Shown here: piece by piece, positions 1 to 64,000 of the stretch | Layout of the letters: the number at the start of each line of letters is the position of its first letter | How positions within the stretch are numbered: the first letter of the stretch is position 1 | From: an uncultured Planctomycetota bacterium | GTDB taxonomy: Bacteria > Planctomycetota > Phycisphaerae > Tepidisphaerales > Tepidisphaeraceae | Direction of reading: 5' to 3' | DNA length: 64,000 bases | Assembly: GCA_963841915.1 (NCBI GenBank) | Contig: CAWJEN010000005.1 | Location: 800,001-864,000 of the forward strand | The notes under the pieces: generated by a model | The model's database searches: none | What the model was told of the DNA's origin: nothing | The model's input: only the letters and a program-made list of their open reading frames with translations | Translations under genes and position numbers: made by a program

Positions 1-1
1 C

Positions 2-259
2 GACAAGAATCTCCAGGACGCGTCTGAAGAGACGCGACAGCAGGCGGCCAAAAAGTCGAACGGCCTGAGCTTTGCGCACTTGCGAGAAGTGCTGCGGCTG
101 AGCGGTCTGCTCGCCATCGAAGAGACCCGTGACGACCGCACCGACGCCGACGTCATCAAGGCTGTCGAGCTGGTGTGGCAGAGTCACGACCGGGCCGTCC
201 GCGGCTTCCCGAGGACGCCTGACTTGCCATTCGGGCTGCAGCATCAGGACCGTCGGTGA
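2..259 (+). CDS. 3' end of a probable AAA+ ATPase (partial, lid domain)
   Basis: Open frame from the window edge to TGA at 257-259. SNGLSFAHLREV resembles an AAA lid motif. Confidence 0.5.
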   Translation, partial: DKNLQDASEETRQQAAKKSNGLSFAHLREVLRLSGLLAIEETRDDRTDADVIKAVELVWQSHDRAVRGFPRTPDLPFGLQHQDRR

Positions 260-260
260 T

Positions 261-652
261 GTGATTGGCTGCCGGTCTCGTGGCGCTTGCCCTCAAGAGC
301 GTGCTGGCGTTCACTTCGACACGCTGATGAAGAACAAGCGGAATGGGAGGCCGTTGTCTCCGCAGATGTACCGGCTAGAAGTTGCAAACGTCTTGCTGAA
401 GCTCCATCGCCAGCGGAGACTGATCCTGGAACGGCTTAGCAGTTGCTGAATTTGGAGCAGCTCCTGAGTGTCGAGTGCGTCGACCAGTCGCACTACCTCA
501 CGGCTGAGGTTCTTGAGGTCGCCCGCCAGCACCAGCTTTCGAGCTACGACGCCGAGTACCTGCGGCTAGCGACCGACCGCGGCTTGCCACTGCTCATGTT
601 CGACAACAACCTCCGCCAAGCCGCCGAGCGGGTTGGCGTCGCCTTACTCTGA
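261..652 (+). pseudogene. Degenerate, frameshifted VapC-like PIN-domain toxin
   Basis: LEVANVL lies in one frame and LSSYDAEYLRLATDRGLPLLMFDNNLRQAA in another. No intact N-terminal VD(A/S) motif is seen. Confidence 0.65.
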
Positions 653-1162
653 GGCGTCGCCGTGCCACTTGATCTCCTCGGCGTCGCTCCAGAGGCCGTC
701 AAGGTCGTAAAAGCTTCGGGACTCTTCGTCGAACACGTGCACGACGACGTCGACCAGGTCGAGTGCGATCCAGGCGTCGTTGGCCTCGCTCCGCTTGAAG
801 CCGATGATTGACGACAGGCCGTGCTCTTCACCGAGTTCTTCGACCTGAACGCCGATGGTCCGCATCTGTCGCGGGCTGCTGCCGGTGGCCAAGACGAGTA
901 CGTCGCAGACCGGTGACAGGCCGGCGACATTCAGCACACGGACGTCGCGACACTTCAGGTCGGCACACAACGTTGCACCGGCCTTGGCGAACTCGATCGC
1001 CTGCTCGACCCGCTGGCGACGCTCCGGTGACATCTCGCTGAGCGGCTCAAGCCGCGCATCAACGCCCGGCACCGCATTGGCGGCCTCAGGCATCTCTGCC
1101 TCGACCACGTCCTCGACCTGTGCATCTTCGTCCAACTCCTCCGGCCGCGTCGTCAAACTCAT
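644..1162 (-). CDS. rsfS: Ribosome silencing factor (Iojap/RsfS)
   Basis: LVLATGSSPRQM and WIALDLVDVVVHVFDEESRSFYDLDGLW motifs. Confidence 0.9.
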   Translation of the reverse strand: MSLTTRPEELDEDAQVEDVVEAEMPEAANAVPGVDARLEPLSEMSPERRQRVEQAIEFAKAGATLCADLKCRDVRVLNVAGLSPVCDVLVLATGSSPRQMRTIGVQVEELGEEHGLSSIIGFKRSEANDAWIALDLVDVVVHVFDEESRSFYDLDGLWSDAEEIKWHGDASE

Positions 1163-1215
1163 CTCGGCAAGTCTACGACGCTCGCGACCTCAAGGCCATG
1201 TCATATCAAGAACCC

Positions 1216-2217
1216 TCAACCACCGGCCACCACTTCACATTTGGGTTCACGGCTCATGAGCTCAGTCAGAGCCCGTCGCATGTCCACACCTTCGAACAGC
1301 ACCGCCGCCACCGCCTTAGCGATCGGCATCTCCACCTTTGACGTCTCGGCCAGTCCCAGCAACGCCCGCGTGGTGCTGACGCCCTCACACGTTGCCCCGA
1401 CCTCCTTCAACGCCGCCTCGAGCGTCCTGCCGCGCCCGATGAGCTCGCCAAGCCGTCGGTTGCGGCCGTCGGGGCTAAAGCACGTCGTCATGAGATCGCC
1501 CATGCCCGCCAGGCCGCTGAACGTCTCGGGCCTTGCGCCGCAGTGCCTGCCCAGTCGGCTCATCTCGACGAGCCCGCGGGTCACGAGACTCGCCTTGGCG
1601 TTGGTGCCGAGCTGCAGCCCGTCGACCACACCAGCCGCAATGGCGATTACGTTTTTTATGGCCCCCGCCAGCTCGACGCCGAGGGTGTCGGGCGTGGTGT
1701 AGACGCGGAAGTAGTCGGTGGCGAACAGGTCTCGGACACGATTGGCGTGGTCGTCCCACTCGCAGGCGACGACGGTGCCCGTCGGCTGACGGTCGACGAC
1801 TTCCTTCGCGATGTTGGGGCCGCTCAGGACCGCCAGAGGCCCGCTCCCGCCGCCTGCTTCTTTGAGAATCTCCGTCGGTCGCCTGCCCGTGTCACACTCG
1901 ACGCCTTTGCAACAGACCACGCCCGGCAAAGCACAGCCGTCCAGCGACGCAGCCACTTGGCGCAGCGTCTGCGTCGGGACCGCGTACACCACGATTGCGT
2001 CGTTCATTTGGCCGACGACGCCGATGTCGTCGCTCAGCATCCAGCGGTCGGACAGCGGAATGTCAGGCAGCTGCTTGCTCACACGCGTCTGGCGGAGCGT
2101 TGCGATGGTGTCTGGCCTGCCGACAAGGGTGACGCGGTGGCCGTTGTCGTCGAGCAGGCGCGCGCACATGACGGCCATCTGACCGGTGCCGAGGATGATG
2201 GCGTGTTCGTTGGCCAC
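1216..2217 (-). CDS. gpsA: NAD(P)H-dependent glycerol-3-phosphate dehydrogenase
   Basis: LSGPNIAKEV, GVELAGAIKNVIAIAAG, GLAGMGDLMTTCFS and GRNRRLG motifs. Confidence 0.95.
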   Translation of the reverse strand: MANEHAIILGTGQMAVMCARLLDDNGHRVTLVGRPDTIATLRQTRVSKQLPDIPLSDRWMLSDDIGVVGQMNDAIVVYAVPTQTLRQVAASLDGCALPGVVCCKGVECDTGRRPTEILKEAGGGSGPLAVLSGPNIAKEVVDRQPTGTVVACEWDDHANRVRDLFATDYFRVYTTPDTLGVELAGAIKNVIAIAAGVVDGLQLGTNAKASLVTRGLVEMSRLGRHCGARPETFSGLAGMGDLMTTCFSPDGRNRRLGELIGRGRTLEAALKEVGATCEGVSTTRALLGLAETSKVEMPIAKAVAAVLFEGVDMRRALTELMSREPKCEVVAGG

Positions 2218-2242
2218 GCGGCAACCCTACGGTGCCGGTCCG

Positions 2243-3400
2243 ATGCCCGTTGCCGACGAGTCGACCCAAACGATCAGCTTGCCCTTCGACGTGCCCGAGA
2301 GGCACTCGGGCTGGCAACCGTTGCTTCAAAAGCTCGCTGGCGTGGCTCAGCGACACGCCGAGCTCCAGTCGCTGATGAACGATCCGGACGTGCTGAGCGA
2401 CACGCAACGGCTCATCAGCGTCAGCCGTGAGTCGGGCCAGCTCGCCGCCTCCACTGAGACCTACAGCAGCTACGCCTCTGCCGCCGGTGAGCTGACCGAT
2501 CTGCAGGAGATGGCCAGCGATCCCGAGATGGCAGAAATGGCCGCAAGTGATCTGCCGCGGGTCGAGGCTCGGCTCGACGAGCTGCTTGAGCGGGCCAAGG
2601 AAGCATTCGTGGAGGCAGACGAGGTGCCGGTGAGTCGATTCTTCCTTGAAATTCGTGCCGGGACGGGTGGCGAGGAGGCGGCGCTGTTTGCACGAGACCT
2701 CTTCGAAATGTACCGCAAATACGCCGAAATCAAGGGCTGGAAGTTCAGCGCCGACGACTTCAGCGAAAGCGAGAGGGGCGGCTTCAAGGAAGTCGTCGTC
2801 GGCGTCCAGAGCGACGAGGCGTACAAGAAGCTCCGCTACGAAGGCGGCGGCCATCGGGTGCAACGCGTGCCCGAAACCGAGACGCAAGGCCGCGTCCACA
2901 CGAGCGCTGCCACCGTCGCGGTGCTGCCGGAGCTGGACGACGTGGAGGTGACGATCGAGGCCAAGGACATCGAAGAGCAAGGCTGCCGCGGTGGCGGGCC
3001 GGGTGGGCAAAACGTCAACAAGGTCGAAACCGGCTGGCGGATCACCCACAAGCCCAGCGGCCTGCAGTTCAAGATCACCGAGCAGAAGTCGCAAACGCAG
3101 AACAAGGAACGCGCCTGGGCTTTGTTGCGGGCGGCTTTGTACGAGCGGGAACGTGGCGCTCAGCTCGCCGAACAGTCGGCCAGCCGAAAGGCCATGATGG
3201 GCAGCGGCGACAGGAGCCAGCGGATCCGCACCTACAACTTCCCGCAGAACCGGTGCACCGACCACCGCCTGGGTGGCGGCGGTGACGACGACGCAGGTTC
3301 GAAGAACTTCCCACTCGAAAAGGTCATGAACGGCGACCTCGACGACCTGTCAAACGCCCTGGCCGAGCTCGACCGCCAGCAACGCCTGGCGGCGTTGTAA
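2243..3400 (+). CDS. prfA: Peptide chain release factor 1
   Basis: EIRAGTGGEEAALF, HRVQRVPETETQGRVHTS (PxT motif), GGQNVNK and IRTYNFPQNR. Confidence 0.93.
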   Translation: MPVADESTQTISLPFDVPERHSGWQPLLQKLAGVAQRHAELQSLMNDPDVLSDTQRLISVSRESGQLAASTETYSSYASAAGELTDLQEMASDPEMAEMAASDLPRVEARLDELLERAKEAFVEADEVPVSRFFLEIRAGTGGEEAALFARDLFEMYRKYAEIKGWKFSADDFSESERGGFKEVVVGVQSDEAYKKLRYEGGGHRVQRVPETETQGRVHTSAATVAVLPELDDVEVTIEAKDIEEQGCRGGGPGGQNVNKVETGWRITHKPSGLQFKITEQKSQTQNKERAWALLRAALYERERGAQLAEQSASRKAMMGSGDRSQRIRTYNFPQNRCTDHRLGGGGDDDAGSKNFPLEKVMNGDLDDLSNALAELDRQQRLAAL

Positions 3401-3413
3401 GCTCTTCGTCGAG

Positions 3414-4115
3414 ATGGAAGGCCCTTTGCCGACGCTTCAATATCGCTCGGCCAGCGATACGACCACACCAGTCGGACCCGCGGGTGGGGTCTTGCTAAAG
3501 GTCGCCCTTTGGCTGTGCCTGCCACTGCTTGTGCTGGCTTGGTGGGCCGGCTGGCACCGAAATGTGCCGGGCCGGATGGGCGTTCTCGGCTCTATTTACC
3601 TGTTATTCCTCGGAGCGCCATTATTTCTCGCGGCGGCTGTGTGTTGGAGTCGCGGGTTCTGGTACGCGAGAAGGACTTGGGACCTGTGGCAGGCTGAGCG
3701 ACGACGCATCGTCACGCTCATCGCCCTTCCGCCAATTCTGGGGTTGCTCGGATTGGGTTTAAGTCGCGGAGTGATCAGCCCGGGTCCGCCTGCTGTGCCG
3801 GGTATCGCGTCATTGGCCTCTGCCAGTTCCACGTGGAACACGTCCGCGGATGACTTCAGGAAGTCCGACAGTGGTTCATACAAGCCGCTCGTTATCGATG
3901 GAGTACCTGTCGAGTGGGTTGAGCTCGATCCGAGTGGTGGTGTCTGGTTCATCACCCGTCAACGTGACGCCGGGGGGTTCTTTTGGTCCTGGTTTTACGA
4001 GGGCATCGTCTACCGTCCAACCGCCGGCCACGACCCAGGTGGTAATCGCGGCGGGCCGACGCTCAAACCGTTAGGTAATGGTTGGTACGAGTTCAGAACG
4101 CTTTTGGTTGACTGA
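3414..4115 (+). CDS. Hypothetical membrane protein
   Basis: 233-aa ORF with three hydrophobic segments, co-oriented after prfA, more A/T-rich than its neighbours. Confidence 0.7.
   Translation: MEGPLPTLQYRSASDTTTPVGPAGGVLLKVALWLCLPLLVLAWWAGWHRNVPGRMGVLGSIYLLFLGAPLFLAAAVCWSRGFWYARRTWDLWQAERRRIVTLIALPPILGLLGLGLSRGVISPGPPAVPGIASLASASSTWNTSADDFRKSDSGSYKPLVIDGVPVEWVELDPSGGVWFITRQRDAGGFFWSWFYEGIVYRPTAGHDPGGNRGGPTLKPLGNGWYEFRTLLVD
3825..3840. promoter_or_regulatory. parS-like site (1 mismatch), inside a CDS
   Basis: AGTTCCACGTGGAACA. Confidence 0.7.
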
Positions 4116-4163
4116 GCGACCGACCTAAGCCACGGCGGATGAGGCGTCGTAGGGTTGGCCGCC

Positions 4164-4835
4164 ATGCTCCGCCAGGATGCGACGACTGCGACTCCCGACA
4201 CGCAGACTCAGAAGGGCATCGGCTTCGTCAAGCCCGCGCTGTCTCTTCTCGTCGCCGCCGGTCTGGCCGTGACGCTCTACGAAAAAGGGCTCGAAGATCG
4301 CGTCGAAATGAAGAATCTCGGCCTCGTCGAGCCGGGCTTGTGGCGTAGCGGGCAGTTCAGCCGCTTCATGGTCGGGCCAGCATTGGCATACGTGGAGCCG
4401 GATCTCATCGTCAGTTTGAGCGAGGACAAGTCGACGAACGCGGACAACATGGCCGAAAAGGCTGCGGCAGCTTCGGCCGGAATCGAGCGGGTTCATGTCA
4501 GCCTCAAGGGCGACGGCACGGGTGACCCGATGGAGTACGTCACTGCCCTTGGCTACGTCATCGACGCCCGTCGCGAAGGCAAGACGGTCCTCGTCCACTG
4601 CTACGCCGGCAGCGAGCGAACCGGGGGCATGATCGCTCTGTACCGCACGCTGGTTCAGGGAAGGCCAGCCGACGAGGCCATTCTCGACGAGCTCAGCGGG
4701 TACAAGCACGACGTCGAAGACGGCGTGCTCATCGACTACCTCAACGCGAACGTCGAAACGATCGCCACCGAGCTGCACGCGCGTGGCCATCTTGCCGAGA
4801 TTCCTCGTCCGCTGCCGCACTTCGGCAAGCCTTGA
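4164..4835 (+). CDS. Protein-tyrosine/dual-specificity phosphatase family protein
   Basis: CX5R loop VLVHCYAGSERTG, LWRSGQ motif and an N-terminal hydrophobic anchor. Confidence 0.85.
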   Translation: MLRQDATTATPDTQTQKGIGFVKPALSLLVAAGLAVTLYEKGLEDRVEMKNLGLVEPGLWRSGQFSRFMVGPALAYVEPDLIVSLSEDKSTNADNMAEKAAAASAGIERVHVSLKGDGTGDPMEYVTALGYVIDARREGKTVLVHCYAGSERTGGMIALYRTLVQGRPADEAILDELSGYKHDVEDGVLIDYLNANVETIATELHARGHLAEIPRPLPHFGKP

Positions 4836-4888
4836 GCGCTGCGCCGCGGCGGCCGAATGGGGTCGCGGCGGGCGGTGGCGGGGGTGAA

Positions 4889-4904
4889 TGTTCCACGTGG
4901 AACA
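4889..4904. promoter_or_regulatory. parS site
   Basis: Perfect TGTTCCACGTGGAACA. Confidence 0.9.
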
Positions 4905-4962
4905 TCGCCAACCCCCGCGGCGGGCTCTGGGCGGCGTTTTCGCCCTCTGCCGAGTCGGCGAA

Positions 4963-4978
4963 TGTTCCACGTGGAACA
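4963..4978. promoter_or_regulatory. parS site
   Basis: Perfect TGTTCCACGTGGAACA within a 20-bp palindrome. Confidence 0.9.
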
Positions 4979-5149
4979 TTTGCGGGTCGCAAATCACGTC
5001 GGCGGGTCGTCCGCCGTCGGGGAGAAAACGATGTCTGCGGTAACCCTTCCTGATCGTCACTGCGACGTTTTGAGGTGGCGGTACGTCGGCGGCCCGATGT
5101 CCGACATCGTCCGCCCAGGCGGCCGCCGATGCGCAGCGCCACTCGACGC

Positions 5150-6031
5150 TCAGATCGTCTCGCGCAGCCCCGACTTCTGGCCGCCCGACAGCGCGTGGTC
5201 CAGGACTTCGTCGTGCAGGTGCAGCTTGGCCAACTCCTCGTTCATCTCCGTCAAGTCGTCCTGCGGCTCGTACCCCAGCAGCTCACGGGCCGTGTCGATG
5301 CTCATCTTCTTGAACCGGTTGTCGCTCAAGCCGTGGACCACTGCAAACTTCAGGTGCTCGGCCTCGACGGCCTTCTGCAACAACTGGTTCAAGTCCCGCT
5401 TGCTCACGAACGAGTCGATCAGGTGCACCGCCTGCTCGACCTCGTGGGCGTCGTCGAACTTGTGCGTCGGCTGAAACGCGCCGATGCGAATCGCGATGCA
5501 CTGCACGCCTTCCTGCTCGGCCATGTAGCGGCCCATCGCTTCGCCAAAGCACTTCGTCACGCCGTACAGGTCGCCCGGATTGACCGGGTCATTCGGGGCG
5601 ACCTGCCGATCGCTGACGTAGCCGCCGACGGCGTGGATCGAAGACGCATACACGACACGCCGTACGCCCGTGCTCTTGGCGGCGGCGAACATGTTGTACG
5701 TCCCGACGATGTTGACCGGCAGCAGCGAGTCCCACGTCGCACTCGGCGAGGGGTCGGCTGCCAGGTGCAGAACCACGTCGATGTCCTGGCACGCCTTGAT
5801 GCAGTCTTCGAGCCTCGTGACGTCGCTGACGATGACCTTGCCGAGTGTTCCGACCTTGGACGTGTCGTCGCGTTCGTGGCAGAGCAGCGTCAGGTCGTAC
5901 CGGTCTCCGGCGTGCTCGGCAAAGTAGCTGCCGATGTTGCCCGCCCCGCCGGTGACGAGGACGCGAAGCTTCCCACCGGCCGGTTGGTAGTTCGAGTGAA
6001 GGGGCTCGACGAGCGAAAAGGATTCAGCCAT
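5150..6031 (-). CDS. NAD-dependent epimerase/dehydratase (uronate dehydrogenase-like)
   Basis: VLVTGGAGNIG, YASSIHAVG, YGVTKCFGE and IRIG motifs. Confidence 0.85.
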   Translation of the reverse strand: MAESFSLVEPLHSNYQPAGGKLRVLVTGGAGNIGSYFAEHAGDRYDLTLLCHERDDTSKVGTLGKVIVSDVTRLEDCIKACQDIDVVLHLAADPSPSATWDSLLPVNIVGTYNMFAAAKSTGVRRVVYASSIHAVGGYVSDRQVAPNDPVNPGDLYGVTKCFGEAMGRYMAEQEGVQCIAIRIGAFQPTHKFDDAHEVEQAVHLIDSFVSKRDLNQLLQKAVEAEHLKFAVVHGLSDNRFKKMSIDTARELLGYEPQDDLTEMNEELAKLHLHDEVLDHALSGGQKSGLRETI

Positions 6032-6124
6032 GGGCAGCGTTGTAACGACGCCGCTCCATGCTGGCGATGGTCAAAACAAGTCCGCTTGTGCTGCGACGTT
6101 CGCACGCGGTGCGACACGCACCGC

Positions 6125-7411
6125 TCACTCCGCCAGGCGGGCGCGGTACTTATCACGCAGCCGCGTGTGGTGGCTCGACAGGTCGACCCGGCGGCCGTTG
6201 ACCCAGGCGTCGGTTACATGGCTCGTCACCTCCAGGATGTCGCCGTCGGCAATGAAAAGCGTCGCTTCTTTGCCTTGGCCAAGACTGCCGACTTTGTCGG
6301 CGACGCCAAGAATCTTTGCCGGCCAGAGCGTCAGCGAAGCGACGGCGTCTTCGGCGCTAAGGCCGTAGCCGACGGCCGAAGCGGCGTGGTACGGCAGGTT
6401 CCGCGTAAACGCCGCCCCGCGGTCGGCACTGATGGCAAAGGTCACGCCCGCTTGCTTGAGTGCTGCCGGCAACGCATAAACGGCGGCCACGTCGTCGTCG
6501 CGGCGGTCAGGCAGCCGCTGGATCCCGTCGATGATCACCGGCACGTCGTGCTCGATCAGCAGGTCGCTCACCAACGCCGCGTCGCGGCCGCCGATGATCA
6601 CGAGGTCGAGTCCGCGGCGGACACCGAACGCCACCGCCGACTCGATCTGCGACGCCTCGTCGGCGTTGACGAACACTTTGGCCTCGCCCGCCAGGGCCGG
6701 CATCATCGCCTCCATCGACGCGTCGTAGGCAATCGTGTCGTCGGCCGCCTTGGCCCGGCGGTACTGCCTGGCCTGGTCGAAGATCGTCTCGATCCTGGCG
6801 AGGTTCTCATCCCGCTCTTTGGCCTGTTCTTCAGGCGTTTCGTCGTTCCACCACGCCGTGTTGGGCAGCAGGCCCGGCCAGTTGAGGACCAGGCCCGTCG
6901 ATGCCAGCGTCATGTCCTCGTACGTCCAGCCTTCGAGCCGCATGACGGCCCCGGTGCCGCTGACAATGCCGCCCTCGGGGTGACTGTGGACGAGCAGCAC
7001 GCCGTTGGCGCGTGTGGTCGCTACGTGTTCGGAATCCGGGTTGAAAGCCAGTTGTGCCTTGGCTTCCGGCGAGACGTTGCCGGCCTCGTCGAGATCGCGT
7101 GAGGCGCGGACGGCATTGACTTCGACGAGGCCGACTTCGGCCGAGGCGTCGATCAGGCCCGGGTAGACGTGCTTGCCGCTGGCGTCGATGACGAGGGTGC
7201 CTTCGGGCAGCGTGTAGAGCTCGACATCGCCGAGCACATCGGTGATGACGCCGTCTGCAGTGATGACGATGCCCTTGTCGATCGTCTCGCCGCTGACGGT
7301 GTGGACGGTGCCGCCGACAATGGCGACGTTTTCCACCGGGCCTGGCACGTTGTCATGCGCAACGGTCGCCGCAGCGGGAAGCAGGAGGATGCACAGCGAA
7401 AGTCGCAGCAT
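6125..7411 (-). CDS. Exported amidohydrolase-family protein
   Basis: Signal peptide; IDASGKHVYPGLID and PAKILGVADKVGSL...GKEATLFI. The HxH metal motif is absent (IDASAE). Confidence 0.85.
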   Translation of the reverse strand: MLRLSLCILLLPAAATVAHDNVPGPVENVAIVGGTVHTVSGETIDKGIVITADGVITDVLGDVELYTLPEGTLVIDASGKHVYPGLIDASAEVGLVEVNAVRASRDLDEAGNVSPEAKAQLAFNPDSEHVATTRANGVLLVHSHPEGGIVSGTGAVMRLEGWTYEDMTLASTGLVLNWPGLLPNTAWWNDETPEEQAKERDENLARIETIFDQARQYRRAKAADDTIAYDASMEAMMPALAGEAKVFVNADEASQIESAVAFGVRRGLDLVIIGGRDAALVSDLLIEHDVPVIIDGIQRLPDRRDDDVAAVYALPAALKQAGVTFAISADRGAAFTRNLPYHAASAVGYGLSAEDAVASLTLWPAKILGVADKVGSLGQGKEATLFIADGDILEVTSHVTDAWVNGRRVDLSSHHTRLRDKYRARLAE

Positions 7412-7533
7412 GATGATCGTGGTCAGGGTTCTGGTGGTTCGGCATGGGGTCGATGCCGCGCCGTCAGGGAGCCGGGGGTGTCGGGGTGTGTCGGTTGTGT
7501 TCTCGCAAGCTCCGACTCTGATCCGAAAGCAGG

Positions 7534-10500
7534 TCAGTGGTCAAAGGCGTGGCAGGCTTCGTCGTGGCGTGGCCACAGGTCGCTGGGACGTGTGGTGGAG
7601 CCCGGCTCGGCGGGCGTTTCGCCGCTGCCGAGCACCTTCTGGATGAGGGCCGCCTTCATCTCGGCGTTCTTCCTGGTCATGGCCGCGTGTTCTTCGCGGT
7701 CGTAGACCTTCACGCCGTCGACCCAGGTCTGCTCGACCACGCTGGTCGAGCTGAGCGGGTGGCCGCTCCAGACGACGAAGTCGGCGGCCTTACCGGGTTC
7801 GAGGCTGCCGACAAACTCGTCGATGCCGAGCTGTTTGGCCGGGTTGAGCGTGACCATCTTGAGGGCCTCTTCCTCGCTGACGCCGCTGTACTTGACGACC
7901 TTGGCCGCTTCGGTGTTGAGTCGTCGGGCGAGCTCGGCGTCGTCGCTGTTGAGGCTGACGACGACGCCGGCTTCGTGCATGATGCCGGCCGCGTAGGGGA
8001 TGGCGTCCATGACCTCGAACTTGTAGCCCCACCAGTCGCTGAACGTGCTTCCCCCGACGCCGTGGGCGGCCATCTCTTTGGCGACCTTGTAGCCTTCGAG
8101 AATGTGCTGGAAGGTGGCGATCTTGATGCCGAACCCCTCGAGCGTGCGCATCGTCGCCAGAATTTCGTCCTGGCGGTAGCTGTGGCAGTGGATGAGGCGG
8201 TCGCCGTCGAGCATCTCGACAAGCGCGTCGAGCTCGAGGTCGCGTCGGACGGGCATGCCGCCTTCGTCGGCGAACTTCTGTCGGGCGGCGCGGTAGTCCT
8301 GTGCCGCCCGGAAGCTGTCGGCGAAGACTTCCTGAACGCCCATGCGGGTCTGCGGGTAACGGGTGGCAAACTGTTCGCCCCAGTTGCTTTGCTTGACGTT
8401 TTCGCCGAGGGCGAACTTGACGCCCTTCGGGGCTTGGGCCATTTTCAGCTCCTCGGGGCCGACGCCCCAACGGAACTTGACGACCTGGTTTTGCCCGCCG
8501 ATGGGGTTGGCCGATCCGTGCAGGATGTTGGCCGCGGTGGTGCCGCCGGCGAGTTGGCGGTAGATGTCGATGTCGTCTGGATCGATGAAGTCGCCGATGC
8601 GGACCTCGCAGGTGACGGCCTGCGTGCCTTCGTTGATGCCGCCGTCGGTGGCGATGTGGGTATGGGCGTCGATGAGGCCGGGGGTGATGTGGCGACCTGT
8701 GGCATCGACCGATTCGATTCGCTTGCCATCGACGGGATCGGCGGCGAGGTAATGCCACTCCGACCGCTTCTGCTCATCAGCGACAACGCCGATCTTGCCG
8801 TCGGCTAGCTCTATCATCGCGTTTGTCACGACGCCTGCTTCTCCTAACGACCAGACGGTCGCGCCGGTGATGCGCGAGTAGCGCGGTCTTGGTAGCTCCG
8901 AGGCAGACATTCCATACGCCCCGAGCGGGTAGTTGACCTCGAAGAGCGGCGACTTGTCCAAGCGAGCCCCGACCGTGAGGGAGGGGTCTGCGGGTTGCGT
9001 GGACGGTTGGGTGGTCGCGGGAGTCTCAGAAACCCCTCCCTCACGGTCGGGGCTCGCTTCGGAATCTTTCGGAGTCTCATTCTCGTCGACGATCGCCGCG
9101 GTGCCGGGGCGCTGGTCGTCTTCGGTCGGGACGTCGAGCTCCGTGGGCGGTGCGACGCCACCGCGGATGGCGGCTTCGTCGGGGCCGGCGGTAGGTGTGT
9201 TTCCTTCGGGCTTGACCGGCTGCGTCGCGGCCGCGGCGTCGCCGGTGCGGTCGAAGGCGAGCGACTTGCGGGTGCCGTCGGGCATCGACGCGACGCCACG
9301 CAGCGTGCCGCCGGCGAGCGTGAGCGAGACGCTGGCGACGCCGTCCTGGCCGAGCGGTTTGGCGTCGACGGTGAAACTCACGCCGTCGCCGACCTGTTCG
9401 AGGTTCTTCGCATCGGCCGAAGCGTCGCCGGCGGCAAAGCTGGCTTTCCACGCGTCGCCGTCTGCGAGGGTCAGCTTCAGGCCGACCGTCTCCCACACGC
9501 CTGCCAGGCCGTCGGGCTGCCTGGCTTCGATCTCGTAGCGCTCGCCCTCGACCCAGACTTCGACGATCTTCGCCTCACCCGCCGGGTCGAAAAGGTCGCC
9601 GTCGGCAATGACGAAGCTGGCGAGTTTGCCCGCCTCGACAACGCCGAGATGGTCGCCCTGATCGAGCAGGTCGGCCGCCTTGGTTGTCAGCATCGCCAAC
9701 GCCGCGTCGGCGGGCAAACCGCGAGCGATCGCCCGGCGGACGTTCGGCAGGAACTCTGCCACGTCGTCCAGCCCTCGCGTCGTAAAGGCGACGGCCGCCT
9801 CGCGTTCGTGCAGGTAGGCGACGTTGCTGGGCGACAGGTCCCAGTCCATCAGATCCCGCAGCGACGTGGCCGACGCCTTGGCCGGACTCGTCACGTCGGG
9901 CGGTGCGGGAAAGTTGACCGGTACGACGAGCGGCAGATCGGCCTCGGCGACCAGATCCGCCCGGCGATATTCATCACCACTGGCGACGGCAACGGCGTCC
10001 AACTCGAACTCGTCGGCGTACTGCCGAGCCCGCAGGACGAACCGCTCGTCGTCGCACACGATCCATGCGATCATCTCGCCGTCCGCGACCGGCACCAGGG
10101 CCGCCAGGGCGTCATTGTGCTCGACGGCCGGCAGCGTCGGGTCGGCCTCGACCGCGTCGTTCGCATCGCGATACCACTGGGCGTCGTACATCGCCTGCCG
10201 GGCGAGTGCGACCGCGCCCATCGGGCTCCGCGGGTACGGCGCCGGCGTGCCCCATGGCGCGCGCTCGGCCGTGTGTCGCATGGCCATGCCGAGGTCGCTG
10301 GCGAGGACGCGAGGCGTGTCGGCCGTGCTGGCGAGAGCGATTGTTCCGCGGATGATGCCGGTGTCGGGCGCGATGACGCGGGCGACGAAGCCGCTGGGCC
10401 GGGCGGCGGTGGCCGACGAGATCGCGTCGGCGGCGGATCGCTGGGGCGTGACGTACTTGTTCCAGTAGCCGTTGGTCTCGTCGACGGCGGGCACATCGGC

Positions 10501-10836
10501 CTCGCTGTAGGCGTCGATGAAGCCGGCGTACATCGTGCGGCCTTGCAGATCGACCCGCGTCGCACCGGCCGGGATGTCGCCACCGATGCTGATGACGCGG
10601 CCGTCACGCACGACGACGGTGGCGTTCTCGACCACTTCGCCCGGCCTTGGGATGAGGCGCACCTTTTCGATGACGAACGACTGCGGCACGTTGCGACGCA
10701 AGCCGTCCGGCGGGGCCGTCTGCTGCTGGGCGGACGCGGTGAGCGTCAAGGCAAAGAAGCAGAGGACGACACTCAAGCGACGAATCACGTCGGCAGCGTA
10801 GTGCCGATGGGTCTGAGGAGCCGCATTCACCGGCAA
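7534..10836 (-). CDS. Large two-domain exported amidohydrolase
   Basis: Two amidohydrolase repeats. The second has PGLIDAHTH, KFALGENVK, HCHSYRQDE and QHILEGYK. Start uncertain. Confidence 0.88.
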   Translation of the reverse strand: MPVNAAPQTHRHYAADVIRRLSVVLCFFALTLTASAQQQTAPPDGLRRNVPQSFVIEKVRLIPRPGEVVENATVVVRDGRVISIGGDIPAGATRVDLQGRTMYAGFIDAYSEADVPAVDETNGYWNKYVTPQRSAADAISSATAARPSGFVARVIAPDTGIIRGTIALASTADTPRVLASDLGMAMRHTAERAPWGTPAPYPRSPMGAVALARQAMYDAQWYRDANDAVEADPTLPAVEHNDALAALVPVADGEMIAWIVCDDERFVLRARQYADEFELDAVAVASGDEYRRADLVAEADLPLVVPVNFPAPPDVTSPAKASATSLRDLMDWDLSPSNVAYLHEREAAVAFTTRGLDDVAEFLPNVRRAIARGLPADAALAMLTTKAADLLDQGDHLGVVEAGKLASFVIADGDLFDPAGEAKIVEVWVEGERYEIEARQPDGLAGVWETVGLKLTLADGDAWKASFAAGDASADAKNLEQVGDGVSFTVDAKPLGQDGVASVSLTLAGGTLRGVASMPDGTRKSLAFDRTGDAAAATQPVKPEGNTPTAGPDEAAIRGGVAPPTELDVPTEDDQRPGTAAIVDENETPKDSEASPDREGGVSETPATTQPSTQPADPSLTVGARLDKSPLFEVNYPLGAYGMSASELPRPRYSRITGATVWSLGEAGVVTNAMIELADGKIGVVADEQKRSEWHYLAADPVDGKRIESVDATGRHITPGLIDAHTHIATDGGINEGTQAVTCEVRIGDFIDPDDIDIYRQLAGGTTAANILHGSANPIGGQNQVVKFRWGVGPEELKMAQAPKGVKFALGENVKQSNWGEQFATRYPQTRMGVQEVFADSFRAAQDYRAARQKFADEGGMPVRRDLELDALVEMLDGDRLIHCHSYRQDEILATMRTLEGFGIKIATFQHILEGYKVAKEMAAHGVGGSTFSDWWGYKFEVMDAIPYAAGIMHEAGVVVSLNSDDAELARRLNTEAAKVVKYSGVSEEEALKMVTLNPAKQLGIDEFVGSLEPGKAADFVVWSGHPLSSTSVVEQTWVDGVKVYDREEHAAMTRKNAEMKAALIQKVLGSGETPAEPGSTTRPSDLWPRHDEACHAFDH
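8960..9059. repeat. REPIN-like inverted repeat (family A) inside the amidohydrolase CDS
   Basis: Perfect 28-bp IR AAGCGAGCCCCGACCGTGAGGGAGGGGT (8960-8987 and 9032-9059) with a 44-bp spacer. Second copy at 41320-41402. Confidence 0.85.
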
Positions 10837-10842
10837 AGCGAC

Positions 10843-11520
10843 TTAAGTGGCGTTGCCCAGAAGGCTCCTGCCCTTCATGCGTCTGGCGGTGTGCGTCTCC
10901 TGCAACGAGCGGATGGAGGCTGCGAGCTCATCGGTCAGTTCCTGCGGCCGACGACGCTTGTTGCCTGCGGTGACGGAAATCGGCTTGCCCCAGGCGATCA
11001 TGGGCGTTTGTGGCGTGAGGTAGGCCTCGAGCATCGGCGTGCGGCGTTGGCGGCCGTCGATGAAGACCGGGTGGATGTCGGCTTTGCCGCGCAACGCCAT
11101 CGTCGCCACGCCGACGCCGAACGGCATCAGCGACCGCTCGGTCTCGATGCGACCTTCGGGAAAGACGCCGACCACGCGGCCGTCGCCCAGCACGCGCAGC
11201 GCCTGCCGCCAGGCTTTGGTGTCGTGGGCCTCGCGGTCGATGCGGATCATCTCCACGTGCTCGAGGAACCACTTCAGTGACGGCAGGTCGTAAAACTCGC
11301 TGGTCATGACCCACGTGATGGGCCGCGGACACGTCGACTGAATGGCCAGCGGGTCGAGGCCGCTCGTGTGGTTCGCGGCGATGATGGCCGGCCCGGTCGC
11401 CGGAATCTCGCACCGGCCGACGAGCTGACGCTGCTGGTACCCGCGGCCGAACAGATCGGCGACGACCATCAGCGCGCGGACGTCGAGGCGACGTTCGTAA
11501 GTCTGAGGCTTAGATCGCAT
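10843..11520 (-). CDS. Lysophospholipid acyltransferase (PlsC family)
   Basis: NHTSGLD (HX4D) and VFPEG motifs. Confidence 0.88.
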   Translation of the reverse strand: MRSKPQTYERRLDVRALMVVADLFGRGYQQRQLVGRCEIPATGPAIIAANHTSGLDPLAIQSTCPRPITWVMTSEFYDLPSLKWFLEHVEMIRIDREAHDTKAWRQALRVLGDGRVVGVFPEGRIETERSLMPFGVGVATMALRGKADIHPVFIDGRQRRTPMLEAYLTPQTPMIAWGKPISVTAGNKRRRPQELTDELAASIRSLQETHTARRMKGRSLLGNAT

Positions 11521-11555
11521 CACCACGGCGCAGGACGGTAGTGCGGCGACGGCCG

Positions 11556-11831
11556 ATGGCATACAACAGGGGCGTGTCTCGCAACGACGGCCTCTTCGAT
11601 CCGCCACCACCGCCCGGCCAGGGGTCGACGGCCAACGTCGTCGCCGCCATCGCCAGCGCGTTCATTCCCGGGCTCGGGCAGCTCGCCCAGGGTCGCATCG
11701 GGCCGGCAATCTTTTTCTTCGTTGTGGACGTGCTGGTGTGGATCTTGACCTTCGCTTGCTTGCCGGGCGTGGCGATCATCATGCACATCTGGGCTTGCCT
11801 CGACGCCGCCTGGTGGGAGCCGACGAAATGA
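11556..11831 (+). CDS. Small membrane protein
   Basis: SAFIPGLGQLAQGR motif and two hydrophobic helices; ATGA overlap with the next gene. Confidence 0.75.
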   Translation: MAYNRGVSRNDGLFDPPPPPGQGSTANVVAAIASAFIPGLGQLAQGRIGPAIFFFVVDVLVWILTFACLPGVAIIMHIWACLDAAWWEPTK

Positions 11832-12277
11832 GTGTGACCGTCCGTTCTGCCGCGGCCGGTGACGTCGAGACGCTCGCCAACTTCAACATTCGGCTCGCCA
11901 GCGAAACCGAGTCGCACGATCTCGACGCGCCGACGGTGCTTGCCGGCGTCGCCGCCGCTGTTGCCGACGAGCGCAAAGGCCGCTACTTCGTGGCCGATAT
12001 CAACGGCGAGATTGTCGGCTGTCTGATGATCACGCTCGAGTGGAGCGATTGGCGGAACGGCGATTTGTGGTGGATTCAGAGCGTCTACGTGAAATCCGCC
12101 CATCGCGGCCGCGGGGTGTTCCGCGCGCTTCACGCCGAAGCCCGCAACGCCGCCCGGGCCGCCGGCGCCCGCGGCCTGCGGCTGTACGTCGAGCGTGACA
12201 ACGAGACGGCCATCGCGACGTACAAGAAGCTCGGGATGAGCGACGCCGGGTACTTTCTGATGGAAGAGATGTTCTAA
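11828..12277 (+). CDS. GNAT N-acetyltransferase
   Basis: EWSDWRNG...WWIQSVYV...HRGRGVFRAL and LYVERDN motifs. Confidence 0.9.
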   Translation: MSVTVRSAAAGDVETLANFNIRLASETESHDLDAPTVLAGVAAAVADERKGRYFVADINGEIVGCLMITLEWSDWRNGDLWWIQSVYVKSAHRGRGVFRALHAEARNAARAAGARGLRLYVERDNETAIATYKKLGMSDAGYFLMEEMF

Positions 12278-12335
12278 GCGGTCCGCTACGCTGACGCGTT
12301 GACGCAAACGCCGCCGTTCAAGTAGTGTCCGATCG

Positions 12336-13490
12336 ATGCATGACGGGACATGGGCACGTCGTCTGATCAGTTGTGTGGTTTTGACCGCGTGGGCTGCAAC
12401 GGCCGCCAGTGCGGTCGGCATCGAGTCGCTCGGCGTACTGCCGGGGGACTTCGGCAGCGCCGCCATCGACCTCAGCGATGACGGCGAGGTCGTGATCGGG
12501 ACCAGTGACGGCGACCCGTTCTTCTGGCGACGCGGCGTCGGTCTCAATGCCATGCCGACGCAGCTTTTCGGAGAGGATTATCGCCTCAACGCCATCAGTG
12601 GTGACGGGGCGACGCTCGTCGGCACCTTCGATCCGGGCAGACGCTCCAAGCCCTTGCTTTGGCAGCTGCCCGGCGTGCCGCGGCTGCTGGAGCGGCAAGG
12701 CGAAGAAGACGAATTCATCGCCATCTCCGCTGACGGCAGAGCCGGCGTCGGTCACGCCGAGATTGGTAACAACTTCGCCCTGACGCGGTGGGACTTCGAG
12801 AACGGACTGTCCGTGATCGGTCGATATCCGCCGGGCAACGCCACGCGAGCGATCGGCATCAGCGACGACGGCTCCACAATCTTGGCAGAAGCGTTCGATG
12901 TCGACAGGCGGCCGTTTCCCGTCCGTGTCGACGCAGCCAACGTGTTCACGCCCTTGCCGGCAGCCGACGGTGGTTTCCTGTCGGGCAACGCGAGCGGCAT
13001 CAGTGGGGACGGCTCGACGGTCGTCGGTGCTGCCGGGTTCGACGGTTTTCTTGGGAGGCAGGCGTTTCGCCAGGTTGGCAACGAATTGGCCGAACCGCTC
13101 GGCGTGAGCGGCTTCGCAGAAGCGGTGAGTGGTGACGGGTCTGTCGTCGTCGGTCACGGCAGCATCAACGGCAGCGAGGGTTTCAAGGCCTTCGTCTGGT
13201 CCGAGCAGACAGGGCCCGTGCTGCTGTACGACCTGCTGACGAGCAACGGCGTCGACCTGTCCGGTTGGCTCGACCTGCAATCGGCCGACGCCATCTCGCC
13301 GGATGGCCGCTGGCTCATCGGCACGGGACGAATCAACCAGTTCGAGCGCCGGGCGTTCCTCGTTGAACTGCCGACGCTCGTCCCGGAACCGGGCGTGGCA
13401 ACTTCGGTAGCATTCGCAACCCTTGCGCTTCTCCGGCGGACCCGACGCCGAACAGACGCAGGTGTTGCCGCGTCGGCTTGGAGCGTGTAG
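12336..13490 (+). CDS. Extracellular repeat (HAF-like) protein with PEP-CTERM sorting signal
   Basis: Signal peptide, repeated A(I/V)SxDGS/T units, and a C-terminal VPEP-hydrophobic-RRTRRR tail. Confidence 0.85.
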   Translation: MHDGTWARRLISCVVLTAWAATAASAVGIESLGVLPGDFGSAAIDLSDDGEVVIGTSDGDPFFWRRGVGLNAMPTQLFGEDYRLNAISGDGATLVGTFDPGRRSKPLLWQLPGVPRLLERQGEEDEFIAISADGRAGVGHAEIGNNFALTRWDFENGLSVIGRYPPGNATRAIGISDDGSTILAEAFDVDRRPFPVRVDAANVFTPLPAADGGFLSGNASGISGDGSTVVGAAGFDGFLGRQAFRQVGNELAEPLGVSGFAEAVSGDGSVVVGHGSINGSEGFKAFVWSEQTGPVLLYDLLTSNGVDLSGWLDLQSADAISPDGRWLIGTGRINQFERRAFLVELPTLVPEPGVATSVAFATLALLRRTRRRTDAGVAASAWSV

Positions 13491-13506
13491 CCTTTGCCAC
13501 TCGATC

Positions 13507-13575
13507 ATGCCGTCCCGCCTTCTGCTTACCGATCTGCTCCTCCTCGGCCTTGGCCGCGGTGGCGTGACTCGGTAG
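13507..13575 (+). CDS. Putative leuA leader peptide (22 aa, 8 Leu)
   Basis: MPSRLLLTDLLLLGLGRGGVTR* ends 82 bp upstream of leuA. Confidence 0.75.
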   Translation: MPSRLLLTDLLLLGLGRGGVTR

Positions 13576-13603
13576 CGGCCGCGATGACGGCAACCCGAAC
13601 ACG

Positions 13604-13640
13604 ACGCCCCGCGGCCCACGCCGCGGGGCGTTCTGCGTAT
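13604..13640 (+). terminator. Attenuator/terminator hairpin before leuA
   Basis: 12-bp stem ACGCCCCGCGGC-CCAC-GCCGCGGGGCGT followed by an imperfect T-rich tail. Confidence 0.7.
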
Positions 13641-13657
13641 ACCTTCTTCGCCCTGCC

Positions 13658-15217
13658 ATGACCGACACCCTCCGCATCTTCGACACCACCCTGCGCGACG
13701 GCGAGCAATCGCCCGGCGCCACCCTCACCCGCGCCGAGAAGGTCGAGATCGCCCGCCACCTCGCGGCCATGGGCGTCGACGTCATCGAGGCCGGCTTTCC
13801 CGTCTCCTCACCCGGCGACTTCGAAAGCGTCAAAGCGATCGCCGGCGAAGTGACTGACGCGACCATCTGCGGCCTGGCCCGGTGTGTGCCGCTCGACATC
13901 GACCGCGCGGGCGAAGCCGTCAAGGACGCCGCCAAACCACGCATTCACGTCTTTTGTGCCACGAGCAAGATTCACCGCGAGCACAAGCTCAAGAAGGGCA
14001 AGGAAGACATTCTCGAACTGGCGGTCAAGAGCATCAAGCACGCCTTGAGCTACTGCGACGATGTCGAGTTTTCGCCCGAAGATGCGAGCCGCACGGAGTA
14101 CGAGTTCATCCGCGACATCACCGCCGCCGCCGTCGAAGCCGGTGCGAAGACGATCAACCTGCCCGACACGGTCGGCTACAGCTACCCGCACGAGTACGCC
14201 GAGGTGTTCCGCCGCGTGCTCGAAGACGTGCCGAGCATCAGGGAAAAAGGCGTCTATCTCAGCACGCACTGCCACAACGATTTGGGCATGGCCGTCGCCA
14301 ACACGCTCGCTGCCGTCGAGGCCGGTGCGAGGCAGGCGGAAGTCACCGTCAACGGTATCGGTGAGCGGGCGGGCAACGCGAGCCTCGAAGAAATCGTGAT
14401 GGCCCTGCGGACCCGCCGAGACCACTTCGGCATCGACACCAACATCGACGCCAAAAAGCTCTACCCCGCCAGCCGCATGGTCAGCACGTTCACGGGTCTG
14501 GCCGTCCAGCGGAACAAGGCAATTGTCGGGCAAAATGCGTTCGCCCACGAGGCCGGCATTCACCAGGACGGCGTGCTCAAGCACCGCGAGACGTACGAAA
14601 TCATGAACCCCGCCGACGTCGGCGTGGCGAGCAATCAACTGGTCCTCGGCAAGCACAGCGGCCGGGCTGCCTTCCGAGACCGCGTGCTGGCGCTGGGCTA
14701 CAAACTCGACGACACGATGATCGAGAGCAGTTTCGACCGGTTCAAAAAGCTCGCCGACAAGAAGAAAGAGGTCTTCGACGAGGACATCGAGGCCATCATC
14801 GACGACCTGCTGGAGGCGGGCGACGCTGTCGGTAAGTGGGAGCTGGCCGGCCTGCAGGTCGTCGCCGGCAGCGACACGGTGACGCCGACCGCCACGGTGA
14901 CGCTGAAGAACCCGGAAGGTGAGTCGGTGTGCGATGCGGCCACGGGCGACGGGCCGGTCGACGCGATCTACTCGACCGTCATGCGCATCGTCGGCCGCGA
15001 GTTCAAGCTGGTCGACTACCGCATTCGTGCCGTCACCGGTGGCAAGGACGCCCAGGGCGAGGTCAATGTCGAACTGTCGGCAGACGACGGCACCCGCGCC
15101 ACCGGCCGCGGTTTGTCGACCGACATCCTCGACGCCTCGGCCCGCGCGTACATCGCAGCTGTCAATCGCATGGCCAACCAGACCCGGCGAACGGTGACGC
15201 AGCACAGCGGCGTGTGA
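13658..15217 (+). CDS. leuA: 2-isopropylmalate synthase
   Basis: [40 protein letters not shown] and the regulatory domain GDGPVDA. Confidence 0.96.
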
Positions 15218-15235
15218 GGCGGGCCCGCGTCCGAA

Positions 15236-15643
15236 TTGAATCCGCAACTGCTCAAGCCCGTTGCGCCATCGTCCGGGGACGAAGTATCCTGCGGCACCAC
15301 GTGTGTTGGTCGCGAACTCCATGATCAGGGGCCAGTACCTGATCAGCAGGGTTGTCTTGTCCCAGTACCGCAGCTTCTGCCACTTCGAATCGAGGAAGAA
15401 GACCGGCAAGTCTCCCTCCAGCCAAGCAGCCTTCTCGTGTGGTGACCGGGAGATGCGAACGTCACCTGAAAGTACAGCCCATCGCCCTTCACGCGTCGCA
15501 AGATCACGCAGCCAATCTTGATCTGGTGTATCAGCTGGAAACAGGTCCCGAAGGGCAGCGACTACGTGGCCCTCGTGTCGGCTCAATGCGGTCAATCCCG
15601 CTCCCCAATTGGGCGGCAGGTTGTGATCTACAAGAAAATGCAT
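15236..15643 (-). CDS. VapC45-like PIN toxin (no stop codon at the expected end)
   Basis: MHFLVDHNLP...TPDQDWL...VLSGDVRISRSPHEKAAW. The frame stays open to 13808, antisense to leuA. Confidence 0.75.
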
Positions 15644-15660
15644 CGACCTTTGTGAGCGAC

Positions 15661-16356
15661 TCAAGCAGCCATTCTGCCGCCTGCCTCGAAACCGACTGCC
15701 GCCCTGACCGATGCCACACTGACTTGGTAGATCGCGGCAACTGCCTCGATGCTCTTCTCGACCTTCAGCGCGTTTGTGAGCGTCACCGTCGGCACGCGGC
15801 TGCTCGCCATGATCGGCTGTCCAAAGCTCAAAGCGGGATCAATAAGGATGCCGGCACGTTTGCCCGACGGCCACCAACGAGCGGCCTCGTTCTCCAAGTC
15901 AAACTCGACGTCCTTGAGAACAGGGCCCAGCACTTCCTTGATAGCGTACTGCCTACGTGCAAGATCGACTAAGGTCGCCTCGCCTGTTTCATCAGCCACG
16001 TCTGCAAAGATGGTGCGGCCGTCTGTGCGGAGCCTGCGATTAGCAAAAGGGTGAGGCGTTCGCAGGATGTCGGATGCGTGTTGCCTCACCCTGCGAATTG
16101 TCGGCCATCCGACACCTTGCTGGCGTATGGCGTCGATGACGCGTACCTCGATCAGGTCCAGGAAGCCGAGCGCAATTCTTCCGTCAATTGCTGGCAGTTG
16201 ACTTGTGAGTCCTTCACGCTCGCCCCAAGCTCCGTACCATAATCGCACCTTGGTAGCCGCCACACCGGTGAGGCGTTGCACGACGACCGGCGAGTAGATG
16301 CCTACTCCCGTAAAGGTCTTTGAGCCCTGCGAACTTGATAGTGAAGTTACATGCAC
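15661..16356 (-). CDS. DUF433-domain antitoxin with N-terminal HTH (VapB45-like)
   Basis: GIYS...LGFLDLIEVR and ILIDPALSFGQPI...VRAAVGFE; directly upstream of the PIN gene. Confidence 0.85.
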   Translation of the reverse strand: MHVTSLSSSQGSKTFTGVGIYSPVVVQRLTGVAATKVRLWYGAWGEREGLTSQLPAIDGRIALGFLDLIEVRVIDAIRQQGVGWPTIRRVRQHASDILRTPHPFANRRLRTDGRTIFADVADETGEATLVDLARRQYAIKEVLGPVLKDVEFDLENEAARWWPSGKRAGILIDPALSFGQPIMASSRVPTVTLTNALKVEKSIEAVAAIYQVSVASVRAAVGFEAGGRMAA

Positions 16357-16393
16357 GGCGCGATGAGATCATAGCGCATGAAGATGGTTGTCG

Positions 16394-16690
16394 CTAGCGG
16401 TCCAACCGCTTCTCCTCGCGGCGGACTTCGTCTGTTGTGGTCCGACGGAAGACGACGCCGGGGTGTCCAGGGTCGCGGTGCTCTTTGATCTCGGAGGCCT
16501 TGGCGACGGTCATCGGGTCGTGCTTTACAGCGGCGCGAACGTGGCCGACCTGGCGGCCTAGCCAGCCGAAGAAACCCTTGCCGGGGAGCGACTCGTCGAC
16601 ATTGGCCACGTCGGACACGGTAGGTCTTGCACGAACGAAACGAGCCGAAGGCGTCTGCCTTCGGCTCGTCATCTCAAGACGTTGTTGCAT
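16394..16690 (-). CDS. Small hypothetical protein
   Basis: 98-aa ORF immediately downstream of the beta-propeller gene on the same strand. Confidence 0.6.
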   Translation of the reverse strand: MQQRLEMTSRRQTPSARFVRARPTVSDVANVDESLPGKGFFGWLGRQVGHVRAAVKHDPMTVAKASEIKEHRDPGHPGVVFRRTTTDEVRREEKRLDR

Positions 16691-16693
16691 CGA

Positions 16694-17938
16694 CTAAGGC
16701 AGCAGCATGGCCACTTCGCCGACCTGGCCGCGGCCGAGGACCGGGTCGATGGCGACGACTTCGCCGCTGAGGGTCGCGGCGAAGATGCGTGGGCCCTTCG
16801 TGTTGCGGGCGAACCGCTGGAAGTCGCTCCGCTCGCTTACGAAGAGTTTCTTACCAGACTTCTTGTCGTGAGCGGCGATGCGGCCGTCGTTCTGGAGCAG
16901 GTAGACGCGGCTGTCGTCGTGGCTCAGGAATGCGTAGGCGTCCTCGGCGGTCCACGCGGCCTGTCGGCTGTTGCGACTGCCGTCGAGCTTCGGCAAGGCG
17001 ACGACGCCGGTACCTGAGACGGCCTGGTAGACCCACTCGTCGGTCGGGACGGCCGCCTGATAGAGCGGCCGACCGGCGAAGTAGCGCCATTGCAGCTTGC
17101 CGCGGTCACGGCTCAGGACGTTGAGCGTGCCGTCGGTACCTGCGACGTAAACGCCGAACGTATCGACCTCGATGTTGGCGTTGATGCCACGGCCGGGCTC
17201 GCTCTCGAAGTAGGTGTTCGTCCACGCTTGGCGGAGCGATGCCGTCAGGCCGTACGTGCGACCTTCGAGGTCGGCAACGAAGACGCGACCCGCAAAGCTT
17301 GCCGGCCGCGAGGCGATGGCCCCGATCTGCACACGTTCGAGGATCGCGCCGTACGGGCGGAGCGGGTCGACCTTGAGCAACCGGCCGCCGTAATCGTCGG
17401 CCGAGCCGATGATGACGTTGCCGTCTTCAGTCGGTACGGCGGCCGTCGTCAGGCCGCGGGCCAGCGTCGTCTTGCTGACCTCGCGGCCGTCGTCGTTAAG
17501 GTTGACGAAGCCGCTGGCCGTCGGGAAGACCAGGACGCGCTCAAGCGCGCCCGCCCTGCCCTTGGCCGGCACGATGACCGGCGGGTAAAGCACGTCGTTG
17601 GGACGAACGACGGGCGTGATGAACTGTGTCCGGCCGCCACCGGCGCTGACGCGCTGGACGACCTTCTTGTCGGTGTAGACGAAGACGGAGTCGTCCCGCA
17701 GGAAGACTTGGTCGATGTCGCCGTGCCGGCTCGTGTCGAGGTTGACCCGCCAAGCGACTTGGAAGCTGTTGGGCTCGATGAGTCGCGAGCCCTGGGGCGT
17801 GGTGTCGACCGGTTGCGGCGAAGCACAACCGACGAGGGCAAGCCCGGCGACGGCGACGACTGCTGCGGGCAGGTCGCGGGTCAGGCGTCGCAGGAGGCGA
17901 GCCCGCTCGGGTGAAGCGGCGCGGTGCTTGGATCGCAT
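16694..17938 (-). CDS. PQQ-like beta-propeller lipoprotein (BamB-like)
   Basis: Lipobox ALVGC and repeats such as VYVAGTDGTLNVLSRDRGKLQWRY. Start uncertain. Confidence 0.75.
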   Translation of the reverse strand: MRSKHRAASPERARLLRRLTRDLPAAVVAVAGLALVGCASPQPVDTTPQGSRLIEPNSFQVAWRVNLDTSRHGDIDQVFLRDDSVFVYTDKKVVQRVSAGGGRTQFITPVVRPNDVLYPPVIVPAKGRAGALERVLVFPTASGFVNLNDDGREVSKTTLARGLTTAAVPTEDGNVIIGSADDYGGRLLKVDPLRPYGAILERVQIGAIASRPASFAGRVFVADLEGRTYGLTASLRQAWTNTYFESEPGRGINANIEVDTFGVYVAGTDGTLNVLSRDRGKLQWRYFAGRPLYQAAVPTDEWVYQAVSGTGVVALPKLDGSRNSRQAAWTAEDAYAFLSHDDSRVYLLQNDGRIAAHDKKSGKKLFVSERSDFQRFARNTKGPRIFAATLSGEVVAIDPVLGRGQVGEVAMLLP

Positions 17939-18275
17939 CGAGGTCGAAACGGTAAACGAAGGAAGGTCGGTCACGGTGGCGGTCAGGTCCGGGCGCAAGC
18001 GGCGGCCTCCTCTTGAGGAGCGGTGTCGCGGGTGATCCGAGTGGCCTATCTCGCAGGGACCGGCGTGGCCCGGGGTGGGCCTGAGGTGGGAGGCGGAGGT
18101 GGCGAACACAAGGCACGCCGGTTCCGCCGGGCCGGTCGCGAGGGCGGCATCGGGCGGGGGTGGGTCAGGGAGCGTACCGCCCCCGCCGCACAAGCGTCAA
18201 TCGCCACGCACGTCCGAATACACGACCAGCCGGTCGCCATCCCCTCGGCCCCCTGCTCAGGGGGGCCATGTTGGG

Positions 18276-18977
18276 GTGGCGGACATTCCCGCCTCAGCGG
18301 CCCATGGTGCTGCCGTGGACACGGATGTCTCACAACTTCCTCCTCGTGCCTCGGTATGCGTCGCATGGGCCAAATTGGCCCTAGACGTGGCTGCGGCAAG
18401 TCGGGCGACGCGGGTTGCGCGGCTCGAGGACGGGCTGCGCCGGGTGGTGCTGGGGGGTACGAGGGGTACGGGGGGTCGGGAGGGCCAGGGGCGGCGGGTG
18501 GAGGTCCGGTGGCTTCGCAGGAACCTGCGAGGCCGCTGGATCCGCTCGCCGGGGCGCCCCATTACCGTCGGATCGGGCCAGGCATCATTCGCACTCGACA
18601 CGCAACCTGATGCGTCGGGCAGCGGCATCCGCCTTCACTCAGATGAAGCGACCGCAAGCGTCGTCTGCTGGGCTGGCGACGCAGCTTGTGTGGTCGGTGC
18701 AAGTGGAGACGACGCCGCCACCGTCGCGGCCGCGACGGCAACGATCGGGCTTCACGTCATTCAGGCCGTCACACTGCGACCGACACCGCAAGTACGGGCC
18801 AGCCACCGCCGCGTGCTCGACCTGCTGCTCAAGGGGCTGTCAGAGCCGGCGATCGCCGAGCAACTCGATATGACGGAAGCGGCCGTTCATGGCCGCGTGC
18901 GACGGATCTACAAGTCGCACGCCGTCACAAGTCGGCCGATGCTGCTGGCTCACTATCTGAAGCAGTCCGACAGTTAG
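18276..18977 (+). CDS. LuxR-type C-terminal HTH transcriptional regulator
   Basis: VLDLLLKGLSEPAIAEQLDMTEAAVHGRVRRIYKSHAVTSR. Start uncertain (frame open from 18075). Confidence 0.75.
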   Translation: MADIPASAAHGAAVDTDVSQLPPRASVCVAWAKLALDVAAASRATRVARLEDGLRRVVLGGTRGTGGREGQGRRVEVRWLRRNLRGRWIRSPGRPITVGSGQASFALDTQPDASGSGIRLHSDEATASVVCWAGDAACVVGASGDDAATVAAATATIGLHVIQAVTLRPTPQVRASHRRVLDLLLKGLSEPAIAEQLDMTEAAVHGRVRRIYKSHAVTSRPMLLAHYLKQSDS

Positions 18978-18983
18978 CCGCTG

Positions 18984-19691
18984 CTACTTCAGCTCGACCG
19001 TCCAGTACGCCTCGTCGAGGAACTGCTTCCACGACGCGTATCGGGCGTCGCCCAGCCGCACGTTGACGGTCGGCGACCGCTTGGGCTTAACGGGCCGGCT
19101 CAGTAGCTTCATATGCGCCTGCTCGGGCGTGCGGCCGCCCTTCTTGACGTTGCAGGCGATGCAGCACGTCACAATGTTCTCCCACGTCGTCGGCCCCTGC
19201 TGACTCCGCGGCAAGACGTGGTCGAGCGACAGCTCGCTCGTGCCGAACTTCTTGCCGCAGTACTGGCACCGGTTGGCGTCACGGGCGAAGATGTTTCGGC
19301 GGTTGAACTTCACCTCCTGCCGCGGCAACCGGTCGTAGCCCAGCAGCCGAATGATCCGCGGGACGGCGATCGGGAACCGCACCGTTCGGATCCAGTCGAA
19401 GCCGTCGGGCTCGAACTTGGCGTGCAGCTCGCTGAGCTCTGTCCACGACTCGAAGTCGAGGTTCTGCCACTGGCTGACCGTGCCGTCCTTGTGAGTCTCG
19501 ATGTGGATGACCTCGGCCAGCTCCTTGCACAGCAGGCCGAAGGCGCGTCGCACGTTGACGATGCGGACGGCTTGATAGTTGCGATTGAGCACAAGCACGC
19601 TGGCGGCAAGGCCACCGGACGAAAGGGCAAGTGCCGCCGAGGTGGTGCCGTGGTCGACGGCGAGATCGTTGAGAGTCGGTAGTCGGCGCAC
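18984..19691 (-). CDS. HNH endonuclease (McrA-like)
   Basis: VLVLN...FNRRNIFARD..CQYCG..LSLDHVLPRS..TWENIVTCC..CN.KKG. GTG start follows an AAGGAG site. Confidence 0.9.
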   Translation of the reverse strand: MRRLPTLNDLAVDHGTTSAALALSSGGLAASVLVLNRNYQAVRIVNVRRAFGLLCKELAEVIHIETHKDGTVSQWQNLDFESWTELSELHAKFEPDGFDWIRTVRFPIAVPRIIRLLGYDRLPRQEVKFNRRNIFARDANRCQYCGKKFGTSELSLDHVLPRSQQGPTTWENIVTCCIACNVKKGGRTPEQAHMKLLSRPVKPKRSPTVNVRLGDARYASWKQFLDEAYWTVELK

Positions 19692-19918
19692 GGTTGAAAG
19701 GTCTCCTTCCTTCGCCCCCGTTGATCGAGGTCGATGGTGCCGAAACTCTACCCGCCGACCGAACATCGGCCAAGCCTGAACCGCGACGTCGGACGTCGGA
19801 GCGTGAGATTTATCATGAAATGAACACGCAGATCTGCAGCGTCACACGCTCCGTCCTTGGGCCAGCGTTGACAGTTCTTGCGCTCGCGCCGCAACCTTTG
19901 GGCAGTAGGGTTCTGAGC

Positions 19919-20740
19919 ATGACGACGCTCATGCGCAGTCTCATTGCTGTCATTCTTTTGCTTGCGGTGCTTCCGGCGTCGGCGAACCCATTTGCCGGTG
20001 ACGAGCCCAAGGCCTCGGTCGAGCTGCTCGTCGCCGCCGATGTCGTGCGGCCGGGGGACACCATTGCCGTCGGCATCAAGTTCACGATGCAGCCCGGCTG
20101 GCACATCTACTGGCAGAATCCCGGGGACGCCGGTCAGCCGCCGACGTTCAGTTGGAACCTGCCCAAAGGCTTCGAAGCCATTGAGCCGAACTTTCCAACG
20201 CCCATCAGCTTCGAATCCGGTGGCCTCGTCGGGTACGGGTACGGCGACACGATCATCTTCCCGGCGACGCTCACGGTTCCGAAGAATCTCATGAGTCGAG
20301 GCGGCGGGCTCACCATGGCTGTCGACTACCTCATCTGCGACGACAAAGTCTGCATCCCCGAGTCTGCCGTTGCGACCGCGGATGTCACGCTCGGCGGCTC
20401 GACCGAGATCAAGCAGAACGTCGTCGACGCCATCGAAGCCGCCAAGGCGAGCGTGCCGATTCCGGTGCAACGCAAGGACGACACGGGCGATCTGCAGGTG
20501 ACGCTGCGCGGCGTGACGAATGTCGGGCTGTTCCCGATGCCACCGGGCGACGTCGAAGCGACGCCCGGAGCCGTGACGCAGTCGTCTGACATCTACACGC
20601 TACCGCTTAAGACTCGCAAACTCGGTGGCGGTGACGTGCCGACCTTTCCGGCGGTCATCGGCTACACCGATAGCGACGGCAACCGCCGCGGCCTGCTCGT
20701 GACGATCACGCCGGCAGGTGCCGCAGGTGCAGCCGAGTGA
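19919..20740 (+). CDS. Exported DsbD N-terminal-like domain protein
   Basis: Signal peptide; PGWHIYWQNPGDAGQPP and LICDDKVCIPE motifs. Confidence 0.85.
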   Translation: MTTLMRSLIAVILLLAVLPASANPFAGDEPKASVELLVAADVVRPGDTIAVGIKFTMQPGWHIYWQNPGDAGQPPTFSWNLPKGFEAIEPNFPTPISFESGGLVGYGYGDTIIFPATLTVPKNLMSRGGGLTMAVDYLICDDKVCIPESAVATADVTLGGSTEIKQNVVDAIEAAKASVPIPVQRKDDTGDLQVTLRGVTNVGLFPMPPGDVEATPGAVTQSSDIYTLPLKTRKLGGGDVPTFPAVIGYTDSDGNRRGLLVTITPAGAAGAAE

Positions 20741-20806
20741 CCTAAAGTATCCAGTTCACGCGCTACCGAATGATCGGCCGGCACATCACCCCTGAAGGAG
20801 CATCCC

Positions 20807-21454
20807 ATGATTCGCAACACCCTCATCGCCTCGATCGCATTGACTGCCGGTTTCCTCGCTTCGCCCGCCATGGCCGGCGAAGGCTGTTCGTCGTGCATGA
20901 GCGGCAAGACGACGGAAATCGCCGCCGACATGAAGGCCGCCGTCGGCCAGAAGGCACCTGACTTCAAGCTGATGGACCAGGAAGGCAAAGCCGTCAACCT
21001 GAGCGACTACGCCGGCAAGATCGTCGTGCTCGAGCAGTTCAACGACCAGTGCCCTTACGTCGTCAAGTTCTACAAGAACGGTGACATGAACGACATGGCC
21101 GCCAAGGCCAAGGAAATGGGCGTCGTTTGGCTGGCCATCGACTCATCGAACTTCTCGAGCGTCGAAGAAAACAAGGCCATCTCAGCCGAGTGGAAGATCG
21201 ACCGCCCGCTGCTCGATGACTCCGACGGCACGTTCGGCAAGATGTACGAGGCCAAGACGACCCCGCACATGTACGTCATCGACAAGGAAGGCATTCTCGC
21301 TTACGCCGGTGCCATCGACTCGATGCGCAGCACCGACGCCAGCGATGTCGCCAAGGCTGACAACTACGTCATGATGGCTGTCGAGGCTCTCATGGCCGGC
21401 GAAACGCCCACCCCCAGCGAGACCAAGCCGTACGGCTGCAGCGTCAAGTACTGA
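20807..21454 (+). CDS. Exported redoxin/thioredoxin-fold protein
   Basis: VGQKAPDFKL, NDQCPYV, AKTTPHMYVID and TKPYGCSVKY; strong RBS GAAGGAG. Confidence 0.9.
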   Translation: MIRNTLIASIALTAGFLASPAMAGEGCSSCMSGKTTEIAADMKAAVGQKAPDFKLMDQEGKAVNLSDYAGKIVVLEQFNDQCPYVVKFYKNGDMNDMAAKAKEMGVVWLAIDSSNFSSVEENKAISAEWKIDRPLLDDSDGTFGKMYEAKTTPHMYVIDKEGILAYAGAIDSMRSTDASDVAKADNYVMMAVEALMAGETPTPSETKPYGCSVKY

Positions 21455-21478
21455 CCTTCGTCCCTTCGGCCCCGGCCG

Positions 21479-21594
21479 GAGGAACGCGAAGGAACGATAG
21501 AGCGAAGGGCCGCGAAGACAGAAGCGAAGGTGGATTGCTCCACTTTTCTTCTGAACTTCGCGGCCCTTCGTCTCTTTGCTTCTTCGCGTTCCTC
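21479..21594. repeat. Long imperfect intergenic hairpin built from CGAAG units
   Basis: GAGGAACGCGAAG pairs with CTTCGCGTTCCTC, and CGAAGGGCCGCGAAG with CTTCGCGGCCCTTCG. Confidence 0.75.
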
Positions 21595-21617
21595 TGATCG
21601 GCCGTCGTGCTTAGCTT

Positions 21618-22643
21618 GTGGGAGTGCACGGAGATGACTTTCCAAAGGATGGACAAGGGTTACCGACGCTGGGATTGGTCTGCCTCAGCAGTGACGAGCA
21701 GATCAAGTACCGCAGCCTGACGCGAGCGATCTACCTCAAGACGCCGCCGCGGCATCGGCGGTTGTTGTTGCTCGGGCTTTACTGGGACAACACGCACCGC
21801 CTGCTGCGGGCGCTCGATTACTGCGCACGCAGACACATCCGGCTCTACCGCGCGACCAGCGCGCTCTTTCCTTTCAGCGACGAACCGCTCGGCCGCGACG
21901 TGCTGCAGTCGATGCCGGCCACCCTTGCCAGCGTCGGCAGGCGGGCTCGCAAGCTCGGGATTCGTCTCATCCTGCACCCCGATCAGTTCGTCGTGCTCAA
22001 TTCCGAGAGTCGGCAAACGCGGGCAACGAGTGTCAAGATTCTGCAGAAGCACGCCCTGTGGTTCGATCTGTTCGGCCTGGAGGCCTCGACGTGGAACCTC
22101 ATGAACATTCACGGCGGAAAGGCTGGCCGGGCTGACGTGCTTGTGCGCGCCATCGACCGGCTCGACGACAACATCCGCCAGCGGCTGACCTTCGAGAACG
22201 ACGAGTACAGCTACTCGGCCGCCGAGATCCTCGAGATCAGCCGTCGGACCGGCTGCCCGACGCTCTTCGACTGTCACCACCACGTCATCAAGGACAAACT
22301 CGACAGCTACGATGATCCGAGCGTGACCGAGATGACGCTCGCTGCTCGCGAGACGTGGCCGAAGCCGTCGTGGCAGGTGTGCCACGTCAGCAACGGCGAG
22401 ACGGCCTTTCGGGATCGGTATCACGCAGAGTTTGCCCGCATGATGCCGAAGGCATTTGCAGACGTGCCCTGGCTCGAAGTTGAAAGCCGCGGCAAGGAGC
22501 AGGCGATCCTGGACCTGCGTCACCAGTGGCCGACAACGGGTGATCCGCCTGCGCACTTCCCGCTCCGCAAGCCGACAGCCGCCGAGTTGCGCGAAGCCGA
22601 AGCCGTGGCGGAGGGCAAGGCGGAGATCGAATACGCTGCCTAA
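21618..22643 (+). CDS. uvsE: UV damage endonuclease
   Basis: LGLVC, IRLYRATSALFP, HPDQFVVLNS, LTFENDE, FDCHHH and EVESRGKEQAI motifs. Confidence 0.9.
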   Translation: MGVHGDDFPKDGQGLPTLGLVCLSSDEQIKYRSLTRAIYLKTPPRHRRLLLLGLYWDNTHRLLRALDYCARRHIRLYRATSALFPFSDEPLGRDVLQSMPATLASVGRRARKLGIRLILHPDQFVVLNSESRQTRATSVKILQKHALWFDLFGLEASTWNLMNIHGGKAGRADVLVRAIDRLDDNIRQRLTFENDEYSYSAAEILEISRRTGCPTLFDCHHHVIKDKLDSYDDPSVTEMTLAARETWPKPSWQVCHVSNGETAFRDRYHAEFARMMPKAFADVPWLEVESRGKEQAILDLRHQWPTTGDPPAHFPLRKPTAAELREAEAVAEGKAEIEYAA

Positions 22644-22728
22644 CGGATGAACGTCATCCCTCGACTCCGGTCCGTTGCGTGCGGGACGAAGAACAGCGAC
22701 AGTGCCAGTTCAACTTCCAGCCGCACGC

Positions 22729-23385
22729 TCATTCGTCGCCTTTAGCCTTCCAGAGATACCAAGTGGCCACGCTTCGCCAGGGTCGCCAGTCGTCGGCGTA
22801 GCCGATGAGGTCCTTCTCGCTCGGCCGTTCGTTTAGATCGAAGGCGCGGCGGACACCTTCCCGCATCCCGAGGTCGCCGATTGGCCAAACATCGGGGCGC
22901 AGCAGGACGAACATGAGATACATCTGTGCCGTCCAGACGCCGATGCCTTGCACGGCGGTCAGCTTCGCGGTTACGGCGGCATCGTCCATCTGCGGCAGGT
23001 CCGCCAGCACGAGTCGCTTGTCCATGACGTGCCGTGACAGGTCGACTAGGTAGCGACGCTTCTGCCGACTGACGCCGCACGATTGAATCGTCTCGTCGTC
23101 CCAGCAGGTCGGCGCGTCTGGATCGAGAGCGGCAATGACCTTTCGCGGCGTCGTTGTCTTGGCCGTCATACGACCAACAAATCTGCCGTACAACGTTTGT
23201 GCTCCTTTCACCGACAACTGCTGGGAAAAGATGCTCAGCACGAGCGCGTCGAAAGGCTTTGGCAGCGGAGCGAGCTGGCACGGGCCGACATCGCGAATGA
23301 CGCGGCGGAGCACAGGGCTGAGTTGGGACAGCGCTTGCTCGGCCTCGCTCCAGTCAGGCACCGCTCGCTTGTCGTCGAACCACAC
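22729..23385 (-). CDS. alkA: DNA-3-methyladenine glycosylase II family (HhH-GPD)
   Basis: SQQLSVKGA, LTAVQGIGVWTAQMYLMF..RPDVWPIGDLG and WRPWRSVATWYLW. Confidence 0.88.
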   Translation of the reverse strand: MWFDDKRAVPDWSEAEQALSQLSPVLRRVIRDVGPCQLAPLPKPFDALVLSIFSQQLSVKGAQTLYGRFVGRMTAKTTTPRKVIAALDPDAPTCWDDETIQSCGVSRQKRRYLVDLSRHVMDKRLVLADLPQMDDAAVTAKLTAVQGIGVWTAQMYLMFVLLRPDVWPIGDLGMREGVRRAFDLNERPSEKDLIGYADDWRPWRSVATWYLWKAKGDE

Positions 23386-23473
23386 GCCGAAGCTTAAGGG
23401 GCTTCGTCGGGAACCTTGGCGTCGCTTCGGATATTGACAATGCTCTGCTTATACTGCCGACGTGACACAGACG

Positions 23474-24273
23474 ATGCAGACGGACCTGCCCGATGATGAC
23501 CAGCCGACCGACGCGCTTGCGGGTGTGGCAGAGAAGCTCGAGCAGGTCCGCGCCGCATTGCTGATGCGTGTGATCGAGCCGGCCGCAGACCGTCGGCGGT
23601 GACGATGGTGGCTGTGACGAAGTACGCTGCGCCGGAGCAGGCACGGGCCATTGTGCGGCTCGGCGTGGCCGACTTGGCCGAGAACTACGCCCAGAACCTG
23701 CAGCAACGGGCGGCCAACGTGGGCGAGTACCACAACCGACTTCGCCAAAGCGGTGCCGCTGACGTTGCTCCGGAAGTTCGATGGCACCTTGTGGGTCATC
23801 TGCAGCGGAACAAGGTTAAGGCCGTGTTGCCGCACCTGACGATGCTGCAGACGCTCGATTCGCTGCGACTGGCAGAGGAACTGGAGACACAAGTGCCCAA
23901 GCTGCTGGGCGAGGACGCCCGGTTGCCGGTGCTCATGCAGGTCAACTGCAGTCAGGAAGATCAAAAGAGTGGCGTGGCCGTCGGTGCCGCTCGGCACCTT
24001 GGCGAGCAGATCGCCGACATGCGTGGCCTGCGACTCATGGGTCTCATGACGATGGCCAAGCACGACGCGACGGAAGACGAAGCGCGGCAGACCTTTGCCC
24101 GCTGTCGAGAGATCTTCGAGGAAATGCAGAAGGCTGGCGTTGCAGGCGACGACCTGCGGCACCTGTCGATGGGCATGAGCGACGACCTGGAGGCCGGAAT
24201 TCTCGAAGGTGCCACCGTGCTCCGTGTCGGCAGCGCGCTCTTCGGCAAGCGGGAAGAGAACCCAAAGCTGTAA
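23474..24273 (+). CDS. yggS: PLP homeostasis protein YggS (1-nt frameshift near 23553)
   Basis: VAVTKY, ENYAQ, WHLVGHLQRNKVK and LSMGMSDD. Adding one C restores the N-terminus EQVRARIADACDRAGR. Confidence 0.9.
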
Positions 24274-24367
24274 GCGTGCAGTGTTCGAAAGCAGAGGCAC
24301 CAATCCGCCGCTCGACGAGCCGCAGGGCGCTGTCGTTACGCATCAGGTCTCTGACGATGGACAGGGC

Positions 24368-25744
24368 TCACTCGTCGTCGTGACGACGAAGCAACCGCTG
24401 AAGCAACCCACGGCCGCGACGGGCGAACCGGGCGGCGGCGAGACGAACGCGGAGCCGTCGCGTCATGCGATTGCCCGGCTCAATCTGACAAGCATCGGCA
24501 ATCACCACGGCGGCGGCGTCGAGTTCACGTAGCTCCAGCAACGCCAGACCGAGATTGTTGGCGGCGAGAATGTTCGACGGGTCGAGCTTGAGCGAGCGAC
24601 GACTGGCCGTAACGCCGGCGAGGTGTTGCCCACGCCAGCACTCGGCGACGCCGAGATTTTGCCAGGCAGCCGAGTCGGCCGGGGCGACGGCGACGAGTCG
24701 CTTGAAACACGCGACGGCGCGATCGACGTCACCGACATCGAGCAGCAGGCCGCCAAGTTCGCGAAGGGTGTCGACACACTCGGGCCGGCGCATCATCTCC
24801 GCCCGGCAGTGCCGACGGACGCCCACGGCATCGTCGAGCCGGTGTGCGAGTCGCGCGAGCATCAGATGCCCACGCGGAAAGCTGTTGTCGAGCTGCACCG
24901 TCCGCCGCAGAGCAACGCTCGCCTCATCGAATCGCCCGATCGCCAGGAACCGACGACCGGCCAAAAAGTGGCCACGCGGATCGTCGGGCTCGAGTCGCAC
25001 GGCCCGCTTGATGCGGTCACCGGCGGCTTCGTACTGACGCTGTTCGAGCAGTAGTTCGCCCAGCCCCATAAGGGCGTCGCGGTGCGTCGGGTCGCGACCG
25101 AGGACGCGGAGGTAAAGCCGCTTGGCCTCGGCAATGTCACCGGCAACGCCACGAAGCGCGTGCAGCTCAGCCAACCGCAGCAGCGATTCGGTGGCGAGGG
25201 CGACCTGCCCCGTCGGCGTCGCAAGTTCGTGCGCGTGACGCCAGCACCACTCGGCCCGCTCATAGGCCTCGCGGGCGGCAAGACTTCGGGCCACGTGGTA
25301 AAACGCAGCGGCACACTCTTCGCGAGCCTGCACCGCCAGGTAGAACATCTGCTCGGCCCGGTCGTGATCGCCTAGCTCGGCATGCACTTCGAGTCGGCGG
25401 ACCAGGGCGTCGGCATCGTCAGGACAGACGGCCGAAACACGCTCAAATGCCGCTAACGCGTCACGCCACTGCCTTAGGGCAATGAGGGCTTCACCATGGG
25501 CAAAGGCGTAGGCGGCTTCTTTAGGGTCGGCCTCCGACGCACGGCCAAGCGCGGTGGCGGCTTCTTCGAGTCGGCCCAGACGCGACAGACAACGCCCGAG
25601 CTCGTAATGATGCCGTGGATTACCAGGTTCCAGCTCGGCGGCAGCACGCAATTCTTCAAGAGCCTCCAGCGGACGACGCCGGCGCAACAACAGTCGCGCC
25701 CGCTCCACCCGGCCTTCGGCGTCTTGCCAGAACTCGCTGTCCAT
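24368..25744 (-). CDS. Tetratricopeptide repeat protein
   Basis: Serial TPR-like helices with A..L.P turns. Confidence 0.85.
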   Translation of the reverse strand: MDSEFWQDAEGRVERARLLLRRRRPLEALEELRAAAELEPGNPRHHYELGRCLSRLGRLEEAATALGRASEADPKEAAYAFAHGEALIALRQWRDALAAFERVSAVCPDDADALVRRLEVHAELGDHDRAEQMFYLAVQAREECAAAFYHVARSLAAREAYERAEWCWRHAHELATPTGQVALATESLLRLAELHALRGVAGDIAEAKRLYLRVLGRDPTHRDALMGLGELLLEQRQYEAAGDRIKRAVRLEPDDPRGHFLAGRRFLAIGRFDEASVALRRTVQLDNSFPRGHLMLARLAHRLDDAVGVRRHCRAEMMRRPECVDTLRELGGLLLDVGDVDRAVACFKRLVAVAPADSAAWQNLGVAECWRGQHLAGVTASRRSLKLDPSNILAANNLGLALLELRELDAAAVVIADACQIEPGNRMTRRLRVRLAAARFARRGRGLLQRLLRRHDDE

Positions 25745-25977
25745 GCGGAACCTTCTTTACGATGAGCGACCTTGGCGAAAGGCGGCCTCGGCGGGGCCAC
25801 CTGGTCGGCCACGGGCGCGACGCATTCTTGCGTCGGGCCTGCGGACAGCGGTAACCTTAGCCGATGATTGGGGTTGCCGCAACGCCGCTTCGCAGAGCGG
25901 CGTCGGTTTCTTCTATAACGTTCGTTCTACCGCCTGCGATCCGGTGGCTGCTCTAGGATGAACACCGGCCGGGGTCG

Positions 25978-28218
25978 ATGCCACGGTCGGTCTGCAGGTC
26001 GCGAACGGGAACCAGAACCATCTACGTGTTGAGTCGGGCAACGATCTTCGTAGCGGCCCTGGCCGTTCCGACAACGGTCGCGGCCACGCTTGCACGCGCG
26101 CAAACGGCCCCAGCGACACCTGAAGCCGTTCCGTCGGTCACGGGGGCCGAAATTGTTGCGTCGGATGTTGATGTGCTCGCCGGTCGGCTCGCCGAAAGTG
26201 TTTCACCCAGCGATCTCACACTCATCGTCCGACAGTTCGCTTCCCTACGAGGTGGCCAAGCGACGCGGGCGGCGGAGCTTGTCGCCAATTTACCTGAGGC
26301 CAGACGTCGGGTGGTGCTCAATCAGCTTGCCGACGCGCTCAGCCGCGTCGATGCACCGGCCGCGGCATGGGTGCCGTTGCTGGGTCAGCAATTACGTGCG
26401 GCAAATGCCGATCAGATCCGCCAGCACGCTGCTTCGGCGTTGGCGTCGATCGGCACGCCGCAGGCGATCGCGGTGCTCGTCGATGCCTCTGCGGCTGGAA
26501 ACGCTGTCCCGATCCAGCGGACCGCCGCCGAGGCGCTGGGCCGCATTCCGGACGTCGCAGCCGTGCAGGCGTTGGCGACGATGCTGGGCGACGCTCATCT
26601 GCTCGAGGCCCGACTTGCAGCCGGTGCATCGCTGGCGGAACTTACCGGCGCGCCCGTTGCCGCGGTCGACGTTGAAGGCTGGCGGCGTTGGACGGCCGAC
26701 GCGTTGGCCGGTGATCTGGTCGTGCTGCAGGCGTTGCTGAGCGAGCAGGCGGTCGATCGTTCGGCAATCCTGCAGAATCGACTGATCGCCGCCGAAGCGG
26801 CCGTCGAGCGGCTCGTGCGTACTCGATACGGCGACGCCGCCCAAGACAAGCGGCGGCAGATGCTCACGGTCTACCTTGGTGATCGTGACGTGGCCGTCCG
26901 CCTCGCCGCCGCCCGGCTGGTGCTGGAGAACGTCGGTTTGGGCGAGCTGCCCGGTGATCGTTCGGTCGCCTTGGTCCGTGCCGCTGTAGCTGACGCCGAT
27001 CCGCGGGTTCGGCAGCTTGCTGCCCGCATCATTCGTGATGTCGGTGATCGTGATGGCGCTCGACTGGCACTTGAACGGTTGCCCCGCGAGTCAGATCCGC
27101 AAACGCGTCTGGTCGTGCTGGAGGCAGTAGCGCGGCTGGTCGATGCGTCGGCCGTCGGGCTGTTCCTCGACGTCGCGCGGGACGATGCCGTGCCGCAGAT
27201 TCGTCAGGCGGCGGCGGAAGAGGCGGCGCGGGTCGCCGTTGCCGCCAATTCCCCGGCCACGGTCACCGCCGTGTCCAACACGCTTCGCAACCTTGCCGCC
27301 GACGCTCCAAGCGACGGCGACCGCATCGCCCTGCTGGCCGCCCTGTCGCAGTTGCCCGATCCGACACTCGGCCGCTTCTGGACCACGCGTCTCGCCGAAC
27401 TGGGTACCCAAGGGCCTTCTGTTCCCGTCGGTACCGCTTTAGACGGCTTGGCCTCTGTGGCCGACGCGCAGACAGCCGATGTGGCATCGTCGTTCCTGGA
27501 GCACCCGGATGCGACGGTGCGTGCAGCGGCAGTCCGTGCGGTCGCGGCGACGGCCGGGTTGCCACGGTTCCCGTCGCTTCAGGCGTTGTTCGACCCGCGA
27601 CCTGGTGCAGAGCCGCCCGCCCCGCCGGTGCTTGAAGCGGCCAGAGAGGCGTTCGTTGAGTTGCTACCGACGGCCGACGATGTCGAGTTGGCGAAGTGGC
27701 CGGACCGGTTGCGGGACCCGCAGTTGAAGCTCGTGGTGCTCGAAGAGCTTATCAGTCGTGCCCGGAAGGCAGACGCGCCCAAGCTGCTGGGCTATCGGCT
27801 TCATGAGGCGGCTGACCTGCTGAGTGGCCCGCTTGATGAACCCGCCCGTGCCGCGTCGCTCTTCGGGGAGGCATTGTCGCTCGAGCTGCAGATTCAGGAA
27901 CGGTCAGTTGCACCCGCTGCGGTGAGGGATCTGCCACCGACGCCGCTGACGGTTGCCCGACTTGAAGGAACGATTGTCAACTTTCTACTCGCGGGCAACT
28001 TGGCGTCGACGTCGGAGGTGGCTGTCGAATTGCTGGGCAGGCGTCCGAAGCTGTCGAGCGACATCGGGGCATCGGTTCGTCGTGCTGCCGACAAGCTGTC
28101 GACGTTGAAGCGGCTGCCGGAGGCCCGCGCCGCAGCTGAGGCTGCGTTGGCGTGGCAGCCACCGTTGGATGATGTCAGCCGCCGAAACCTGACGGACCTG
28201 CTCAGGCGTCTGCAGTAG
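25978..28218 (+). CDS. Exported HEAT-repeat protein
   Basis: Signal-like N-terminus; D.D..VR..AA repeats. Confidence 0.75.
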   Translation: MPRSVCRSRTGTRTIYVLSRATIFVAALAVPTTVAATLARAQTAPATPEAVPSVTGAEIVASDVDVLAGRLAESVSPSDLTLIVRQFASLRGGQATRAAELVANLPEARRRVVLNQLADALSRVDAPAAAWVPLLGQQLRAANADQIRQHAASALASIGTPQAIAVLVDASAAGNAVPIQRTAAEALGRIPDVAAVQALATMLGDAHLLEARLAAGASLAELTGAPVAAVDVEGWRRWTADALAGDLVVLQALLSEQAVDRSAILQNRLIAAEAAVERLVRTRYGDAAQDKRRQMLTVYLGDRDVAVRLAAARLVLENVGLGELPGDRSVALVRAAVADADPRVRQLAARIIRDVGDRDGARLALERLPRESDPQTRLVVLEAVARLVDASAVGLFLDVARDDAVPQIRQAAAEEAARVAVAANSPATVTAVSNTLRNLAADAPSDGDRIALLAALSQLPDPTLGRFWTTRLAELGTQGPSVPVGTALDGLASVADAQTADVASSFLEHPDATVRAAAVRAVAATAGLPRFPSLQALFDPRPGAEPPAPPVLEAAREAFVELLPTADDVELAKWPDRLRDPQLKLVVLEELISRARKADAPKLLGYRLHEAADLLSGPLDEPARAASLFGEALSLELQIQERSVAPAAVRDLPPTPLTVARLEGTIVNFLLAGNLASTSEVAVELLGRRPKLSSDIGASVRRAADKLSTLKRLPEARAAAEAALAWQPPLDDVSRRNLTDLLRRLQ

Positions 28219-28291
28219 GATCATCAGCGGCCGTAGCGTCGGCAGGCCTGCTTTTGCCGCCTGAGCTTGTTGCCGGTACACCACCTCGTCT

Positions 28292-29839
28292 GTGTTCTCG
28301 TTCCCAGCCTTGATCGACACTCTGCTGCACGCCCCGCTTGCGGTCGGCGGGCATGTGGACGACGTCACCGGTTGGGGCATGACGTGGCGGGCGCTGCTGG
28401 CGGTGTTTCTGCTCGCGTTGAACGGCTTCTTCGTTGCGGCAGAGTTCGCGGCTGTCGGTGCCCGCGCGAGTCGACTCGAACAACAGGCGGCCGACTCGAT
28501 TCCGTCGCGGATCGCGCTCATGGTCAAGCACAAGCTCGACCTGTATCTGTCGACGTGCCAGCTCGGCATCACGATCGCGTCGCTGGGCCTGGGTTACGTC
28601 GTCGAGCCTGCTGTCGCCCCGCTGCTCGAGCCGGTCTTGAACTTTCTGAGGCTTGACGGCTTCATCGATACGGTGCTGGCGTCGCAGGTCATGGCGCTGA
28701 TCATCATGACCGCCATGCACGTGGTCGTGGGTGAGGTTGCCCCGAAGAACCTGGCGATCTTTTACCCGGATCGGATGCTGCCGATCCTTGCCCCGCCGCT
28801 GGCGGCGTTCACGGCTGTCTTTTATCCGGCGATCTGGTCGCTCAATTCCGCGAGCAACCTGTTGCTCAAGTGGGTTGGTGTGCCGCTCGACGAAGCCAGT
28901 CACGGGATGGTGCCGCACACGGGCGAAGAGCTGCGGACGCTCTTCCGCCAAGCCGCCGACGCAGGCACGATCGAGGCCGGTGACGCGGCGCTGCTGCGAG
29001 GCGCTTTCGACTTCGGCGACCTGAAGGTGCGGCAGATCATGACGCCGCGCGTCGAGGTCGACTTCCTGGAGGCCGACGCTCCGATGAGTGAGGTGCTACG
29101 GAAGGTGCAGACGAGCGAGTACACGCGGCTGCCCCTGTGTCGCGGCGATCTGGATCACGTCATCGGCCTCGTCCACATGAAGGACCTGTTTGCCAAGCTG
29201 CACCTGGAAACGGGTCGATTGGCCTTTGCCGACGCCAAGACGACAGCTTCCGAAGCCATTGTCATTGCAGGGGGACCTGACTTTCCGGGCAGTCGGCCGC
29301 ACGTCATCGGGCCCGGTGAGATCAATCTGAGCGAGGTGCGGCGCGACGTCTTGTTCGTGCCCGAACTCCTCGGCGTCTCGCCGACGCTTCGGCAGATGCA
29401 GCAGGCGCGGACGCACCTGGCCGTCGTCGTCGACGAGTACGGCGGCACGGTGGGCATCGTCACGCTCGAAGACGTCGTCGAACAGATTGTCGGCGACATC
29501 GAGGACGAGTTCGATGTCGAAGAAGAGCGAACCGGCGGCCGACACGGCTTCATCGCCGAGGGCGAGATGTTCCGGGTCGGTGGCCAGTTCCCGCTGCACG
29601 AGTTGCGAGATCACCTGCCGGTCGGTGACTGGGAACCGCCTGAAGACGTCGACACGCTCGGCGGGTTCGTGACGGCGAAGCTCGGTCGCTGGCCACGTGC
29701 CGGTGATGCAACGACCATGGGGCTACGCGACGAATACACCGTCCGCGTGGTCGGCATGTCGCCCAGCCGACAGATCACGCTGCTCATCGGTCCGAGCACA
29801 CAGGATCAGGCCCGCGAAGATGGCCCTGGCGTCGTCTAA
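28292..29839 (+). CDS. Hemolysin/CNNM family protein with CBS pair and CorC domain
   Basis: LNGFFVAAEFA, CQLGITIASLGLG, GEVAPK and VVVDEYGGTVGIVTLEDVVEQIVGDIEDEFD. Confidence 0.92.
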   Translation: MFSFPALIDTLLHAPLAVGGHVDDVTGWGMTWRALLAVFLLALNGFFVAAEFAAVGARASRLEQQAADSIPSRIALMVKHKLDLYLSTCQLGITIASLGLGYVVEPAVAPLLEPVLNFLRLDGFIDTVLASQVMALIIMTAMHVVVGEVAPKNLAIFYPDRMLPILAPPLAAFTAVFYPAIWSLNSASNLLLKWVGVPLDEASHGMVPHTGEELRTLFRQAADAGTIEAGDAALLRGAFDFGDLKVRQIMTPRVEVDFLEADAPMSEVLRKVQTSEYTRLPLCRGDLDHVIGLVHMKDLFAKLHLETGRLAFADAKTTASEAIVIAGGPDFPGSRPHVIGPGEINLSEVRRDVLFVPELLGVSPTLRQMQQARTHLAVVVDEYGGTVGIVTLEDVVEQIVGDIEDEFDVEEERTGGRHGFIAEGEMFRVGGQFPLHELRDHLPVGDWEPPEDVDTLGGFVTAKLGRWPRAGDATTMGLRDEYTVRVVGMSPSRQITLLIGPSTQDQAREDGPGVV

Positions 29840-29984
29840 TTTGGCAATCAATATCTCGTGATCGCGGTGGACACACTGAATGCAGCCATGGTGTCTGCGT
29901 CGTCCCACGGTGTTCCCGCACCGCCTCGCTTGACGGTGGCAGGCCTCTGTTCCTAGCATCCCCCGTTCGCCGCTAGGAATATCC

Positions 29985-30974
29985 ATGAATCTGCTTCGGC
30001 CTCTCGTTGTCATCGGTCTGCTGACGCTCCCGCTTGCACTTGTGGGCTGTGGTGAGGCGTCGGCGGAGGATCGTTCTAACGCCGCTGCATTTGTTTCGGC
30101 TGTCGACCGAGACGGCTTCGAGACGTTCATCTCGGCTGACGAGTTGACAATCCTTCGGGCGGCGACGGAGGCTGTTCTGATTGATGTTCGGTCGGCCGAC
30201 GCCTACGCGGCCGGGCACCTGCCCGGTGCAGTGAGTCTGCCAGCGTCGACGTTGCGAACCGGTAAGGCAAAGCCTGGCTCGGGGGACAGCCAGTACATCT
30301 TCCGCGACGGTGACAACCAGGGTGACATCGCCCGATACGAGCAGCTCTTCGGCGAGGCCGGGATCAGCCGGGAGCACACGGTTATCCTCTACGGCAACCA
30401 CGCCGGCAAGGGTGACGGCACCGTCGCGGCGATGCTGCTCGACTGGCTTGGGCAGGAGCGGATTTACTTCCTCGACGGCGTCGGTGTCGATCAGTGGCAG
30501 CAGGCTGGTTTCGAACTCGATACAAAGCCGGTGGTGCTGGAGCCCACTACCTACATCGCGATGCCGCGAGCTGACTTTCTGTGGAACCTGGACGATGTCG
30601 TCGCCCACGCTGGCAAGGGAACGGCCGTCTTCTACGACACCCGTTCGCTGAACGAGTATGCGGGTATCGACAAGCGTGACAACGTCCGCGGCGGCCACAT
30701 CCCGCAGGCGATCCACGCTGACTATGCCGAGCTGCTGGACGAGAACAAGCAGATCAAGCCGCGAGCGGAGCTGGAGGCGATCTTCGCCCGGCACGGTCTG
30801 CCGGAGGCCAAAGCCGCCAATCGGCCGATCGTGCTGTACTGCCAGACGAGCACCCGCGTGTCGTTGCCCTACCTGGCCCTCCGCGAGCTCGGCTACGAGA
30901 ACGTGGCCGTCTACGACGCCAGCTGGCACGAGTATGGCAACCGCGATGACACAGCCATCGCGACGGTGGAGTAG
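29985..30974 (+). CDS. Two-domain rhodanese/sulfurtransferase lipoprotein
   Basis: Lipobox ALVGC; IDVRS..Y.AGHLPGA, GGHIPQA, YCQTSTR and YDASWHEY. Confidence 0.9.
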   Translation: MNLLRPLVVIGLLTLPLALVGCGEASAEDRSNAAAFVSAVDRDGFETFISADELTILRAATEAVLIDVRSADAYAAGHLPGAVSLPASTLRTGKAKPGSGDSQYIFRDGDNQGDIARYEQLFGEAGISREHTVILYGNHAGKGDGTVAAMLLDWLGQERIYFLDGVGVDQWQQAGFELDTKPVVLEPTTYIAMPRADFLWNLDDVVAHAGKGTAVFYDTRSLNEYAGIDKRDNVRGGHIPQAIHADYAELLDENKQIKPRAELEAIFARHGLPEAKAANRPIVLYCQTSTRVSLPYLALRELGYENVAVYDASWHEYGNRDDTAIATVE

Positions 30975-30985
30975 TTCTCGGACGT

Positions 30986-31001
30986 TGTTCCACGTGGAAC
31001 A
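30986..31001. promoter_or_regulatory. parS site
   Basis: Perfect TGTTCCACGTGGAACA. Confidence 0.9.
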
Positions 31002-31005
31002 TCGC

Positions 31006-31040
31006 GAAGCGGCGGGCACCGGAGGGGTGCCCGCCGCTTC
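31006..31040. terminator. Hairpin terminator between convergent genes
   Basis: 15-bp stem GAAGCGGCGGGCACC/GGTGCCCGCCGCTTC with a 5-nt loop. Confidence 0.75.
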
Positions 31041-31058
31041 TGTGTTGCTGGAGCTCGC

Positions 31059-32679
<1,621 letters not shown>

Positions 32680-32836
32680 GGGCGACTCTATCGCCCTGCC
32701 CAGCCGTGGGGTCACTGCAACCGCTGCTCAGGAATGAACAGAACCCGTACGGGCAAGGTCCGATAGTCTTTGCCCTGCCGAACGCGCTGCGCGAATGTGG
32801 CCGCCGTGGCTGATCGGTCCTTAGGGGCCGGGACAA

Positions 32837-32852
32837 TGTTCCACGTGGAACA
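32837..32852. promoter_or_regulatory. parS site
   Basis: Perfect 16-mer within a 26-bp palindrome (32832-32857). Confidence 0.92.
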
Positions 32853-32901
32853 TTGTCGAGCCCCCGCCATTGACAGCGAAGCAGGTTTTTAGTCGCCGAA
32901 A

Positions 32902-32917
32902 TGTTCCACGTGGAACA
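32902..32917. promoter_or_regulatory. parS site
   Basis: Perfect 16-mer. Confidence 0.92.
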
Positions 32918-33083
32918 TTCTGGGGTCGTGACACGTCGCCGAGTGCGGTGGCGGGTCGTCCATACTACAGGCGAATGCACACGTTTGCTACAGGAGACAG
33001 TCCTGCTTTCGGGTACCTACTGCGACTGGGGTCGTCGGCCGTGGGAGTTTCCGCCCAGGCGCGAAAGTGGCCGCGGCGGCAAT

Positions 33084-33099
33084 TGTTCCACGTGGAACA
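33084..33099. promoter_or_regulatory. parS site
   Basis: Perfect 16-mer within a 22-bp palindrome (33081-33102). Confidence 0.92.
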
Positions 33100-33208
33100 A
33101 TTTGACCCGAGTTGGCTCCGAACCAAAATACCAGTGCCCGCCCTACCGACCGGCGAGCCACGTGCGGAGCATCCGTGAGTGTCCGGCAGACGCAAACAGA
33201 CGGGCGAA

Positions 33209-33224
33209 TGTTCCACGTGGAACA
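33209..33224. promoter_or_regulatory. parS site
   Basis: Perfect 16-mer within a 36-bp palindrome (33199-33234). Confidence 0.92.
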
Positions 33225-33325
33225 TTCGCCCGTCGGCACCACTTCATGATGTGGCCGCTGTTCGTTGGCCTCGCCCAGGCGGGCTGGGCAGATCGCCCAC
33301 AAACGTTCGCGTGTCGACTGAGCCA

Positions 33326-33341
33326 TGTTCCACGTGGAACA
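33326..33341. promoter_or_regulatory. parS site
   Basis: Perfect 16-mer 11 bp beyond the parB stop. Confidence 0.92.
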
Positions 33342-33352
33342 TTGCCCCGCTG

Positions 33353-34327
33353 CTACGACTCGGTTTGCACCTTCAGCCGCTCCATGAGCTGGTCGAACTG
33401 CTCGGCGTTCTTGAGTGTCAGCGTCAGCTTGTAACCGCCCTTACCGGCTGCGGCGACCGTGCAAGGCGTGCCGACGGCCTTTGTCAGCGTCTCTGCCAAA
33501 CGGTTCAGATAGGTCGCACGGACCTGCGCCTCCGACTGGCCGGCTGATCCGGGCTTCGATGCCGTCATCTTCTCGAGCTGGCGGACCGACAGGTTCTCGG
33601 CCACCGCCAGCTTGGCGAGCTTGAGCTGCAGATCACGGTCGTCGACACCGGCCAGCACCTTGGCATGCCCGAGCGGCAGTTTGCCGTCCCGTGCCAGCTC
33701 AACGACCTCACCCGGCAGATCGAGCAAACGCAGGTAGTTGGCGACGCTGGTGCGTTCTTCCCCGAGTCGCCCAGCCAGTTGAGCCTGCGTCATGCCGAGC
33801 TGTCGCTGCAAATCTCGATAGGCTTCAGCCCGGTCGATCGGGTTGAGATCCTCGCGGTGAATGTTCTCGACAAGCGCCATCTCCGCCTGGGCGGCGCGTT
33901 CCACGTGGCGAACGAGGCAGGGCACCGTCTCGAGTTCGGCGAGCTTGGCTGCCCGTAGCCTTCGCTCGCCTGCGATGAGCTCGTACTTGCCGTCGTCGAG
34001 CGGGCGGACAAAGAGCGGTTGAATCACGCCGTTGACTTTGAGTGATGCAGCGAGTTCAGCCAGGGCGACAGGTCCGAAGACGCGGCGGGGCTGGTGCGGG
34101 TTGGGAACAATGTCCGCGGGCTTGAGCTGCCGAAGGACACCCGTTCGGTAGTCCGGCTCGGCTTCCTTGACTGCTTCCGCTGCAGGCGGGGTGCTGCGCA
34201 GGACCGGCTTCGACGGCGGGGCGGCCTCGTCGTCCAGCTGCATCAGGCTGCTGAGACCGCGGCCCAGGCGTGACTTGCGGTTGCCCGCGGGAGCAGAGTC
34301 TGACTTGTCCGTGTTCTTCGACGCCAT
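33353..34327 (-). CDS. parB: Chromosome partitioning protein ParB/Spo0J
   Basis: LGRGLSSL, PNPHQPR, ELIAGERRLRA, ALVENIHREDLNPI and an HTH with VANYLRLL. Confidence 0.96.
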   Translation of the reverse strand: MASKNTDKSDSAPAGNRKSRLGRGLSSLMQLDDEAAPPSKPVLRSTPPAAEAVKEAEPDYRTGVLRQLKPADIVPNPHQPRRVFGPVALAELAASLKVNGVIQPLFVRPLDDGKYELIAGERRLRAAKLAELETVPCLVRHVERAAQAEMALVENIHREDLNPIDRAEAYRDLQRQLGMTQAQLAGRLGEERTSVANYLRLLDLPGEVVELARDGKLPLGHAKVLAGVDDRDLQLKLAKLAVAENLSVRQLEKMTASKPGSAGQSEAQVRATYLNRLAETLTKAVGTPCTVAAAGKGGYKLTLTLKNAEQFDQLMERLKVQTES

Positions 34328-34340
34328 GCCAGGACATTAA

Positions 34341-34356
34341 TGTTCCACGTGGAACA
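34341..34356. promoter_or_regulatory. parS site directly upstream of parB
   Basis: Perfect 16-mer 13 bp from the parB ATG. Confidence 0.92.
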
Positions 34357-34660
34357 TCTCAATGTTCGGCGGCGGGAACGTGGGTGTGCCTCGACAGCGC
34401 AGCGGAACAGGTCGCAGGTCCGTATCGCCTGAAACGTCCGGGGTACCGATGAGCATGGCCCAAGGTCTCGTCGTTGAGCGCAAGGTGACGATCAAGGCTA
34501 CAACAGATGGGCGGTTTTAGTTAGGTTAATGTTCGGATCTGACTCGTCACTTCTGAACGGTGCAGGGTGGGGGTCAGGCGTCTACACTTTCGACAGCAGC
34601 GGGGCGTCAACGCCTTCCGCATCAATCGAAGCGCGTCCATACGAAGCTGAACTACCCGTC

Positions 34661-35941
34661 ATGCCTTACACCTTAGAAGAAGCCCCGGCCCAGCTCCTTG
34701 TCTCCGACGGCGACACCGAAGGGGATGTCGGCTCCAACCGCTGGACGCTCAACTTTGGCCCGCAGCACCCGGCAACGCACACCACGCTTCGACTCGTCCT
34801 CGAGCTCGACGGCGAGCGCGTCGTCAAGTGCACGCCGCACATCGGCTACCTGCACAGCGGCTTCGAGAAGCTTGGCGAGCATCTCAACTACAACCAGTAT
34901 GTCACCATCGTCGACCGGATGGACTACTCGGCTCCGATCTACAACGAGCTGGCTTGGCACGATGCGGCAGAGCGGCTGATGGGTGTCCAGCTCACGCCCC
35001 GATGCACGGCACTGCGCACCATCGCCGGCGAACTGGGGCGAATTCAGAGTCACTTGCTGTGCGTCGGTGCGGTGGGGCTGGACCTCGGTGCGTTCACGAG
35101 CTTCCTGTACGGCTTCAACCAGCGCGAGCACATCTACGACATCGTCGAGTTCATGACGGGTCAGCGGTACCACACCGGCTGGACCCGCGTCGGTGGTCTC
35201 AACCAGGATCTGCCCGACGAGCACACGTTCGTCCGCATGGTCAAGAACTTCATCAACGACTCGCTGCCCGAGGCGATCGCTGACATGGAGAAGCTGCTCA
35301 ACCGCAACCGCATCTTCGTCGAGCGGACCAAGGGCATCGGCGTGCTCAGCCCCGAAGACGCCACCGCATGGGGTGTCACCGGCCCGATGGCCCGGGCCAG
35401 CGGCATCAAGCGTGACCTCCGCAAGGAAGAGCCGTACCTCTGCTTCAAGAACAACTGGGACGGAATGGGGGCCGAGGCCCCCGAGTTCACGGTCCCGGTG
35501 ATGGAGACCGGCGACGCCTATGCGCGGTTCCTGGTCCGTTGCGAAGAGATGAAGCAGTCGGCCAGCATCATCCGCCAGCTCATCGACAAGATCCCCGAAG
35601 GGCCGGTGAACGTTAGCCCCGAGGGCAAGGAGACGCTGCCGCCGAAGGACCAGGTCTACTCGAGCATCGAGGGTCTCATCCAGCACTTCGAGATGATCAT
35701 GACCAACCGCGGCTTCGAGGCCCCGCGCGGCGAGGCCTACGGCCGCATCGAAAGCGCCAACGGCGAGCTCGGTTACTACATCGTCAGCGACGGCACGAAC
35801 GTCCCGTGGCGTGTCCGCACCCGCGGCCCGATCTTCTTCAACTACCAGACCTTCGCGAAGCTGATCGAAGGCCACACGATCAGCGACGTGGTGGCGGTGC
35901 TCGGCAGCATCAACGTCATCGCCGCGGAGCTGGACCGGTGA
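34661..35941 (+). CDS. nuoD: NADH-quinone oxidoreductase subunit D
   Basis: LNFGPQHPATH.TLRL, IGYLHSGFEK, ELGRIQSHLL, ESANGELG and the terminal AELDR. Confidence 0.95.
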   Translation: MPYTLEEAPAQLLVSDGDTEGDVGSNRWTLNFGPQHPATHTTLRLVLELDGERVVKCTPHIGYLHSGFEKLGEHLNYNQYVTIVDRMDYSAPIYNELAWHDAAERLMGVQLTPRCTALRTIAGELGRIQSHLLCVGAVGLDLGAFTSFLYGFNQREHIYDIVEFMTGQRYHTGWTRVGGLNQDLPDEHTFVRMVKNFINDSLPEAIADMEKLLNRNRIFVERTKGIGVLSPEDATAWGVTGPMARASGIKRDLRKEEPYLCFKNNWDGMGAEAPEFTVPVMETGDAYARFLVRCEEMKQSASIIRQLIDKIPEGPVNVSPEGKETLPPKDQVYSSIEGLIQHFEMIMTNRGFEAPRGEAYGRIESANGELGYYIVSDGTNVPWRVRTRGPIFFNYQTFAKLIEGHTISDVVAVLGSINVIAAELDR

Positions 35942-35981
35942 GCGGTTCCGAGCAGGAGTCTCATGGCGATCCCGCTGTACC

Positions 35982-36259
35982 GCCTGGTGCCACGGTTTGA
36001 GCCGCATTCTGATGCGGGCAAACCGTGTCGGTGATGGTGTTTGGACAACACGGGTTCCGGACACTGGTTGAGCCGCATCAGAATGCGACCCAATCAGTGG
36101 CACCAGATGTGGCATCCGACGAGTAGGTCGAGCTACTCCAACGGTCTGGTGCCTGGTGCCACGGTTTGAGCCGCATTCTGATGCGGGCAAACCGTGTCGG
36201 GGATCGGGCGTCACCGACACGGTTTGCCCGCCGCAGACGGCGGCTCAAACCGTGGCACC
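35982..36259. repeat. Cluster of four REP-like units (family B) as two inverted doublets
   Basis: Identical 50-mers at 35982-36031 and 36151-36200; diverged inverted copies at about 36057-36106 and 36214-36259. Confidence 0.85.
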
Positions 36260-36326
36260 GTTCGTCCACCTCTGTCGCACCGTTCGTCCACCTCTGTGGC
36301 ACCGTTCGTCTACCTTTGTGGCACCG
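36255..36326. repeat. 22-bp tandem repeat, about 3.3 copies
   Basis: GCACCGTTCGTCCACCTCTGT(C/G) units with no spacers. Confidence 0.9.
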
Positions 36327-36335
36327 ACGCAAAAT

Positions 36336-37091
36336 CTACGGATAATCCTGCCCGACCGGCCGGAGCGTGAGTTGATTCACGTGCACGTTCGGCGGCTGAT
36401 CGACCGTGAATTTGATCGCCCGGGCCACGTCTTCGGGCTCGAGCATGGCGCCGTACTTCTCGACGACTTTGCCGAAGGTCTCGTGGTCGTAGCCGGCGAC
36501 GTCCTGGAACTCGGTTTTGACGATGCCGGGCTTGATGGTCGTCACGCGGACGCCGCTCTTGCCGACTTCGCGGCGAAGCGCTTCGGCAGCGGCTTCGACG
36601 GCGAACTTCGTGCTGCCGTACGCGCCGCTGAAGGGCGAGACGTTTGTGCCGACGACGCTGCCAAGGACGACGATGTCGCGTGGTCCTGTGCCGTCTTTCA
36701 AGGCGTCGGCGGCGATGCGCATGAGGTGCATCGCGCCCAGCACGTTGACCTGCACCATGCTTTGCCAGGCCGATTCGTCGCTCGAGAGGATACCGCCTTG
36801 CAACCCGCGGCCGGCGTTGATGATGACGATGTCCGGCGGGCCGTCCAGTGCGACACGCGTCTCCTTCCACAGCCGATCGATGTCGGCTGTCTCGCCCGCG
36901 TCGGCGGCGATGGCGGTCGCGTCGCCGCCGACGCTTTTGATCTCGTCGACGAGTTCGTCGAGCCGTTGCTTGCGTCGGGCGCTGACGACCACGCGTGCTC
37001 CGGTCTCGGCCAGCAGCAGGGCGGTTGATCGGCCGATACCGGCCGACGCACCGGTGACAAGGGCGGTTCTGCCTTTCAGTGTTTTGCTCAC
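36336..37091 (-). CDS. SDR family oxidoreductase
   Basis: TGASAGIG, NAG and YGSTK motifs. Confidence 0.92.
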   Translation of the reverse strand: MSKTLKGRTALVTGASAGIGRSTALLLAETGARVVVSARRKQRLDELVDEIKSVGGDATAIAADAGETADIDRLWKETRVALDGPPDIVIINAGRGLQGGILSSDESAWQSMVQVNVLGAMHLMRIAADALKDGTGPRDIVVLGSVVGTNVSPFSGAYGSTKFAVEAAAEALRREVGKSGVRVTTIKPGIVKTEFQDVAGYDHETFGKVVEKYGAMLEPEDVARAIKFTVDQPPNVHVNQLTLRPVGQDYP

Positions 37092-37129
37092 GATCCAGCC
37101 TATTCCGCGCCGGGTCGTAGCATGGGCCG

Positions 37130-38381
37130 TTGTTCCCGCGGGCCCTCATCACCGGTATCGGCTGCGTTTCGCCCAACGGCGTTGGTCGTGAAGCGTTCGG
37201 CGACGCGTGCGTCGGCGGTACCAGCGGACTCAAGCGACCGACAGGCGAGGCGTATGAAGGGCTGCGGACGAGCAGCGTCGGGCAGATCTCGCCGGAGCAG
37301 TTCGATCCCGAGAGCGTGCTGCCTGCGGCGGAATTGAAGCGTTTGCCGCGGGTCGTGCCGCTGGCGTTGGCGGCAGCGACCGAGGCGCAACAACAGGCCG
37401 GGCTTGATGTCTCTGACGAATCCGTCAGCCGACGCGTCGGGCTCGTTCTCGGCACAGGCGGTGGCGGACTCGCCTTCGTCGAAGAGCAGTACAAAGGCTT
37501 TTTCACCGGCCGGCACGGTGGCAGCCCGTTCGCCATCACCGGTGGCACGCACGGCAACCTCGCCGGTGAGCTGTCCATTGCCATGGGTCTTCGCGGGCCC
37601 AGTCATGTTGTCTCCACCGGATGCGCCAGCTCGACCGACGCGCTGGGCTACGCACTCATGCTCATTCGTGCGGGCCGATGTGACGCCGTCGTGTGCGGCG
37701 GGGCGGATGCGCCGATCGCGCCCGGGATCCTGCGTGGCTTCGAACGTATGGGCGTCATCAGCACGCTTCGTTGGGATGACGCGACGTCAGTCGTGTCGGC
37801 CTTTCGATACAGATCGGGATGGTCTTGTGTTGGGCGAAGGCAGTTGGATGTTCGTCGTCGAACGCGAGGGTTGGCGAAAGGGCGTCACGCCGTTGGCACA
37901 AGTGGCCGGGTATGGCAGCACGAGCGACGCGTACCACCGCGTGCGGATCGACCCGGACGTGACCGAGTGCGTCCGAGCGATGAGCGACGCCCTGGCCGAT
38001 GCCGGCGTAACGGCAGCCGACGTCGACGCGGTGAATCTGCACGGCACGGGAACGGAAATGAACGATCGCCTCGAAACGGCGGCATTGCACAAGCTGTTGG
38101 GCGGCAGGGCGGGCGACGTGCCGATGAGCGCGACAAAGAGCCTGATCGGCCACCCGCAGGGCGCCGGCGGCAGCGCGGGCGTGGCGGCGGCTGTGCTGTC
38201 GGCACGGCGTGGTGTGGTTCACCCGACGCTTAACCTCGACACCCCCGACCCGGCGTGTGACCTCGATTACGTCCCGGGCGAAGCGCGATGCGTCGACGTG
38301 CGGACGCTGCTCTGCAACTGCATCGCGTTCGGCAGCAAGAACAGTGCACTCGTGCTGAAGGTGCACGAACCCGTCGACTGA
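37130..38381 (+). CDS. fabF: Beta-ketoacyl-ACP synthase, FabF-like (1-nt frameshift near 37787)
   Basis: STGCASS, SCRPFD.DRDG.VLGEG, HGTGT.MND and KSLIGH. Removing T37787 fuses the two ORFs. Confidence 0.85.
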
Positions 38382-38412
38382 CGCCTCGACGCGGCTGCGT
38401 TACCATGCGGGC

Positions 38413-39054
38413 ATGCCTGACGACGCACCCAAGGCCCAGCCGCAGAAGACACGACCCGCGGCCCGCGTGGCGGCGGAGTTTGTGGGGCTGTCGCCTTGGA
38501 AGAAAAAGCTGCTGAGCCTCTTCATCGTCGTCGCCTCGATCGGCGGTTTGATGTGGACGCACGCGACCTTTATCAGCGAAAGCAACGCGACGCCGCCCGC
38601 GTTCATGAGCGGTGACGACACGCGACCCAACGCCGACCTGCCGCCAAACAGCCGGGGCTTTATCGACGACACGAGCGACGGCCTGGCCGAAGCGGCGGAT
38701 GAGGCCGGCGTGACGGAGGGGCAAAGCGACTGGAAGCTGCCCTGGCACGGTCGCCTCGGCGGGTGGCTGGCACGGCTGGGCGTCAGCTTCGCCGTCGGCC
38801 TGATCGTCGGTGTCTTCTTTCGAGCTTTCCTGAAGACCATGGCCGCCGTGACAGCTGTCGTCGTCGGTGGCATCGTGTGTCTGAGCTACTTCGAGGTATT
38901 CGACATCGACTTCGACGCGATGCGCCAGAACGCCGACACCGCCAGCGGCTGGGCCAAGGACCAGGCGGGCGGCCTGAAGAACATCGTCGTCAACTTCTTA
39001 CCAAGTGCGACGGCTGCGACGGTTGGTGGATTTACTGGATTCCTCCGTCGGTGA
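38413..39054 (+). CDS. FUN14-like membrane protein
   Basis: LGVSFAVGLIVGVFFRAFLK...LPSATAATVGGFTGFLRR. Confidence 0.7.
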   Translation: MPDDAPKAQPQKTRPAARVAAEFVGLSPWKKKLLSLFIVVASIGGLMWTHATFISESNATPPAFMSGDDTRPNADLPPNSRGFIDDTSDGLAEAADEAGVTEGQSDWKLPWHGRLGGWLARLGVSFAVGLIVGVFFRAFLKTMAAVTAVVVGGIVCLSYFEVFDIDFDAMRQNADTASGWAKDQAGGLKNIVVNFLPSATAATVGGFTGFLRR

Positions 39055-39075
39055 AAATCGTCTACAACTTTAGAT

Positions 39076-39237
39076 ATGAACAAGTCCTTCGCCCGCAAGC
39101 TCCTCTCCGTCTGTTGCCTTTTCACCCTGGCGATCATCCTCACCGGCTGTCAGTCGAACGACGGCGAAGGCAAGATGGACAACGCCGTCGACACGGATTC
39201 CGATGTCGAAGCTCGGGCCAGAGAGATCGCCAAGTAG
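39076..39237 (+). CDS. Small lipoprotein (53 aa, not in the ORF track)
   Basis: MNKSFARKLLSVCCLFTLAIILTGC has a basic n-region, an h-region and a lipobox. Confidence 0.7.
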   Translation: MNKSFARKLLSVCCLFTLAIILTGCQSNDGEGKMDNAVDTDSDVEARAREIAK

Positions 39238-39335
39238 CTCACCGGTGCCCTCCTGGGCTCGGAAGCGATCGCCTTGTCCTCAGTCCGTCCACAGTGATCT
39301 GACGCTGCTTCGCCCCAAGCCTCAGCTCAACGCAA

Positions 39336-39363
39336 AGCCCGCGGGACGATCGTCCCGCGGGCT
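39336..39363. terminator. Perfect 28-bp palindrome between convergent genes
   Basis: AGCCCGCGGGACGATCGTCCCGCGGGCT flanked by short A and T runs. Confidence 0.65.
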
Positions 39364-39445
39364 CTTTCGTGCGCCCTATAGCCCGGCATGCTTCACAGCC
39401 CAAGCCGTTAGCGCGTCGAATGTGTCTTGTTCTTCACCAGAATCT

Positions 39446-39871
39446 TCACCGGCTGGCCTGCCACAGGCGTGTCGCAACGATGGCCAGATATGACGCGAGT
39501 ACGAGGTGGAAGACGATCGGGATCATTCCCGGTGGCAGCCATCGGCGGTCCGGGTGCAGATGACCCGAGATGCCATAGCGGACGATCATTCCGCCGGCGT
39601 AGACGATTGCGAAGGCGGCTGTCGCCGTCGCTAATCGAACCCGACGCCGATCGAATGGCCACCGACCAAACGACGCGGCCACGTCGAGCTTGGCCATCGC
39701 TCCCAGGATCAGCACCTGTGCCGTCAGCAGCACAGGATACGGCAGCAGTCCCGACTGCCACTCGTCCATCGCCGGCAACCATTGCGGAGTCGCGACGACG
39801 ACCACGATCTGCCCGACGACGCGGAGCAGGAACAACGCCGACAGCAGCCACATCGCGGCTGCGGCAGTCAC
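39446..39871 (-). CDS. Hypothetical membrane protein
   Basis: Four hydrophobic segments and a WLP..EWQSGLLPYPVLL motif; GTGA overlap with the argH stop. Confidence 0.75.
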   Translation of the reverse strand: MTAAAAMWLLSALFLLRVVGQIVVVVATPQWLPAMDEWQSGLLPYPVLLTAQVLILGAMAKLDVAASFGRWPFDRRRVRLATATAAFAIVYAGGMIVRYGISGHLHPDRRWLPPGMIPIVFHLVLASYLAIVATRLWQASR

Positions 39872-41297
39872 AGCCCGAGCCGCTCTTTCCACTCGGCGAG
39901 CTGCTTCTTCAGCGGCTCGCCACCGGCGGCGCCGGCCGATTGGTAGCGGGCGACGACGTTCCTCGCGCCGAGACACTCGAACACGTCGCCTTCGATCTTG
40001 TCGCTCGCCGCCTGGAACTCGTCGAGCGTCAGGTCTTGCGAGCCGTCGTCTTGCCCTCCTTCTCGCACTTGGCGACGAGGCCGCCGACGACCTGGTGGGC
40101 GGTGCGGAACGGCACGCCCTTGACGACGAGGTACTCGGCGAGGCTGGTGGCGTCCATGAACCCGCCCTCGCACGCGGCCTCGCACTTGTCCTTGACGAAC
40201 TCGGTGTTGTTCACGATCGCCGCGGCCATCGTGAGGCAGGAGCTGACGGTGTCGTAGGCGGCGAAGACGTGCCGTTTGTCTTCCTGCAGGTCGCGGTTGT
40301 AGCCGATGGGCAACCCCTTGCAGATGGTCAGCAGGGCGACGAGGTTGCCGTAGACGTTGCCGCAGCGGCCGCGGATGAGCTCGAGCATGTCCGGGTTGCG
40401 CTTCTGCGGCATCATCGAGCTGCCGGTGGTGTACTTGTCGCGCGGTCTTGATGAAGCCGAACTCGGCGGAGCAGTAGATGATCCACTGCTCGGCCCAGCG
40501 GGAGAGGTGCATCGCGGTCATCGCGCAGGCGTAGACGAAGTCGAGGGCGGCGTCGCGAGAGGCGGTGCGTTCAATGCTGCTTCGAGGTGAGGCTTCGAAG
40601 CGATAACTTGCCAGCGACGAAGCGTCGAGCCGCGTCATTGCAGGATCAAGCGGTAGCGATGAACCGGCGATCGCACCACTTCCGAGGGAGTCGCAGATCG
40701 TGTCGATGACGTGTCCTGCGCGTAGCCGATAGCGGTATTCGATCGGATGCGATCATCTCTGTCCACGCCAGAGCCTCTGCAGCCGCCGAGATTGGCTGTG
40801 CTCGTTGAAGGTGCGTGTACGACGGCATCACGACGTCTGCTGACTGCGATCCGCGAGACGCACAAAGCACGTTGAGCAGGTTGCAAAGCGTTCCAAAGCT
40901 CAAGCGAGCTGCGTCTTGTAGCCACATGCACCAGGTCCGTCGCCACCTGATCGTTCCGGCTGCGCCCCGTGTGCAGCTTGCGGCCCGGCTCGCCGACCTT
41001 GTCGATCAGGGCCTTCTCCACGCACATGTGGATGTCCTCGTACTGCTTGTCGAAGCCCGCCCAGTCCGGGCCGGCCTCGTCGATCTCGGCCTCGATCTCG
41101 CGGAGGCCGCGCTCGATGGCGGCGCGGTCGTCCTCGGTGATGAGGCCGACCTTGGCGAGCATCGCGGCGTGGGCGAGGCTGCCGGCGACGTCCTGCTTGT
41201 ACAGCCGCCAGTCGTAGCTGACGCTCTCGACGAAGTCCTGCCCAAGGGCGTCGGTCGCCTCGGCGATGCGGGCCTGCCAGCTCTTTTGTTCGCTCAT
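39868..41297 (-). pseudogene. argH: Argininosuccinate lyase with multiple frameshifts (true pseudogene or consensus errors)
   Basis: EDIHM, KLHTGRSRNDQVATD, MPSYTHLQRAQP, SSMMPQKRNPD, YNRDLQEDK and GVPFRTAH are spread over different frames. Confidence 0.85.
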
Positions 41298-41319
41298 GCT
41301 CGACCGTAGCAACAGCACG

Positions 41320-41402
41320 AAGCGAGCCCCGACCGTCAGGAAGGGGTTCCGGTCGGTGCCAATGCACGTTCCGAAACCCGCTCCCTCACGGTCGGGGCTC
41401 GC
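41320..41402. repeat. REPIN-like inverted repeat (family A), intergenic
   Basis: Left arm is 26/28 identical to the arm at 8960-8987; right arm at 41376-41402. Confidence 0.85.
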
Positions 41403-41426
41403 GCTCCCGACATGATGTCGATCGCC

Positions 41427-42578
41427 TTAGCTCAGTCCGGTGATGAGGCCGTGGCAGTTCTCGTTGCGGAGCTCCATCGTGTACTCACCAATGACCTGAC
41501 CGGCCTCGCGGTCGCCGGTGCGGGCCAGCGGCTTGTAGCCGAAGCTGCGACCGGCCAACGGCAGCACGCTCGCCCGGCTGCTGTCGAGCAACAGCACCGA
41601 GCCGCTTGGCATTGCCCGGCTGAGGACGACGCGGCAGACACCGAAGTCGCTTTCGTAGACGCCGATGCCGTCGCGGAACGTCTCGGCAGAGCTGGCGAAC
41701 CGCCGACCGGCGTCGGTGAACTGGTTGATGGCCCGCTTCTGCCTGCCGCCGACGACGATGGTGTCGACGGTCGTCCCGCCGCCTTGCCAGATGGTGCGGA
41801 GTGCAAGGTTGAGCTGCTCTTCGGTCAGCGTCGCATCGGCCGGAAAACCGTCGGTGTTGGGGACGAAGCGGTGCGTGGCGACGCTGGCGATGATGCCGCG
41901 CATCGTCCGCGGCGTGTAGGCGTCACCCGCCGGATTGCCGCTCGGCGGGTTGGCGTCGGCGGCACCGAGCAACAGGCTCGTCTCGAGTTCACGAAGCAGC
42001 TCGCGCAGACGCATCGCCTTCTGGTACTCGAGTTCGTCGGCCACGCCGGCTTGTCGGACGGCCAGCTCGCTGCCACTGACCTCGACGCTGGCGGCAAAGA
42101 TCTGCGTCGTGTTGGAGCGACGCGTCCGGTTGGTGAATCGGGCCGCCGCAGCGTCTGCGCCTTCGAGCTGCGGGGCTGCGATGACGATAAGGGCATCACC
42201 GACGGCCGGGTCTGCACCGACGGGCGTGCCGCCGTAACCGCGGGTCACGCGAAACTCACTGGCACCAGCGAGCTCTTCGACCCGCATGACCTCGGCCGAG
42301 TCACCGACCCGGACGAGGTCGTTGATGCGGACAAGGTCTGCCGCTTCGATGGTGATCCAGACGCCCGCGTCGAAGACGGTGACGACGGATCGATCCGGAA
42401 GCGGCGCATCTTCGAGCCATTCGTGAACAACGCCGCGGGCCGGGCGGCCGGGATCACCCAGCAGGTCGAGCAACGGCGTCTCCGTGGCGGCGGCGATGGC
42501 GACGAGATCGGCAACGTCTTCGACGTGCTCGGGCAGCTCGGCACCGGCAGAATAAGTGGCTTTTCCAGTAAAAGGCAT
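41427..42578 (-). CDS. Phage-like major capsid protein (DUF5309/SU10 type)
   Basis: ETPLL..LG, HEWLED, EGAD, RSN.TQIF..SVEVSGS, DELEYQK, R.MRGI and LARTGD...GQVIGEYT.E.RNE motifs; AAGGA RBS. Confidence 0.85.
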   Translation of the reverse strand: MPFTGKATYSAGAELPEHVEDVADLVAIAAATETPLLDLLGDPGRPARGVVHEWLEDAPLPDRSVVTVFDAGVWITIEAADLVRINDLVRVGDSAEVMRVEELAGASEFRVTRGYGGTPVGADPAVGDALIVIAAPQLEGADAAAARFTNRTRRSNTTQIFAASVEVSGSELAVRQAGVADELEYQKAMRLRELLRELETSLLLGAADANPPSGNPAGDAYTPRTMRGIIASVATHRFVPNTDGFPADATLTEEQLNLALRTIWQGGGTTVDTIVVGGRQKRAINQFTDAGRRFASSAETFRDGIGVYESDFGVCRVVLSRAMPSGSVLLLDSSRASVLPLAGRSFGYKPLARTGDREAGQVIGEYTMELRNENCHGLITGLS

Positions 42579-42632
42579 GGGTTCCTTGTGAGGGTTGAGA
42601 AGCGAGGAAAGAATGACGACAAGGGCTGCGGA

Positions 42633-42866
42633 TCAGCCGCCGCGGGCGAAACGGGCGCGGAGGCTGAGGTACTCGCGGAGCAGGCCGGCGGCGGGTCGCG
42701 GACGGCTCAGCGCCTCGGCAAGCGTCGAGAAGCGGCGACGCTCCGGATCGATCGGCTCGTCCGCCGGTGGCCGCTTCGTGGGAGGCGGGCCGAGGTCTTC
42801 GCCTACGGGCTGGTGTGCGGGTGTGCCCGGCTCGACGGGTTCGGGAGGTGTGGGTTGGTCTTGCAT
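42633..42866 (-). CDS. Small Pro-rich protein, candidate capsid scaffold
   Basis: 77 aa between portal and capsid on the same strand; disordered N-terminus and an amphipathic basic C-terminal helix LLREYLSLRAR. Confidence 0.5.
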   Translation of the reverse strand: MQDQPTPPEPVEPGTPAHQPVGEDLGPPPTKRPPADEPIDPERRRFSTLAEALSRPRPAAGLLREYLSLRARFARGG

Positions 42867-43077
42867 GGATGTGACGTTGGAGAGGACCGAGGGCGGCCGG
42901 GGCGAACGCGTGGCGGCAGGGGGAAGTGAGTTGCGCCGGGCCAACAAGTGCGGCTCGCGACGCGTCGAGGAACGCCTTCCACGCGCCCGCCCCGGCCGTC
43001 GTCGGCGGGAGCGGAGGGAGAATGAAAACGGCAAAGGAGACGGAGCGGCCAAGGCGAACCGGTGGCTCTGGGAGGAA

Positions 43078-44694
43078 CTAATCGGGACTTGCTGCGAACT
43101 GCGGTGCTTCGTCTGTCGCGGCAGCTTCGCCGCCGTAGCCGAGCTCGCGGAGGATGACGTCCTGCGAGACACCGATGTCGCGTTTGAGCCGTGCCTGCTC
43201 AAGCCGATCGGCATCGTCGGCGGGAATCGGGTCGGGCCAGGTGATGCGGACGCGACGTTCCTGCGGCGTCGTGGCGAACAGGCCCAGCGCGTCGAGAGAG
43301 GCGAGTGCGAGCTGACAGATGTTGGCGATGCCGTTGCCGTAGTTGGCCCGCTTGCGGTCGGTACGGGCCAGCAGCGACTGGAAGGTCAGGCGCAGTGCCG
43401 AGGCGCTGGTGAGATTGCCGATGCGGCCGCGGATCGCGCCACTGGCGGCCGGGTTGACGCCGCTTGCCTTGTCGAGCGCTTCGCGTGCTTCACGGATGGC
43501 GTCGTTTTCACCGGGATTGGTTGCGCTACCACCAAACTCGAAGACGCGGGCGTCGGGGTTGTCGGCCTGCCACATCTGGCCCGGTGCGATCTTCTGGTCG
43601 AGGAAGTTGTCGATGCCGACACCGAGGTACATGCGGCTGGCCTGCAGGGCGATGCGGCCGGCGCGGTCACTGAGTCGTGTGTTGAGTTCATCCTGCAGCG
43701 GGATGAGCGGCTCGACGTCACCCGCTCCGGACCAGGCGAACGGTCGGGCAACGTTTTGCACGTGCGCCAGCGGCAGGCGGCCTAGCGGGTTGGTTCCTTC
43801 GTCCACCAGGCGGCCGTCGCGGTAAACCTGCCAGCCGCGCGGGCCGACGGCTTCGACGATGAGTGCTTCTCGAGGGTTCTTCGTCGTCGACTTCGGGAAG
43901 AAGCGGACGAGCCAGTCGCGATGGGGCGATGTCGGTTCATCGACATCGAGCGGCACGCTGTAGGCCTGCAAGTACGCGCAGGCCCGGCTGCCGTCGTCGG
44001 GGTGAAGGATTGGCAGTGACCGAGCGGGCTCGACGAGTTCGAGCCGAACGCGATTGGCCAGGGCGGTGGTTTCTGCATCGCCGTCACCGATGCCACCACC
44101 AAACGGGGCGACGTCGCAGGCTTGGATTTCAGACTCGGGCACGACCTTCACGAGCACGTCGGCTGAGCCGTAGATGCTGCCGACGAGTGCGAAGGTCTGA
44201 AGGAAGCCGAGTCCGCCGTTGCTGGCGATCATGGAGCGGAGCAGGTCACCGATGACCTTGGCTCGCTTGGGATCGGGTGCGATTGATTCGAGCGTGAACG
44301 GGCGGCCGAAGAGGAAGTCGACGTTGGTGTCGATCCTCCAGCCGATGTCGTTCTCGACGACGACCTCCTTGCGACTCATCGTTGTCGGCACGCCACCGAA
44401 CGGTTCGCGGCCGGCGGTGAAGCCGGTGATGCGGGGCGGCATGCCCCATTCCTGGGCTTGCCTGTAAGAGCGGGCCGAGCCGTCGGTCGGGGTGAAGGCC
44501 CGGTGCGGGTTGCTGTAGTACGACCAAAGGCGGCGGTAGCGGACCGCGTCATCGTCGAGCAGCTCGCGGGCGGCCTTGTCGATCCGTTTGGCGGCGGCGA
44601 GGGAACCATCGAGCATCGGGTGACCGGCGTCGGTGGGTTGGGCGATGTCTCGCAGGTCGTACCGTGGTGGTCGGTCGCTAGTTCGGTGCGGCAT
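43078..44694 (-). CDS. Phage portal protein (SPP1 gp6-like)
   Basis: LWSYY, N...WRID..VDFLFGRP, NPLGRLP, G.GDVEPLIPLQDELN.RLSD, ITWPDPIP and S...IL.ELGY motifs. Start uncertain (44727, 44694 or 44616). Confidence 0.85.
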   Translation of the reverse strand: MPHRTSDRPPRYDLRDIAQPTDAGHPMLDGSLAAAKRIDKAARELLDDDAVRYRRLWSYYSNPHRAFTPTDGSARSYRQAQEWGMPPRITGFTAGREPFGGVPTTMSRKEVVVENDIGWRIDTNVDFLFGRPFTLESIAPDPKRAKVIGDLLRSMIASNGGLGFLQTFALVGSIYGSADVLVKVVPESEIQACDVAPFGGGIGDGDAETTALANRVRLELVEPARSLPILHPDDGSRACAYLQAYSVPLDVDEPTSPHRDWLVRFFPKSTTKNPREALIVEAVGPRGWQVYRDGRLVDEGTNPLGRLPLAHVQNVARPFAWSGAGDVEPLIPLQDELNTRLSDRAGRIALQASRMYLGVGIDNFLDQKIAPGQMWQADNPDARVFEFGGSATNPGENDAIREAREALDKASGVNPAASGAIRGRIGNLTSASALRLTFQSLLARTDRKRANYGNGIANICQLALASLDALGLFATTPQERRVRITWPDPIPADDADRLEQARLKRDIGVSQDVILRELGYGGEAAATDEAPQFAASPD

Positions 44695-44708
44695 GACCGG
44701 CCGAATGC

Positions 44709-44738
44709 GTTGCGCCGATTTGGCCAAATCGGCGCAAC
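44709..44738. promoter_or_regulatory. Perfect 30-bp palindrome upstream of the portal gene
   Basis: GTTGCGCCGATTTGG|CCAAATCGGCGCAAC. Confidence 0.55.
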
Positions 44739-45070
44739 AGGCCGCGATTTTCAGAAGCGAGGGCGAATCTGGCGCAGCTACAAGGGTTCAAGCTGATCGA
44801 TGCGCGCTGCGCGTATTTGGCCGCAGACGCGCTTTACAGACTCGGCGGCCGTTGCAATGTGGCAGAACGCGTCGCGGGTACAGCACTATCGGTCGCCGAT
44901 GTGGTGTGGGCGATGGTTGATTCACGTCGCATGGGCCGGTAGGGTCGCTGTCCCGCCCGCGTCGGCTCATCTCGCTGTGCCGCACCCGAGCGGCGGCGGG
45001 CCGACGTTCCTGCCAGTTACCGGTAAGCGTCGTCTTACGGGTGATTGCCCCCGCTACCGTTCGCCGCGTC

Positions 45071-46270
45071 ATGCCCCGCGACCCGTCGACCCTTCTTAAC
45101 GTCAAGCTTGCCTCGGCCGCCGCTGCCGTCGCACTCTTCGCCTCCGTCGCCCACGGTCAGGATGCCCCTGCGCCGGTCAACGACGTCCCGACCAACGTCC
45201 GCAACAGCAGTGACGCGTCGGGGATACGTCAGCAGTTGGATGGTTTCTTTACGACGCAGGTCGGCAAGCTGCGTGGCGAGGACCACGCTGCCGCCGCCAG
45301 CGCCGGGCGAGCCATCGCCGCCGCCGCCGGTGGTGACACGAGTCCGACCTACCGCGATCAATACACCCGCGCCGCTGCCGACGCCTTGTCGCCGTTGTTC
45401 GAGGCTGGCGACACGAAGGCAGACCTGCCCGCCCGCCTGGCCGCAGCCGTGGCGATGGAGTCGGTCGCCCGTCAGACGTCCAACGCGCGCCTCATCAAGC
45501 CGGTCGAGAGCATTATCGCCGACGAGCACCCGGCGGTGGCCTTGTGGGGCATCCGCGCGTCGCAACCGCTCATCGCCACCAGCGTGCGTCAGGCCATGGT
45601 TGGTCGTGAACCGCTCGTCGAGGCCATCGTCAAGTCCGTCGAGCAGCACCCGACGCAGGGGTACATTGCCCACGAGGCGTACATCGTGCTCCGCGACGTC
45701 GGTGGCGGCGGCTTTGTCCAGGGAAATGCAGACTTTGTTGTGCCCAGTTCAGGCCGGGCGCAGGTGATCGATGCGACGCTCAGCCTGATCGAGACGCGGC
45801 TTGGCGCTTATGGCCCACCCAAGGACGTGGAGGTCAGCCCGCTGCCGCAGACGCCGCCCGTGCCGCTGGCCGAGCGACCGGCGACGCAGCTTCTGGCCAG
45901 CGGAGCCGTTTATCCGTCGCTCGACGCTGCCCAGCAGACGCGGATCCGCGTGGTGTTGCGTGACCTGGCCAAGGCCAGCGGCGAAGCGGCGGCCGTCGCT
46001 GCCGGGGCCACATCAGAGGCCGAGAGCGAAGACCGTGAGCCACTTTCGCAAGCTCGAGACGAATTACGTAACCTGCTGACAGTCACCGCACAGGCGACCG
46101 CTTCGCTTGCTGGCACGTCGTTCGAGAACAAGCCGACGGTTGCCGAAGAGGGCCAGCGAGTTTCGGAACTGCCTCGCAGTGCGACGGCTGAGACGATCCG
46201 CGAGCGGATGGAATCCTTTATGGCGTCGTTGAGCGAGGCATATCCCGATTTGCCTGCTGCTTCGGAGTAA
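45071..46270 (+). CDS. Exported helical (HEAT-like) hypothetical protein
   Basis: Signal peptide ending AHG-Q; IADEHPAVALWGIRA repeat-like segment. Confidence 0.75.
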   Translation: MPRDPSTLLNVKLASAAAAVALFASVAHGQDAPAPVNDVPTNVRNSSDASGIRQQLDGFFTTQVGKLRGEDHAAAASAGRAIAAAAGGDTSPTYRDQYTRAAADALSPLFEAGDTKADLPARLAAAVAMESVARQTSNARLIKPVESIIADEHPAVALWGIRASQPLIATSVRQAMVGREPLVEAIVKSVEQHPTQGYIAHEAYIVLRDVGGGGFVQGNADFVVPSSGRAQVIDATLSLIETRLGAYGPPKDVEVSPLPQTPPVPLAERPATQLLASGAVYPSLDAAQQTRIRVVLRDLAKASGEAAAVAAGATSEAESEDREPLSQARDELRNLLTVTAQATASLAGTSFENKPTVAEEGQRVSELPRSATAETIRERMESFMASLSEAYPDLPAASE

Positions 46271-46380
46271 CTCCGAGTGCGACGGGTTCATCTGACGAGC
46301 CGGCCCGGCTGGCGTACCGTGTTCGATCCACCTTCGGGTGGATCGCTTTGTTTCTTCACAGCCTCACGCCCCTGCCACGC

Positions 46381-48183
46381 ATGCCAAGCCCGACAAGCAC
46401 AAATCGCCGGACGTTCTCGAAGTGGATGCTCGTCCTCGCCGCCTCTCTGGCCACGGCCGGTTGCGGGAACGACTACGAGTCCGATGCCAACGGTGGTGGG
46501 GCCGGCAAGGTCGCCTCGCCCGACGCAGAGGCCGAGTTCGTCTTTGCCAACCGCGGCGAGGTCACGCAGCTCGATCCGAACCAGATGTCGTGGATGCAGG
46601 ACATTCGCGTCGGCCAAGCGCTCTTCGAAGGCGTCTACACGCTCGACCCCAACACCCTCGAGTCGATCCTGGGCACAGGCGAAGAGGTCACGCACAACGA
46701 CAATTACACGCAGTGGACGATCAAGCTCAAGCCCAACGCCAAATGGTCCAACGGCGACCCGGTGACGGCGAACGATTTCGTCTTCTCATGGCGTCGCAAT
46801 ATGCGTGAACCGGGCGATTACAGCTACCTCGTCAACGAGTACATCACCGGTGCCAAGGCGTACAGCGAGGCGTACGGCGAGAACCCAGAAGCCGCTGAGG
46901 GTGACGCCTGGAGCGCGGTCGGCATTGAAGTCGTCGACGAGCTCACGCTGGTGGTGGATCTCGATTATCCGGTGCCTTACTTCCCCGATCTGCTCGGGTT
47001 CGTGACGTACTGGCCGATGCATGAGGGCTCGATGAAGGCCTTCGAAGAGGTCGCCGACAACGGTGCGATCACGTACGACCCGTCGTTCACGCAGGCAGGC
47101 AACCTGGTGGGTAACGGCGCGTACCGCCTCGACCGCTGGGACCTCAAGCAGGGCCAGACGCTCGTCGCCAGCGAGCACTACTGGGACGCAAAGAACGTCA
47201 AGAGCAACACGATCCGCTCGCTCGACCTGCCGAACCACGATTTAGCGTTTCAGCGGTACGAGAAGGGGACGATCGACTGGATCACCGATGTTCCAGGACA
47301 GTTTGCCTCTGACATGAACGCTGCCGGCCGACCCGATCTGGAAGTCGGACCTGCGTTTGGCACGTACTTCTGGTCGTTCAACACCTCCGAGAAGCGCAGC
47401 GACGGCAGCGACAACCCGCTGGCCGACGTGCGTGTGCGTCAGGCCCTGACCGCCGCCATCGACAAGCAGGAGATCGTCAACACCATCACGAAGATGGACC
47501 AGATGCCGACGGACGTGTACGTGCCGAAGAACCAGGAGTACTTCAAGGGCTACAAGCACCCGACCACCGGCATCGCCTACGACGTTGAAAAGGCCCGCCA
47601 GCTGCTCGCCGATGCCGGCTATCCGGACGGCAAGGGCTTCCCAAGGCTCAAGTTGCTGCACAACACCGAGACCGGCAACCACGCAGATATCGCCCAGAAC
47701 CTCAACCGCCAATGGCGTGAAAAGCTGGGCGTCGAATTCGACCTCGACGGCGTCGAGATGGCCCAGTTCAAGGATCGCTACAGCCCCTCGACCGTCACCC
47801 GCCCGGACGGCACCGTCTACCTCGTGGCCGGTGACTTCGACATCGCACGCGGCAGCTGGTACGGCGACTACATGGATGTCAGCACCTTCACCGATAAGTA
47901 CCTGCCCACCAGCGGCAACAACGACGCGGTCTGGATCAACGCCGAGTACGCCGACCTGCTCGCCCGCGCCAAGAAGGAAGGCGACGCCCAGAAGCGTCTC
48001 GACCTGCTGAGTGAGGCCGAGTCGATCCTGGTGCGAGAGGTGCCGATCATTCCGCTGTTCCACTACACAAACACGTTCATCAAGGCCCCGTACGTCGAAG
48101 GCATCCCGCTGAACCCGCGGATGTTCGTGATGCTCAAGAACGTCGAAACGCCTCGCTCGACCGGCCCGGGCGCTTCCAAGTAG
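46381..48183 (+). CDS. Peptide ABC transporter substrate-binding lipoprotein (OppA-like)
   Basis: Lipobox TAGC; LDP, WSNGDPVTANDFVFSW, VGNGAYRL, DVRVRQAL and PIIPLFH. Confidence 0.92.
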   Translation: MPSPTSTNRRTFSKWMLVLAASLATAGCGNDYESDANGGGAGKVASPDAEAEFVFANRGEVTQLDPNQMSWMQDIRVGQALFEGVYTLDPNTLESILGTGEEVTHNDNYTQWTIKLKPNAKWSNGDPVTANDFVFSWRRNMREPGDYSYLVNEYITGAKAYSEAYGENPEAAEGDAWSAVGIEVVDELTLVVDLDYPVPYFPDLLGFVTYWPMHEGSMKAFEEVADNGAITYDPSFTQAGNLVGNGAYRLDRWDLKQGQTLVASEHYWDAKNVKSNTIRSLDLPNHDLAFQRYEKGTIDWITDVPGQFASDMNAAGRPDLEVGPAFGTYFWSFNTSEKRSDGSDNPLADVRVRQALTAAIDKQEIVNTITKMDQMPTDVYVPKNQEYFKGYKHPTTGIAYDVEKARQLLADAGYPDGKGFPRLKLLHNTETGNHADIAQNLNRQWREKLGVEFDLDGVEMAQFKDRYSPSTVTRPDGTVYLVAGDFDIARGSWYGDYMDVSTFTDKYLPTSGNNDAVWINAEYADLLARAKKEGDAQKRLDLLSEAESILVREVPIIPLFHYTNTFIKAPYVEGIPLNPRMFVMLKNVETPRSTGPGASK

Positions 48184-48196
48184 TTGAACAACCCGG

Positions 48197-48351
48197 AGCC
48201 GCGGTTCCACGGACCGCCGGCCTGATGGTCGTAAAAAATCCACGCGTGCGTCTTCCCGGAGTTGACGACGCGCAGCGGAAAACCCTCGCCGGAACCCCGC
48301 ATCCGTCGCACGAGTTGCCTCGTCAGACCAGCGGTCCGTGGGACCGCGGCT
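48197..48351. repeat. REPIN-like inverted repeat (family C) between the oppA- and oppB-like genes
   Basis: 29-bp arms at 48197-48225 and 48323-48351 with 3 mismatches; each arm is internally palindromic. Confidence 0.75.
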
Positions 48352-48403
48352 TGTTTGCTCCATACGGTCAGCACCTCTCGTCCCTCCGTAACCGCTCCCG
48401 ACG

Positions 48404-49414
48404 TTGCTTCGCTATCTCGCTACACGCATCGCGCAGGTCCCGCTGATCCTGGCGATCATCTATGTGGCGACGGTTGCCCTCGTCTGGGTCGCGCCGGGTG
48501 ATCCGTTTGCCGCCTCGAGTGAGAAGATCTCTCAGGAAAAGGTCGAGGCCCTCCAGGAGCGGTACCACACCGACACGTTCCTCAATTTCCTGACGCACTA
48601 CGGCACCAACGCCCTCAAGGGTGACCTTGGGCCCAGCCTGAGCAGTCGCGGGTACGACGTTGTCGACATCTTGGCCGATCGGCTGCCGGTGAGTCTGGCC
48701 ATCGGTGCACTTGCGATTGTCCTGGCCACCTTCGCGGGTGTCGCCATCGGCACGTTGGCTGCCGTTCGACGCAACGGCGTGCTGGACTACATTTCGCTCG
48801 GCATCGCCCTCATCGGGGTGAGTGTGCCGAGCTTTGTCGTCGCGACCGGTTTGCTCGGTGCCTTCGCCTACAACGAGACGACCGGCTTCCTGCCGCTGGG
48901 CGGGTGGCCGGGGACAGAAGGGCGAGGGTACGAGAACCTCGAGGCGTATGGCTCGGCGGTGCCGATCATCGCAGCAACACTCGACTACCTGAACCACATG
49001 ATCCTACCGGCGGCGGCATTGTCGCTGCTGCCGATGGCCTACATCACGCGGCTGACACGCGTGAGCATGATCGACGTGCTCGGCAGCGACTACGTCCGAA
49101 CGGCCCGCGCTAAAGGCCTTGCCAAGCGGAACGTCATCTTCAAGCACTGCCTGCGTAATGCGTTCTTGCCGGTTCTGAGCTTCCTGGGCCCGGCGGCGGC
49201 GAATGTGCTCGTCGGCAGCTTCGTCGTCGAAACCATCTTCCACCTGCCGGGTCTGGGGCCCTACTTCATCCAGAGCGTGCAGTTCCGGGATCAACCCATG
49301 ATTCTCGGCACCGTGCTCGTCTACAGCATTCTTCTATTGACGCTGAATCTGTTGGTCGACGTGCTGTACGGCGTGATCGATCCACGCATCAGTGTTGCCG
49401 GAGGTGGCTCTTGA
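48404..49414 (+). CDS. Peptide ABC permease (OppB-like)
   Basis: APGDP, GDLGPS and DYVRTARAKGL...KHCLRNA. Confidence 0.92.
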   Translation: MLRYLATRIAQVPLILAIIYVATVALVWVAPGDPFAASSEKISQEKVEALQERYHTDTFLNFLTHYGTNALKGDLGPSLSSRGYDVVDILADRLPVSLAIGALAIVLATFAGVAIGTLAAVRRNGVLDYISLGIALIGVSVPSFVVATGLLGAFAYNETTGFLPLGGWPGTEGRGYENLEAYGSAVPIIAATLDYLNHMILPAAALSLLPMAYITRLTRVSMIDVLGSDYVRTARAKGLAKRNVIFKHCLRNAFLPVLSFLGPAAANVLVGSFVVETIFHLPGLGPYFIQSVQFRDQPMILGTVLVYSILLLTLNLLVDVLYGVIDPRISVAGGGS

Positions 49415-50418
49415 GCAGTCCCAGCACGACAATGGATGCGGTGGCCGAATACGAGGCCCCGGCTCAGCGGCTCATGACGCCGCCGCAGACCTGGTGGCGG
49501 CAGGCGCTTGCGATGCCGCGGATCACGCTCGGGGGTGGCGTGCTGCTGCTGATCGTTCTGCTGTGCGTCGGCTCGATGCCGTGGACGATCTTCTCGAGTA
49601 CCGGCACGTTCTTCTACGACGCCGCCAGTGGCCCAAACTCCAATGCCGCGCCCGCCACAGGTGGCCTTGCCGGGCTGTTCGGGTGGGACCTGCAGGCGCG
49701 CTCGATGCTCTCCCGCGTCTTGCTGGGTGGTGTTGTCTCGCTCACCGTCGGACTCTGTGCAGCCCTCATCAGCGTCATTCTCGGCGTCAGTGTCGGCCTT
49801 GTCGCCGGCTACGCGGGTGGGCGCGTAGACCAGGCGCTCATGCGGTTTGTCGACGTGATGTACGGATTGCCGTACATCTTGCTCGTCATCCTGTTCAAGG
49901 TTGCGTTGCAGTCGCCGCTGGAAACTCTGTTCGACTGGAGCGGCCTGTTCCGCAGCCCGGCCAGTGCGGCATCGCTGGCGGTGATGTTCCTGGCGATCGG
50001 GCTGGTGAGCTGGCTGACAATGGCCCGCGTGGTGCGCGGACAGGTGCTGAGTCTGCGGGAGATGCCCTTCGTCGAAGCCGCCCAGGCGGGTGGCGTGAGT
50101 CGGTTTGGCATCTTCCGTCGGCATTTGCTGCCGAACCTGGTGGGGCCGATCATGGTCTACGCGACGCTGACGGTGCCGCAGGCGATTTTGCAGGAGAGTT
50201 TCCTGAGTTTTCTTGGCATCGGCGTGGTTCCGCCGCTCCCGAGCTGGGGCAGCCTTGCCGCCGACGGGCTCGAGCCGGCGTTTAACGTGTTCCGCAGCTA
50301 CTGGTGGCAACTGGTCTTCCCGTGCGCCGCACTTGCGATCACGCTGCTAAGCCTTAACTTCCTAGGCGACGGCCTCCGCGACCTGTTCGACCCGAAGCGA
50401 GAAGGGGCGAAGCTGTGA
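49411..50418 (+). CDS. Peptide ABC permease (OppC-like)
   Basis: ARVVRGQVLSLR, FVEAA, HLLPN, ESFLSFLGIG and GDGLRDLFDPK. Confidence 0.92.
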   Translation: MSSPSTTMDAVAEYEAPAQRLMTPPQTWWRQALAMPRITLGGGVLLLIVLLCVGSMPWTIFSSTGTFFYDAASGPNSNAAPATGGLAGLFGWDLQARSMLSRVLLGGVVSLTVGLCAALISVILGVSVGLVAGYAGGRVDQALMRFVDVMYGLPYILLVILFKVALQSPLETLFDWSGLFRSPASAASLAVMFLAIGLVSWLTMARVVRGQVLSLREMPFVEAAQAGGVSRFGIFRRHLLPNLVGPIMVYATLTVPQAILQESFLSFLGIGVVPPLPSWGSLAADGLEPAFNVFRSYWWQLVFPCAALAITLLSLNFLGDGLRDLFDPKREGAKL

Positions 50419-50449
50419 AGCCAAAGCCCGCGAAACCAACCAAGACGTC

Positions 50450-52327
50450 ATGGAAAACCGCTTCGGCCTCAAAGACTTCTTCCTCTTCGCGCTCATCGGC
50501 ATCGCGCTTGTCCTGATGGGCCTGCTGATGGTGCAAACCGACCGTCAGTGGGACGTCGTTCAAGACATTCAAGACCAGAACAATCGCCTCGCCGGCGACG
50601 TCAGTCGGCTGACCGACAAGATCAACAGCGGCAGCTTTGCCGTGTCGAACGCGGGGCAGAACCCGTCTGATGCCGTTGCATCCAGCGCCAGCTTCGGTGA
50701 GACGTTTTCCCTCATCAACGAGGCCGAAGCACAGCCGGGATTCAGCCGCGAGGGGACGTTTCTTGACAACTTTGGCACGAAGATCGGCCGCCTCACGCCG
50801 CTTGTCTCGAGCGACGTCTACCAGACGTGGGTCGAGTACCTCGTGCTCGAAAGCCTGGCCCAGCGAAACCCGCAAACGCTGGAGTTCGAACCGAAGCTGG
50901 CCGAGTCGTGGGAGATCAGCGAAGACGGCCTGACGATGACGTTCACGCTGCGCGACGGCCTGCGTTTCAGCGACGGCGAGCCGCTGACGGCGGATGACGT
51001 CGTCTTCACGTTCGACTGGATCCGCAACCCCGAGGTTCAAGCCGAGCGGGCTCGCTCGTACATGACGACGCTGTCGACCGTCGAGGCACTCGATGATCGG
51101 CAGGTCAGGTTCACGTTCACCGAACCATACTTCCTGAACTTTGAAACGGCCGCCGGTTACGGGATCATGCCGGAGCACTTCTATTCGAAGTACACGCCCA
51201 CGCAGTACAACGAGTCGATCGGCCTTCTGATGGGCAGCGGGCAGTACATGCTGCCGAACCCGACCGACTGGACGCCTGCCGACGACGTGACGCTGGTCCG
51301 CAACCCGCGTTACTGGGGTCCGCCGGCCACGCTTGCGACGATCAACTTCAAGCAGATCAGCGAGGAAGCGGTCGAGGAAGTCATGTTCCGCAACGGCGAG
51401 CTCGACCGCCTGGGAGCTACACCAGAGGTTTTCGACAAGCTCAAGAGCGACAGCGAGATCATGGCCAACAGCCAGGCCTTTGACTATCTGTCGCCTTTTG
51501 GCGGGTACACGTACATTGGCTGGAATCAGCTGTACCGCGACGACGCCGGCAACGAGACGGAGACCAGGTTCGCCGACGCTCGGGTCCGCCGGGCCCTGAC
51601 GATGCTGACCGACCGGGAACGTCTGGCCGAGGAGCTTTACCGCGGGTATGGCCAGGTGGCATCGGGTCCATTCGCCGTCGGCTCGCCGCAGGAAAACCCC
51701 TCCATCGAGCCGTGGCCGCGTGACGTCGAAGCCGCCAAGGAGCTTCTGGCCGAGGCCGGTTGGACCGACACGAACAACGACGGCATCCTTGACGACGGCC
51801 GAGGCAACGACTTCAGCTTCAAGCTCATGTACCCAGGCGGCAGTGACCTGACAGAGCAGATCGTCCTGAGCCTGCGTGACGACATGGCCGAGGGTGGCGT
51901 GCTGCTTGTTCCGGAGCGGACCGACTGGCCCGTGCTTGTCGAGCGACTGAGGAACAGCGACTTCGAGGCGGCCACGCTCGGCTGGTCGGGCAGCGTCGAA
52001 AGCGACCCGTACCAGATCTTCCACAGCGAGCAGGCCAAACCCAAAGGCGACAACCGCACCGGCTACCGCTCGCCACGCCTCGATGCCGTCATTGACGACG
52101 CGCGGACGACGGTCGACCCGGCCGAACGGATGCCCAAGTGGCATGAAGCACACCGGATTCTGCACGAGGAACAGCCGTACACGTTCCTCCTGAATCGCAA
52201 GGCCCTTCGGCTGTTCAACGACCGCGTGGGTAACGTCGAGACGAGCCCGCTGGGTCTGAACTACGAGTACCTCAATGGCGGCGTGTTGCCTTGGTTCGTC
52301 AACGACGGCCAGCAGATGACCCGCTGA
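50450..52327 (+). CDS. Second peptide/nickel-family ABC substrate-binding protein
   Basis: PKLAESWEISEDG, FSDGEPLTADDVVFTF, DARVRRAL and LHEEQPYTFL; N-terminal membrane anchor. Confidence 0.9.
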   Translation: MENRFGLKDFFLFALIGIALVLMGLLMVQTDRQWDVVQDIQDQNNRLAGDVSRLTDKINSGSFAVSNAGQNPSDAVASSASFGETFSLINEAEAQPGFSREGTFLDNFGTKIGRLTPLVSSDVYQTWVEYLVLESLAQRNPQTLEFEPKLAESWEISEDGLTMTFTLRDGLRFSDGEPLTADDVVFTFDWIRNPEVQAERARSYMTTLSTVEALDDRQVRFTFTEPYFLNFETAAGYGIMPEHFYSKYTPTQYNESIGLLMGSGQYMLPNPTDWTPADDVTLVRNPRYWGPPATLATINFKQISEEAVEEVMFRNGELDRLGATPEVFDKLKSDSEIMANSQAFDYLSPFGGYTYIGWNQLYRDDAGNETETRFADARVRRALTMLTDRERLAEELYRGYGQVASGPFAVGSPQENPSIEPWPRDVEAAKELLAEAGWTDTNNDGILDDGRGNDFSFKLMYPGGSDLTEQIVLSLRDDMAEGGVLLVPERTDWPVLVERLRNSDFEAATLGWSGSVESDPYQIFHSEQAKPKGDNRTGYRSPRLDAVIDDARTTVDPAERMPKWHEAHRILHEEQPYTFLLNRKALRLFNDRVGNVETSPLGLNYEYLNGGVLPWFVNDGQQMTR

Positions 52328-52354
52328 TTCGGCGACCTCTCGATCCACTCGCCG

Positions 52355-53602
52355 ATGTTGACGTACGTCATTCGCCGCCTGCTCCTGTTCGTGCCGACGA
52401 TTCTCGGCGCGACGTTGCTCGTATTCACGCTGCTTTTCTACGCGCCGGGTGCGATTACCGACACAGTCGCCGACGCAGGCGGAAACATGCGGCCTGAAGC
52501 CCGGGCGGCGAAAGAGGCCTACATCAACGAGCGGTTCGGCCTGAACGATCCGTTCATCCTGCAGTACCTCCGGTGGCTCAACAACGCCTCGCCGATCGGC
52601 CTGCACATGCACCGGTACAACGACCCGGATGTCGTGGCCGTACGTGAGAAGCGTCGGGAATTTGAAGCTCCACTGCGAGCCGAACTGCTGGCGGAGAACC
52701 CGTCGATGCCGTACGAGGAGCAGCGGGACAAGCTGCAAGCCGCCGCCGACGAGGCAGGCAAGTCGTTTACACCGGAGGCGGGCGACTTTCGCTTTGACAA
52801 GCTGCCGATCAAGGTGCCAGACCTTGGGTACAGCTTTGTGTTCCAGAGGCCGTCGATCGATCTCATTGCCGAGCGGTTGCCGATCACGCTGCTGCTCAAC
52901 GCGATTTCACTGCCGCTGGCGATAGGGGTGAGCATCGTCACGGGCGTCTGGTCGGCCAAGCATCGAGGCGGCTGGCAGGACCTTCTCAGCGGGTTCGTCC
53001 TGCTGGCGCTTTACAGCCTGCCCGTCATTTGGATCGGCGTGATGCTGATCGGCTTTCTGGCCAACGCTCAGCAGTATTTCGGCCTCTTCCCGCCGGGCGA
53101 GCTGGTGTCGCTAGCGGGCGAAAGCCAGCCGTTCCTGCCGAGTACCGGGCCCGACGGAGCGTTTCGCGTGGGTTACCTGCTCGACACCGCCTGGCACCTG
53201 GTGTTGCCTGTCATTTGCCTGAGCTATACGCAGTTTGCCTACCTGAGCAAGCTCAGCCGCACCAGCCTCCTGGAAGTGCTCGGCAGCGACTACGTCCGCA
53301 CTGCCCGTGCCAAAGGCCTGTCGGCCCGCGTCGTTCTGTGGCGACACGCGTTCCGCAATGCGCTCGGGCCGATCATCACTTTTCTGGCGGCGTTGCTGCC
53401 GGCCATCATCGTGGGCAGCGTCGTCGTCGAGCGCATCTTTACCATCGGCGGCATGGGCGACCTGGCGATCGAGTCGCTGCTTCGGCGTGATCGCGAGTTG
53501 TTCCTGAGTCTGTCGCTCGTCACGCTCCTGCTGACAATCGCCAGCTACCTCATCGCCGACCTGGCCTATGCCGCGGCTGACCCTCGGGTGACTTACGACT
53601 AA
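52355..53602 (+). CDS. ABC permease (DppB/OppB family)
   Basis: YVIRRLL, DLGYSF and DYVRTARAKGL...HAFRNAL. Confidence 0.92.
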   Translation: MLTYVIRRLLLFVPTILGATLLVFTLLFYAPGAITDTVADAGGNMRPEARAAKEAYINERFGLNDPFILQYLRWLNNASPIGLHMHRYNDPDVVAVREKRREFEAPLRAELLAENPSMPYEEQRDKLQAAADEAGKSFTPEAGDFRFDKLPIKVPDLGYSFVFQRPSIDLIAERLPITLLLNAISLPLAIGVSIVTGVWSAKHRGGWQDLLSGFVLLALYSLPVIWIGVMLIGFLANAQQYFGLFPPGELVSLAGESQPFLPSTGPDGAFRVGYLLDTAWHLVLPVICLSYTQFAYLSKLSRTSLLEVLGSDYVRTARAKGLSARVVLWRHAFRNALGPIITFLAALLPAIIVGSVVVERIFTIGGMGDLAIESLLRRDRELFLSLSLVTLLLTIASYLIADLAYAAADPRVTYD

Positions 53603-53608
53603 CTGCCG

Positions 53609-54883
53609 ATGACGCTCGACGCTACCGAAGCTCGCCAGCCCCAGACGCCCGACCCGGCCTACGCCGCAGTAGAGGATGCTGCGCGTCGCGAACAGGGCGG
53701 GCGTTCGTTGTGGATCGTCGCCATGATCGACGCCTCAAAGCGGCCGACGGCCCGGATCGGACTGATCTGGGTCGTCATGCTGCTGCTCGTGGCGATTTTT
53801 GCTCCATTTTTGGCCAACACGCGACCGCTGTTGGCCAGAACCGCCGACGGTTGGACCTCGCCGGCATGGGCCGGGTTGACGTTTGTCGACATCGCGCTGC
53901 CGTTGACGTTGCTGGGCCTGATCGGCCTCTTTTTCTTCGCGAGACGTTGGGGCAATCTTCGACCGCTCGCGACGCTCGGCATCGCGCTGGGCGTGGTGGC
54001 TGCATCTTTCTTCGTCGGCATGGTCATCGCCGACCCGCCGCGTGTCGAGCAGTATTCTCACTACCGCGCAGTGGGCGAGTACGAGTCTGTGATTCTTGCA
54101 CCGGTGCCTTACAGCCCAAATGACACGCTGCGAGACTTGGGCCGGGCTCGCACCGCAGCGCCGTTCTGGCTGCCTAACGAGAATGCCAAAAACCTGCAGA
54201 GCAAGCACTGGCTCGGCACGACCATCAACGGCGAAGACATGGCAAGCCGCATGATTCACGCGACGCGGGTCGCATTAGCGATCGGCTTTGTCGCGACCGG
54301 CATCTCGACGATCATCGGCATCGCCGTTGGCGCCGTCATGGGCTACGCGGGCGGCACCGTGGATCTGCTGGCAATGCGATTCGTGGAAATCGTCCAAGCC
54401 ATCCCGGTGCTGATCATTCTGCTCATCGTCATGACGTTCTACGGCAAGAACATCTGGCTCATGATGGCGACGATCGGCGTGATGAGCTGGACCGGCGACG
54501 CGCGGTTCATCAGGGCCGAATTCCTGCGGCTTCGCAACCAGGAATTCGTTCAGGCAGCCCGTGCGGCGGGCCTGCCGACTTGGAGCCTGCTGTTTCGCCA
54601 CATGCTGCCCAATGGCATCGCGCCGGTCCTGGTCAACGCCTCCTTCGGCATCGCATCGGCCATCCTGCTCGAAAGCACGCTTAGCTTTCTCGGCCTCGGC
54701 CTTGAGGCCGTCGACCCTTCGTGGGGTGCGCTCCTGAACCAGGCCCGCAGTGGCGGCAGCGGCTTTAACTGGTGGATCGCAGCCTTCCCGGGGCTTGCGA
54801 TCTTCCTGACCGTGTTCGCTTACATCCTCATCGGCGAAAGCCTGCGTGATGCCCTCGATCCGAAGCTGAAGAAGGTCGGATGA
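53609..54883 (+). CDS. ABC permease (DppC/OppC family)
   Basis: HWLGT..GEDM.SR, ARFIRAEFLRLR and ESTLSFLGLG. Confidence 0.92.
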   Translation: MTLDATEARQPQTPDPAYAAVEDAARREQGGRSLWIVAMIDASKRPTARIGLIWVVMLLLVAIFAPFLANTRPLLARTADGWTSPAWAGLTFVDIALPLTLLGLIGLFFFARRWGNLRPLATLGIALGVVAASFFVGMVIADPPRVEQYSHYRAVGEYESVILAPVPYSPNDTLRDLGRARTAAPFWLPNENAKNLQSKHWLGTTINGEDMASRMIHATRVALAIGFVATGISTIIGIAVGAVMGYAGGTVDLLAMRFVEIVQAIPVLIILLIVMTFYGKNIWLMMATIGVMSWTGDARFIRAEFLRLRNQEFVQAARAAGLPTWSLLFRHMLPNGIAPVLVNASFGIASAILLESTLSFLGLGLEAVDPSWGALLNQARSGGSGFNWWIAAFPGLAIFLTVFAYILIGESLRDALDPKLKKVG

Positions 54884-54906
54884 GCGGCTCTTGGGAGCAA
54901 AGTCAC

Positions 54907-56286
54907 TCAAGTAGCTTTGCCATCTGAGCCAAACACGTGTTGCAGGATCACTTCGTGGACCTGCGTGCTGTCGAGTCGATCTGCTGTCGGCCCGAGCTTG
55001 GTCATGAGCAGCGGCCCTTCATCGACTTGGACGTCAGCCAGGCCGTGGCTGCCGCGGACGAGGGTGGCATCGAGCGGGATGACGTCGAGCAGGTTGCGAA
55101 TGCCAGCCTTTCTTGCGGCCAGCTTTGCCAGAAGGCGAGGCTTGGTGAGGCGGCCGGGGGCAAGGAACAGCTCGACCGGGTCGTATCCCGGTTTTCGGTG
55201 GATGTCGACGGTCCGGGCGTAGTCGGGGGCGAGCGTGTCGTCGTGCCAGAAGTAGTACGTAAACCAGCAGCCAGGCTCAGCGAGGCAGACGAGCTCGCCG
55301 CTGCGCGGGTGGTCCAAGTCGCCCCGGTCACGACCGGCAAGGACGCGACCGACGCCGGGCGTTGCTTGGAGTCGCTTGTGCACGTCTGACAGGTCTGCCG
55401 GGTCGCGCACGTACACGTGAGCAACCTGGTGATCTGCGACTGCAAAGGCCCGCGACGCACCAGCGTCGAGTCGCTCCGTGCCCAACTCGCTCCGCACCGA
55501 CAGGAAGCCGCCGTCACGCAGGACGCGATTCAGGTGGACCGGCGTGTCGACCGCCGCAACGCCGTACTCGCTGAGGATGATGACGCTGGTCCCGCGTGCT
55601 TCGTAGTGGTCCAGCAACCGTCCGACAACGGTGTCAATCTCGGCAAGCTCTTTGTTCAGAAACGGTGTCAAACCGGGCCCTTGTTTCTGCAGCGCGTAAT
55701 CGAGGTGCGGCAGATACACGAGCGTCAGCGTCGGATCGTGCTGCTCGTCGAGACGAATGGCGGCATCGGCGATCCAACGGGAGCAGGCGATGTCGGCAGC
55801 GGGTCCCCAGAACTTGAACAGTGGGAATCGCCCCAGCTCGGCCTGCAGCGAGTCCCGAAGGTCAGGCGGGTGGGCCCAGACGTCCGGCACCTTCCGCCCG
55901 TCGGCCGGGTACATCGGTCGCGGCGTCACGGTGTAGTTGGCCCTGCAATACATCGCGTACCACCAGAACAGATTTGCACACGTGAACGCCTGATCCCGTC
56001 GTTTGCCCTCCTCCCAAATGCGTGGCGACTGCACCAAACCGTCGGCCTGCTGCCACAGGCGAATCTCCTGCGTGTCGCGGAAGTACCAACCATTGCCGAC
56101 GATGCCGTGCTCGCGTGGCGACATGCCGGTGAGGTAATTCGCCTGAGCCGTGCACGTCACGGCCGGCGTCGCCGATCGAATCGTCGCCAAGTGTCCGGCG
56201 TCGTAGAACGCCTTGAGCCGCGGCGTGCTGTCGCCGATGAGCGACGGCGTCAGACCCACGACGTTGAGGACGACCGTCTTGTGCAC
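54907..56286 (-). CDS. Alkaline phosphatase/nucleotide pyrophosphatase family protein (EboF-like)
   Basis: VVLNVVGLT, PAVTC.AQ, HGIVGNGWYFR, YLPHLDY, LSEYG and VDIHRKPGYDPVELF. Confidence 0.85.
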   Translation of the reverse strand: MHKTVVLNVVGLTPSLIGDSTPRLKAFYDAGHLATIRSATPAVTCTAQANYLTGMSPREHGIVGNGWYFRDTQEIRLWQQADGLVQSPRIWEEGKRRDQAFTCANLFWWYAMYCRANYTVTPRPMYPADGRKVPDVWAHPPDLRDSLQAELGRFPLFKFWGPAADIACSRWIADAAIRLDEQHDPTLTLVYLPHLDYALQKQGPGLTPFLNKELAEIDTVVGRLLDHYEARGTSVIILSEYGVAAVDTPVHLNRVLRDGGFLSVRSELGTERLDAGASRAFAVADHQVAHVYVRDPADLSDVHKRLQATPGVGRVLAGRDRGDLDHPRSGELVCLAEPGCWFTYYFWHDDTLAPDYARTVDIHRKPGYDPVELFLAPGRLTKPRLLAKLAARKAGIRNLLDVIPLDATLVRGSHGLADVQVDEGPLLMTKLGPTADRLDSTQVHEVILQHVFGSDGKAT

Positions 56287-56361
56287 GTTGAACTTTAAGC
56301 ACAGCTCAGCTGGCGGGTCGGTGGTGCCCGAGTGGGCTCAGGCCGCTACACTGCCTCACCC

Positions 56362-57003
56362 ATGGCCTGGATTGCCGAAGATACACGTCGTACGCGGGTC
56401 GAGGCGGGCGAGCCGCTTCTGACCGAAAAGCTCAAGTCGCACCTGCGCGACGTCCACTTCCCGCGCTACCCGACCAAGCGGGCGTGTCTGCTGCCCGCGT
56501 TGCACCTCGTGCAGCACGAATACGGCCACATCGACCCCAAAGCGCTGCAAGAAATCGGCGAGTTCCTGGAGGTCGCACCTGCTGAGGTTTTCGACACGGC
56601 CACGTTCTACGAAGAGTACTGGCTGCGACCCAAGGGCAAGTACCTTGTCGCTATCTGCCGCAGTCTTGCCTGTGAGATCACCGGGGCCAACGACATCATC
56701 GAAGGCCTGATGGAGAAGATGGAGCTGCTCGACGTCGGGGAGACGACCGACGACGGCCGATTCACGCTCGTCGCCCTGGAGTGTCTTGGCTCCTGCGGCA
56801 CGGCACCGGTCGCACTCGTCAACGATGTCCTCCACGAAGACATCACGCTCGATTCGATCAGCTCGTTCATCGAGGGGCTGCCCGACGACCCGCACGATTA
56901 CGCCGATCCTTCAGTCGATTTCGAGGTGCCGCACGACAACCCGCCTAACGCGGCGACAACGCACCCGGACGGGGCCAATCTGGCACCGGCCGGTGGCGGT
57001 TAG
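56362..57003 (+). CDS. nuoE: NADH-quinone oxidoreductase subunit E
   Basis: LLPALHLVQ, ATFY and the 2Fe-2S ligands CRSLAC and ECLGSC..AP. Confidence 0.92.
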   Translation: MAWIAEDTRRTRVEAGEPLLTEKLKSHLRDVHFPRYPTKRACLLPALHLVQHEYGHIDPKALQEIGEFLEVAPAEVFDTATFYEEYWLRPKGKYLVAICRSLACEITGANDIIEGLMEKMELLDVGETTDDGRFTLVALECLGSCGTAPVALVNDVLHEDITLDSISSFIEGLPDDPHDYADPSVDFEVPHDNPPNAATTHPDGANLAPAGGG

Positions 57004-58577
57004 GCCGCTCGGGCAATGAGTTCGCCGCAGCCCGGTAGAAGCGACTGCACGGCCAATTTCAGATCGCCGCTGTGCGACATTTCACCGTCCGCGGCTGCAA
57101 TTCTGCTGGAGAACGTCGCTGCGTCGCATCGCCTTGCCGCGATGATCGGCAATCCGAGTGACGAGATGGCCGCAAGGCCGTTCGGCGTCGGATCGATGAC
57201 GGCTGCGTGACGTTCTGCCAAGGCTTTGAGCTCATTCAATGTAGCTGACGTGACCACCGTCACGCCCTTGCACCACCTGGCGGCCAAAGCAATGCCGCGA
57301 GCGAAGGCCGGCGTGACGAGGCGCTCGATCCACATCGCCGCATCGACGTCGACCAGCGCGATGTTGGCCGCTGACAGACGCTTCGTCAGGTAGCCCGCCG
57401 CACCACCAGCGGCTGTCACGGCAAAAGGCTCGTCGGCAAGCTCGGCGGAAATGCAGGCCCAGATCGTGCCAAGACTGCTGTACTGCTTGACCGACTCCGG
57501 CGGCGTCGGCTCGCGTGCTTCCCAAGCCAGCAACACGCCCGAGTCGCCGGACGCTTCTGTCAGGTGCGGCCACCCGGCGACGGTCACGCGGTCGGGTGAC
57601 CAACCTGCCGCGACCCAGGCGGGCACCCAGGCCGCGTCGGCGAGCACCAAACCGTCACCGGTGGCACGCGATGGCACAGGAGCACGGTCGCGGCTGATCC
57701 AGGAAATGATCGGCGTAGCCGGCATCCAGTCGCCGATGTCATTGCGGGTGACGTCACAAAGCACCACGCTCGACGCCGCGGCGGCGGCGTCAGTGAGGAA
57801 CAGCGTCGAGGCTGTCTTCGGGTCGTACGGGTCGAGCCGTTTGCCGCCGAGGCAAGCCGCCAACCGTTCACCGGCGTCGGCCCACAATGCCCCGCCCGAC
57901 GCAGCAACGACGAGCGTCTTGCCATCAACAGCCCTAGTGGAGCACCCTGCGGCCTGTACCGCCGCTTGGCGGTAGGTTGACGCTTCTTCGAGTGCTGCCT
58001 TCGTCTCCTGAAGCAACGCCTTGACGCTCGGGCCCTGCACCGCCTCGGTGTCGGCTGCCAAGTGCAGCGTCGTCGGCACCGCCCACCCCGGCCGCCCGTG
58101 GGCAGTCGAGACGATCCCTGATAATCCGCTGAAGCACAACAGGCGACCGGCGACGATGTCTTCTGACACGTCGCCGCACGACAAGGCGCGCAGCATCGCG
58201 TCATCGTCCGGCCATACCACGCTCAAACTGCCGCCCGCGGGCAGCTTGCCGAGGAGCGCGACGACGTGGCCCAGCGTGTTGGGCGCGACGAGCGCAATCG
58301 AGCTGCCTGCACCGTTGGCATCGGCGGTGACGTCGCTCATCATCGACAGGCCGACGAGTCGGGGCATCGACGTGCCACCGAGCCACAAGCCGTCGCGACG
58401 CCCGGTCAGACTGCCGTCGCGGCCGTAGGTCCACGTCACGTCGGCCGGTGACGGGGCGTCTGGTAGTCCGAGCGCATGAAGGTTTGCCGACAGGGCAGAT
58501 CGAGCGGCTATGGAAGCGGATGGGCGCACCTTCGAGCTATCGGACGTCGCTTTGCCTGAGCGTGAGACGCGTGACAT
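57000..58577 (-). CDS. Hypothetical protein
   Basis: Long ORF filling the gap between nuoE and the epimerase; no family recognised. Confidence 0.65.
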   Translation of the reverse strand: MSRVSRSGKATSDSSKVRPSASIAARSALSANLHALGLPDAPSPADVTWTYGRDGSLTGRRDGLWLGGTSMPRLVGLSMMSDVTADANGAGSSIALVAPNTLGHVVALLGKLPAGGSLSVVWPDDDAMLRALSCGDVSEDIVAGRLLCFSGLSGIVSTAHGRPGWAVPTTLHLAADTEAVQGPSVKALLQETKAALEEASTYRQAAVQAAGCSTRAVDGKTLVVAASGGALWADAGERLAACLGGKRLDPYDPKTASTLFLTDAAAAASSVVLCDVTRNDIGDWMPATPIISWISRDRAPVPSRATGDGLVLADAAWVPAWVAAGWSPDRVTVAGWPHLTEASGDSGVLLAWEAREPTPPESVKQYSSLGTIWACISAELADEPFAVTAAGGAAGYLTKRLSAANIALVDVDAAMWIERLVTPAFARGIALAARWCKGVTVVTSATLNELKALAERHAAVIDPTPNGLAAISSLGLPIIAARRCDAATFSSRIAAADGEMSHSGDLKLAVQSLLPGCGELIARAA

Positions 58578-58598
58578 CGTCGCGCTACGCTGGGGCCG

Positions 58599-59549
58599 AT
58601 GAACATTGTCGTGACTGGTGGCAGCGGGAATGTGGGCAGGCCGGTCGTTCAGCGACTGACCGCCGCCGGGCACGACGTGCTGAACCTCGATAAGCGGCGT
58701 CCGCCCAAAGACGCCCCAGGCCAGTATCTGCACACGGACCTGGCTCGCCGAGATGTTCTTGAACCACGCCTCGAAGCGTTCGGCACCGAGGCCATCATCC
58801 ACCTCGGTGAGCTCCCGCACGTCGGGCACGGCGGCGAGGTCAACGTGTACGGCACGAACGCAGCATCGACCGGCACCTTGCTCGCCACGGCCTACGACCT
58901 CGGCATTCGACGAATCGTCTATTCGAGCAGCGTGCAGGTATACGGCCAATTCGGATTACATGGCTTTGGAGGCCGGTTCCGGCCTGAGCCGCTACCGCCG
59001 ATTAAGCTTCCGCTGGATGAGGACGAGCCGACGCGTCCGAGCAACGCCTATGGCGTGCAGAAGGTGGCGGCGGAGCTATTCCTGGCCGCCTTGTCGGATC
59101 GCACGGGAGGCCCATTCGGCGTGGCCATCCGGTTGCCGGGCGTCATCCACCCCGGCATGTTGCGGTGGGTTACGAAGAGACTGCAGGAGCCGCCTGTCGG
59201 CGTCTACGAGTTCGAGGCCTGGATCAGTGATACCGATGCAGCATCGGCTTTGGAGCTGGCGGTGACATGGCCCGGTGACGCCCCGCCCTGGGCCACGGGT
59301 GACGGCCAGACGGGAGAGTTCCGCGCGTTCAACGTCGCTTCGGACGACGTGACGACGGCAGAGGGCGTCAAGCCGATCGCCCAGCGGCTTCGCGAAGAAC
59401 AGCCCAAGTTCCCGCACCTCCCGAGCGACTGGCCGGCCGGGAAGGCACCGTACAGCAGCGACCGCTTCCGCGCCGCGACCGGCTGGCGGAGCGAGTACAC
59501 GCTCGACGCCCTGCAGAAAGACGCCGCCGAGCAGGAGGCAAGTCGGTAG
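58599..59549 (+). CDS. NAD-dependent epimerase/dehydratase
   Basis: VTGGSGNVG, YSSSVQVYG and YGVQK motifs. Confidence 0.9.
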   Translation: MNIVVTGGSGNVGRPVVQRLTAAGHDVLNLDKRRPPKDAPGQYLHTDLARRDVLEPRLEAFGTEAIIHLGELPHVGHGGEVNVYGTNAASTGTLLATAYDLGIRRIVYSSSVQVYGQFGLHGFGGRFRPEPLPPIKLPLDEDEPTRPSNAYGVQKVAAELFLAALSDRTGGPFGVAIRLPGVIHPGMLRWVTKRLQEPPVGVYEFEAWISDTDAASALELAVTWPGDAPPWATGDGQTGEFRAFNVASDDVTTAEGVKPIAQRLREEQPKFPHLPSDWPAGKAPYSSDRFRAATGWRSEYTLDALQKDAAEQEASR

Positions 59550-59588
59550 CCGTGCGAAACGATCGGCTTCGGGTAGAGTGTCCTGAGC

Positions 59589-60512
59589 ATGGCCGTCGCA
59601 GAAGCACCCAGCCCGTCGAAGCCGACCGCGTTGTTGCCGTTGAAGCTCGACGCCGGCTTCATGGCCAAGCTCGACAAGCTCGACCTCGTCAGCCGTAAGT
59701 TGCTTAACGGCAAGATGAAGGGCGAACGTCGCAGCAAGCGGCGTGGCCAGAGCGTCGAGTTCGCCGACTTCCGCAATTACGTCCCGGGGGATGACCTTCG
59801 CTTTATCGACTGGAATGTTTACGCACGACTCGAAAAGCTGTTCCTCAAGCTCTTCCTCGAAGAAGAGGATCTGGCCCTGTACATCCTTGTCGATGCCAGC
59901 AAAAGCACCGACTACGGCGACCCGCACAAGCTGGCGTACATGCAACGCGTCGCCGCGGCATTGGGGTACATCGGGCTCGTCAACTACAACCGCGTTCACC
60001 TGTGTGCGATAGCTGACGGCGTGGTGGCCGAGACGGGTGGCTTGCGTGGCCGCCGCAGCGTGCCGCGAATGATCGAGTTCCTCGACGGCCTGAAACCCGA
60101 TGGCACGAGCGACTTCGCAGAAGCCTGCCGCAAGTTCGCCCTCCGCCATCGCAACAAAGGCGTCTGCGTCGTCCTCAGCGACTTTTTCGACAAGGCGGGC
60201 TATGACAACGGCCTCCGCTACGTCGCCAACACGCGGTACGACCTGTTCGCCCTGCAGGTCTTGAGTCCGCAGGAGATTGAACCGACGTTTACGGGTGACT
60301 TGCGGTTGATCGACATGGAGGACAAGGACCACGCCGAGGTGAGCGTCAATCCGCCGCTGATTAAGCGCTACAAGGCCAACCTCAACGCTTACTGCACCGG
60401 TCTGAAGGACTACGTGACCCGCCGCGGCGGGACGTACCTGTTCGCCAGCACTGAAGTGCCTTTCGAGTCACTCGTCCTGAACTATCTGCGGAAACACGCG
60501 TTGGTAGGATAA
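59589..60512 (+). CDS. DUF58 domain protein (MoxR-associated)
   Basis: GQSVEFADFRNYVPGDDLRFIDWNVYAR, LVDASKS and VLSDF. Confidence 0.92.
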   Translation: MAVAEAPSPSKPTALLPLKLDAGFMAKLDKLDLVSRKLLNGKMKGERRSKRRGQSVEFADFRNYVPGDDLRFIDWNVYARLEKLFLKLFLEEEDLALYILVDASKSTDYGDPHKLAYMQRVAAALGYIGLVNYNRVHLCAIADGVVAETGGLRGRRSVPRMIEFLDGLKPDGTSDFAEACRKFALRHRNKGVCVVLSDFFDKAGYDNGLRYVANTRYDLFALQVLSPQEIEPTFTGDLRLIDMEDKDHAEVSVNPPLIKRYKANLNAYCTGLKDYVTRRGGTYLFASTEVPFESLVLNYLRKHALVG

Positions 60513-60521
60513 AGCGACGTC

Positions 60522-61388
60522 CTACCGCAGCGATTCATCGGTCAGGACCATCACCTCGCGTAGTGCGTCCGCGTCGATCACCGTCGACAGCACGACGCGG
60601 CTGAATCCCGGCTCGCGCGGTAGCGCCTCGACCGCCGCCACCCGACCGACACGCATACCGGCCAGCAGGGCGGGCCAGTCGGCGTCATCCAACACGGCCA
60701 CGATGCCGGTGACGACGCCTGCCGCTTCGAGATCAGCCGTCCGGTGCCGCGCGATGCTCAGCCCGCCGCCCGTTCCGACGATCACGAACGGCTCGGTCGG
60801 CAGCGACAAGAGCGTGCCAGCCGTCTCGTCGAATCGGACAAACCGCGCCCCGAAAGGTCGCATTTGTTGGTCCGTTGTCAGTCGAACGCGACCAATCGGC
60901 CCAGCTGTGCTTATGACCCGACCGACGGCTGCGACATGGCCGTCGACCACGCCGACTGCCGCCTGACCCGCTTTTAAGCCACCGGCCGCTGCGATCTGCA
61001 GAACGTCGGCCTCGCCGTCCACGCGAGCGACGACAGCGGCTGGAACCATCCGGTCGCGCAAATCCGTCCCCAGCGCCGCGCGGTCGGCGTTGAGCTGTTT
61101 GAGCGATTCGAGCTGGACGTACAGCCGTTCGAGCTGCTGCCGAAGACTCTGGTTCTCGCGGGCGATGGCCGCAAGTTCGCGTGGAGCATCGGGTGACTCG
61201 GGATCCGTCGACGCGTCATCACCAAACCAGCCCGCCGCCACATCACCACCAAGCTTGGCCGGATGACTTACAGGCAGAAACACGGCCGCGACAACGGTCT
61301 GCACCACGCCAGGCACCGGCACAAGCGCCAGACCTGCCGCAGCGACAAGCAGCACCGCAAAGGTTGTCGTCGGGTTCCGCCTGGACAC
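60522..61388 (-). CDS. mreC: Rod shape-determining protein MreC (divergent)
   Basis: TM helix, coiled coil (ENQSLRQQL), AVGRV and P.G..VGRV; directly after mreB. Confidence 0.7.
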   Translation of the reverse strand: MSRRNPTTTFAVLLVAAAGLALVPVPGVVQTVVAAVFLPVSHPAKLGGDVAAGWFGDDASTDPESPDAPRELAAIARENQSLRQQLERLYVQLESLKQLNADRAALGTDLRDRMVPAAVVARVDGEADVLQIAAAGGLKAGQAAVGVVDGHVAAVGRVISTAGPIGRVRLTTDQQMRPFGARFVRFDETAGTLLSLPTEPFVIVGTGGGLSIARHRTADLEAAGVVTGIVAVLDDADWPALLAGMRVGRVAAVEALPREPGFSRVVLSTVIDADALREVMVLTDESLR

Positions 61389-61414
61389 GCCTCAGCTTAG
61401 AGCCTTCGGGTGAC

Positions 61415-62455
61415 CTAGTAGTCGTCCTCGTCCGACTCCATCGCTTGCTTGAAGATCTCCAGGTTCTCGATGAAGATCGCCGTTCCGCGGGCCACGCACG
61501 TCAGCGGGTCGTCGGCCAGGCGTGTCTCCAGGCCGGTTGCCGTTTCGATGATCTGTGGCAGGCCACGGAGCAGGGCACTACCGCCGGCCAGAGTAATACC
61601 GTTCTGCACAAGGTCTGCCGACAGCTCGGCCGGACAGACTTCGAGCGTTTTCGTCACCGCTTCGACGATTTGGCCGACAGGCTCTTGCAGGGCTTCGCGA
61701 ATCTCGGCCACGTTCACCCGTGTCCGCCGCGGCAGGCCGCCGATGAGGTCTCGGCCGCGGACTTCCATCGTCGCCTCTTCGTCGAGTCCTTCCGCCGGGG
61801 CAGCAGAGCCGATCTCGATCTTGATCTGCTCGGCCATCGTCGGGCCGATCGCCATGTTGTACGACTTCTTCATGTGCACGACAATGGCGTCGTCGAAGTC
61901 GTCACCGGCCACGCGGACGCTCTCGCTTACACTCACGTCCGCCAGCGAGATGATCGCCACGTCCGTGGTACCGCCGCCGATGTCGATGATCATCGACGCT
62001 GTCGGATCGCTCACCGGCAGGCCAGCTCCGATGGCCGCCGCAAACGGCTCTGCGACGAGATAAACGCGACGTCCTCCCGCTCGCTCTGCCGCGAGCTTGA
62101 CGGCCCGCTTCTCGACCTGCGTGATGCCACCGGGAATAGCCACAACGACGCGCGGGCTGATCCAACGCGACGCGACGGCCTTGCGAATGAAGTACCGCAA
62201 CATCGCTTCAGTGACTTCGAAGTCGCTGATCACGCCGTCCTTGAGCGGCCGAACGGCCTCGATGCCGCCCGGCGTTTTGCCGAGCATCTCCTTGGCGACG
62301 CGTCCGACGGCGTCGCCGTCACTGGTCTTCATGACCTTGCCGGTGCGTGTGTTGACCGCCACAACGCTGGGCTCGTTGAGGACAATGCCGCTCTCGCGGG
62401 TACAGACAAGGGTGTTGGCGGTGCCCAGGTCGATGCCCAGGTCCATGCTGAACAT
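61415..62455 (-). CDS. mreB: Actin-like rod shape protein MreB
   Basis: IDLGTANT, EPSVVA, RPLKDGVI.DF, DIGGGTT and GGSALL. Confidence 0.96.
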   Translation of the reverse strand: MFSMDLGIDLGTANTLVCTRESGIVLNEPSVVAVNTRTGKVMKTSDGDAVGRVAKEMLGKTPGGIEAVRPLKDGVISDFEVTEAMLRYFIRKAVASRWISPRVVVAIPGGITQVEKRAVKLAAERAGGRRVYLVAEPFAAAIGAGLPVSDPTASMIIDIGGGTTDVAIISLADVSVSESVRVAGDDFDDAIVVHMKKSYNMAIGPTMAEQIKIEIGSAAPAEGLDEEATMEVRGRDLIGGLPRRTRVNVAEIREALQEPVGQIVEAVTKTLEVCPAELSADLVQNGITLAGGSALLRGLPQIIETATGLETRLADDPLTCVARGTAIFIENLEIFKQAMESDEDDY

Positions 62456-62555
62456 TTTGAGCAAGCGGTCGAGTAGCTGCACGCGGTGGTTCTCCGGAAA
62501 ATGCCTGCTCAAACAGCACGCGTCCTGCGTGCTTCTACACGGTTAAGGTAGGAGC

Positions 62556-62792
62556 GTGAGCGACCAGCCGCAAACTTCCACCTCAAACGCCCTCATCCAC
62601 CTCACCGTCAACGGTGAGCCGTGCGAGGTCGCGGCCGGCACGTCGGTCACGATGCTACTGGCAAAGGCCGGCCTCAAGCCGCGGCAGGTCGCCGTCGAGG
62701 TCAACAAACGCCTCCGCCGCGGCGACCGATACGACGACCGGCTGGTCGACGGTGATCGCATTGAAGTCGTCACCTTCGTCGGCGGCGGGTGA
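62556..62792 (+). CDS. thiS: Sulfur carrier protein ThiS
   Basis: VNGE, VAVEVN and DGDRIEVVTFVGGG. Confidence 0.92.
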   Translation: MSDQPQTSTSNALIHLTVNGEPCEVAAGTSVTMLLAKAGLKPRQVAVEVNKRLRRGDRYDDRLVDGDRIEVVTFVGGG

Positions 62793-63095
62793 GCGACCTG
62801 AGAAGCCTCCCGATGCACGTGCGGCGAAGCTCAACGCCAAGATCAGGGCTTCAGCCATCGCCGTTCTCCTTCACGCGTCGCTCTTTTGCATCATCGTCTT
62901 CGACCCAAATGCCTTCGATGTCCACGAAGTGATGTGTCACCGACTGGTAGACCACACAATGCTTCACCGTAAATCGATCAACACTTGTCGCTTTGTTGCA
63001 GCCGCTGGCTGATGCTGGTAGCTTTGTCGACAACGGGGGCGACAGGTACGTGAAGCCCCCGAGAACCTCTATGAACTCTCTCGGTCGATCTTCTC

Positions 63096-63779
63096 ATGCA
63101 TCTCGCTCATCGCCTCATTGCTCTCTCATCCGTCCTTTCCGTCGGCGGCTCGATTCTGCTCGTCACCGGCTGCGAGACGCTCGAAGATCTAACGCCGACC
63201 CAAGCCAAAGAGTGGATCGACCGCAAAGATGTTCAGTCGTCGCTGGGTGAATTGCGTGGCAAGCAGGCCGAATCGAAGGCCGAGGTGCAAGACACCTATG
63301 CCGCCCTGCAGGCGATGGCGGACGCGCCGGCCGAGGAGGCCGAGGTCTACTACGCCCAGTACAACGAAGCGTCGGCCGAGCTTCGCAGCCACATCAACGG
63401 CTACGCCGAGCTCATCAATGATGTTGAAACAGACATCGATGCCGAGGTCAGCAAGATGATGGCCAAGATCGAGCGTGAAACCAATGTCGCCGCCCGCAAG
63501 ATGACCGAGCGAAACGTCGAATCGCTGCGCGACAGCTCGGACTCGCTGTTCGATCAGAGTCGACAGATCACCGCACGTCTTGTGCCGCTCGCTGACCAAC
63601 TGGACGCTCAGGCTCGTGAGGTTCACCAGAGCCTTGTCTCCGGCACGAGCGGCACGGCCAACACCAACCTTTCGGCGGTCAAGAATGAAGTCGACAAGCT
63701 CATCGCCGAGTTCGATGAAGGCGCAGACGATCTCGAAGAAGTCGTCGACGAGGTGACGAACGACGGTCAGACCCAGTAG
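63096..63779 (+). CDS. Coiled-coil lipoprotein, hypothetical
   Basis: Lipobox VTGC followed by an acidic helical body. Confidence 0.75.
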   Translation: MHLAHRLIALSSVLSVGGSILLVTGCETLEDLTPTQAKEWIDRKDVQSSLGELRGKQAESKAEVQDTYAALQAMADAPAEEAEVYYAQYNEASAELRSHINGYAELINDVETDIDAEVSKMMAKIERETNVAARKMTERNVESLRDSSDSLFDQSRQITARLVPLADQLDAQAREVHQSLVSGTSGTANTNLSAVKNEVDKLIAEFDEGADDLEEVVDEVTNDGQTQ

Positions 63780-63818
63780 CGTCCGCGAACTCGGCCGCCT
63801 TCGTCTCTACCGTCGGGC

Positions 63819-64000
63819 ATGCCTGACCCCAAGCCGCTGACGATCGGCGACGTGACGCTCGACGCTCTCGAGCACCGACTGTTCGCCGGGACCGGCAAAT
63901 ACGCCGACCCGCAGACGATGGCCAACGCCCTCGACGCGTCGGGCTGTCGCGTCGTCACGGTGGCCGTCCGTCGCGAACGCCTCATCGGGGCCGACGGCAA
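63819..64000 (+). CDS. thiG: Thiazole synthase (5' partial)
   Basis: MPDPKPLTIG...HRLFAGTGKY...ALDASGCRVVTVAVRRE. Confidence 0.9.
   Translation, partial: MPDPKPLTIGDVTLDALEHRLFAGTGKYADPQTMANALDASGCRVVTVAVRRERLIGADG

Follow-up and report, generated by a model that had tools for sequence, protein, structure and literature searches.

A portal–capsid gene cluster in a planctomycete chromosome as a candidate part of a dispersed GTA-like system

Why does a bacterial chromosome carry genes for a phage portal and a phage capsid with no phage around them? In the window, as we call the whole 64,000-nt stretch of DNA analysed here, an initial annotation had recognised three intact, co-oriented genes of host-like composition and had taken them for a head module retained by the host rather than a prophage remnant. 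We found that the portal gene, a 77-aa ORF and the capsid gene are indeed intact and all on the minus strand (Table 1), and that the GC3 of the portal and capsid genes (0.79–0.81) is inside the range of the neighbouring host genes. With a probability of roughly 0.55, we read the three genes as the head-assembly part of an ancient, phage-derived and mainly vertically inherited GTA-like system whose genes are dispersed in the genome.

The three head genes

Table 1. Features of the locus and its flanks (positions in the window)
Feature	Position	Strand	Size	Remark
Portal gene	43078–44727	minus	549 aa from TTG start	Pfam SPP1_portal, phrog_104, Foldseek
Spacer, portal stop to 77-aa ORF start	42867–43077	minus	211 nt	
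77-aa ORF	42633–42866	minus	77 aa	Candidate miniaturised scaffolding protein
Major capsid protein gene, SU10/DUF5309 type (HK97-fold family)	41427–42578	minus	383 aa	
argH (argininosuccinate lyase)	39446–41318	minus		Downstream flank, synteny anchor; outside the system
409-aa ORF	45041–46270	plus	409 aa	N-terminal signal-peptide-like stretch; divergent to portal
SBP_bac_5 and permease genes (peptide ABC transporter cluster)	46.3–54.9 kb			Upstream flank
parB	33353–34327			

The feature as first delimited ended at 44738, which is 11 nt past the TTG start of the portal gene. Its product had been called an SPP1-gp6-like portal, and sequence profiles and structural comparison agree. It matched the Pfam profile SPP1_portal (SPP1 gp6-like, PF05133) at E 1.8e-7 (31 bits, cut-off 25.5) and phrog_104 at E 2.9e-18. 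The AlphaFold model (pLDDT 68, pTM 0.64) gave 117 PDB matches in Foldseek at E<=0.001, of which the best 50 were all phage portals, headed by that of 80alpha (E 1e-11, TM 0.48–0.54); the portals of SU10 and SPP1 gp6 were among the matches listed, for which TM was 0.48–0.57. A profile score above the cut-off and a portal fold together identify the protein as a portal. The portals of three genus relatives are 58–66% identical to it and those across the class 37–53%. Because the relatives' portals align only from about residue 21–63 of the window portal, its true start possibly lies further downstream. Portal and capsid genes adjoin in 18 of 20 fetched loci, and the remaining two loci stop at a contig edge.

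The capsid had been assigned to the DUF5309/SU10 type and its gene credited with a good ribosome-binding site, and both points hold. The protein matched Pfam SU10_MCP (PF17236) at E 2.4e-79 (267 bits, curated cut-off 24.1) over the full domain (profile positions 11–291 of 292) and phrog_1328 at E 1.9e-70, and AAGGA stands 5 nt ahead of the ATG. Profile searches of the PDB returned 9ny2 (E 5e-34), SU10 7z45 (E 6e-12) and 9in6, and a beta-barrel insertion domain occupies about residues 57–131. For the portal, the fold that had been proposed was recovered in the model, whose listed Foldseek matches are all portals; the capsid model, from a 17-row alignment, was poor (pLDDT 54.8, pTM 0.42). The best Foldseek matches of this poor model were phage capsids (9in6 at E 1.5e-9, 9ny2 and SU10 7z48), with TM of only 0.2–0.3.

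The 77-aa ORF had no family match in Pfam or PHROG. It consists of a proline-rich N-terminal part followed by a conserved C-terminal basic helix motif, EYLSLRARFARGG, and copies in genus relatives are 50–61% identical to it. ORFs between portal and capsid in other relatives share the C-terminal motif EYLxLRRxxR; in 15 of the 18 related loci with both genes called, the intervening ORF ends with [YF][LM]x[LA..]RR. These motif-bearing ORFs include coiled-coil forms of 149–267 aa, one of which approaches Pfam Phage_scaffold (E 5.7e-8; 33.3 bits, under the cut-off of 35), and two of which match PHROG scaffold families at E 3e-4. The window's form has no coiled-coil body and holds the position of a scaffold between portal and capsid. 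We read it from its sequence as a miniaturised phage scaffolding protein that kept the C-terminal motif, which would bear on how scaffolds might become cargo-targeting peptides.

The initial annotation had seen no terminase, protease, tail, lysis or integrase gene and no att repeat in the 64 kb, and neither did we: Pfam searches of the 57 window ORFs and ORF pieces gave none of these genes, and flanking repeats were limited to short chance matches. The window has no tRNAs. The argH gene, the peptide ABC cluster and parB are where they had been placed, with the correction that argH is split over three frames. A relative's 465-aa argH aligned in five tblastn pieces (frames -3, -1, -2, -3, -2), and different ORF pieces carry the Lyase_1 and the ASL_C2 Pfam match. 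Of 20 related loci, 7 have argH no more than 5 kb downstream of the capsid gene, all of them from the same family (f1).

Inheritance, selection and the terminase on a second contig

The initial annotation had proposed a search of Phycisphaerae genomes for a single-copy orthologue. The capsid was found in 25 of 41 close relatives; across the class, 164 of the 301 genomes sampled (118 of 211 genera) have it, mostly as a single copy, and at least 497 loci in a species-representative collection encode a capsid relative. By family, presence is nearly all-or-none: 13/13, 21/22 and 21/23 genomes in families f12, f3 and f13, against 0/18, 0/12 and 0/12 in f14, f4 and f18. Capsid identity drops with rank, from 75–79% in the genus to 54–62% in the family and 48–58% in the class. 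The gene tree sorts by host family and genus; family f1 forms one side of a branch with SH-aLRT 98 (89 in a larger tree) and the genus one with 100, and the branch to the genus is long (0.49–0.59). A stem of 1.03 substitutions per site sets off the host capsid clade. The tree is not entirely phage-free: three IMG/VR contigs nest within the host clade, so that inheritance has not been purely vertical. In two of these (L136, L137), the capsid gene lies amid phage replication and recombination genes, with no portal, and the L136 capsid is 73% identical to those of another host family (f2).

Selection was estimated by NG86. Within the genus (dS 0.6–1.0), dN/dS was 0.22–0.29 for the capsid, 0.21–0.33 for the portal and 0.14–0.27 for the large terminase (TerL) described below, compared with 0.07–0.38 for neighbouring transporter genes; NG86 dS is probably saturated in this GC3-rich genome. 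The capsid values are not near the value of 1 that the initial annotation had associated with a remnant. TerS gave 0.45–0.58 and the 77-aa ORF 0.26–0.74 over 39–56 codons. Lineages with a fuller operon show dN/dS in the same range as the genus at equal identity. Capsid, portal and TerL are free of stops and frameshifts in four of five genus genomes, and the four intact capsids are all 383 aa, gap-free and 75–81% identical. Close strains could have carried a full prophage here; three of the four genus relatives instead share the window's short locus at this position, with no full prophage. In the fourth, G002 (89% complete, 270 contigs), there is only the C-terminal capsid half, at another site, no portal and an intact TerL, reflecting either loss in progress or misassembly. 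The clade-wise presence, dN/dS of 0.2–0.3, housekeeping flanks and lack of an integrase, tRNA or att site set the locus apart from a prophage remnant, and its distribution, tree, selection and synteny support a module retained by the host.

The proposal that orphan head-tail or terminase genes might lie elsewhere in the genome was borne out for the terminase; no adaptor or tail genes of the system were found. We found an orphan TerS–TerL pair on contig C6 (portal and capsid are on C5), in a block of ATPase, GNAT, TerS and TerL. The TerL ORF (476 aa, G000:C6:1187743-1189173) matched Terminase_6C over the cut-off, phrog_2 at E 2e-18 and PDB 5oe8 at E 3e-12. No variation was seen across 13 sequences in its Walker A (G70, G71, K73, T74) and Walker B (D164, E165) residues or in the acidic residues D314, D366 and D456. 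Among the 301 genomes, 158 have both TerL and capsid, 6 the capsid only, 23 TerL only and 114 neither, and in two relatives (G102 and G032) TerL forms one contiguous block with portal and capsid, all in the same orientation. We do not count the correlation between pairwise capsid and TerL identities as support: r is 0.85 overall, but falls to 0.26–0.35 without within-genus pairs. A TerL matching the host TerL profile is also present in 28 of 80 IMG/VR capsid relatives, about 3–7 kb upstream of the capsid among those listed, indicating that capsid and TerL share a phage ancestry. PADLOC gave no credible match among nine proteins, with only two marginal ones, both on the ATPase, and NCBIfam only sub-threshold ABC-ATPase matches on the same protein.

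A longer version of this gene set in relatives marks the window locus as a reduced form. In one relative of the same family all its genes run in one orientation within a single operon of about 9 kb, in the order ABC-type ATPase, GNAT, large terminase, portal, scaffold, capsid, c2, c5, c6 and c8, where c2 is an adaptor-like gene and c5, c6 and c8 are three small genes. Other families add further tail-like genes, and membrane or lipoprotein genes also occur in relatives; in other lineages, c2 was present in 72 of 80 loci and c10 in 49 of 80. By tblastn and profile search, none of the adaptor-like, tail-like and membrane or lipoprotein operon genes was detected in the window's genome; c2 was found in none of the five genus genomes, and c5, c6 and c8 were not found in the genome or genus. 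A c2 profile match at C6:436939-437160 (E 0.0023) is a short off-frame segment that we judged to be noise. Since the assembly (six contigs) is 93.8% complete and carries frameshifts, a missing gene could sit in unassembled sequence. With these genes not found, the known parts do not add up to a GTA able to deliver DNA, and without completion proteins a head may be unable to hold DNA.

A separate siphovirus-type prophage with tail genes lies at about 185–213 kb of G000:C5. We rejected it as the missing tail; it is unrelated and its terminase and portal belong to another lineage (GpA-type, phrog_21).

The system in this genus is best read, from its genes, as split and stripped to a head plus a packaging motor. 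Among the versions of this gene set, which hundreds of related species have inherited, the window locus would then be the most reduced, and because so many inherited it, the bacteria seem to use the virus head themselves. In such a system the portal ring would nucleate a procapsid, the conserved basic C-terminal helix of the mini-scaffold would recruit capsid subunits, and the terminase, its ATPase and nuclease residues intact, would dock on the portal and package DNA, giving a tail-less head as the end product. We tentatively regard it as possible that the genus, having lost all neck, tail and release genes, maintains under selection such a minimal terminase-driven head (TerS, TerL, portal, 77-aa scaffold and capsid) as a useful product in itself. 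If so, the head could be a DNA container, kept within the cell or shed, or a sink in which the DNA of invading phages is trapped or cut; this would put a domesticated capsid to a use unlike that in GTAs or in encapsulins.

Competing explanations and known systems

The missing parts could also mean slow decay, in which the particle no longer works and the head and terminase genes are unbroken relics or are kept for a moonlighting role. This would account for the accessory genes (adaptor, tail-like, membrane) that were not found, the truncated capsid and absent portal of G002, the long stem branch of the genus, the shrinkage of the scaffold to 77 aa and the higher dN/dS of TerS and the 77-aa ORF. 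We consider it doubtful: capsid, portal and TerL have stayed unbroken in four of five genomes at dS 0.6–1.0, all four intact capsids have kept exactly the same length, dN/dS of 0.2–0.3 equals that of full-operon lineages, and assembly frameshifts break argH and other genes, yet the three head genes are intact. A defence role, with host capsid, portal and terminase poisoning the head assembly of related phages or packaging or cutting their DNA, would need neither tail nor lysis and so suits the reduced set. It also recalls satellites that redirect capsid assembly; free phage relatives exist with the same TerL and capsid lineage, and the phage-like contigs L136 and L137 imply contact and exchange with these hosts' phages. 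PADLOC gave no credible match, however, conserved immunity-type neighbours are lacking, and the complete structural operon in most relatives class-wide fits particle production better, making defence unlikely.

One report describes how capsid-forming PICIs (cf-PICIs) release capsids that are filled with DNA but have no tail, and that then combine with tails of foreign origin (10.1101/2025.02.11.637232). Heads that gain tails in this way from an infecting phage or resident prophage would be consistent with a genome that has head and terminase genes, no tail of its own and tail genes in the siphovirus-type prophage. We think this very unlikely, as no adaptor or connector gene for tail joining was found, the locus is syntenic and host-inherited with no integrase, att site or sign of mobility, and the prophage's terminase and portal are of different lineage. 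An encapsulin-like container, with the short scaffold as cargo-targeting peptide, would fit the sole conserved part of that scaffold, a C-terminal motif of shell-binding type, and a capsid more strongly conserved than its neighbours. It is highly improbable here: the capsid co-occurs with a conserved terminase whose catalytic residues are invariant, which indicates DNA rather than enzyme cargo, the portal gene is adjacent, and encapsulins are not known to have portals.

Among the three options that the initial annotation had offered, the GTA with dispersed genes gains most from the orphan TerS–TerL pair of the same system. A review (PMC11841831) counts scattered loci and vertical transmission among the features of GTAs. 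In line with this, the core cluster has further genes at another locus (the C5 and C6 blocks, joined in G102 and G032), and the structural genes are chromosomally fixed, vertically inherited and under purifying selection, with the caveat of the three nested IMG/VR contigs; a head–tail set able to deliver DNA was not found. The system resembles the RcGTA-type GTAs of Alphaproteobacteria (viriforms) in having head and packaging genes of phage origin that are fixed in the chromosome, and in its class-level inheritance with the host, purifying selection, occurrence at more than one locus and lack of replication and integration genes. It differs in its SU10/DUF5309-type capsid, its separate scaffold with no prohead protease seen, a Terminase_6-type TerL that follows an ABC-type ATPase and a GNAT, and its host phylum, Planctomycetota; the genus has no detected adaptor, tail or lysis genes.

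cf-PICIs are mobile, integrase-bearing, helper-induced islands with head–tail connector genes, whereas our locus has no integrase, att site, mobility or connector genes and is syntenic in the genus and partly in the family. Both encode their own capsid, portal and terminase and no tail; for cf-PICIs, the release of tail-less heads filled with DNA is shown in the work cited above. SU10, LUZ24-like podophages and the sister-clade IMG/VR phages share with the locus the PF17236 capsid (7z45, 9ny2), a separate scaffold and the portal fold, and the 28 of 80 IMG/VR relatives also the TerL lineage upstream of the capsid; their capsids are only 28–40% identical to ours, and our genes are not embedded in a phage genome. 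Encapsulins likewise have an HK97-fold shell from a cellular genome and a short C-terminal peptide that binds the shell interior (putative here), but here a portal and a terminase accompany the capsid, which belongs to a phage MCP family rather than the encapsulin family.

A full-text literature search returned no paper describing this system. Domesticated phage particles have been described in only a few lineages, and what the host gains from them is a matter of continuing debate; the present case adds a different phage ancestry and phylum. If our GTA-like reading is correct, the wider operon would be an undescribed system of podovirus ancestry throughout a class of Planctomycetota. Together, the complete operon, its version lacking tail-like genes and the head plus motor of the window form a natural deletion series, and comparing the products of these versions would show which parts the host needs and hence what the particle is for.

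Surroundings of the locus

In the spacer between portal and the 77-aa ORF we identified no conserved ORF and no promoter-like or terminator-like match. Between 41200 and 45200, no promoter-like site was predicted and one terminator-like site, inside the portal gene, fewer than in shuffled sequences; an Rfam search of the window gave no matches. The element GTGAATCAACC is conserved upstream of the portal gene in three of four genus genomes and was considered as a shared regulatory motif. We judged it a chance match: the genome has 8 copies of its 9-mer core where about 8 would be expected, and the copy near the terminase locus falls within the GNAT reading frame. The 409-aa ORF had no match in Pfam, PHROG, PADLOC or NCBIfam. 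It occurs at the same place in the three genus relatives only, with 42–47% identity, and is probably unrelated to the head system.

Head genes and their surroundings

The initial annotation had described three intact, co-oriented head genes, and Pfam and PHROG matches upheld the identities of portal and capsid, with the strand of all three specified as minus (see the table). A structure model of the portal, built from a 13-row alignment (pLDDT 68, pTM 0.64), was used for a Foldseek search, and all matches listed to rank 50 were phage portals (best E 1e-11), among them those of 80alpha, SaPI1, Bxb1, T7, N4, SU10 and SPP1 (gp6). The capsid model was poor (pLDDT 54.8) and the assignment of its fold therefore rests on sequence, although its top Foldseek matches were nevertheless capsids; the capsid family profile found the solved capsids 9ny2 (E 5e-34), 9in6 and SU10 7z45. 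One insertion in the capsid, at residues 60-130, was confidently modelled as a small beta-barrel. The host-like composition reported for the head genes was confirmed, with GC3 values of 0.79-0.81 in the portal and capsid genes as in host genes.

Features of the head and terminase loci, their neighbours and a separate prophage (window positions unless a contig of the genome, G000, is named)
Feature	Position	Strand	Description
Portal gene	43078-44727	minus	549 aa, TTG start; Pfam SPP1_portal E 1.8e-7 (over cut-off), phrog_104 E 2.9e-18
77-aa ORF	42633-42866	minus	between portal and capsid
Major capsid gene	41427-42578	minus	383 aa; SU10_MCP E 2.4e-79, phrog_1328 E 1.9e-70
argH	39446-41318	minus	five tblastn pieces over three reading frames
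Beta-ketoacyl synthase	36310-38381		one ORF holds the C-terminal half only
purH	31059-32715	minus	appears split: AICARFT/IMPCHase ORF and separate MGS-domain ORF
ABC-type ATPase and GNAT	G000:C6:1185161-1187026 (L035:7162-9027)		ATPase without membrane partner
Candidate TerS	before TerL on C6		172 aa; weak small-terminase match, phrog_1482 E 7e-4
TerL	G000:C6:1187743-1189173 (L035:9744-11174)		476 aa; phrog_2 E 2e-18, PDB 5oe8 E 3e-12
Siphovirus-type prophage	G000:C5, about 185000-213000		outside the window; GpA-type large terminase, lambda-type portal (phrog_21)

The 77-aa ORF had no family match of its own. We compared 18 related loci with both portal and capsid called: in 15 of them the ORF whose end immediately precedes the capsid closes, after a short helix, with the consensus EYLxLRRxxR. 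In the window's family this ORF has 64-105 aa and consists of a proline-rich stretch and the motif. In other families it has 149-267 aa with a coiled-coil body; one such long form matches Pfam Phage_scaffold below its cut-off (E 5.7e-8), and PHROG scaffold families match two (E 3e-4). Since the C-terminal motif is common to the 77-aa ORF and the long coiled-coil forms, the earlier guess of a scaffold appears right in descent: the ORF would be a shrunken scaffold, and a putative one as far as working is concerned.

Among the 57 ORFs or ORF pieces scanned in the window, those around the head genes are housekeeping genes, including RsfS, GpsA, a peptide chain release factor (PCRF and RF-1 domains), LeuA, UvdE, ParB, a NADH dehydrogenase 49-kDa subunit (NuoD type), MreB and peptide ABC transporters. 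The window yielded neither tRNAs nor att-like repeats nor Rfam matches, in keeping with the earlier remark that no att repeat is recognisable in the 64 kb. A stand-alone HNH endonuclease ORF of 260 aa lies amid these housekeeping genes (18984-19766, minus strand). The middle pieces of argH have just 50-68% identity to a relative's 465-aa gene, and the split stems from long-read indel errors or else marks a genuine pseudogene; argH is also fragmented in the genus relative G001 (3 contigs). The split domain matches suggest that purH and the ketoacyl synthase are frameshifted as well. Because the assembly (6 contigs) is 93.8% complete and has frameshifts, genes reported here as not found in this genome are no proof of absence.

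Conservation, reduction and selection

Searching for a Phycisphaerae orthologue, we found capsid matches in 25 of 41 close relatives and in 164/301 sampled genomes of the class (118/211 genera), both tallies including one genome, G006, without a match. The distribution is clade-wise rather than patchy. Families were nearly all-or-none, with the capsid present in 13/13 genomes of f12, 21/22 of f3, 21/23 of f13 and 35/43 of the window's family, f1, and not found in f14 (0/18), f4 (0/12) or f18 (0/12). Outside the class, 14 genomes of the phylum sample had weaker matches (32-46% identity); the sample total of 20/151 includes the window's own genome and five genomes of its class. A scan of one genome per species gave at least 497 capsid loci, the best 80 of which were in MAGs labelled Planctomycetota, Phycisphaerae, Tepidisphaeraceae, Phycisphaerales or Sedimentisphaerales, with a few other labels. 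The portal adjoins the capsid in 18 of 20 fetched loci, and a contig edge ends the other two. In seven of the 20, all from f1, argH lies within 5 kb downstream of the capsid, and the exact order of the window (SBP, 409-aa ORF, portal, small ORF, capsid, argH) recurs in three of the four genus relatives.

Relatives commonly have a longer operon. Clustering the ORFs of 20 loci and searching 80 further loci by profile revealed the common order portal, scaffold, capsid, c2 (about 217 aa, 72/80 loci). In many families c2 is followed by c10 (49/80), c13 (23/80) and c14 (14/80), and c5 (about 90 aa, 30/80), c6 (about 160 aa, 9/80) and c8 (about 88 aa, 9/80) are placed after c2, or after c10-c15 where those occur. 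For c2 there is a single lead and no more than that: a language-model comparison finds it similar to Mu Gp36-type head-tail adaptors (score 0.93). A tail completion protein is a weak match for c10 (E 0.003). An N-terminal hydrophobic stretch precedes a coiled coil in c5, and a lipoprotein box (L-x-G-C) does so in c6; to us these features suggest spanins or another membrane pair more than they suggest neck proteins. Neither tblastn nor profiles run over all six-frame ORFs found any of these genes in the window's genome, and c2 was found in 0/5 genomes of the genus. Among the 80 loci, only that of a genus relative has just portal and capsid with sequence extending well beyond the capsid; six more have no downstream gene, but their contigs end within about 1.3 kb of it. 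The window thus holds the most reduced form of the operon seen.

Selection was estimated as NG86 dN/dS within the genus (4 genomes). The ratios were 0.22-0.29 for the capsid, 0.21-0.33 for the portal, 0.14-0.27 for the large terminase (TerL), 0.26-0.74 for the 77-aa ORF and 0.45-0.58 for the small terminase (TerS), compared with 0.07-0.38 for two neighbouring transporter genes. Given the high GC3 of this genome, synonymous change is probably saturated (dS 0.6-1.0), and all these estimates lean upward. In 4/4 genus genomes the capsid gene runs to exactly 383 codons with no gap. Full-operon lineages, compared in pairs at equal protein identity, fell in the same dN/dS range.

In the capsid tree, f1 and the genus each form one side of a branch (SH-aLRT 98 and 100; 89 and 100 in a 58-row tree), and GenBank phages reach at most 34% capsid identity. 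Grouping by host thus holds for f1 and the genus; a complete separation from viral sequences does not, since three IMG/VR contigs nest among the host capsids. In the 58-row tree they form one clade with them (SH-aLRT 100, stem 1.03), apart from 14 other IMG/VR capsids. One of the three, L172, carries the host-type operon in full and probably represents a piece of host DNA. In L136 (locus coordinates 6400-8183) a capsid with 73% identity to that of f2 occurs together with the scaffold motif; its neighbours are RecT, exonuclease, resolvase and methyltransferase genes and a different terminase, and no portal is present in the region around the capsid. In L137 the capsid (5970-7124) lies among DnaB, RuvC and methyltransferase genes, again without a portal. 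L136 and L137, contigs of 41 kb and 62 kb, could be phages that borrowed the capsid from a host, or satellites; their nesting in the host clade suggests that the capsid lineage also occurs in these hosts' phages or other mobile elements.

A terminase on another contig

Looking for an orphan terminase elsewhere in the genome, as the initial annotation had advised, we found a TerL ORF on contig C6. The whole-genome Pfam search had returned one Terminase_6C match and no Terminase_6N, TerL_ATPase, Terminase_3 or TerL_nuclease. Upstream of the candidate TerS are a GNAT gene, a zinc-ribbon ORF and a 303-aa ABC-type ATPase, and the block is flanked by non-phage genes. Thirteen aligned TerL sequences have invariant motifs that we take to be Walker A, Walker B and three acidic nuclease-domain residues, together with four invariant cysteines (C230, C236, C239, C245) between the ATPase and nuclease domains, which may form a zinc-binding insertion. 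On the strand opposite TerL, about 3.5 kb downstream of it, is an RHS-repeat protein gene (1709 aa; L035:14715-19844, G000:C6:1192714-1197843), followed by two ORFs without assignment (269 and 396 aa); none of the three was found at TerL loci in the genus relatives.

TerL was present in 181/301 genomes of the capsid sample, a tally in which G006 is again counted among the 301. Both genes occurred in 158 genomes, the capsid only in 6, TerL only in 23 and neither in 114, counts that are a description and not a test because relatives are not independent. ATPase, GNAT and TerL occur together in 7/14 TerL loci fetched across the class; in G040 a GNAT-like ORF lies beside the capsid cluster instead. 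Look-alikes of the ATPase were found both in Planctomycetota and in viral clusters, in one case together with a GNAT. In another member of the family, G102 (2 contigs), ATPase, GNAT, TerL, portal, scaffold, capsid, c2, c5, c6 and c8 form, in this order, one co-oriented block of about 9 kb, and in G032 TerL adjoins the portal. Furthermore, 28 of 80 IMG/VR capsid relatives have a TerL matching the host profile, about 3-7 kb upstream in those listed. The C6 terminase locus and the C5 head locus hence go back to a single packaging-and-head module of phage origin. The terminase speaks against a reading of the head as an empty shell. By rank, the distance matrices for capsid, portal and TerL are in agreement; the correlation of capsid with TerL is weak once within-genus pairs are left out (r 0.26-0.35).

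Possible roles and known systems

Conservation, synteny and the capsid dN/dS support the proposal of a host-retained head module. Our preferred reading, with a probability of about 0.55, is that the locus forms the head half of a phage-derived, GTA-like system whose genes are dispersed; the option of a GTA with dispersed genes gains from the orphan TerL block of the same module on C6. Slow decay is an unlikely alternative. In its favour, the operon is at its shortest here, and the genus relative G002 retains no more of the capsid than residues 186-383, placed in another context beside a run of N, and no portal, with TerL intact. Loss and misassembly explain that truncation alike, because the G002 assembly is 89% complete in 270 contigs. 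Against decay stands the capsid dN/dS, which is not close to 1. Interference with phages, for which a shared capsid lineage in the hosts' mobile elements may be relevant, is somewhat less probable still. Heads that depend on a helper seem improbable, and a portal-bearing compartment, against which the conserved terminase counts, is the least probable of all.

Capsid-forming PICIs are mobile islands, whereas the locus here is not mobile. Tail-less, DNA-filled heads are known for these islands (10.1101/2025.02.11.637232). A review (PMC11841831) gives GTAs five traits: a core cluster of structural genes, accessory genes elsewhere in the genome, inheritance by descent, a small amount of packaged DNA, and release that depends on lysis. 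The locus shares the first three, but tail and lysis parts were not found in the window's genus; for these reasons we liken it to the head-and-packaging stage of a GTA, as which it may work, and do not class it as a GTA. Full-text literature searches yielded no description of such a system in Planctomycetota or Phycisphaerae.

The genome also contains a separate siphovirus-type prophage on C5, which is unrelated in lineage to the SU10-type system. Its genes include a head protease, a major head protein, a major tail protein, a 983-aa tape measure, a repressor, an excisionase-like HTH protein and RecT. A 199-aa ORF of this prophage-like region (L036:5206-5805, G000:C5:190205-190804) has 38% identity over 80 residues to the beta-barrel insertion of the capsid, at residues 57-131 (BLASTP E 8e-11), a small domain common to an unrelated phage gene and the domesticated capsid.
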